From positions 1 through 42,812 of the forward strand of contig CALSCP010000538.1 in the NCBI GenBank assembly GCA_943704425.1: a stretch of DNA of 42,812 nucleotides, read 5' to 3'. The DNA is from Ministeria vibrans ATCC 50519. Its lineage: Eukaryota > Protista > Filasterea. The position numbers and the translations under genes are program-made. The notes below the pieces were generated by a model. That model had not been told where the DNA came from and made no database searches. It saw only the letters and a list, made by a program, of their open reading frames with translations. Shown here one piece after another: positions 1 to 42,812 of the stretch; position 1 is the stretch's first letter; every line of letters starts with the position of its first letter.

Positions 1-48
<48 letters not shown>
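1..48. repeat. (GA)n microsatellite in a QARS1 intron
   Basis: Pure dinucleotide run. Confidence 0.98.
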
Positions 49-53
<5 letters not shown>

Positions 54-142
54 TGCCTCGAACAGACCATTTCGCGGTACTTGAGAATTCTCTCCTTGTT
101 GTTGTTGTTTTGTATGTTTCTCTCTCTCTTTGTCGATCTTAC

Positions 143-1555
143 CAAACCTCTCTTCATATCGTCAAAGAGACGGAGCGAGTCTGCAATGGGGCGTGTGCGC
201 CAGGGACTAACAAGGTTGTTGCGCACATCCTCGGCACTCGCATGACACACATACGCACTACAATCACACAACAACAACAACGAAGAGAAAAAAACAGGTC
301 AGTATCATAGCATGGGGTGTTGTTGACTGACGTACTCGTCACTTCGGATCAGCTGCACAGCATAGTCGTACAGCTCCTGGAAGTAATCGCTGGAATTGGT
401 GATCTTGTATGGCTTGTGACCAAGCCAGTGCACCATGTCAAGAATGCCTGCACAAAAAAACCCCCCGGAAGACGGACGGACGTGAAATTTTGCTTTAGTA
501 TTGAGCTTAATGGGGTTCGCACCAGTGTAGTAGCGCTCCTCTTCTTTCTCCGGATTAGTGTCGTCAAAGCGAAAGTAGCAGTTTCCGCCGTTGAGCTTGG
601 CGTACTTAAAGTTGAGCAGCATTGCCTTGGCATGGCCAATGTGCAGAATCCCATTGGGCTCCGGAGGGAATCGTGTGTGCACCTGATGCACAACAAGGTC
701 AGAAGTGGGAGGTTTTCTCCTTACACTCTCGTCACTCTCACTCATTCTCACTCTCTCTCTCTCTCACTCTCTCTCTCTCTCTCTCTCTCTCTCAATCCAC
801 ATACCTTTCCACCAACTCTCTGGACGTGCTCTTTGAGCAAGCGGCGCGTGTGCTCCGTCATCTCATAGCCTGCAGTGGTGTGGTTCTCACCGACACTATG
901 GAAGCGACGCACATCACCCACAAACGACGGCTCTTCCACCGCTCCCGATCCACTCGCATCGCCGTCCTTCTTCGACCCACTCGCTGTCGCTGCAGCTGCC
1001 GCTCCCTTGCTCTTCTCCTCCTTAGGCTTCTTCTTCTTGTCCGCCTCCGTCTTCTCACCCAGCAGTGCCTTCACTCGCGCATCAACCGCGTCCTTGATCG
1101 CCTTGCCCGTCGCCCACGGCTGCTTCGTCTTGGCGCTCACCACAAGACTCGCCAGTGGAAACCAGTATCGCTGCTCCACCAGTCCCTCCTTATTCTCTTC
1201 AACCGCTTCCTCTGCAGCCTACATAAATTAACACACAAAAGTTAACAATGTGCGCCTTGAACAGCCACACACAACTCACCTTCTCAATGTCTTCTTGAGT
1301 CACGACCACACCAACACCGCACGCCGTGTCCATTGCGTCGCCGTCCACAGGGGGAATCGGGTTCTGCTTGGCGAAATTGAAGGCCGCTGAAGGAGAACAA
1401 AGAGGCAAGAGGGAAGTGAGCGGCGCTCACACGGCAGCCAGAGGCGTTGACTGTCTCTCCTCACCTGCCAGCTGCTGCTCGCTCGTGAACCGGCCATCCA
1501 CAATACGACGCAGCACTTCGTGGTGCACCTCGGATGATGCGGTGGAGGGGAACCT

Positions 1556-1633
<78 letters not shown>

Positions 1634-1879
1634 AAGGAGGGGGAAAGAAACAAAGTGATAGAGAGAGAGAGAGAGAGAGAGAGGGAAAGGAGGGAGAAAG
1701 AAACAAAGTGATAGAGAGAGAGAGAGAGAAGACAAGAGAGAAAGAGAGAACGAGACACACGCACACAATCCAATGAGCCTTTGCGCGATGGTGCTAGTCC
1801 CTCCGGCGTACTTTGTGTCCAGCGTGTACATCAGCATCGCCTGGCTGCGATCCGGCGGCCCACTGAGCATTTCTTTCGC
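143..1879 (-). CDS. QARS1: Glutaminyl-tRNA synthetase, partial. Exons 1812-1879, 1465-1553, 1280-1386, 805-1218, 523-682, 336-447, 143-257. First exon presumably in the gap; 3' part runs off the window.
   Basis: Spliced GT-AG exons read in frame. They give the eukaryote-specific N-terminal domain (TSEQQLAAAFNF...[13 protein letters not shown]), then [25 protein letters not shown] (HIGH motif), [19 protein letters not shown] and AYVCH...SPWRTRP. Confidence 0.95.
1559..1748. repeat. (GA)n microsatellite with a duplicated ~53-bp unit in a QARS1 intron
   Basis: (GA)n run followed by two copies of GGGAAAGGAGGG(G/A)GAAAGAAACAAAGTGATA(GA)n. Confidence 0.95.
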
Positions 1880-1979
1880 CTGTTGGGGCATCCAAGGGTG
1901 TCAGACAGCGCTCCTGCCCCCGTTCATGCCCTTCGCGTGTCTCTTCCATGTCACATTCTTTGGACACTCCGCCAGTGCC

Positions 1980-2341
1980 NNNNNNNNNNNNNNNNNNNNN
2001 NNNNNNNNNNNNNNNNNNNNNNNNNNNNNNNNNNNNNNNNNNNNNNNNNNNNNNNNNNNNNNNNNNNNNNNNNNNNNNNNNNNNNNNNNNNNNNNNNNNN
2101 NNNNNNNNNNNNNNNNNNNNNNNNNNNNNNNNNNNNNNNNNNNNNNNNNNNNNNNNNNNNNNNNNNNNNNNNNNNNNNNNNNNNNNNNNNNNNNNNNNNN
2201 NNNNNNNNNNNNNNNNNNNNNNNNNNNNNNNNNNNNNNNNNNNNNNNNNNNNNNNNNNNNNNNNNNNNNNNNNNNNNNNNNNNNNNNNNNNNNNNNNNNN
2301 NNNNNNNNNNNNNNNNNNNNNNNNNNNNNNNNNNNNNNNNN
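1980..2341. other. Assembly gap (362 N) between ZC3H15 and QARS1
   Basis: N run, adjacent to a (CT)n tract. Confidence 0.99.

Positions 2342-2342
<1 letters not shown>

Positions 2343-2428
<86 letters not shown>
2343..2428. repeat. (CT)n microsatellite in a ZC3H15 intron
   Basis: Pure dinucleotide run. Confidence 0.98.
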
Positions 2429-2431
<3 letters not shown>

Positions 2432-2442
2432 ACTCAGCTTAC

Positions 2443-3549
2443 CTGCCGGGAGGGCATGCTTGTATATGCACTTGTCATTCCCATTGGGACACTGCCAGAA
2501 CCACCCATACATACTCTTCTCCACTGCCTCAAGAAAGTACTTGCACACAATTTCGGTGCCTTTTTGCGTCTTCTCCGCTCCGTGCTTCTTCTCCACGACC
2601 TATCCTCATACGCGCATCAGTACACTCGCACACACCACAAAAGACACCACAAAGACACACGCAGACACAACAAAGGACACCACAAAGACACACTCAGACA
2701 CCACAACACACCACAAAGCCACATATACATACATACACACACACACACACAGACACAGACACAAACACAACAGCACGGCGCACCTCGTTCAGCTTTGCCT
2801 CATCCCAGTTTGCCATGGAATCTTCCTCCTTGCGCTCGTCAGAGTAGATGGACTTCTTCTCGCTTTTGCGCTCCACTGCCAAATCGTGCGAAAATTTACA
2901 CTTGGCGCCCTTGCCACAAGCACCACTCTTGAAGAAGGCACACACAACCGATTTCGGATCGGCGCCTGTGCGTGCGAGTGTGTGTGAGTGAGTGTGTGAG
3001 TGAGTGAGTGTTTCAGCAAACGCCACAAAAACTCAAACGCTCAAACGTACCCGCTGAAACCTTTGATTGCACCACTGTTTGTCTGAACACAGGAAGAGGC
3101 TGTACAGCGGCATCCTTCTTCTTTTGCTGTCCTCCACTCTTGACCTGAGAAGGAACGTGAGAGACAATCACAGAAAAAAAAGAAAAAAAAAAAAAGAAAA
3201 AAATCACTCGTTGAAGATTCAATGACTATTGAAAGAGAAAAAGATCGAAACGAATCTTCAATGTAGGCACACCACTAGCACTGGCCTTCGACTTGCGCGC
3301 CGAAACACAACGTTTGACGTGGAATTGAGCGATTTTGCGCAATCTCTCGCAAAAATCTAACGTCTCTTTCGCTCGAAACAGCACGCGAGCGCCACCGGCA
3401 GACACGACGATCACGCGGCGGCCTACCTGCTTCTCCACATCCTGGATGAACTTCTGTGCCTTGGCTCCCTTCTTGTTCTTCATTCCAAATGTTTTGTCCT
3501 CCACCACCTTCTTCGCCTGCTTGTCCGTGACCTTCTTCTTCGGCGGCAT
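2443..3549 (-). CDS. ZC3H15: CCCH zinc-finger protein 15 / Tma46 (DFRP1), 3' partial. Exons 3427-3549, 3051-3144, 2784-2965, 2443-2599.
   Basis: MPPKK...[20 protein letters not shown]; [26 protein letters not shown] (CCCH 1); [35 protein letters not shown] (CCCH 2). GT-AG phases are consistent. Confidence 0.93.
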
Positions 3550-4002
3550 CTTGGAATCACTTACAACGCACGCTCTAGCTTACTGAAGGAAGAAAAATAT
3601 TATAAATGAATAGAACATTATTTGCTTCCGTCATGACTAGACTTTATTCTCTCTATCACATAACACATTATCACATCGATTATTATATTTTTACCTCTTG
3701 CACTCACATTGCCCCAGTGCATCTCTAAAGTCCAGACTCTCTAAAGTCTAGTGCCACGAGCCAAGTCAGGTGCGTGACCCGATCAATTTGTCGCAGTTGT
3801 GGTCTGCCACTCAGACTCAAAAGACAAAAAAATAGGATTTCGCACAGCCTACGTCGAATACACGCTTCATTGACTGCCTCGAGTGTATCGCTTCATTGCA
3901 TCACATCATACCTTGCATACCCTACCCTTTTGACGCGCGTATGTCCTCATCGTTTCACTCTGCTTCTCAGCGATCACCCGAAAAAAAAAAAAAAAAAAAA
4001 AA

Positions 4003-4012
4003 NNNNNNNNNN
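4003..4012. other. Assembly gap (10 N) after a poly-A tract
   Basis: N run. Confidence 0.99.
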
Positions 4013-4272
4013 GGCTGCCCCACACGGAGGATGAGATTCAAGAAGTTCAAACGCCCCACTCGACTCTCTTATGAGGCCTCTCTCGCGCTTGCCTTGTGGC
4101 GCAGCCCACCCGCTGTGTCCCGAACCTCTCCATCGTCGCCATCGCACTCGCCATCGTCTCCACCGTTCTCATCAGTCTTCTCTTCGCTTTGCCCTCCCTC
4201 CCCCCATTTAGATCACTTTTGCCGTTCGTCTTGCGGCTTCACAAGACAACGATACGGCGCTCGCTTGCCACT

Positions 4273-7200
4273 ATGGCCCGCCAGCACTCGTCCATGTACA
4301 GATTACATGCCATCGGACTGGTCTTGGCGCTTCTCTCTCTCCTCGTCGGTACAAATTGTTAAAAGAGAAAAAAAAATCCAAATCTCTCTGTTTCATTGAC
4401 ATGCTTGCTGCACGCGTTTGACCCTTTCCGCTCATACGTCCGCTTCATCATATGTATTGCTGCCTGTTTGGCCGTCCGTCTGACCCCCCCTGCCCCTTCT
4501 TCCCCCTTCTATCGACGTCGCTTTGTCCCTTCGACCTGTCTCACCCGTCAATCTGTGTCTGTTTTTCGTTCACTTTTTTTTGCCTTCAGGATCGGTACAA
4601 GCTCAGTCCAATGTGGGCACCAGCTTTGTTGTCGTCTTCATGTCAAATCGAATGACCAACGAACCGGTAAATAGGCACATTGAGTTCACATACAATATAA
4701 TTACATGCAACTCGACTGAACGTCATCATTATATTGTTTTTGCATATGTCATGGCTCCTATGAAATTTCTTAGTCTGGTTCGATTGAACTGGTCGTTGAT
4801 GCACTCCAGGCCACTGCGACGGTCCAAGTGAGCGCTCCCGGCGTGACACCAACACCTTTCATCACGACCGTTGCCGTCACCAAAGGCACAAACACCCGCG
4901 TGCAGCTACCACTGGCTTCACTCATGCTTTCGAGTTCAGGCTCCTCGCGCGAAAACAAGGCCATTTTTGTGACGAGTAGCGAGCCAGTCAGTGTATTTGC
5001 CTACAGTCTCAAGGAACAGAGTAGCTCTGGCATGCTCGTCTTGCCAACAACTCAGCTCGCCACCGACTATGCCATTTCGTCGTATCCCACGCGCAACTCG
5101 GGCACGGAAAGCACCACGTCGCGCGCCGCCATTGTCGCACTCGAGGACAACAGCGTCTTCTCTGTAGACGTCACCAACGCGGGCACCGTCTTCTTTGACA
5201 ACACTGTCCTTGCGGGTAGTGTTCCGCAAAATTTCACGCTCAACCGCGGCCAAGTCGTTCAAATGCGTCCGCTTACCGTCAGTCCAGGTGACCTCTCCAG
5301 CGTACACATCCACGCCTACACCAGCCCGGTGGCCGTCTTCTCGGGTCACGATTGTGCTTGGGTGCCCACCGATCGTGACCACTGCGATGCGCTTGCCGAA
5401 CAGCTGCCCCCTCAGCGCACGTTTGGTCGCTCCTTTGTGACCGGCCCATTTATTTCGGCATCCCTTCAGCCAGCCGTTTACCGCGTGTACGCATCCGCAG
5501 TTGCCTCAGTCGTCTCCTTTTTTGACAGCGCCTCCGACAGCACCCTCTCTCAAACCGTGGCGCCGTTGAACTACGTCGAATTTACCGCCTCGTCCGCAAG
5601 CACCTCCTTTGTACACATCAGTGCCACCAACCCGGTCATGGTTGCACAATACATGGAAGGCAGTGGACTGGCTGCGGAAGTCGCCCAGGGTGATCCCGCC
5701 ATGACCATCGTGCCGCCTGTCGAGCAATTCCTCAACGATTACCGCTTTGCCACGCCTCGCTCGTCCACCATTGCACCGCTGCCTGAGCTCACCATGGCCG
5801 TCAACGTGGCCGTGCCCACCGCACACACTGCCAGTGTGCGTCTCAATGGTGCCGTCGTGGACGCCTCCAACTTCACGGCAGTCGGTACGTCGGGCTATGC
5901 CGTCGCTCAGTTGCGTGTGCCCGCCAACACGGCCAACCTGCTCACCTCCAATCCGCTCAATGTGCCCCTCGGCGCCATTGTGTACGGTTGGGGCAACCAG
6001 GTCGCCTTTGCACACCCCGCCGGCCAGCGCCTCATCGATCTCACAGCAACATGTGTCCCCACAACGGGCATGCCGCGTGACGGTGTCGACAACGACTGTG
6101 ATGGCCGTGTCGACGAGGAAATCCTCAACGGCATCGACGACGACCTTGACGGCACAATCGACGAAGATCTCGCCGCCGAACCGCCCGTCGTCGTGTTTCC
6201 CGCCAACACGTCGCTTGCCGACTGCGCCGCCACTTTGCCTGTCACAACAGGTACTCCGTCGCTGTCGAGCGAGGCAGACGTGTGTGTCGACGCTGGCGGT
6301 GCCACCACCTTTGCCTTTGTTGACTCGTCCGATGCAGCGTGCCCTCACTTCACTTCAATTGTGCGCTCCTGGACCGCCACGGATGGCTGTGGAAATGTCC
6401 TCACGCACGATCAGTATATTACGCCCGAACCTATCGTCATTCTCACGTCGAGCTTGCCCACCGGCACGGTCACCGTCAACGAAAATGCGCCCTACAGCGT
6501 GACCCCGACGCTGGCCACCGGCACCTTGCCTGTACGTTGGTCGCTGGTCACCGCCGCAACGGACATGACCATCGACGCTTCGACGGGCGCCATTACGTGG
6601 AGTGCGGCTGTAGGCAACCAGGGCAGTCCTTACAGCGTGGCCGTCACGGCCACCAACAATGTGACGTCGGACACCGTCAGCTACTCTCTCTCGGTGCGCC
6701 TTATCCCCGTCATTACCAACATCACGGCCCCTCAAGCTGCCTTGCCCACCGCTGCTTTTTCCCTGCCGCTCACCCTCGAAGCAGGCACGCTTCCGGTCAG
6801 CTGGTCTCTCGTCGCTCCTTTTCCCGCCGGCATGACCATCACCACAGGTGGCGTCGTCCAGTGGCCCGCGCCCACGCTCAGCAACTCTCCCCACACCGTC
6901 ATTGCCGAGGCGTCCAATTCGGCAGGGAGCGACACCATGGAATTCGTTATCGAAGTTGGTCATGTGCCTGTCTTTGACGAGTCCTCCACGCCCTTCCCCT
7001 CCATCACCATAGCCGCCGGTGTGCCCTACAGTCAAGCGTTGCCTCTCAGCCAAGGCACCGCACCTATCACGTGGTTGCTTCTTGCGGGCCCCACCGGTGC
7101 CTTTCTCAACTCCTCTACAGGCGTGTTTACTTGGGATGCACCGACGCTCTCTGGCTCGCCTCACTCAGTCAGCGTTTCAGCAACAAACGACGCCGATAGC

Positions 7201-10200
7201 GACAGCGCGTCCTTTTCCATCAACGTGCTCACTCTGCCTTTCATCGACCAGGGTGTACTGCCACCCTCCGTCATCCTTGCCGCAGTTCCCTTTACGTTTA
7301 GCCCCAGCCTGATTGCTGGCACGCAGCCCGTCAGCTGGGCTCTTGATGCCACCTCGGCACCCCTTGAAATGAGCATCGACAGCGCCACTGGCGAGCTCAG
7401 CTGGCCGTCGCCCACCAACGCAAATCTCACGCTTCTTTTGACTGCATCCAACCTTGTGGGACAAGACTCCCTTGTGGTACCTCTGCTTGTACAAACCGCA
7501 CCCGCAATTGACTCCGCATCGCTGCCATCGCCCTCGGTCACCGTCCCCGCCCAAACAGCAGTCTCATACATGCCGACTCTCTTGATGGGCTCCCTGCCTG
7601 TCACTTGGTCACTCGCTAGCGCGCCCCAAGGCATGACCATCAACGCTGTGTCCGGTACAATTGACTGGTCGTCACCAACCAGCTCAGGTTCGCCCCACAA
7701 CGTGACGGTTGTCGTTGCCAATGCAATTGCCAGTGCACATTCGTCTTTCAACATTGTCGTGAACGAAATGCCTATTATTGACTCCACATCAGTGCTCGCC
7801 ATCGCCGCTGTTCAAGTCGGCAATGCCTTCTCCATGACTCCGATTGTCTCCGACGGCACACCGCCCATCAGCTGGTCACTCTCCGGTGCGCCCGCCGGCA
7901 TGACCATTGACTCGGCAACGGCGGAAATCCAATGGACACCCACCACCGCACAGGGCGANNNNNNNNNNNNNNNNNNNNNNNNNNNNNNNNNNNNNNNNNN
8001 NNNNNNNNNNNNNNNNNNNNNNNNNNNNNNNNNNNNNNNNNNNNNNNNNNNATTGTCTCCGACGGCACACCGCCCATCAGCTGGTCACTCTCCGGTGCGC
8101 CCGCCGGCATGACCATTGACTCGGCAACGGCGGAAATCCAATGGACACCCACCACCGCACAGGGCGACACGTCCGCCGTGGTCACCATCACGGCGACCAG
8201 CTCCGTTGGTTTCGACACTGCCTCCTTCACGGCGGCCGCCTACTTCCCACCGCTCCTCGATCGTGCCTCGTTCCCTTCCAGCCCCGTTCAGCTGCTCGCA
8301 GGCCAGTCCTTTGCACTCCAGCCAACCGTCCTCAATGGTTCTCAGCCGCTCACGTGGTCTCTCACGACCGCGCCCACCGGCATGACCATCAACTCTGTGT
8401 CGGGTGCCATTGCGTGGTCCGACACGCAAAATGCCAGTAGCTACACGGTGACGGTGAGCCTTGCGAACCTGGTTAACTCGGACGCGGTGTCTTTCACCAT
8501 CGACGTGCTCGACGCACCTGTCATTGACACCGCCTCGCTGCCCACGTCTGCTGTCAACGTCGAAACCGACGCCGCGTATAGCCTTCAGCTGGGTGTAGAG
8601 CGCGGCAGCACCCCCATCACATGGACCATCGACGCGGCTGGACAACCCACCAGCATGACCATTGGCACCACGTCGGGTCTGCTCGAATGGACACCGGCGA
8701 CGTCTCTTGATGCCGGTCAGACATACACAGTCACTATCAATGCCGCCAATGCCGTCGCAAGCGACTCGTTCACGCTCACCCTCAATGTCTTTGATGCGCC
8801 CCTCCTCAACGCGAGTTCGTTGCCTCCCAATGTCACAGACATTGCGTTTGCCTCCTCCTTTCAGGCGTCTCCTTCGCTCGCGTCGGGAACCCCTCCCTTC
8901 TCGTGGTCCCTCAGCGTGGCGCCCGCCGGCATGACTATCCACACTCTGACTGGCGCCATTTCCTGGCTCAACGCGAACAGTTCCGGCGCCAACACCGTGA
9001 CGGTTCTTGTGCAAAATCCTGCCGCGTCCAACGCGCTCACTTTCACTCTTAATGTTCTTGCGGTGCCGACCATCAATATCATCTCCGTCGTGTCGCTGGC
9101 TAGCGTCGAGATCCTTCAGTCGTTCTCCATGACTCCTTCCATCTCCGACGGCACACCGCCCATCAGCTGGTCACTCTCCGGTGCGCCCGCCGGCATGACC
9201 ATTGACTCGGCAACGGCGGAAATCCAATGGACACCCACCACCGCACAGGGCGACACGTCCGCCGTGGTCACCATCACGGCGACCAACTCCGTTGGTTTCG
9301 ACACTGCCTCCTTCACGGCGGCCGCCTACTTCCCACCGCTCCTCGATCGTGCCTCGTTCCCTTCCAGCCCCGTTCAGCTGCTCGCAGGCCAGTCCTTTGC
9401 ACTCCAGCCAACCGTCCTCAATGGTTCTCAGCCGCTCACGTGGTCTCTCACGACCGCGCCCACCGGCATGACCATCAACTCTGTGTCGGGTGCCATTGCG
9501 TGGTCCGACACGCAAAATGCCAGTAGCTACACGGTGACGGTGAGCCTTGCGAATCTGGTTAACTCGGACGCGGTGTCTTTCACCATCGACGTGCTCGACG
9601 CACCTGTCATTGACACCGCCTCGCTGCCCTCGTCCACTGTTGATGTACAAGTCGGCGTCACCTACTCCCTGCAACTCGCCACCTCATCGGGTAGCTCGCC
9701 CATCACGTGGAGGTTTTTACAGGGGGATCGTGACAACATGACGCTGGATGCGACTTCGGGTCTGCTCGAGTGGACACCCTCGCCGTCGCAGGCGGACATC
9801 CTGGTCACTGTGGTCTTTGGCGCGGAGAATCCCGTCGCACTTGCCACCTCCTTTGTCACCATTCGCGTGTTTGCCGCTCCCATCATCGACGCTGTCTCTC
9901 TCGAGGTGCTCTATGTTGCCCAGCACACACCGCTCGTGGCACAGGCCACCCTCGCACAAGGCACGACGCCCGTCACCTACAACCTGACGTCGGGTCCGAC
10001 GGGCATGACTGTGGACGCAAGCACAGGCGAGATTTTGTGGAATAACACAGCCGTCGTGGGCGACTATGCTGCCGTCATCTCCGTGACCAACTCGGTCGCG
10101 TCATCGTCTCTTTCTTTCACAGTGCGCGTCCTCGAGGCGGTGCACATCGATCGCCGTGGCTCCAGCGAGCACAACTTTGTCTTCTACTTTGCCACCCCCA

Positions 10201-13200
10201 ATCTCGAATTTCGTCTGCTCATTGGTGCCGACCAGGGCTCGGAGCCTATGAACTGGTCACTCGAACGTGCTCCAACCAACATGACCATCAACAGCACGAC
10301 AGGCGAACTCGCGTGGGTGCCGCAGACGAGCGACCTCTTTGTCAACTACGAAGTTGCCATGCTTCTGACCAACCCGGTCAGCAGCAACAGTCGTTCCATC
10401 ATTGTGGCTGTGCGCGAACCGCCCGAACTCGAAGCGGACACGCCCGCCGCCAATCTCACTGTCGAACGCGGTCAGCTTTTCACAGCGACTCTCGTTGCCA
10501 CGCTCGCCACACAATTCACTGGCGTTGACTATGAGTTCTCGCTGCCCATTTCCCTGCCCAACATGACGGTGGACGCCACGTCGGGAGTCATTGAATGGCC
10601 CAACACCAATGTCGAGGGCGTCTTTACGTTTACAGGACGCGTCTCGTCGCTCCTTGGTCACAACGATCGTGTCTTCAGCCTCGTCGTTGCCGAGACACCT
10701 CGCTTTGTTGCCATTCCCTCCTCCATTGCCAGTGCAATCGACGAGCCCTTTTCGCTGCAGCTCGAGCTTTCCAGCGGCTCGCCTCCCTTCCGCCAGGTGC
10801 TTGACGAAGCTCCCACAGGCATGACCCTCTCCGAAACAGGTCTCCTTCAGTGGCTTTCGCCCCACGACATTGGATCGCCGTTCACCGTGCGCGTGTCCAT
10901 CTCCAATGCGGTCGGTGGCGACCAGATCACAACCTCCCTCTCGATTCAGTCGCGCGTCGCCATCTCGTCTTTGGGCGTGCCCACAAACGCCATTCAATCA
11001 GGATCGCCTTACACCCTCCAGTTTGCACTATCTTCAGGAACTCCACCCGTTGCTTGGTCTCTCCTACAAGGACCCCCTGGTGCCCTGCTTGCCTCCGATA
11101 CAGGCTTGCTTGTATGGACCGTTCCCAGCGGTGTGGATTCTCCGTACAACGTCACTTTGTCCGCTACCAATGACGTTTCGTCCGCCACCCTCTCCTTCCT
11201 CTTGACCGTGCTCGATCCGCCGGCCATTGATCCCGACAGTGTCCCCTCCGCCGCCATCCAGGTGACGCCCGGATCAAGCGTCTCGCTCTCACCCGCTCTG
11301 CTCACCGGCACCAGTGTAACCTGGTCCCTTGCCAACACCCCACCGTTCGGTGTGCAAATTGATGTCAACACCGGCGCCGTCCAATGGCTCTCGGCGACAC
11401 GCGCTGGTTCGCCGCACGTACTCACCATTGTTGCAAGCAATGGCATTGGCACTGACTCGGTGGTGGTCGTCGTCGAAGTGCGCCTCGCACCTGTCATTGC
11501 GGGTATCCCTGACACAACAGTGCACCTCTACGAGAACTTTCCGCACGTCCATCACCTGGGGCTTGTCACCGGTGGTGTCGCCTCGTGGTCTCTGGATGCC
11601 GGTGCCCCCGCTGGCCTCACCATTGTTAACAACACAGGCTTGCTTAGCTGGCCCGCCCCGCAACTCGAGTCAAACGGTGAGCCGTATACCGTGTCGGTGA
11701 CTGCAAGCAACGCCGTCGGCAGCGACACGCAATCGTTCAACATTGTGGTGGAGACACCACCATCGCTCAACAATGGCGCCTCGACCCCTGACATGTCCGG
11801 CACTACCTTTTATGTGGTCTTTAGCGAGAACCACGGCAATGTGGGCGACCTCTACGTGCTTGTTGCAGCTCAAGAGGGCACCGACGCCACTGTCACCGTC
11901 ACCATGGCCAGCCAGAGCTTTTCCACCCAGGTGACCGCGTCTGCCTTGGGCACTCCCGTGCGCGTTGACCTGCCCAGTCAGGCTCGCGCCTCAACAGCCT
12001 CGATCGTGTCTGCCGGTGTTCACATTGCGTCTGACACGCGCATCAGCGTGGTGGCTTTCGACACAGCTTCGAGCAATGGCAATCTCTTTGCTGGCAGCTT
12101 TGCAGTGTTGCCCAGCGACGTGCTTGGCACAGATTACCGTGTTATGGCGTACGGCGCAACGGACGCCGCCGATGGAGCACGCAGTCAATTTACCGTCATG
12201 GCGACGCAAGATAACACCACTGTGACCGTTGTGCCTCCTTCGAACGAGCTTCTCTTCATCAACAGCCAGGTGGTCTTTGGGACCATGACAGTCACGCTCA
12301 ATGCCTTCGAGACCATTGCGGCCACAGCGGTGCTTGCCAGTCCCGGCGATGTCACCGGCTCTATCATCTTCGCCGATCGACCGCTGGTGGTCGTGGGAGG
12401 GCACCAATGTGCACAAGTGCCCCGAGACAAGTCAGCGTGTAACCTTCTCGCACAGCAGATTCCTCCGATCCGCACGTGGGGCACCGAGGTAGTCACGCAG
12501 GCGTTTTCCGGCACGCAAACGGGCGGCGATATGGTCCGTGTGCTCACCGCAAGTGCCACCTCCAGTACACAGGTGTCGTACTCCATCAACGGTGCCACAC
12601 CCGTCGTCGTGTCCGTCATTGGCTTTGTGCAATTTGCCTTGCCTGCCGATGCGACGCTCTGGGTTGGAGAAACGTCGTCTCCTCGCGAAGGCATTCTGGT
12701 TGCTCAGTTTGCTCAGTCAGCAAGCGTGACTGTGCCCACCAACACAGTGGGTGCGCCGGTGATGGCACTGGTGCCGCCCGTCGAGCAATGGGGTGCGCTC
12801 GTGTCCATTGCCTTGCCTCAGTGGACGGGCGCCAGCGAAGCTCTTTTGGTGTACAGTCGTACGGCCGCTCGCTCGGGCGTCCTCGTCAACAACACTGCCG
12901 TTTCCGGCTGGACCACAGTCGGCACCTCCGACTACTCAGTTGCTCACGTGTCGCTTGCATCGGCCACTGGCGCGCGTCGCGTCACGGTGCGCAACAGCCA
13001 GCTGAACAACGGTGTGGGCGTGGTTGCGTACGGACTGGGAAATCTCGTTGCCTATGGCTACTCGGCCGGCTTCCGTCTCTCGCCTGTGCGCTCGGCTTGC
13101 GTCATGAGTGCCGGCTCGCCCGAAGATGGTCTCGACAATGACTGCGATGGACGCATTGACGAAGAGATTGCCAATGGCATTGACGACGACAACGACGGTC

Positions 13201-16200
13201 GCATCGACGAAGATCTCGTGGCCAGTGCTCTCGTGGTCACACGCGCTGTCAACGACACTCTCCTTGCCTGCTCTCTTGTGAACGCCACCAGCAATCTACA
13301 GCCCTCCATTGTGGCCGTGTCCAGTCTGTGTGTGCTTGCGGCGGGGGGTGTGTCTCCCTCGCTGCTTGTCACTCCGTCGACAGTGCCGCCCAACACCGCC
13401 TGTGCTGCCTTTGACTATCATCTTAACAGTTTTGCCGTCGTCGATGGCTGCGGCAATACCTTTGCCGATCAGCAATTCCTCTTCCCTGCCGAGCCCATCA
13501 TTGACACGAACACCCTACCTGCGTCGTTGGTCACCCTCAACGAAGGTGACGCCTTCACAGCACTCCCATTGCTCGTGCAAGGGACCGCTCCCACACTGTG
13601 GACGCTCACAAACTCGCCCGCTGACATGGCCATCGACGCCGAGACAGGTGCGCTCGCATGGACGCCAGCCTCACCCATTGGCTCGCCCCACACCGTCGAG
13701 GTCAACGTCGCCAACGACGCCGGATCCGACACGTTCACCTTTGTCATTGTGGTGCGTGCCATTCCTGTCTTTGTGGCCGTTGCCTCACCTCGTCCCACCA
13801 TTCCCGCCGTCACCCCCACCTTTGGTCTGAGCCTCTCTCTCGTGCGCGGATTCCAGCCGGTCAACTACACCCTTGACACGGCGCCCGCCGGCATGACTAT
13901 CGATCGTGTCCTCGGCGAAGTGGTCTGGACCTCTCCCACGCAAGTCGGCTCGCCACACACCGTCACGGCACGCGCCACCAATTCGCTCGGTTCCGACACG
14001 GTCACCTTTTTGTTGCCCGTCCAGGTGGCTCCCACCATCGACGTCACAGGCGTGTCTGACCCCATTTATATTGCACTCGGCTCGCCTTGGACGTTCCAGC
14101 TGAGCGCAGGCAGCGGCACCGCTCCACTGAGCTGGTTCATCCTCAGTGGTGCTCCTGCTGGAATGACTATTAACAATGCCACCGGCAGGCTGTCGTGGCC
14201 GACGCCTGCGACGCAACCCGTTACACCATTTGCCGTGACCGTCTCCGTGGGTAACGACGCTGCAGCCGCTACCATTGCGCTTAATCTTGCCGTGGAGCAA
14301 CCACCCATCATCGACACCGACGGCCTTCCTGCCACCCCGGTTGCCGCTGGCGTCCCCTTCACTCTGGCAACAAACACAAGCACAGGAGACGCTCCGCTCG
14401 CGTGGACCCTCCTTGCTGGTCCTGCCGGCATGACCGCCAGTCCTTCGTCGGGCGAAGTCAGTTGGCCATCGCCCACGTCCGCTGGCTCGCCCCATATGGT
14501 GCTGCTCAATGTCCGCAATCGTGTTGGCGCGAGCAATGTGAGCTTCTCGCTTGTGGTCCACGACCGGCCCACTGTCGATCTCAGTTCGGTGCCGTCTCCG
14601 TCTGCAACCGCCACTGCTGGCGATTCTTACGAATTGCAGTTGAGCGCGTCGGGTGGCACCGCTCCTTTGGTGTGGTCTCTTCTGACAGGTCCACCAGGCA
14701 TGACCATCAATGCGACGAGCGGTCTTCTGACCTTGCCGGTTGCCACATCGACCGGCTCGCCTTACACGGTCGAAGTGTCGCTCACCAATGACGTTGGTAT
14801 CACGCCCATCTCATTTGGTCTCGTTGTGCTCGACTCACTTTCTGTCAGTCCTCCCGCGGAACTCGCGTCAACCTCTTTGCTGCAGCTGCTTGAAGGCAAC
14901 GCGCTCTCGCTGGCCTTTGGCGTGGGCAGTGGCTCGGGTACGCTCACTTGGAGTGTCTCCAGCGACGCACCAGGGCTCACCATTGACTCGTCATCCGGTC
15001 TTTTAAGCTGGCCCAGTGCGGTCGCCTCCGCCACCGCCTACACGACCACAGTGACAGTGGTCAATGCCGTGAGCAACGAGTCGTTTTCGTTTTCGATGGA
15101 GGTGTTCACTCAGGTGCGCATCAACTCGCTGTCTTTGCCCACTTCTGGTGTTGCCATTCGTTCCGCCACCCAACTGCACTTCTTTGCGACAACCACGTCA
15201 GGCACGGGTACCATCACTTGGTCTCTTGCCTCGGCGCCCTCAGGCATGACCATTAGTGGCAGCACTGGCGAGACCACTTGGCCCGTGCCACTCTCGTCGG
15301 CCGGCACCCCCTACAACGTCACGTTTGTCGCGACCAACCCTGTCTCAAGTGACATCGTCGAAATTGCCCTGCTGGTTCACGACGTGCCCACCATCTCGAC
15401 AGGGCCCGCCGACACTTCCATTGCAACAGGTTCGACGCTGACCCTCTCGCTCGTTACATCATCAGGCTCATCGCCACTTGCCTGGTCTCTTGAGAGCGCC
15501 CCTGCCGGCATGGTCGTCGTTGAGGCAACCGGAGCGCTTTTGTGGCCGACTGCATCGACAGCCGGCTCGCCACACACGGTACGAGCAGTCGTGCGCAACG
15601 ACGTGGGCAATGCTACCACGTCGTTTGTCGTCACAGTGCTCGACTCGGTGGTCTTCGACTCGTCGAGCATCACCGGCCTGACCGCATTCGAGCGATTCCC
15701 TCTGCGCGTCCAAGCGGCTACCTCGGCCGGCACTGGTACATTCACCTGGTCCCTGTCGGGCGCTCCCTCGGGCATGACCATTGACGCCACGACGGGTCTC
15801 ATCGAGTGGCTTGATCCACGCCTTGCCTCGACACCTTATACGTTTACGGTGGGCATTGCCAACGACGTGTCTTCCGACTCGGCCGATGGCGACGTCCTTG
15901 TGACCGACTCGCCGCCGTTGAGTGCTACCGAGGGCGTTCTCGACAATGTTGGCGATGCGTTCCTCGTGGCCTTTATGCCCAACCGTAATGACGGCCAGAC
16001 GAGTGCCACAGACGCACTTGTGCTCGACCTCGGTGCGTTCGGAGTCGACGTCCAAGTGAACGTCACCTCGGCGGACGGCCAGCTGCTGGTGCCAACGCAG
16101 CAGGTACTTGCCGGCTCGCTCACGAGCGTGACGGTACCATCGTCGGGACGTATGAGCGAGGGTGTTCTCGAGAGTAAGGGTATTCTTGTCTCCACCAGTT

Positions 16201-19200
16201 CCCCAGTATCGTTGGCGATGCTCAACACAAAGACGGACTCGAGCGACGGGTCGCTTGTGTCGCCCTCGGATACGCTGGGATTCGAGTACTACGTGGTCGC
16301 GTGGCCCGGCAAAGCGGCCTCATCGTTCAAGAGTATGTTTGGCGTGGTGGCCCTCGACGACGACACCACCATTGCAATTCATTCGCCCGTCGAGCTGGTC
16401 ATCGACGGTGTAGTCGTGGCGCCCTTCACGACGACCACCGTGGACATGGAGTCGTTGAAAACACTAAGTGTGGTCGCACAAAACGCATCCGACGACGTGA
16501 CGGGCACTCGCATCAATGCCAATCGACCGGTCGCCGTCTATGGTGGTCACGAGTGCGCGTCGGTTCCCTTGTCGGCGGCAACATGTAGCCATTTGGTTGA
16601 GCAGCTGCCACCCACCACAACCTGGGGCAAAAACTTCTATGCGGCAACCGCCACAGCCATCGCCGACTACCCGACAACACTGCGCATCTTCGCCTCAAGC
16701 AACGACACGACACTCACAGTGTGGGACAGTAGCGCGACGCCGTCGGTCACGCTCACAACAACCCTCGCTGCAGGCGAGGTTGTTGACTACACACCCACCT
16801 CGGGTGATGCCGATGTCCACATATCCACATCCAACCCTGTCCTCGTAGCCCAATTCCTGTCTTCACCCGAGGCTGTGCTCTCCGGCACAAGTACGTCCAC
16901 TGGCGGAGCATCAATGCTCGTTGTGACTCCGCACGAACAGGGTCTCAACCGCGTATCTCTTCCGGCGTTTGGTTCGTTTGGCACGGCCACTGTCGCCACA
17001 GTGTTTGTGGCGACGTCGCGCACTGACGGTATTCTTGTGAACAATGCCGCAGTTGCCACCAACCTGTGGACTCCAGTGGGAGCGCTGGGCACCGTGTCGG
17101 TTGCTCGGGTGCCCGTCACTCCTGGTGCAACAGTACAGGTGTCGCACTCGACGGTGACCGTTCCCTTGTCCGTGTCCCTCTACGGTCTCGACAGCGCCCA
17201 AAGCTATTTCGAGTCGCTTGGCAGTCGCTTTGCGCCGATTGCGAGTGTATGCACCACCAACAGTGCGAGCGCACCGGCCAACGGCCTTGATGACGACTGT
17301 GACGGACGCATTGACGAAGAACTCTTCAATGGACTTGACGACGATGGGGACGGTCGCATCGACGAGGACCTTGCCATTGAGCCGCTGTCCGTCTCGATGC
17401 TTGCCAACGGTACCATTGACGACTGCAATGCCACGCCACAGGGACCCGTTGTCACCAGTGAAGCGACCTTGTGTGTTTTCGTCGGAGGCATCTCGCTGGT
17501 CAACTACACCGATACGTACGAGCCACAGGGCAGCACTTGTCTAACTGCGTCGCGCATTGTGCGCACCTGGACAGTCACCGACGGTTGTGGCAACACTCGC
17601 ACGCAGCAGCAAGTTCTCGACGCGGCGAGCCCTGGCTTTGATCCGGCCAGCGTGCCCTCGCCGAGCGCCTCTGTCGACGAGGCGGGCACGTACACATTGC
17701 AGCCGACGGTGCGCGGCACGGAGCCTTTTTCATGGTCGCTTGGGGCGTCGGCGCCAGCAGGCATGACCATTGACAGCGCGACGGGTGCGATCGAGTGGAC
17801 GGGTGCCACCACGGACGGATCACCCTACAATGTGACTCTCATTGTGTCCAACGTGCATGGCACTGCCACTGCCTCCTTCCAGCTGATTGTACGTGCGGCC
17901 CCCGTCATTGACAGTACAAGCGTGCCTTCGCCATCGCTCACCGTTGCCACTGGCAAGAGTGTTGTGCTGCAACCCGCAGTCAGCGCTGGATTCCAGCCCG
18001 TCTCGTGGTCTCTGACAGCGCACCCGGCAGGCATGACCATTGACAGCTCAACGGGTGCTATTGCGTACGGCAGTGCCTCCTCCAGTGGCTCGCCCTACGC
18101 CGTCACGATTGTTGTGGGCAACTCGGTCTCAAGCGACTCCCTCTCCTTTGTCCTCTTTGTCCTTGACCCGCCCCAAATCTCGTCAAACGGCATTCCGGCA
18201 CCTCAGGCAATCGTCTCGTCGGCCACCGAGTACACACTCACGCCACAGCTGACGGCCGGCACCGGAACACTCGTATGGTCGCTGCCCAGCCGTCCCTCAG
18301 GCATGCGTGTCGACTCGGGCACCGGGGTGGTCACTTGGCCCACGCCAACGGCCACTGCTGTGGCGCACAATGTGACTCTGGCGGTTACGAATGGAATCGA
18401 CTCGGACTCGGTGAGTTTCCAGCTGCTTGTGCTTCAGGTGCCCCTTGTCGACCTCACGAGCCTCCCCTACCCAAACGCCTCCATTGCCGCGGAAGCAGTC
18501 TACTCGGTCACGCCCGCCCTAACGACGGGCACCGGCTCGCTCACGTGGGCTCTCAATGTTGCTCCTAACGGCATGACTATCAATCCAAGCACGGGCACGC
18601 TCGAGTGGCCCTCGCCCACGACTGTCAATTCGCCACACACCGTTGATCTTACCGTCACCAACGAGGTGGGCTCGCAATCCATTTCGTTTGCACTCATTGT
18701 CGTCACGACACCGTCGGTCGACACCTCCTCGGTCGATCCCAACCTTCCGCCCGTGTCGTCTGCCAACTCGTTCACCTACGATCCCGACGTGGCCGTCGGC
18801 GGTACGGGACCGTTTACCTACTCGCTGCCGCCCGGCTCGGGAGCCGCGTCAGGCGGTCTCACAATTCATCCGACAACGGGTGTGCTGTCGTGGTCGTCGC
18901 CCTCTGCCGTGGGCTCACCCCACAACATCACGGTGGTTGTCAGCAATGCGGTAGGCGCCGACTCCTTTGCCGTGTACATCACGGTGCTCGATCCTCCCGT
19001 GCTCGACACCACGACACTTCCTGACGTGAACGACACCGTCATCGTGGGCGTCGCCTACTCGCTGCAACCGCAACTAAGCAGCGGCACGGGCAACATCACA
19101 TGGCAGCTGCCCGACCACCCGGCCGGCATGATTATCGATCCACTCACAGGCATGGTCAACTGGACCAACCCCCAGGCGGCCGTGGTGGGCCGTCGTCGTA

Positions 19201-20585
19201 CCGTGGGCACCTCCTCACCCTACACGACGACGATTGCGGCTGTAAATGCCGTCGGCAACTCGTCGCACACTTTCTTGCTTGTCGTCTCGACCTCGGATCC
19301 TTCGCTTGGCGGTCAGGGGCTCAATGACTCGGGACTCGCCTGGTGGATTTGGCTGCTTATTGCGTTGCTCCTACTGCTGCTGTTGCTTCTGCTGATCTGT
19401 TGCTGCTGCTGTGGTAGGCGCCGTCGACGCGACAAGGACGCACTCTCCAAGTATCGCCCTCAAATGGAAGAGCGCTCCAACATGATTGAGCTGCAGGAAA
19501 ACCCCATGAAAATGAGTGCACTCAGCGAAGCCGAAGAGCGCCGTCGTATGGCGTCCGAAGAAGAGGATCGCCGTCGCCGTGAGCAGGAGCAGCAAGACCG
19601 CGAGGAGGCGCTTCGTCAGGTAGAGCTCGAGCGAGCCCGACGCACCGAAGAGGAGCGTCGACGTGCGCGTCAGGCCGAGCTGGATGCGGAAGCAGAGCGA
19701 GAGCGTCGCGAGGCCGAGGCGCGCGAACGCGAGGAAGAAATTTGGCGCCGAAAGCAAGAGGAAGAGAGACTACGAGCGGCGCGTGAACGAGAGGCGCGTC
19801 GTCGCGATGAAGAGTCGGCCGAAGTAGAACGAGCGCGAGAGCGTGCGTTGGAGGAGCAGCGAGCGCGTGAAGAGGAGGAGCGGCGACGCAAGCGCATTGC
19901 CATGTTTGGTGCATTGGGTGACGATGCCTTTGAGTTGTTTGGCGAGCCTGTCGGTCATGTGCGCTCCAAGCAGCAGATGGTGGCGTCGGTTGAGCGCGAA
20001 GGAGGAATAGTGTTGAAGCGTGACAATGTGATGGAGGACCGGCGTGCGGTGCTCGACGACTCCCTTGAATTTGTCGACTCGACGCGAGCATCAGCAAGCA
20101 GGACTGCCACTGAGCGCACCACGACCTCTCTCCAAGGCATGTCACAAAGTAGTTTGGACACATTGCATCGCCGTGAAGAGCCAGCCGGAACGCCCACGGG
20201 CAAAGCCACCGTCGACGAAGACGACCCCAATTTTGGCTATGTCGAAACCTCTCGCGAGCCCACCTACGCATATGGGAACGGCGAGTCGGCACGTGCACAA
20301 GTCATGTCGCCACCCCGTGCTCGCAAACCCATTGGCTCCGTCTACGACGACGACGACGACGAGGAACGCGACCATGTTGACCTCGATTATGTTTCTGGCG
20401 CCCCGCCAGCGTCTCACCCTACCGCTGGCAAGCGTCGCGTAAGCTTTGACAGTGACTATGGCGTGGATGCTGGCTCTAGGCAAGACCAGTCGTCCCACAA
20501 CGCCGCTCCTCCGTCGACTGCCTCCGACTTTGTGTTCCACTTCAACGAAGACGGAGAAACGCAGCTCGAAGATGAAATGTTTTAA
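4273..20585 (+). CDS. Giant type-I membrane protein, ~5,250 aa if the gap overlap is merged. Signal peptide; 3x [IgGFc-binding domain + paired DGxDxDxDGxxDE motifs + HYR-like domain + He_PIG/cadherin-like array of 19, 9 and 6 repeats]; TM; Cys5; E/R-rich helix; Tyr-containing tail. Exons 4273-4348, 4590-4666, 4774-20585.
   Basis: ATG4273 gives MARQHSSMYRLHAIGLVLALLSLLV (signal-like), and splice phases join in frame to the long ORFs. IgGFc-binding hallmarks occur three times (G-x-x-F-x-V-x-F-x-x-N; V-x-x-G-H-x-C-A; EQLPP/QQIPP-x-x-T-[WF]-G). Repeats W-x-L-x-x-aP-x-GMTId-x-x-tG-x-x-x-W were counted by eye. [21 protein letters not shown] at 19341-19397. Confidence 0.85.
7959..8051. other. Assembly gap (93 N) with duplicated flanks
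   Basis: 7843-7958 is repeated exactly starting at 8052. Confidence 0.97.
8056..9629 (+). repeat. Near-identical ~488-bp intragenic direct repeat (8056-8543 vs 9142-9629; period 1086 bp)
   Basis: Direct comparison shows only two visible substitutions (ACCAGC/ACCAAC and AACCTG/AATCTG). Confidence 0.92.
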
Positions 20586-21456
20586 ATATTCGCGTCCGTT
20601 TTTATATTCTTATTTTATCATTGTTTTGTTATTTTCTTTCAATGAACTCCTTTAGGACTATACAGTTCATTTTGAATTATTAATTTGAATGATCAATAAT
20701 AATAATAATAATAATAATATTGTTAATAATTTTTTTTATCGAAAAGTCAAATGAATTAAAGTGATCATTTTATTTTTCTGTTCTCTTTGACTCGGGTCTC
20801 GCGCCTTACTGGACGTGCTCCCTCCTCTTCCGGTGTCTCCGTTGTTTTCTGGCCTCGGACATCCCCCTGTAAGTGCCGTGTGTGTGTGTGGCAAAAACGG
20901 TCTTTTTCCCGAATGGGCTTTGGATGTGCAGTCTAAATCGGATGTCTCCACTGCCCTGCCGCACGCCCCTACGCTGTCGCGTGAAACCACATGCTTCTTG
21001 AACATGTCTATCTGCAGAGATTACTCTCAGAGAGAGCGAGAGAGAGAGAAAATAAGAAGAAGAAAAAAAAAAAAAAGTGAGTGTGTCAAGCACAACAGGT
21101 TTGTGTCTCTCGCTCTCTCTCTCTCTCGCGCGCTCTCTCGCTCTCTCTCGCTCTCCCCTCGCCCTCCCCCCTTGTCTTCCTGGTAGCCTCCGCGCCCCTG
21201 CACGTCCCTGCTGGTGCACTTCGCCCCCAGGCGTCTGTGATGACTGTCTGTGTTGGGCTGTGCTCTCTCGCTCTGCTCTGCCCTTCAAAACTGCAGAGCA
21301 CTGCTCAGACAAGATCTACGCTCGTACGCAGCCCTGCCCCGATGATCCGCCCTTGGTGCGCGCAGGTCGACCTGCCAAGCCCTGCTGATGCTGCCCACCC
21401 ACACCCCGAGTGTCTTTACCCCCATCACTTGTTCCCAATGAGACATCGCTCTTTCG

Positions 21457-21495
<39 letters not shown>

Positions 21496-21573
21496 AATGA
21501 TAATAATAATAATAATAATATTAATAAGACGTATTATTATTAATTATTATTGTATTAATAATTTATTTTGCAG

Positions 21574-24500
21574 CCAAATGTAAAACTTCGCGGATTCAAA
21601 AAGGTGTTTTGCTTCATGCTGCATGGTTCGCCAGACTTGACGAGCCGCGATGTGCGGTGGCAGTGCGAGCAGGCGGAAGCAAAGCAGCGTCTTGACGACA
21701 CTCAAGGACCCAACCTACTCAACGTGGTGGTCTTCGAGGAAGCTGACGCGACCGAGAACAAGGACTCGCTCAAGGTACATTGATATTAATAATCATCCTT
21801 TTTATGCTGGGACCGAGGCATTCAGTTTTGGACGAGACGCAAAAAAAAAACCTTAATGATTTTGTTGTTGTTGTTGTTGTTGTTGGGTGTGTTTTTCTTC
21901 TTTTTACAGGTGTTTCATTACTTTCATGACGAGCGACGCGTGGGCTCGCTCCAGCTGATGAACAATCCACAAGACGTGGCACAGAGCAACCGCATGTTGA
22001 TGGTGTTTCGCGGCAAGCCGTGTGTGTCCGACCTGCAAGATTTGGCCCTCGAGTCAATCAAACTGAGTGTGGGTCAGTCCATTTCGCCCAGGAATCAGCT
22101 GCAGCTCGAGAACTTTTGCCGTGCGTACAGCCATCTCATTGACACGCATCGATGGTTCGCCGAGACCTTTGGTTTGCGCGACTTTTATCACTTGATTCGC
22201 TTTTTGCGACGCAAGTGCCAGAGCAAGGAGCGCATCCTGAGCATCACACCCAACATGCTGATTATGGCACTGTTGCGAAACTTCAACTGTGAGCCGGATC
22301 ACTTCCGCGTGATTGTCGAGTGCTTCCTGGTCAACTCGAAGGTGCCCCTCTCGACCGCCGAGAAGTTTTTCGAGCCGGTTTTCAGTGTGTTCAAGAGTGC
22401 GCTCACCGACTACCATCGCGAAGGGGGCAACCTCAACGACACGTCGGTGCGTCCCAAGCTGCTCATTGACCGCACGCACGACGATGGCGCGTTGCGATTG
22501 CTTGACGCAGTGGGTGTGCTCCCACGCGACGATGTGGACGTCTTTGAGTTGAGCATGTTCACTGGAAGTCGCACCGAGGTGGATCGGATCCAGCTGATCA
22601 CGCGCATTGTTGCAGCCATGGAGCACGGGCGCACCATTGTCATGGTGAACACACAGGCCATCCACGCGTCCTTCTTTGATCTGTTCAACCAACACTATAC
22701 GACTACCGTCTTTGGCAGCAAGGAGGTCTTTTTTGCCACCATTCCCGTGGGCACCACCATTCGCTACTATCCTGTGCACCCCAAGTTTCAATGTATTGTG
22801 CACATGCGCGAGTCCGAGTTGCACGCGTGTCCCAAGGCCTTCCGCGATCGCTTTGAGAAGTACACGGTGGACATTCGCAGTGCGCTCGAGTACGCATGCA
22901 ACATGGCTCACACGAGCGCGCGCAAGACCATCCAGTGGCACAGTGAGCGCTTGCACAACCTTGTTGACGAACTTGCCGACTCGTGTGTGGCTGTTGATGA
23001 CGATCGACTGCGCGAGACGGCCGATGCGCTTGTGCTGGATTCGATTGCGTTTGAGACACTGCACAGTGCTGCTGCTGTTGCTGCTGCTCCTGCTGCTTCT
23101 TCTTCTTATTCTTCTTCTTCTGCTGCCGACCAAGGTGTGGCCGCTGCTGCCGATGTCAACAGTACAGCCACCTTCCAAGAAGTGCGCCTGTCGCCTGCAA
23201 CGTGGTTTTCACAGCGAGCCCACGCAGGCGATGAGGACGTGTTTGTCGAGTGCAGCCAGACGGTGACCGACGCGGGTGCACATTGTGAACCAGCTCGCTC
23301 CGCCTCCGCCGCCCTGGCACACGACTTTTTGCACTACCACAGTACACACGAGCGCAACATGGTGCACCTGGCATCGCGTTTGTTGCAGACGGTACCGTCC
23401 GAGATGGTTCTTGTGAATGCGGGACTGCTCAAGAATTACCTCGCCGACTACTTTGATTCCATGGGGCATTTGGACATTTCCCAGATGGTGCGTGTCGTAC
23501 GCGAGCGTGCACACGATGCGGACGTGCACGGCGAGGCACACAAGTACCTTGTTGTTGCGACATCGAATACGGCGTTGCTGCAGCTGCCTCACGGCGCCGA
23601 CGAACATTTTGACTGCACGACGACACATGTGCGCTCGCTCACCGAGTTCCGCACTCAAATTGCCTTTGAGACACATTTGCGCGCTCATTTGGCGGACACG
23701 AACGACTCGCGCACCTTTGTACTTGCACTGAACATGAGTGAGGTGTCGCCAATGCTGCTGAATCATGCGCGACGCATTGTCGAGCAAGAGACGAAGAACG
23801 CCGCCCGTCGCTTGGCAGGTGCGTCCGACTTGCAAAGTCCCATCAAGACGGTCGTGTTGTTGTGTCATTTCCGAGCGGGTTCGCAGTTGCGCTCGCGTTA
23901 CTCTCTCAACTCGGCCGGCGGCTGGGAAACAGTTGTGGTCGACTGTTCGAGCATGACCACCCGATTTCCAATTGCTCGCTTTGCGCAACACGTTTTGCTG
24001 GGCGATTCACCGCAACTCGAGCCATTTGCGCCTCGTCGCGCAAGCACCCTCGCCGTCGTGCGTCACTTGTATTTCTCGCGCACATTGCCAGCGGCGCAAC
24101 GCGCGAGCGTCATCGACGAGCTCCTGGAGCGCATGCCGGGTCTTCATCGAGCAATGAATGAGCGCATGGAAGAAGCATTCCCGCTCACATTGCAACGTGA
24201 GCTGCTCCAGCGGTGTGCAGCCAAGCTGGCAAGTGGCGAAACGGTTGAGTCCATCGGTGAGCAGGTGGCGCACTTTTTTGATCGAGCGGTGGTGTTGACG
24301 GCAGCGACGGTTCTTCGTTTTGTTATGGGCCCACGCGCGGGTGCACGCGGGGCAGGGTTGCTGGAGCGACTGGACGAAGGCCAACACACCGTGGAAGGCA
24401 TGCTTGCCTTTGCTGAGGTTGTTGTACGCTCGCAACCGTTTCCCGACGTGCTCGAGCTAATGCTGCGCTCTGAGGAGCCCACCATGAGCGATCCGGTTGC

Positions 24501-27500
24501 CACGTCGGCGGCCCGAACGTACGTGTCGCTTCCGCTAAGCCAGCATGTGATCCGGCGCATTGAGGGAAGTGTGCAGCAGTGGAAGATGCAGTCGGATGCG
24601 GTGCTGAGTGCGCGTGGGTTGTTTGAGAGTGTCCAACAGGACGCAGTGGTTGCGCCTGCGTTGGAAGTGCTTGCACGTCATCCAACGTTGTGTTACGCCT
24701 ACGCGCGTGACCTCATTGTGGGCTCGCTGTTTGCCGGTCAGCTGACGGGCGACGTGTCGCAGACGCTGCTCACCTCGGTAGACTTTGTGTTTGAGTGTTT
24801 TCGTGCGATGGTCGATGTGGAGACGGGGGCCGTCGTCAAGGAGGAGAAGAGCATTGCAGCGAGCGTCTGTGACTTGCATGTCGTGTTCGAGCGTAGTCGC
24901 GAGCACCTTATCACACTGCTGCTGACGCTCGAGCCGCTGTGTACCTTCTTTGACGATGTCGCTGTTGCACTCGAGTCATTGTCGACGCATTTGAAAGACT
25001 CGCAGTCCATTACGGGCGTGTGCTGTGATTTCTATCGTTGGGGCTTTGCCCAATTGTGGTCACAAGTTGCGTCGCTCAACTCGAGCGTCCGGCGCACCCT
25101 CTGGATTCATGTTGCCGAGCTTGTCAGTGCCCAGTTGGCTTCGGATGTGGAGCGAGTCGAGTCACTATTGCCCGAGTCGGCTGCCACGCAGCTTGTTTTG
25201 CTGCGTCTGTGCGTTGTGTTATTGCGCTTTACAAGCGCTGACGCAGCGGCCGCCTCGGCCACGGCGCAGTTTGTTGGTGATCACATGGCCGAGACCAGCT
25301 TTCCGGTGCTTTGCCGCGGCTTTGTGACCGCCATTGGCAACAAAGACTTCATTTTGGACGCGGACTCGCGTCGTCGTGCGCTCGAGGCGGCCCTGACCAT
25401 TCTCGTGGATGCTTCATCAATGCTCAGCGAAGTGTTTGTACGCGATCTTCTTGCCACTCTGGACGGATCATCTCAAGTGCGTGCGTGGTCGCTTCTCTCT
25501 GGTGAGCCTCCATTGGTTGATGCCAGGAGTGTTCAGCCTGACAAAGTAGAAGAGGCATCGAAACAGGCAGAAGTTGAGGAAGGAGAGGAGAAGAACAAGG
25601 CGGAGGAGGAGGAGGAGGAGGAGGAGGAGGGGATGGAACTGCCGACAGAAGCAGGCGGGTCTGTGGCAATTCAAATCCGTAGCTCTGTACGAGACTGGTT
25701 GGTGGCGAAACTTGTTGGGGTGGGTGCTGGCGGTGGTCGGGTGGAGGCGTACGCGAAGGAGCTTCACGATGTGGTTGCTTGTGTGTTTACAGCGTCACGA
25801 CAAGCGACGACAAACGACCGGGTCGACGAGTTGTCTCACTTCACGGGCGATCTTGGCATTCCGTTGCTGGACAGTGTGTACACTGTGCAGCGTGATGCGC
25901 TCCTTTCCAACGTCCAGCCGACGTTGCGCAGCCTTGTGGCCGAGACGACAGCATGCGAGCGCACCGAGCGACAGCTGCGTCGCGATGTGCTCTCGCTCGA
26001 CGACGGAGACGATCAGCAGGTTGTGGGCGAGTGGTTGTGCGAGCTTGTTCGCACTGCGGTGCTTCATGACCTTGTTGTGATTGTGGCGGCGCGTGGAGTT
26101 GCCTCGTCGGCAGGCACGTACCTGACGAACACGGATGCAGACCATAGTATTCGCGCTTGTGTTGAACGTGTACTTGCTGAGCGACCGGGTGCAACGCGGC
26201 TGTTTGTCGCGTCGATGCTTGACTGTCTTGGTGGTCACGAGGCATTTGTGGCACACGTGCGCGGTGATGTGCCTCAATGGCCACTCGTGTCGGTGGCCAT
26301 TCGTGACAGTTGCCTGACCGACGTACAGCCTCGCCACGTGCGTGCCTTTGACTTTTCCTTCGTCGATGGCAACGACGAAGCATCGCGAGCACAAGCGCTG
26401 CTCTACACCTCTCTTTGTGAAGCGCTCGCACGCACCGCCTCGAAGCGACAAGCTGACCATGGCGGTGAGCTAGTGTTGCGTGCAGTGGTCGCCGACGAGA
26501 GTGTGAGTGTCCTTGATGCGCGTCGCATCGTCGTGCTGGCGAGCTACCACGCGTGTTTACGTGCGTCTCGTTCGTATGCGGCTGCCAACGTTCTTGTTGA
26601 CGCGCTGCGCGAGCCTCTTCTGCTCACTGCCGTTGAGTGCAAGGTGTTGTTGTGGCTGCTGGACCGCGAGCGATTGCGTGTGATGGCGCCGTACGGACAA
26701 AACCAGCTGGTGGACCTGCTGCTTGACGAGCAGAGTGGAGCGCGCGACGTGACACGGACGGCTATAATCAATGTGTTGGCGACCGTTTTTGGGACGGAGC
26801 CGCGCAGTACACCATTGCATGCAGCTCTGTGGCACGCGCAGGACATGGTGGGCACGTACGGGCTGGGCATGACGAACAACTCGCGCATGGAGACCCTCGG
26901 TCTGGGTCATCGCGGAATTCTGGACTGCTACACCATTCTCAACGAACAGGGGGTGTCGCACCGTCGCTTGACTGGTGTGTCGCAGACTACGCTGCACATC
27001 ATCTACTTCCACCTTTTCGGCATGATGTCGCTGCAGCTGCTTGCGTGTGACGATGCTGAGACGGTGTACACGCGCGAACTGTTCAGTCATCGTGCTACAG
27101 ACGGGGATCCGTCGTATCCCTTGGTGACCGATCCATCAATGCGCTTGCGCAACTTTGTGTGGCAACGTGCGAGTGTCTCGCTGACGCACTTACAGTCGCA
27201 CTTGAGTCTTGATGACGACCAGACGCACGCGCTCAATGTGCGACTGCTTGAACATTTGCGAGACTACTCGCGAACCGATTGTCAGTGCGTTTTTAAGTCG
27301 AGCGAGGCGCGTCGTGCTTATGAGTTGGCGGCGTACGAAAACGTGTTTCAGCGCCTTGTGGCGTCGACGTCGGCACAGGATCTGTTAGACGAGCGGGCGC
27401 GTGCCGAAGAGACGCACGCCGCAGAGTCCATTGCGATTGTGCGGCTGCGTCGCGCAGTGTTCAAGCGAGCGGGTCAGCCGCATCAGCATGTGTTGTCGCT

Positions 27501-29958
27501 TTTGGATGCGGCTGTGCACTCGGGCGTCACCAGCGAGCCAGAGAAGCTAAGTGTGCGGCGTCTGCAGGCCTTTGTGCGCCACGAAGAGCACATGCGGCAC
27601 GGACCTTTGCTGGGCTACTGCGTCGAATTGTACACTTGGATTGGGCGCACCTACTCGGGCCTGTTGCGCGTCGACGATCTTGAGCGCCCTTTGCTGGAGT
27701 TTTTGGAGCGGCGTGCGCGCGTGGATCGGGCAGCGTCGCAACGAATGGTGCGGGTGTACCGCACGCTGTGCGACGCCTGGAACGCGTATGTCGACGTCTT
27801 TGGAGGGTTTGCAGTGGCCGGGGTGTGTCCCGATGCGGATACACTCAGGATGCATCTGGACGACACCTCCACGCTGGGCTTCTTTGTCACGCGTGCCGAC
27901 ACAGACAGTGTAACGGGCGTCAGTGGCGAGCACGGCGAGCTGGGTGGTGTGATTGGGTCGCCTGTGTGGGACGTGATGGATGTGCTGCGCAAGAACCACA
28001 ATCTGATCGTGACTAAACTACACGAAATTGCGGCGGACGAAGGACTTGCTGCAGCAGAACATGCGCCACGCGAGATGTCGATGGCGCGATTGACATCGCG
28101 CGACCCCACCCTGACGTTTCGTGTGCGTCAGGGCGTCGCGGCCGAGGTGGTGGCGGCGCACTCGATGGAGTCGGGCTACGATTGGCACGCGATCTGGTTG
28201 CATCTGTGCGCACTGACGCAAGCCATGGACAAGCCTTTGTTGGTGATGGACGGTCTGTGTATTCCGATGGTGGTTGCGGTGGACCAGGGTGCGTCGCTGG
28301 AGCGCGTGTCGGTGGGCCTGGAAATGGAACTGGCGGTGCGACTGGCAAACATGGAGGACGAGACAGTGCATGGTGCAAGTGCGCTTGTGGATGCTGCTGC
28401 TGCGGACGAGTGCCGTGCGGATCTTGCCGCTCAGCTGATGTTCTCGTTTGAGGACATTTCGCAGCATGCACGTGCGCTGTTTGAGGCACACGATCAGCTG
28501 CGGCAGATGCGTTCTGCGGCGCAGGACGTCACGACCTTTGAGCAGTCGCTGCGTCTCTCGACGATTGGCCATCTCCTCGAGCTGGCGGGACACAAGGGGC
28601 GCGACCTGCATCAGCGTGTGCTACAGGAGCCCGCGGTCATGCTCAAAACAGTGTTGCTGGTGCTGCAAACCAAGCTGGCACGTCTTGACTACCTGTTTGT
28701 GCACCACGGCCGTGAATTTAAGGAGGAGCCAAGCGAAGCGGCGGAGCGCCAGTTGCGAATGCGGCTGGGCAGGCTGACGGTGGAGCAAGGAGCGATTCTG
28801 TTGGAGCTGCTAGACACTCATGAGATCCAATTGTGTCAGAGGTGCTATTTGGACACGCCTCTAGGAGACCTGTTTGCGCGTGTGCTCTATGTTGAAGATG
28901 AGATTGCGGATGCGGTGCCACAAGGGATTTTGGGGTGCCATTTTGTGGCGCTGAAGCGAGCGGTGCATGTATGGCGACGAGCGTCGCTGAGCAAGGAGGC
29001 GCACCGACTACGTGCCGAAGGGGTGGCGCCGTGGGTGGAGAATGGGAATGAACAAGCGGCCATTGCCGCGGCGCACGCTGCCGTGATTCCGTGGTACGAG
29101 GCTGCCGCGCGTGAAACGACGGAAGTGAGGCTGCTAGACGAAGTGACAGCCGGTACAGATGTTTTTATTGCAGAGGGTGGTGTCACGATGCATGGGTCCG
29201 TGCCCATGGAAGAGTTGCAGTTCCGAGTGCGCGAGGCCATGGATGATGTGTATGGTGACGAGAGCGAAGCGGAGGAGGAGGAGGAAGAAGAAGAAGAGTA
29301 TGAGGGGGAGGAGGGCGAAGAAGAAGAGGACGATGGGCGCACGGAAATTCTTAATGGTGACGATGACTATGTACATGTGGACGGCGGCATGGGTGAGACT
29401 GAGAAGAAGAATGTCTATGAGGAGAAGGATGCAGCGGAGGAAGCGGATGAGGCAACGCGCATGGCCATGGACGAACGCGAAAGTATCACCTCAGTCTCTG
29501 CATGTGCGACGACCACGTCAACAATAGAAACCGCATCGAGTGCGCCGACTGCCACTGCGCCGACGCAGTCCATGATCTCCGATGGGAGTGACGCGATTGA
29601 TGCGACTGTTGCAGCCGTTGCTAAGGAAGCGGGTGGTGCAGTGACGATGGCGGAGGAGGTTGGCGAGCGCGCCATGTCGATAACGTCCGGAAGGCACGAC
29701 ATGGATTCGGCCATTGGAAGTACGATGGGATCGATGGGACGCGACGTGAGTGTGGTCTACGATGACGAGCGTGACGACCTGTGGATCGAGGAAGGTGCAA
29801 CGGCCCTGGAGGTGCATGAGATGCTAGCAACGCTATTTGGGTTTGACCTTGATCGAGTGCGGGTGATCATGCGAAATGCCCAGCGAGCAGTGGTTGCCGT
29901 TCCGCGTGGTCTCAATGCCGGCTGTACTTACACGGTCGAGTTGAGGACTCGCAAATAG
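21574..29958 (+). CDS. RNF213: RNF213/mysterin-like protein, apparently 5'-truncated (~2,750 aa). Exons 21574-21774 and 21910-29958; first in-frame ATG at 21616.
   Basis: Collinear with recalled RNF213 segments: HGSPDLT~QCSPHST; VVVFEEAD~VVVLDEVG; FGLRDFYHLI~FGLRDYYSLI; LLRNF; AMEHGRTIVMVN~CMETGKMVLLLN; SFFDLFNQHY~SLYDALNQYY; VHPKFQCIV~VHPNFRLIV; RFEKY~RLEKH; later SSEARRAYE~STKEMRNNWE and LRKNHNLIV~LIRLHNEIV. The symbol means family-like, not proven orthology. Confidence 0.8.
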
Positions 29959-30092
29959 ATATATATATATATATATATATATAGAGTTTGAGAGTTTGAG
30001 AGAGAGTTTGAGAGAGTTTGAGAGAGTTTGAGAGAGTTTGAGAGAGTTTGAGAGAGTTTGAGAGAGTTTGAGAGAGAGAGAGAGAGAGGCGC

Positions 30093-30174
<82 letters not shown>
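29959..30174. repeat. Compound satellite (AT)n-(AGAGAGTTTG)n-(GA)n-(GC)n-(GT)n between convergent stop codons
   Basis: Starts right after TAG at 29958; seven perfect 10-mers at 30001-30070. Confidence 0.97.
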
Positions 30175-30176
<2 letters not shown>

Positions 30177-30236
30177 AGATGAAGTAAATATAAAAATGAT
30201 AATAATCAATTACAATAATTTTAATACTTTCAAGAG

Positions 30237-32221
30237 TTAAGAGACGGGATGGTTGGGACGTGGAGGGCGCCGTGGAAGGCCCGGTTCGGGCTTGAGCCGG
30301 CGGAGGGCAGTAATGGCAGCGTCAAAGGTGGATGATTCCATGGAAAGGTTGTCATCAACGAGGGCGAGTGAGGTGACGGGTAACGAAATTGGAGGCGCGG
30401 GAACTTGCTGGGAACGCACTGGAGGTTGTGGTTCGGCGGTGGTCATCGTGGGCAGACCAAGCTCGAATGAGGGTTTCAGTTTGGCATCGTCGATACTAGG
30501 GTTAGATGGCAAGGAAGACGCAGTGAGCGGGGGAGGAGGAGGCATGTGCAATGAAGGGGCCTCTGGGAGCGGAGATTGGAGAGAAGAAGTGCTTGTTGGG
30601 AGGGGAGGCGGCGAGGCGGGGGGGTCGGAGAGGGAGACACGGCGTGGCGTGTGCATCTTCCTCTTTGATGTAGGGGTGTGCAGAGTTGATTGCGGTGGAG
30701 TGGGAGAAGCGGGTGGGGCGATGCTCTGGAGAAAGACGGTCGCCCTTGACTTTGCGTCTTGAGGGTGGGAGGAAAGTGAGGTGCGATGACGCGCTCGCGG
30801 AGAAGGGGGAGGAGAGGGCGATACGTGTAACGAAAGTCGACCGGGTGGACTGGCGCCGGAAGGGCGCACAAGGTGAGAGGCAAGGCGAATAACGCCACCC
30901 TCGGAGCGTCTGCTGCTGCGGTCGATCTCCACGAGCCTGTCAAGGCATCTCAGCAGTGCGAGCAGAGAGCGGAAGCCCAGGCGGTCGTAGTTAAGTTGCT
31001 GTCGTGCGCTGTCGGAGAAGGCAGCAAGGAATCGCGAGGCGGGCACACCGGCGGGATAACGCAGTAGTGTTTGGACGACTTTCATGCCGACACCGCAATA
31101 GATGCGCTTGTCGCTGTTTCCCGTCGCGCTATTAATGACATGACGCGCCCGGGAGATGATCTCACGAGGGGAAATGCTAGGTGGCGAGGAGGGGTCGGGG
31201 GGCGGCGATGGGACCGAGAGACGACTGCGCAGACGATCAAGTGAAGGCGGCGATGGGGAGCGACGGGACATGCGCGCGCGCAATTGCGCATTCAATGTGA
31301 GAGGTGAAGGGGGGCGCTCTCGCTGATGATACGAAGTCGATCGAGGAGGTGACCGTGATCGATTGCGAAACAATAGCGCACTGCTGGTTCTGGGCGGTGA
31401 ACGCGAACGAGTGCGAGATCGATTAGGTTGGCGAGTGTCGGGTGAAGAGAGTGACGAGCCAACAACAATGCGCCTGGCCGATGGAGAAGGAGTTGTTGAT
31501 CGCCTGCGATGCGACCGCGAGGGCGATCTTGACCGTGAGCGACAGTTGAATTGTCCAGATTGGAGGTGTGCTGTGGCTGAGGACGGGGATTGGTCGCGAG
31601 TAACAACGACACGACGCACTCTCGATGGCGACGACCAAGGCGGGCTCCTGGAGCGCGATCGACGACGCAGCAGACGCGGCGGTGGTGGTGATGGTGGTGA
31701 CGGTGATGATGCCCGTGGTGGTGGTGGCAGTGGCGGTGGTGGTGATGCACGCGGCCAGGAGCGGGAGTGGTGGTGCTGCGGAGATGGGAAGCGGGATCGA
31801 AATGGTCGGGAGCGGGAGTGGTGGTGCTGCGGAGATGGGCTGCGGGAGCGTAAGGGTCGTGGCGAACGCGAACCTAGACGCAGTGAAATGGAACTGTTGC
31901 TTGCGAATGGAGGCAAAGCGGCGGCACTCGTCGCCGTGGAAGCATCACGGTGCGCCTGGATGGCGGTGGGCGCTGACGAGAGCGCGCGCTTGCCACAGCG
32001 GGCGCAAAAGAGCGTCGACGAGCACTGCTTGCACACTCCATGGCAGCAGGGCACCAGAAACACAAGGTATTCCACGGGCAAGTGGCAGTTGCCACACACC
32101 AGGGGGGCGTCGTCGAAGGCCACCTCGAGTTTCTGTCCGACCTGACGTCTAAAGATGTGCAGACGGGTGAATGTTGAGTTGGTGTGGACACGCAGGGGCA
32201 AGCGACAGCGCACTACCTCAT
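30237..32221 (-). CDS. RING (C3HC4, Hakai/CBLL1-like) + RS/Pro-rich region + LOTUS/OST-HTH domain protein, ~638 aa. Exons 32217-32221 (ATGAG micro-exon) and 30237-32148.
   Basis: CGNCHLPVEYLVFLVPCCHGVCKQCSSTLFCARC (31995-32096); multiple RSRSRSP tracts; LLRYPAGVPASRFLAAFSDSARQQLNYDRLGFRSLLALLRCLDRLVEI (~30870-31095) fits the LOTUS pattern. ATG AG|gt...ag|A CGT restores the frame. Confidence 0.72.
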
Positions 32222-32398
32222 TGGGACCCTCGAGAACGCCAGAACGAAGCGGAGTTGTCAGAGCCGCGTGAAGAAGTACGATTTGAGAACAAGGAAGGGG
32301 CAGGGAAAGAGGCGGTACTTATGGGAAGAGGAACGAGTAAATTGTGAAACTCGTCGTAATCATTCATTTTTAAACTCCTTCACAGATCTGTTCTTTCT
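32222..32398. promoter_or_regulatory. Probable compact bidirectional promoter (RING-LOTUS gene / NFXL1)
   Basis: Only 177 bp separate the two predicted divergent start codons. Confidence 0.5.
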
Positions 32399-35120
32399 AT
32401 GGATCCTGGTGGAGTTCCCGAGCAAGCTCGTGGGCGAGGGCGAGGGCGAGGGCGAGGGCGAGGGCGAGGGGCTCGGCCAGAAGGAGTGCCGTGCGCCGCC
32501 GTGTTGTCGCCCGTCGACATTCTCGCTGCTGAACACGCCAAAACGCGCGCGGCCGTCGAGAAGTTTGCTAGTAGTATGTCGCGGAGAGTGGTGCCCACCT
32601 GGGTGGTCTGTGGAACCAACCTGTTGCTTTTGTATTCGTTTCTCAGGCGCAGATGCGGAAGGAACATTCGACGACGCTTCCTCAGACGACGCTTCCTCAG
32701 ACGACGACGACGATGGCGGTGGTAGGCGGCAGATTCTGCAGGGGGTCTTGGGGGACGCGGTGGACGACGCCACGAGTGTCGAGCGAGTGAGCGAAGCGAT
32801 TTCACAGGCTAAACGCTCGTCGGCCAACACCTGTCTCATCTGCTTGTCGGGTGTGCGACGGCACGAGCCCATGTGGTGCTGCGGACAGTGCCGTGTCATG
32901 TTTCATCTGCAGTGCATGCAGTCATGGGTGCGCGATGGCGCACCGTCGCAAGTAGACGAGGCTGGTCGCGCCGTTCGCTCGGCACTCTTCCACTGTCCCA
33001 AGTGCCGTCAAGAGTATAGCGTTGCCAACGACTACCCAAGTCGCTACGTGTGCTACTGTGGCAAAACACAAGATCCTTTGGACGATTTGTGGCTGCCAGC
33101 ACACGCCTGCGATCAGCCATGCCATCGCCTCTTTGCCTGTGGACACAAGTGCAGGCAAGTGGCAAACGTTCCGGAACCACTTTCAATTGTTTGTTGACAC
33201 TGCACTTATATTCTCATGTACAGATTACGGTGCCATCCGGGTCCCTGTCCGCCGTGCACATACATGCTTCAGGCATCGTGCTACTGCGAGAATACGTCGA
33301 CGATGCGACGGTGCATCCAGGCGGCGCACAGCTGTGGAGGGGTGTGCGGGCGGTTGCTGAGCTGCGGCAAGCATCGGTGCACACAGACATGTCACGCGGG
33401 GCCATGTGCCGAGTGTACGCTGCAGGAATCGCACGCGTGTCGCTGCGGGCGGCGCACCGAAGAGCGTCCCTGTGCCGAACACGTTTGGAGCTGTGGGATG
33501 CCCTGTGGCCAGGCGTTCCCGTGCGGGGCGCATGTGTGCGAGGTCGAGTGCCACGCTGGGCCCTGTGCGCCGGCGTGTGCGCGCTCTGGCAAACGTACGT
33601 GTCCCTGTGGGAAGACAAATTTTTCTTTACCATGTACCAGTGAAGTGCCGACGTGTCCCGACACGTGTGGACGGCCCATGGTCTGTGGCTTGCACGAGTG
33701 CACGCGCCGCTGCCATGTCGGTGACTGTGGCGACTGTCGCGTCGTTGTCCAGAAGACGTGTCGTTGTGGAGGCGCTAGTCGTACCATACCGTGTTCCGAG
33801 GAGTTTCTGTGTGACCGTCGCTGTGCGACTGTGCGGCAGTGCGGCCGTCACAAGTGCAAGAAGCGCTGTTGCGATGGCTGTTCCGAGTGCCAGGAGCCGT
33901 GTGCGCGCCGTCTTGCCTGTGGCAAGCACAAGTGTGCGTCGTTGTGCCATGGCGCATCCCCTTGCTACCCCTGCACCCTCACGGAGACGCTGTCGTGCCG
34001 TTGTGGTGCCACAACCTTGTCAGTTCCATGTGGTGCGCGTCGTGCTGCGTCTCGTCAGGTGCGCTGCCGGCAGCCATGTACTTTGCCCTCCTCGTGCCAG
34101 CACCCCCCCGCACCGCACACGTGCCACGCAACAGGCCCCTGCGCACCGTGTAAGGAACAGTGTGGGCGTGTGCTGTCTTGCGGACACGCCTGTACCGCTG
34201 CGTGCCACGGAACCGAGTCGCCCTGTCCCACACGTTGCTCCATTGTTGTCCACGTCCCTTGTGCCTGCGGTCGCGACACCATTGCTCTGCCTTGCTCGCT
34301 GCTCACTCCAGGCGTGCCCCTCTCCTGTGGCGCACCCTGCGATCGACCACTGGGCACATGCGGGCGCTGTCGCTGTTCGGTGCTTTGCGCAGTACACACG
34401 TGCGATCCCGTGTGCGGCAAGGATTGCACGCAGCCACGCCCGTGTGCGCACCCGTGCCGCATTGGCCACTGCCACAAAGGTCACTGTCCGCCGTGTCATC
34501 ACTCGTCGACTCGCCCCTGTCACTGCGGCACCGTCTCTCTGGTCATTCTATGTGGCGAGGAGCACAGTGGTAGCTGTGGCAGTCGCTGTCCCGCCAAGCT
34601 TGACTGTGGCCACTCGTGCCGTCTCACCTGCCATACGGGCCCCTGCAGCTCGCCCACCGAGTGTTCCAAGCGTGTTACCGTCAAGTGTCCCTGTGGTCGA
34701 CGCAAAGACATGCGAGAGTGCCGCGAGGCGGCCACCGCGCGTATTGAGTGCGATAACGGGTGCATAGTGGCTCGGCAGGCGAGCCGAGAACAAGCGCGTG
34801 AGCGTGAACGGCGTCAAGACGAAGAGACGGCGCGTGCACATCAGGCGGAGCTGGCTGCCTTTGAGAAACGTCAACAACGTGTCGCTGCAAGTATTGCGCA
34901 CCACACGGTATCCGGCGACAACGGCGGCGCTCGGCAGCGCCGTAAAAAGCGTCGCTCGGATGTGGACGACGAGGACGACCCGCGCGAGCCTGTCCTGCTG
35001 GTCCGGCTCATGCTGCGGTCCGGCTTCCTCGTCCTCGCCCATTGGCGCGCTCTCGTGACTCTCTCTCTTCTCTCGCTCTTTGTCTGGGCACTGGCCGTCT
35101 TTGTTGACTGGGAGAACTGA
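32399..35120 (+). CDS. NFXL1: NF-X1-type zinc-finger protein NFXL1, ~859 aa. Exons 32399-32573, 32647-33154, 33224-35120.
   Basis: CLICLSGVRRHEPMWCCGQCRVMFHLQCMQSW...CPKCR (RING/PHD-like); YVCYCGK; many CGxHxCxxxCHxGPC NF-X1 repeats; coiled region; C-terminal hydrophobic segment (ALVTLSLLSLFVWALAVFV) and no R3H domain, which fits NFXL1 rather than NFX1. Confidence 0.88.
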
Positions 35121-35406
35121 ATCCTGTATCAAATAAATTTATTAATTTGTCAATAATGAGTGTTTTTGGTTGTTCACTGCACGAGAGTCGAGGGGTCGAG
35201 CCCGCCCGGCTCGAGAGGTCGTATCGAGTATGACATTTGTGTGTGTAAAACTGTGCATATGACAAGCTAGAGTCGATGTTCTCTTCTTGACTTCTTCCCT
35301 CTCTCTTTTGCCTCTGATCAACCATCGAGTAAAAACTGAAAAAGTAAGTTTCAAGTAAAAATTAAAAATCAGTCTTTTTTACTCAAATCTGCGAACACTC
35401 TCGAAA

Positions 35407-35798
35407 ATGAGCGCTGGCGTAAGTACCAACTGTGTTGCCCCATTTACTCATGCGTGTCGCTGTATGTGCTCAATGTGTTGCACAAAGAAAAAAAAAAAAA
35501 AAACACGAATGTGTTCCTCCACGTGTAAATACGTACAGGAGGTTTTCGACGGCGTTGTCGATTCCCACACTTGCGTTTGCCAAAGGGATCGGGCGTGAGG
35601 CAAGGGCGGCGTCTGCGCTGCTTCCTGGAGCACTGCGATGGCGGCGAATGAGCAATCGGCGTTCCCATCCGCCCTTCCTCGCCGCCCCTCTCCTCCCTTG
35701 TGTCGTTGCCGGCCCATGGGTCGCGCGGAGTCGTCTCGCTCGTACGCCGCCAATGCGGTTCAATCTCGTGTTGCACAGAGGAGAAACAGAAAAAGAGG

Positions 35799-35834
<36 letters not shown>

Positions 35835-37652
35835 ACTTTGGACACGCGCAAGTTTGCGTCATACGCACTGGGCGGATCCGGGGTGGCAGGGCCGCTGTGT
35901 GGGCTGGGCTGCATCCACCCCTGCTGTTTCCCCGGCGTGCTCTTGTTGTTTGTTCTGTGTACTCTGCTGATCGTGCGCCTCTCTAATCATTAATTTCGTC
36001 TCTCCCCTCTCACAGAAAATCTACACATACCCCAACAACCCGCGTGTGTACAAGGCGCAGATCGCGGCCCAATACGTTGGTGCCACTCTGGACATTGTCC
36101 CTGACTTCCAGATGGGCGTGACCAACAAGACGGCTGAGTTTCTCGCCAAATTCCCTTTCGGAAAGGTACACTTTCGACACGCGACACGCAAACTGCCCGT
36201 CGCCGCCCCTAAACGGCGTGTTTTCTTGCTAGGTGCCCGCGTTTGAGAGCGCATCCGGTGATGCCATCTACGAGAGCAACGGCATCGCCACCTACGGTAA
36301 GTTGTGCTGTGTGTTTTGTTGTCTTTCAATATTTCGTCGTCGTCGACACAAAAACCCCCTTCTTGAAATGATGTGTATACAGCTTTATCCCTGTCCGAGA
36401 TAGACTTATATCATGTGGATGAAAAGTTTAGTTTCGTGCACACACAAAATAGCGCGGAACCTGATCGAGAATTGAATATCAACTTTTGACTTCTTTTTTT
36501 TACATCATACGTTGCTTTTCACTGAACCTTTTATGTTCCCTCTAGTGGCTGCGCTCAAGCCTGAGGCGAAGCTTCTGGGTGACGGACCCGCTGAGCAGGC
36601 TCAGATTGCGCAGTACGTTGCCGTGGGCGACAACGAGCTGAACGGCTCAATCGCCGTTAGCATCTACCCTCTGCTGGGCTACTACCCCTACAACAAGAAC
36701 AACGCCGAGAAGGCGCAGGCACAGCTCGCGACCGTCTTCGGCACCCTGAACGAGGTGCTTTCATCGAAGACCTTCCTTGTCGGCGAGCGTGTGACGTTCG
36801 CAGATATCTCACTTGTGTGCAGCATCATGCCGCTGTTCAAGTTGGCATGGGACGCCAAGATGCGCGCCCCGTACGGCAACCTCCTCCGCTGGTTCGACAC
36901 TTGCGTTCACCAGGCCGAGTTTGTCGCTGTCATTGGTGACTTTGAGATGTGCACGACGCCCATGGCACCGCCCGCGGCCGCTGAGAAGCCCAAGAAGGAG
37001 AAGAAGGAGAAGAAGGCTGCCGAGCCCAAGAAGGAGAAGAAGGAGAAGAAGCCGGCGAAGGAGGAGGAAGAAGAGGAGGAAGTGGAGCGTCCTAAGGCCA
37101 AGGACCCGCTCGCGGGCCTGCCTGCCTCTCCGTTTAACCTCGACGAGTTCAAGCGCGTCTACAGCAACAACGACACGGCCACCGTTGCCATCCCCCACTT
37201 CTGGGAGCACCTCGACAAGGAGGGTTTCTCCCTTTGGCGTGCCGACTACATGTATAACGATGACCTCGGCCAGATGTTCATGACCAGCAACCTTGTCAGC
37301 GGCATGTACCAGGTACCTTCAAAATAACAATAACCAAAATAATGTAATTGAATTTTTATTAATTTTATCAATTTTTTTGTAGCGCCTGGATAAGCTCAGG
37401 AAGCACGCCTTTGCATCGATGTGCATCTTTGGCGAGAACAACAAGAACAGCATCAGCGGCATCTGGCTGATCCGCGGCCAGGAGCTTGCGTTCAACCTCA
37501 ACGAGGACTGGAACGTCGATGCTCCCAGCTACAAGTTTACCAAGCTCGACCCTAACGCCCCCGAGACGGTTACCATGGTCAACGAGTACTGGATGCACGA
37601 GGGCAAGGAGTTTGACGAGCGAAAGTTTTTCGATGGAAAGATCTTCAAGTAA
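35407..37652 (+). CDS. EEF1G: Elongation factor 1-gamma (eEF1B-gamma), 420 aa. Exons 35407-35418, 36016-36165, 36233-36296, 36546-37312, 37383-37652.
   Basis: GST-like N-terminus ([47 protein letters not shown]), K/E linker, and C-terminal domain ([38 protein letters not shown]). Exons sum to 1263 nt in frame. Confidence 0.97.
35514..35788 (+). other. Unidentified long nested stem-loop in EEF1G intron 1 (candidate structured RNA)
   Basis: Nested complementary pairs: 35514-35519/35778-35783, 35523-35533/35767-35776, 35550-35555/35744-35749, 35559-35565/35727-35733, 35591-35609/35669-35687. Followed by ACA at 35786-35788 and bracketed by A-tracts. Confidence 0.4.
36360..36471 (+). ncRNA. snR38: Intronic box C/D snoRNA of the snR38/SNORD1 family (LSU rRNA Gm guide)
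   Basis: Terminal stem TTCTTGA/TCGAGAA; box C ATGATGT 36368-36374; guide TTATCCCTGT 36385-36394, complementary to conserved LSU rRNA ACAGGGAUAA; D' CCGA 36395-36398; C'-like TGGATGA 36416-36422; box D CTGA 36461-36464, about 80 nt upstream of the 3' splice site. Confidence 0.85.
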
Positions 37653-37835
37653 ACTCCCTTTACAATCAACTTTGAACAATAACACTCATAATAAATTATA
37701 ACATATTTCTTTTCGACGGAAGCATCTTGAGTATCTATCTCCTTTAATAATAATAATACTTGATAACATAATGATTTTAAGCATATACATATCTCTCTCG
37801 GTCGGCCTGTCGTTCTCTCTTTCTTTCTTTCGACC

Positions 37836-40800
37836 TCACACGTCGGAGGGACGACGGCGAGCGCCCTTGGTGTAGATGGAGTCACGCATGTCGAGAGACA
37901 CGCGCTCCGCCAGTGGCTCCTTGTACACATACAACATGGCAGTTGCAGGCGCGCGTGCACGCGTAGGCGGAGGTGACAGCATTGCGTCCCTGTCCACCGA
38001 TTGCATGCTCACCTGCGACGGGTTGGCTCGGCGACGCGTCATGGGCGACACATCCTGGTTGAGAATGGCCGCGACAGATTCGCCAAGTGCCTGTGCCGCA
38101 CGCACCAAGGGCGACACAGCCGCGTCGGGTGTTCGCTCAAGGTGTGCCTGACGGAAGGCCCGTGGCGACGGGAGTGGCAGCGACACGGCCGACGATGGAT
38201 CGTTCCAGTCCGTCTCGTACTCTTCGCCACCCTCAAACAGTGCCAGTGCCGACGCATTTATATTCTGCGTCTTGGGTTCCTCCGAAGCTATGCTCGAGCG
38301 TGTATCTGTGCTCCTCCGCTTGCGCACCGCCATCTCAATGGAGTCGTCTTCGGCCGACTCGCGACCGCCACCATCGCCCCCAAAGTACATCTCCTGATTC
38401 TGCTCGAGGTCGTCAATCATCGAGTCGGTGACGTCGCCTGTTGTAAACTCATATTTGGCGTTATAGACGCGCTTCGAGGCAAGTTCGGCGGGCAGCTCGA
38501 GCGACGTTGAGTCGTCGCCCCATGTGGGCTCGCATTCTTCAAACTCCTGGTCGGCACTGCGCACACCATACATTTCGGGATTCTGCTCAATCTCGTCCAT
38601 CATCGACTCCGTCACGTCGCCCGTCGCAAAGCGATACTTGTCGTTGTTGCGCTTGTGTTTGGTGTCCAGCAGAAACTCGCCGCTGTGATTGTCGTCGTTG
38701 AGCTCGTCATCGTGGCTCACCTGCACACAAATCTCTTGAGGGGGTCGCGTCGCCTGCCGTGACACGGCACTGGGCGAGTCAAGCGACGACGAGCCGCCGC
38801 CGCCGCCGCGTGTGCCGCCCGTGACACCCGTCGATTTGGTCGCCTTCGACTGGTTCCCGCCCTTCTTCTTGCCCACCGGTCGCATACCCAGGTATTCGCG
38901 CCACGCGGCCCGCACACGCGCTCGAAAGCAGTAGACAAGACACAGCAGGAGACCCTGCGCCGAATTGAAAATGACAAACGGATACCAGAAGGCGGCAGAC
39001 GCTACGATGGCCAGGTAACCAAAGAGCCAGGTGACGCCGAGCGTAATGAATATGGACACGTACACTGTCAGTGTTTGTACGTGCCCGCCCTCGTTGGCGC
39101 CCTTGCGGCCCCGCTGAGCGCGGCGACTGCGCTCCATAGAGCGCACCGACAGGACAAACACAATAATGTTGAGTACAATTACAATGAGGACGGGCACAAG
39201 GAAGGCTCCAATGAGGCCAGGTTGCGAGCCAATCCAACAGTTGGTCGCATTGCCCAGCTGCAGTGCACTCGAGTTGGCCACCTCAATGATGACAATGAGC
39301 AGGGTGAGTGCCAGCGGCATGCCCCACCCAAACAGCATATACGGCTTGAGCGCGTCCGACTTGTTGCCCGACTTGACTTTGAGCTGTACCAGCATAGAGA
39401 AGAGCTGGTGCGAAATACACAGCATCCAGCAGAAGCATGCCATGAGAAAGAAGTAGAGGAAAGCGGCGGAGGCGGTGCACGCAGACGCATTCGATACGCG
39501 GTCAATACCCACGAGGAAGACCAGGTTGGCAAAGAAGATGGCAACGCACAAGTTCATGACAAGCTTGGTGGGACCCGTGGCAAGTTGACGCAGAAGAGAG
39601 AAGGTCACGATGAATATGGTACATCCAACCATGGAGAAAGCACTGCCCACATACGAAATGATCTCGAGCGCGGCCGCGTCGCCCGAGCCCGCCACGTCGA
39701 GCAGCACGGCAAACGACGTCAGATGATTGCAGCGGCAGGTGGTCGCCGATGGTGTCGACTCGACCACTTCGCAGCCCCACGTCTTCCACAGCGACACGGT
39801 CGAGTCCCACCACACACACGTGTGTACGTCGCCTGTCGTGTAGCTTGTGTGCGACAGCGTGATTACCACCGCCGCGTCTGCAGTCAAATTGCTCACTTGG
39901 GTGCCATCAATGCTAAAGACCACCACCGACGACTTGATGGTTTGCGTCGTGGCGGGCACATAGGGATCCTCCTGGAACGTACTAAACTCCATGAGTTGAC
40001 AATCATTCGAGGCGCCAAAGACAGCACTGCCAAAGTTCGGTGGCACATAGATGGCAGCACCCGATGAGCCATAGGTGCGAGTGATGTTCTCGGGGGCGCT
40101 ACGGCGCGCCTCAATGAGCAAATTAGAGCCCTCAATGGAAGTAGACTCGCCGCAGGACAGCGTTTCCGCCAGCGACATGGAGAACTGCTCGACAATTCCG
40201 GGCAGTGTGTTGGACACGCCGGCGGCACGGAGTCGCTTCATGGCCGCCGGCTGGAACAATTTCTTGATGGTCGATGCCGAGCTGTTGCGCATCTGCAACG
40301 TGGCCGCAGTGGCACTCGTGGCGTTCGTTTTCATGGCATTGCGCGTAAAATTCATCACGCCCGACAACGTCCCCAGAATGTTCTCCTCAATCACGCCAGG
40401 CGCCAACTCCGCCTCGGTCCACAGGTTGTCGTCGACAAGCATTGCGTCGAGCAGGTCGAGGCGCTCAAACATCTCCCCTTCCGTCGCCGGCACGACCGTG
40501 TCAAAGCTCAGTTGCTCAAACTGACAAAAGCTGCTGGTCGAATTGTGGTAGTGTGTCACCTCGACGAAGGTGGAGCGGCTTTTGATGGACGGCACATCAA
40601 GACACAGGTTGGTGTTGTGCGAGATGGTGACGTCCTCGACGTGCGTAAAGTTGAAGTCACGCATGGTAAAAAGGTTTTGGTTGTTGTAGAGGGCTAGGAC
40701 GGGAGCCGTCTTGATTGAGAGACGCAGCTGAAACATGCCCGTCTGCATCAGGTAGAATCCTGCTTCCGATATTTCCAGCGAGGGAAAATGGACCTCGACA

Positions 40801-42589
40801 AGATCAGGCAAAGCAATAAGATAAATGGCAACTTCGGGACGACAGTCGCACTTGCCAAATTCACATCCGCCACCAGGGCACACACTCGAGTCCCCGCACG
40901 GCGCACAGTTTGGATCGCCAGGCGTACACAGCTTGTCAACAATGAATTCAGAGCAGGGGGGCAAGCTCAAATCAAACGTTTCTTCTAGCATGCCCTGCGA
41001 GCCAATGTCGGTGAGCAAGGGCACATCCACCACCTTCAAGTCGGGCAGGTCGAGCAGAGAAAGAAGCGAACCAATGGAGCCGAGCGAGGGGAACACCAGA
41101 TGTGTGATGCCTTGGCATTCGCTAATAAAGACGAGCCCGGTACTGACGAGTGACTCGAGACCCGTCTCGTACGCCGCGTTGGTGCCCAGCTGATGCAGTC
41201 GGAAGAGCACAACCGACTCGACGTTGGTAATCTGACCGGGCAAACGAACGAGCAAGGGCGAGGTGGAGACGCGCAGGCTGCGGGTGACCGAGGCGAGAAA
41301 GCCAAAGGCACCGGGGTGCGACAGAGAGATGCCCTGCTCCGGCCAGGCGGCCGTGGTGACAGGCACAAAACTGACGAGCTGCTCGTTGTTCTCGATGGTC
41401 ATGGACTCGAGTTGGGTGACATAGCGAAAGGCGGCCATGTCCGAGACAAAGTTGGAGTTGTCGGAGAAAACAAAGCGCTTGAGCCAGAGCGTAGGCGAGT
41501 TGAAACCATAGATGCGCTCAAGGCGCTGATTCGCCATGAACGAAACCTCTTCCACTTCACCCAGGGCGTGAAAGCCACGCACTTCAATAAGGTTGGGGTT
41601 GCTCAAAATGCAAATGCGCTCCACCGCTGTAGCGTTGCGGAAGATGTCAACGCTGACGAGGTTGTCGCAATTGGTCACGTTTACATCCCACACTTTGACG
41701 TTGACAACGCCCGGCAGGGGCAGGTAAAGCGATTGGAGCGCGTTGCAGCGATGGAGTTGAAAGCTGGTAATGTTGACAATCCCATCGAGGCCCGACACGT
41801 CGACAAGCATAGGGTTGTCGGCGAGGTGCACTCTTTGTCCGCTGCCGACGATGTTGAAGTCGGCAAGCGACACGAGATTAGGCATGGAGAAGATATTGAT
41901 GCTGGCGGTGCAAATGGAGAAGCCTGAAAAGTCGCCCATGTTCTGCCAGAATGGCAAACCCGTCAGCGTGATGTTATTGTACACCGTAAGATTGGCGCGC
42001 ATCGCAGGCTGCTCGAGCAAGGCGCAATTTTCAAAGCTGACGCCAGCGACAAAGGTCATAGACGTGGGGAAGTTGATGTGGCGCACAATGGGACTGTTTC
42101 GCACCACGAGTGGGCCCATAATGTGGTTGAGGGCGGAAGCATCGTCGAAGATGGTCACCATGCGCGGCGTGTTGTTGTCGATAATCATGCTGCCGAGCAC
42201 CTCAAAAACTTGATTGAAATTGATAAGGGTCGCCAGGTTGGTGCGCTCGACGACAAAGACGACGGGCTCGGGATAGAATCCGTTGTTGAAGGGGTCACCA
42301 ATGCGAACGAGCTGGTCGAAGAAAACGGCATCCTGCAAGTCGGGCAGATCGCGCAGCATCAACTGGTAGGTTACTTCAAACGTGCGCCACTGGCCGGTCG
42401 CATGAATGTGCACCAGCGACGGCAGATCATCGAGGGTAAACGTGCCAAACTTTTGAATGTCACTAAATGAGTCGATGGTGGTCAGTTCGGCCCAATCGCG
42501 GATTTCCACGTTGCTGATCTCATCGTAGGTGTGAAAACAGTTGAGTTCCGATGAGATGCCGTTGTTTGCAATGTACAGCAGAGACGTCA
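37836..42589 (-). CDS. Adhesion GPCR, 5' partial (terminal exon 37836-42589): LRR/receptor-L-like solenoid, Cys-rich EGF-like insert, GAIN/GPS, secretin-like 7TM, long acidic tail
   Basis: GPS CVWWDSTVSLWKTWGCEVV...TTCRCNHL|TSFAVLL (cleavage between 39720 and 39719); seven hydrophobic helices (LEIISYVG, NLCVAIF, FFLMACFCWM, GWGMP, CWI, LGVTWLFG, FNSAQG); Lxx-L/I-x-I-xx-N-xx-L repeats upstream. Acceptor gctag at 42590-42594 follows a (CT)n intron. Confidence 0.9.
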
Positions 42590-42602
42590 CTAGCGAAAGT
42601 AG

Positions 42603-42605
<3 letters not shown>

Positions 42606-42696
<91 letters not shown>
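42606..42696. repeat. (GA)n microsatellite in the adhesion GPCR intron
   Basis: Pure dinucleotide run; it produces the spurious (LS)n start of the ORF-track protein. Confidence 0.98.
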
Positions 42697-42699
<3 letters not shown>

Positions 42700-42812
42700 G
42701 AGGGAGAGAGAGAGAAAGAGAAAAAGAAAGAGACGAAAGAAACAAAGTGATAGAGAGAGAATGGTGAGAAATAAAACATATGTGTCCTCGTATGTCATGT
42801 TCGTTTTTTTTT

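Follow-up and report, generated by a model that had tools for sequence, protein, structure and literature searches.

The window, i.e. the whole 42,812-nt stretch of contig CALSCP010000538.1 from the filasterean Ministeria vibrans ATCC 50519, carries on its forward strand a gene whose product is a predicted cell-surface protein of about 5,250 residues in a unicellular eukaryote. The gene is real, and its function is a prediction. Two GT-AG introns split it into three exons: the short exons 1 and 2, at the 5' end, supply the signal peptide and the opening strand of head 1, and exon 3, of 15.8 kb, accounts for everything else. The gene model and its assembly gap are as follows.

4273-4348, + strand: exon 1, with the ATG, a 25-residue hydrophobic signal-like peptide and one base of a split Gly codon; GT at 4349
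4349-4589, + strand: intron 1, GTACAA...CTTCAG
4590-4666, + strand: exon 2, end of the signal peptide and first beta-strand of head 1
4667-4773, + strand: intron 2, GTAAAT...TCTTAG
4774-20585, + strand: exon 3, one open frame broken only by the N gap, with the stop at 20583-20585
7959-8051, no strand: assembly gap within one He_PIG repeat, with identical flanks (7843-7958 and 8052-8167) in the same codon register
8056-8543, + strand: near-identical copy of 9142-9629 (2 mismatches), at a spacing of 1,086 nt

Both splice junctions are supported by the exon-2 peptide, which aligns to the profile of the other five modules described below (positions 7-24, E 2.8e-6). The spliced exon 2-exon 3 junction had no exact match in JGI metagenome contigs. 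Bacterial contamination was considered and rejected, because the gene is interrupted by two spliceosomal introns, encodes a eukaryotic tail and has eukaryotic genes as neighbours.

The 116 bases on either side of the gap are exactly the same, and each copy begins at a codon boundary in the same He_PIG repeat. Bases 7843-7846 agree with 8052-8055 and differ from a third copy at 9138-9141, so that the flanks resemble an unmerged overlap of 116 nt. The nominal shift from frame 1 to frame 0 across the Ns is due solely to the arbitrary gap length, and the identical flanks in the same codon register put the join in frame. Merging them gives 51+1061+4177-38 = 5,251 aa if no whole 1,086-nt units are hidden in the gap; such units (362 aa, four repeats) would also keep the frame and may be present. 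The pair of copies 1,086 nt apart is a recent duplication or gene conversion. It is highly improbable that the Ns mark a false scaffold junction, with a second gene or a fragment on one side, in which case neither the 19-repeat tier nor the 5,251 aa would be real. A gap of unknown length inside a repeat with a near-identical copy downstream, and a nominal frame that differs on its two sides, would fit such a misjoin, but both flanks carry the same bases in the same register, the surroundings of the gap show neither a stop codon nor a start signal nor another signal peptide, and a gap-free paralogue holds three modules in a single open frame.

The ectodomain consists of three copies of one module, each composed of an IgGFc_binding head, two acidic motifs, an HYR_4C-like domain and an array of He_PIG repeats, and is followed by a membrane anchor and a tail.

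5029-5988, + strand: head 1, IgGFc_binding (PF17517), E 7.8e-54 (protein) and 1.7e-54 (genomic match)
6052-6183, + strand: acidic pair 1, two DxDxDG-type motifs bracketed by Cys, PF11617 22.8 bits (cut-off 27)
6181-6438, + strand: HYR_4C-like four-cysteine domain 1, from alignment and hhalign (96.2% to an HYR_4C-only protein)
6436-11765, + strand: He_PIG array 1, 19 repeats assuming merged gap flanks, from Pfam and a self-built repeat profile
12099-13034, + strand: head 2, IgGFc_binding, E 2.1e-48
13098-13226, + strand: acidic pair 2, invariant columns, sub-cut-off Pfam score
13227-13499, + strand: HYR_4C-like domain 2, from alignment and hhalign
13497-15917, + strand: He_PIG array 2, 9 repeats, from the self-built profile
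16245-17183, + strand: head 3, IgGFc_binding, E 2.9e-54, AlphaFold2 module model pLDDT 79.9
17250-17381, + strand: acidic pair 3, invariant columns, low pLDDT in the module 3 model
17382-17636, + strand: HYR_4C-like domain 3, PF23237 E 0.013, hhalign 96.2%, Ig-like structural matches Z 5.6-5.8
17634-19301, + strand: He_PIG array 3, 6 repeats, from the self-built profile
19335-19412, + strand: transmembrane helix ending in five cysteines, hydropathy peak 3.49
19413-20582, + strand: cytoplasmic tail, 390 aa, BLASTP to the paralogue tail E 4e-15

The first-pass annotation had proposed a surface receptor of three super-modules with a signal peptide and one TM, and the signal peptide, the one transmembrane helix and the three PF17517 heads bear out a single type I membrane protein of this build. 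Its IgGFc_binding and He_PIG assignments stand above the Pfam cut-offs. For PF17517 (cut-off 25.6 bits), piece A scored 183.4 bits and piece B, with two copies, 326.1 bits; three genomic matches reached 168-188 bits, and the He_PIG family PF05345 (cut-off 24 bits) was matched repeatedly, with 85 and 367.5 bits (E 3.8e-112). The He_PIG stretches also match PF24908 (55.7 bits, cut-off 27.8, E 6.8e-15). The two other assignments, HYR-like and Cu-binding_MopE, fell below cut-off, although the features themselves are real. For HYR_4C (PF23237, cut-off 27 bits), the best score was 16.1 bits (E 0.013). This family was nevertheless the top sub-threshold Pfam match in three of the six module copies of the two paralogues; the domain has four invariant Cys and an invariant DGCG motif, and hhalign related it to P0007, whose sole Pfam family is PF23237, with a probability of 96.2% (E 2.2e-9). 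The acidic motifs scored 18-23 bits against the cut-off of 27 for PF11617 (Cu-binding_MopE) and 14-18 against 41 for NF033662. Their columns are invariant across the six modules, and they are genuine motifs that are relatives, not members, of these two families.

A profile built on the protein itself counted 34 He_PIG repeats (19, 9 and 6), the first count being the sum of 5 whole, 1 gap-split and 13 whole repeats and presuming merged flanks; on that assumption the stalks do shorten toward the membrane, as had been noted earlier. No catalytic or toxin domain was found by the Pfam scan, nor any cadherin, integrin or C-type lectin domain.

The structure prediction that had been suggested for one module was run on module 3, and the AlphaFold2 model is all-beta (pLDDT 79.9, pTM 0.75). 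In structural comparison, sub-domains of the model matched the TM1070/ASRT sandwich with Z 10.6, folds of cupin-like and of jelly-roll or carbohydrate-binding-module-like type with Z about 6-8, and an Ig-like domain with Z 5.6-5.8; the comparison tool itself rates most of these Z values as common. The whole 573-aa model gave only low-TM multi-Ig matches in Foldseek, which were uninformative, and a sequence search of module 1 against the Protein Data Bank gave zero matches.

A single strong hydrophobic segment ends in CCCCC followed by RRRRR, with 390 residues beyond, in agreement with the one transmembrane helix and tail of about 390 aa described before. The tail begins with this Arg stop-transfer run and a juxtamembrane motif common to the paralogue, continues through a Glu/Arg-rich, helix-like stretch (about 19530-19898) and a conserved MFGAL..DDA.E.FGEP motif (19902-19949), and has an acidic-aromatic C-terminus. 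It contains no Pfam family at cut-off and no recognised domain, a word search with the tail as query gave zero matches, and an NPxY motif (NP.[YF]) is found in the tail of neither paralogue. NCBIfam matches to the Glu/Arg-rich stretch, e.g. TolA, were low-complexity and were rejected as compositional.

The paralogue, on another contig, is a gap-free open frame of 5,664 aa with the same plan, arrays of 11, 6 and 6 repeats and an extra N-terminal EGF array. Since this gap-free gene repeats the plan, misassembly does not account for the architecture. End-to-end alignment of all six modules, three from each paralogue, gives 30-38% identity, with 8 invariant cysteines per module and invariant acidic motifs, which argues for purifying selection. 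Head spacing and tail motifs are also kept between the two proteins.

A profile search of 1.84 billion proteins recovered tandem heads, single head-acidic-HYR units in Lingula and head-acidic-He_PIG units in bacterial RHS/PKD giants; apart from the paralogue in the same genome, no protein among those searched iterates the whole module, which upholds the earlier view of the architecture. The parts are less exotic than that view had implied, given the Lingula and bacterial units; the layout is unusual, yet each part comes from a known family. In the literature, we found no paper linking He_PIG with IgGFc, and PF17517 appeared only in one unrelated mussel paper. The name of the head, which the first-pass annotation had adopted, is a misnomer, the human domain having failed to bind IgG (PMC8267560), and the family has no known ligand (PMC8267560, PMC11796319).

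The bacterial giants (RHS repeat-associated P0002-P0004; Sandaracinaceae PKD-domain MBX3275625.1, P0098) have the same head, directly followed by an acidic motif and then by He_PIG, and their heads fall with ours in one 35-row group of the head tree. They differ in having one head-acidic-He_PIG unit instead of three modules, no HYR_4C-like domain detected between the acidic motif and the stalk, and neither the eukaryotic transmembrane helix nor the tail. Many of them end in RHS/YD toxin-delivery shells, whereas our protein has no match to PF05593 or PF25023 and ends in the transmembrane helix and tail. Animal proteins, such as human FCGBP and that of Lingula, share the PF17517 head, which in Lingula is followed by the acidic part and an HYR_4C-like domain, in the order seen here. 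These animal proteins have a single unit without He_PIG stalk or membrane anchor, and in the tree animal heads group apart. Human FCGBP goes on to VWD-C8-TIL assemblies (PMC8267560); no such assemblies occur here, Pfam detecting no VWD, C8 or TIL in either piece, so that our protein lacks the VWD-C8-TIL assemblies with GDPH cleavage sites that follow the N-terminal domain in an FCGBP-type mucus protein.

The grouping of the heads with bacterial and metagenomic heads, not animal ones, would fit a silent or decaying relic of bacterial gene transfer, as would the protein searches, which returned no transcriptome or assembly fragment of the gene. Such an unexpressed relic is nonetheless very unlikely: the 15.8-kb frame has zero stops, spliceosomal introns interrupt the gene, its product begins with a signal peptide and has a transmembrane helix and tail of eukaryotic style, and cysteines and motifs are invariant in six modules that are so diverged.

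Two further kinds of relatives deserve comparison. Tandem-head giants carry many PF17517 heads, e.g. in Ambystoma (XP_069460991.1, 17), Lissotriton (XP_078509955.1, 11) and the unicellular holozoan Chromosphaera perkinsii (Nk52_evm54s207, 10; no other domain by Pfam), but there the heads are directly adjacent, without stalk arrays between them. Like our protein, the Sib (similar to integrin beta) receptors of the amoeboid protist Dictyostelium have type I topology, and the bacterial-type Ig repeats of their ectodomain correspond to the He_PIG stretches that match PF24908 here; experiments have shown that they act in adhesion to substrates and particles (PMC9197732). According to the same paper, they carry a VWA domain and two NPxY motifs that bind talin, both absent here, and PF17517 heads, present here, are unmentioned for them.

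We propose, with a probability of roughly 55%, that the gene product is a single-pass type I giant adhesin or receptor of the plasma membrane of this unicellular eukaryote. Its ectodomain of about 4,800 residues, a chain of Ig-like He_PIG domains, would form a long stalk, into which globular, all-beta heads of about 440 aa are set at three levels, each head being followed by two acidic motifs, probably calcium-binding, and a disulfide-bonded HYR_4C-like Ig domain. From fold and context, the heads may be the parts that bind, their most likely targets being glycans or other polymers on the surface of prey bacteria or the substratum, and three of them per filament would permit multivalent capture at several heights above the membrane. 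The tail, with its cysteine cluster, charged helix and paralogue-conserved motifs, would couple the filament to partners in the cytoplasm. The position at the cell surface, the binding of calcium and of a ligand, the kind of ligand and the coupling to the cytoplasm are all predicted properties. The signal peptide, the single transmembrane helix, the open 15.8-kb frame, the PF17517 and He_PIG scores, the conservation of module and tail in the paralogue, the all-beta model of module 3 with its structural matches, the head-acidic-He_PIG order in bacterial surface giants and the PF24908 match to Sib Ig repeats all favour this proposal. Counting against it are the head family without a known ligand, whose human member failed to bind IgG, the commonplace Z values of most structural matches, the tail without NPxY or recognised domain, the lack of a transcript fragment in protein searches, and the gap, which leaves the repeat number of array 1 uncertain.

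Ser, Thr, Ala and Val abound in the ectodomain, which has 52 N-glycosylation sequons and just 0.2% Lys, and this could instead indicate a structural cell coat or spacer, forming a thick glycocalyx or supporting filopodia or a stalk, with heads that self-associate laterally and capture nothing external. The missing ligand fits this alternative, and the tandem chains of 10-17 heads in vertebrates and Chromosphaera suggest a polymer or matrix role. It is possible, though clearly less probable than the proposed adhesin, since the conserved head spacing and tail motifs, and the presence of the module in bacterial adhesin-like and toxin-delivery giants, fit a receptor better. The two paralogues, diverged but built alike except for the extra EGF array of one, might also bind each other or themselves in homophilic or heterophilic cell-cell adhesion during aggregation, and unicellular relatives of animals do aggregate (PMC13366479). 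We consider this unlikely, as there is no sequence sign of homophilic binding and the Pfam scan showed no cadherin, integrin or C-type lectin domain.

The putative three-tier receptor is an annotation-level finding, but the layout, which sets heads at three heights above the membrane, is a clear and testable design. Together with its paralogue, the protein would rank among the largest predicted surface molecules of this filasterean, and the component domains of both are more familiar from adhesins of bacteria than from the adhesion proteins of animals. The pair would add a candidate that is neither integrin nor cadherin to the adhesion repertoire of the unicellular relatives of animals, and would provide a tractable test case for the role of the widespread IgGFc_binding domain. 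As to origin, it is conceivable, if doubtful, that a lineage near animals gained the bacterial head-acidic-He_PIG module by horizontal transfer, fused it to a eukaryotic signal peptide, anchor and tail, and triplicated it before the gene duplicated, which would make the two proteins a multi-tier prey-capture or adhesion receptor family that neither animals nor other protists possess.

The gene under study (4273-20585, plus strand) encodes three copies of one module, composed of an IgGFc_binding head (PF17517), a pair of acidic motifs, a HYR_4C-like domain and an array of He_PIG repeats. In the window protein, Pfam places three IgGFc_binding heads and numerous He_PIG repeats, and a profile built from the protein's own repeats gives arrays of 19, 9, and 6, as the first-pass annotation had proposed together with the three-module layout. 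The source genome contains six PF17517 matches, three in the window gene and three on contig C2236, in the following paralogue:

C2236:43908-63998 (loci L001-L004), minus strand: gap-free open frame of 5,664 aa with three PF17517 matches

Here the module again occurs in triplicate, the He_PIG arrays counting 11, 6, and 6 repeats, and a transmembrane helix bearing a cluster of cysteines comes after the last array; the paralogue thus shows that the three-module plan is real. The modules of the window gene (W1-W3) and of the paralogue (P1-P3) can be aligned over their full length (30-38% identity, 52 columns invariant), and the two tails have in common a juxtamembrane motif, a stretch rich in Glu and Arg, and the motif MFGAL..DDA.E.FGEP (BLASTP E 4e-15). 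The N-terminal part of the paralogue contains dozens of EGF or teneurin-type EGF repeats and an RCC1-like stretch before the modules; the EGF array extends upstream, in the same frame, into an EGF-rich open frame of 1,032 codons, and the lone stop between them is possibly the trace of an in-frame intron. Weak similarity to the window protein's tail, in its transmembrane and juxtamembrane region, is seen in an open frame of 1,656 codons at C2169:9678-10160 (29% identity, E 2e-4). Giant frames bearing He_PIG repeats without an IgGFc_binding head are found elsewhere in the genome:

C1954:10189-10482: 4,377 codons
C2159:87425-87658: 3,817 codons
C1933:22987-23196: 2,700 codons

The window DNA is eukaryotic, and the gene is divided into three exons:

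4273-4348, plus strand: exon 1, signal-like peptide; ATG at 4273, 25 hydrophobic residues, GT directly after
4590-4666, plus strand: exon 2; flanking introns both GT..AG
4774 to the stop at 20583-20585, plus strand: exon 3; frame open throughout except for an N gap

The 25-residue peptide of exon 2 matches positions 7-24 of a profile of the other five modules (E 2.8e-6) and is thus the first strand lacking from head 1. The two splice junctions are supported by this match. Neither protein searches nor an exact junction search of JGI metagenomes found transcript-derived fragments of this gene; low expression in culture is possible. Some 260 bases before the start codon, at 3983-4012, the assembly has a poly-A run and then a gap of 10 Ns, so that the promoter and 5' UTR region is incompletely assembled. 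The gene is flanked by open frames of 2,700 codons (21856-29958, plus strand) and 1,647 codons (37836-42779, minus strand).

The N gap of exon 3 falls in array 1, whose count of 19 assumes a merge across it (5 whole repeats, 1 split by the gap, and 13 whole). On its two sides, 7843-7958 and 8052-8167 are identical base for base, both blocks begin at a codon boundary in the same He_PIG repeat, and the change from frame 1 to frame 0 is nominal, due only to the arbitrary length of 93 Ns. The sequence recurs once more, as a third copy, 1,086 nt downstream; 8056-8543 differs from 9142-9629 by 2 bases, a pair which is a recent duplication or gene conversion. Additional 1,086-nt units (four repeats, 362 codons), which would keep the frame, are possibly hidden in the gap. 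Two unmerged contig ends overlapping by 116 nt are the simplest reading, because 7843-7846 is identical to 8052-8055 and unlike 9138-9141. Merging these ends gives 51+1061+4177-38 = 5,251 aa, in agreement with the roughly 5,250 aa first estimated; the joined string served for residue counting only, and the searches rest on the unjoined pieces A (4774-7956) and B (8052-20582).

Between every head and its array, two invariant DxDxDG-type motifs confirm the acidic pair of the first-pass annotation, but their scores are below the cut-offs of both Cu-binding_MopE and the NCBIfam acidic double-disulfide repeat. They are followed by a domain of 85-90 aa, previously termed HYR-like, in which four cysteines are invariant and a DGCG motif occurs. 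Pfam HYR_4C matches three of its six copies, at best with 16.1 bits against a cut-off of 27, whereas hhalign relates the six-copy profile, with a probability of 96.2% (E 2.2e-9), to one unit of P0007, which carries HYR_4C and no other Pfam family; the term is thus right as a relationship and not as Pfam-level membership. Each module contains exactly eight cysteines at equivalent positions and the stalk repeats none; the cysteines of the ectodomain (4774-19334) are confined to the three modules. The ectodomain is rich in Ser, Thr, Ala and Val, low in Arg (2.1%) and extremely poor in Lys (0.2%), with 52 N-glycosylation sequons. As anticipated, the protein has a single hydrophobic segment, which ends in CCCCC and RRRRR and precedes a 390-aa tail, in which no Pfam family scores above its cut-off. 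About 120 tail residues (19530-19898) are near-pure Glu/Arg/Ala repeats, as in a similar stretch of the paralogue, and look like a charged single alpha-helix or a coiled-coil spacer.

Among the 76 heads of a tree, those of the window gene and the paralogue form one clade (SH-aLRT 98), in which W2 and P2 pair (94; 98/97 in a separate computation) and W3 and P3 join them at 93. This order fits a triplication of the module earlier than the gene duplication. The six heads fall within a starred group of 35 rows, with bacterial, metagenomic and Chromosphaera heads, and animal heads stand apart; a bacterial origin of the module is possible, not more, since the tree has no root and few of the neighbours carry a name.

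A six-module profile matched 14,699 proteins (E<=0.001) among 1.84 billion cluster representatives; wherever a match to either paralogue is longer than about 45 residues, its identity is at most 45%. With architectures assigned by local domain profiles, we observe stalkless tandem heads in an axolotl protein (17), a newt protein (11) and Chromosphaera perkinsii (10), single head-acidic-HYR units, for example in a Lingula IgGFc-binding protein, and head-acidic-He_PIG units in giant proteins of bacteria (RHS-associated ones from metagenomes and a PKD protein of Sandaracinaceae). Outside the window gene and its paralogue, no protein among the matches listed iterates the whole module, in a library that evidently lacks this genome's own proteins and thus covers protists incompletely; any relative in the library carrying at least two complete modules should rank high enough for listing. 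All the domain families are known, and what is new is the arrangement, a head-plus-stalk plan iterated three times on a membrane anchor. P0001, an NCBI protein of 7,029 aa, has five IgGFc_binding heads and a few He_PIG repeats, with TSP type 3, Dicty_CTDC, RHS and teneurin YD-shell as precomputed families.

A structure prediction for one module, as the first-pass annotation had advised, was made for module 3 with AlphaFold2 from a 22-sequence alignment (pLDDT 79.9, pTM 0.75 for the model); it shows an all-beta head and an acidic linker at low confidence. Foldseek gave no informative match for the whole model. In a wide structural search, residues 6-119 resemble the TM1070/ASRT sandwich (Z 10.6 over 106 aligned residues), the one match clear of the tool's stated background. 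Among the others, cupin-like double-stranded beta-helices match residues 121-212 (Z 6-7.8), folds of the jelly-roll, GOLD and carbohydrate-binding-module types match 233-315 (Z about 6), and a PKD domain and SraP adhesin Ig-like modules match 486-570 (Z 5.6-5.8). These matches include no fold of an enzyme or a toxin.

The family name IgGFc_binding is misleading, as the human domain failed to bind IgG (PMC8267560); the role of the domain is called unclear, and its presence in gliding bacteria is noted (PMC11796319). Among eukaryotic proteins studied by experiment, the closest analogue in design is the Sib family of Dictyostelium, whose members are type I adhesion receptors that have a VWA domain and bind talin through NPxY motifs (PMC9197732). 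The He_PIG repeats of the window protein match the Sib Ig domain profile, whereas VWA and NPxY are both absent. The best-supported reading, and a plausible one, is a putative giant type I surface adhesin or receptor, whose ligand binding, ligand type, location and expression we infer. The He_PIG arrays would form a stalk presenting the three heads, which are candidates for the binding elements; the acidic pairs probably serve as calcium sites, and the tail may couple the protein to the cytoplasm. At an estimated 4 nm or so for each of the 34 Ig-like repeats, the extended ectodomain would measure on the order of 150-200 nm.
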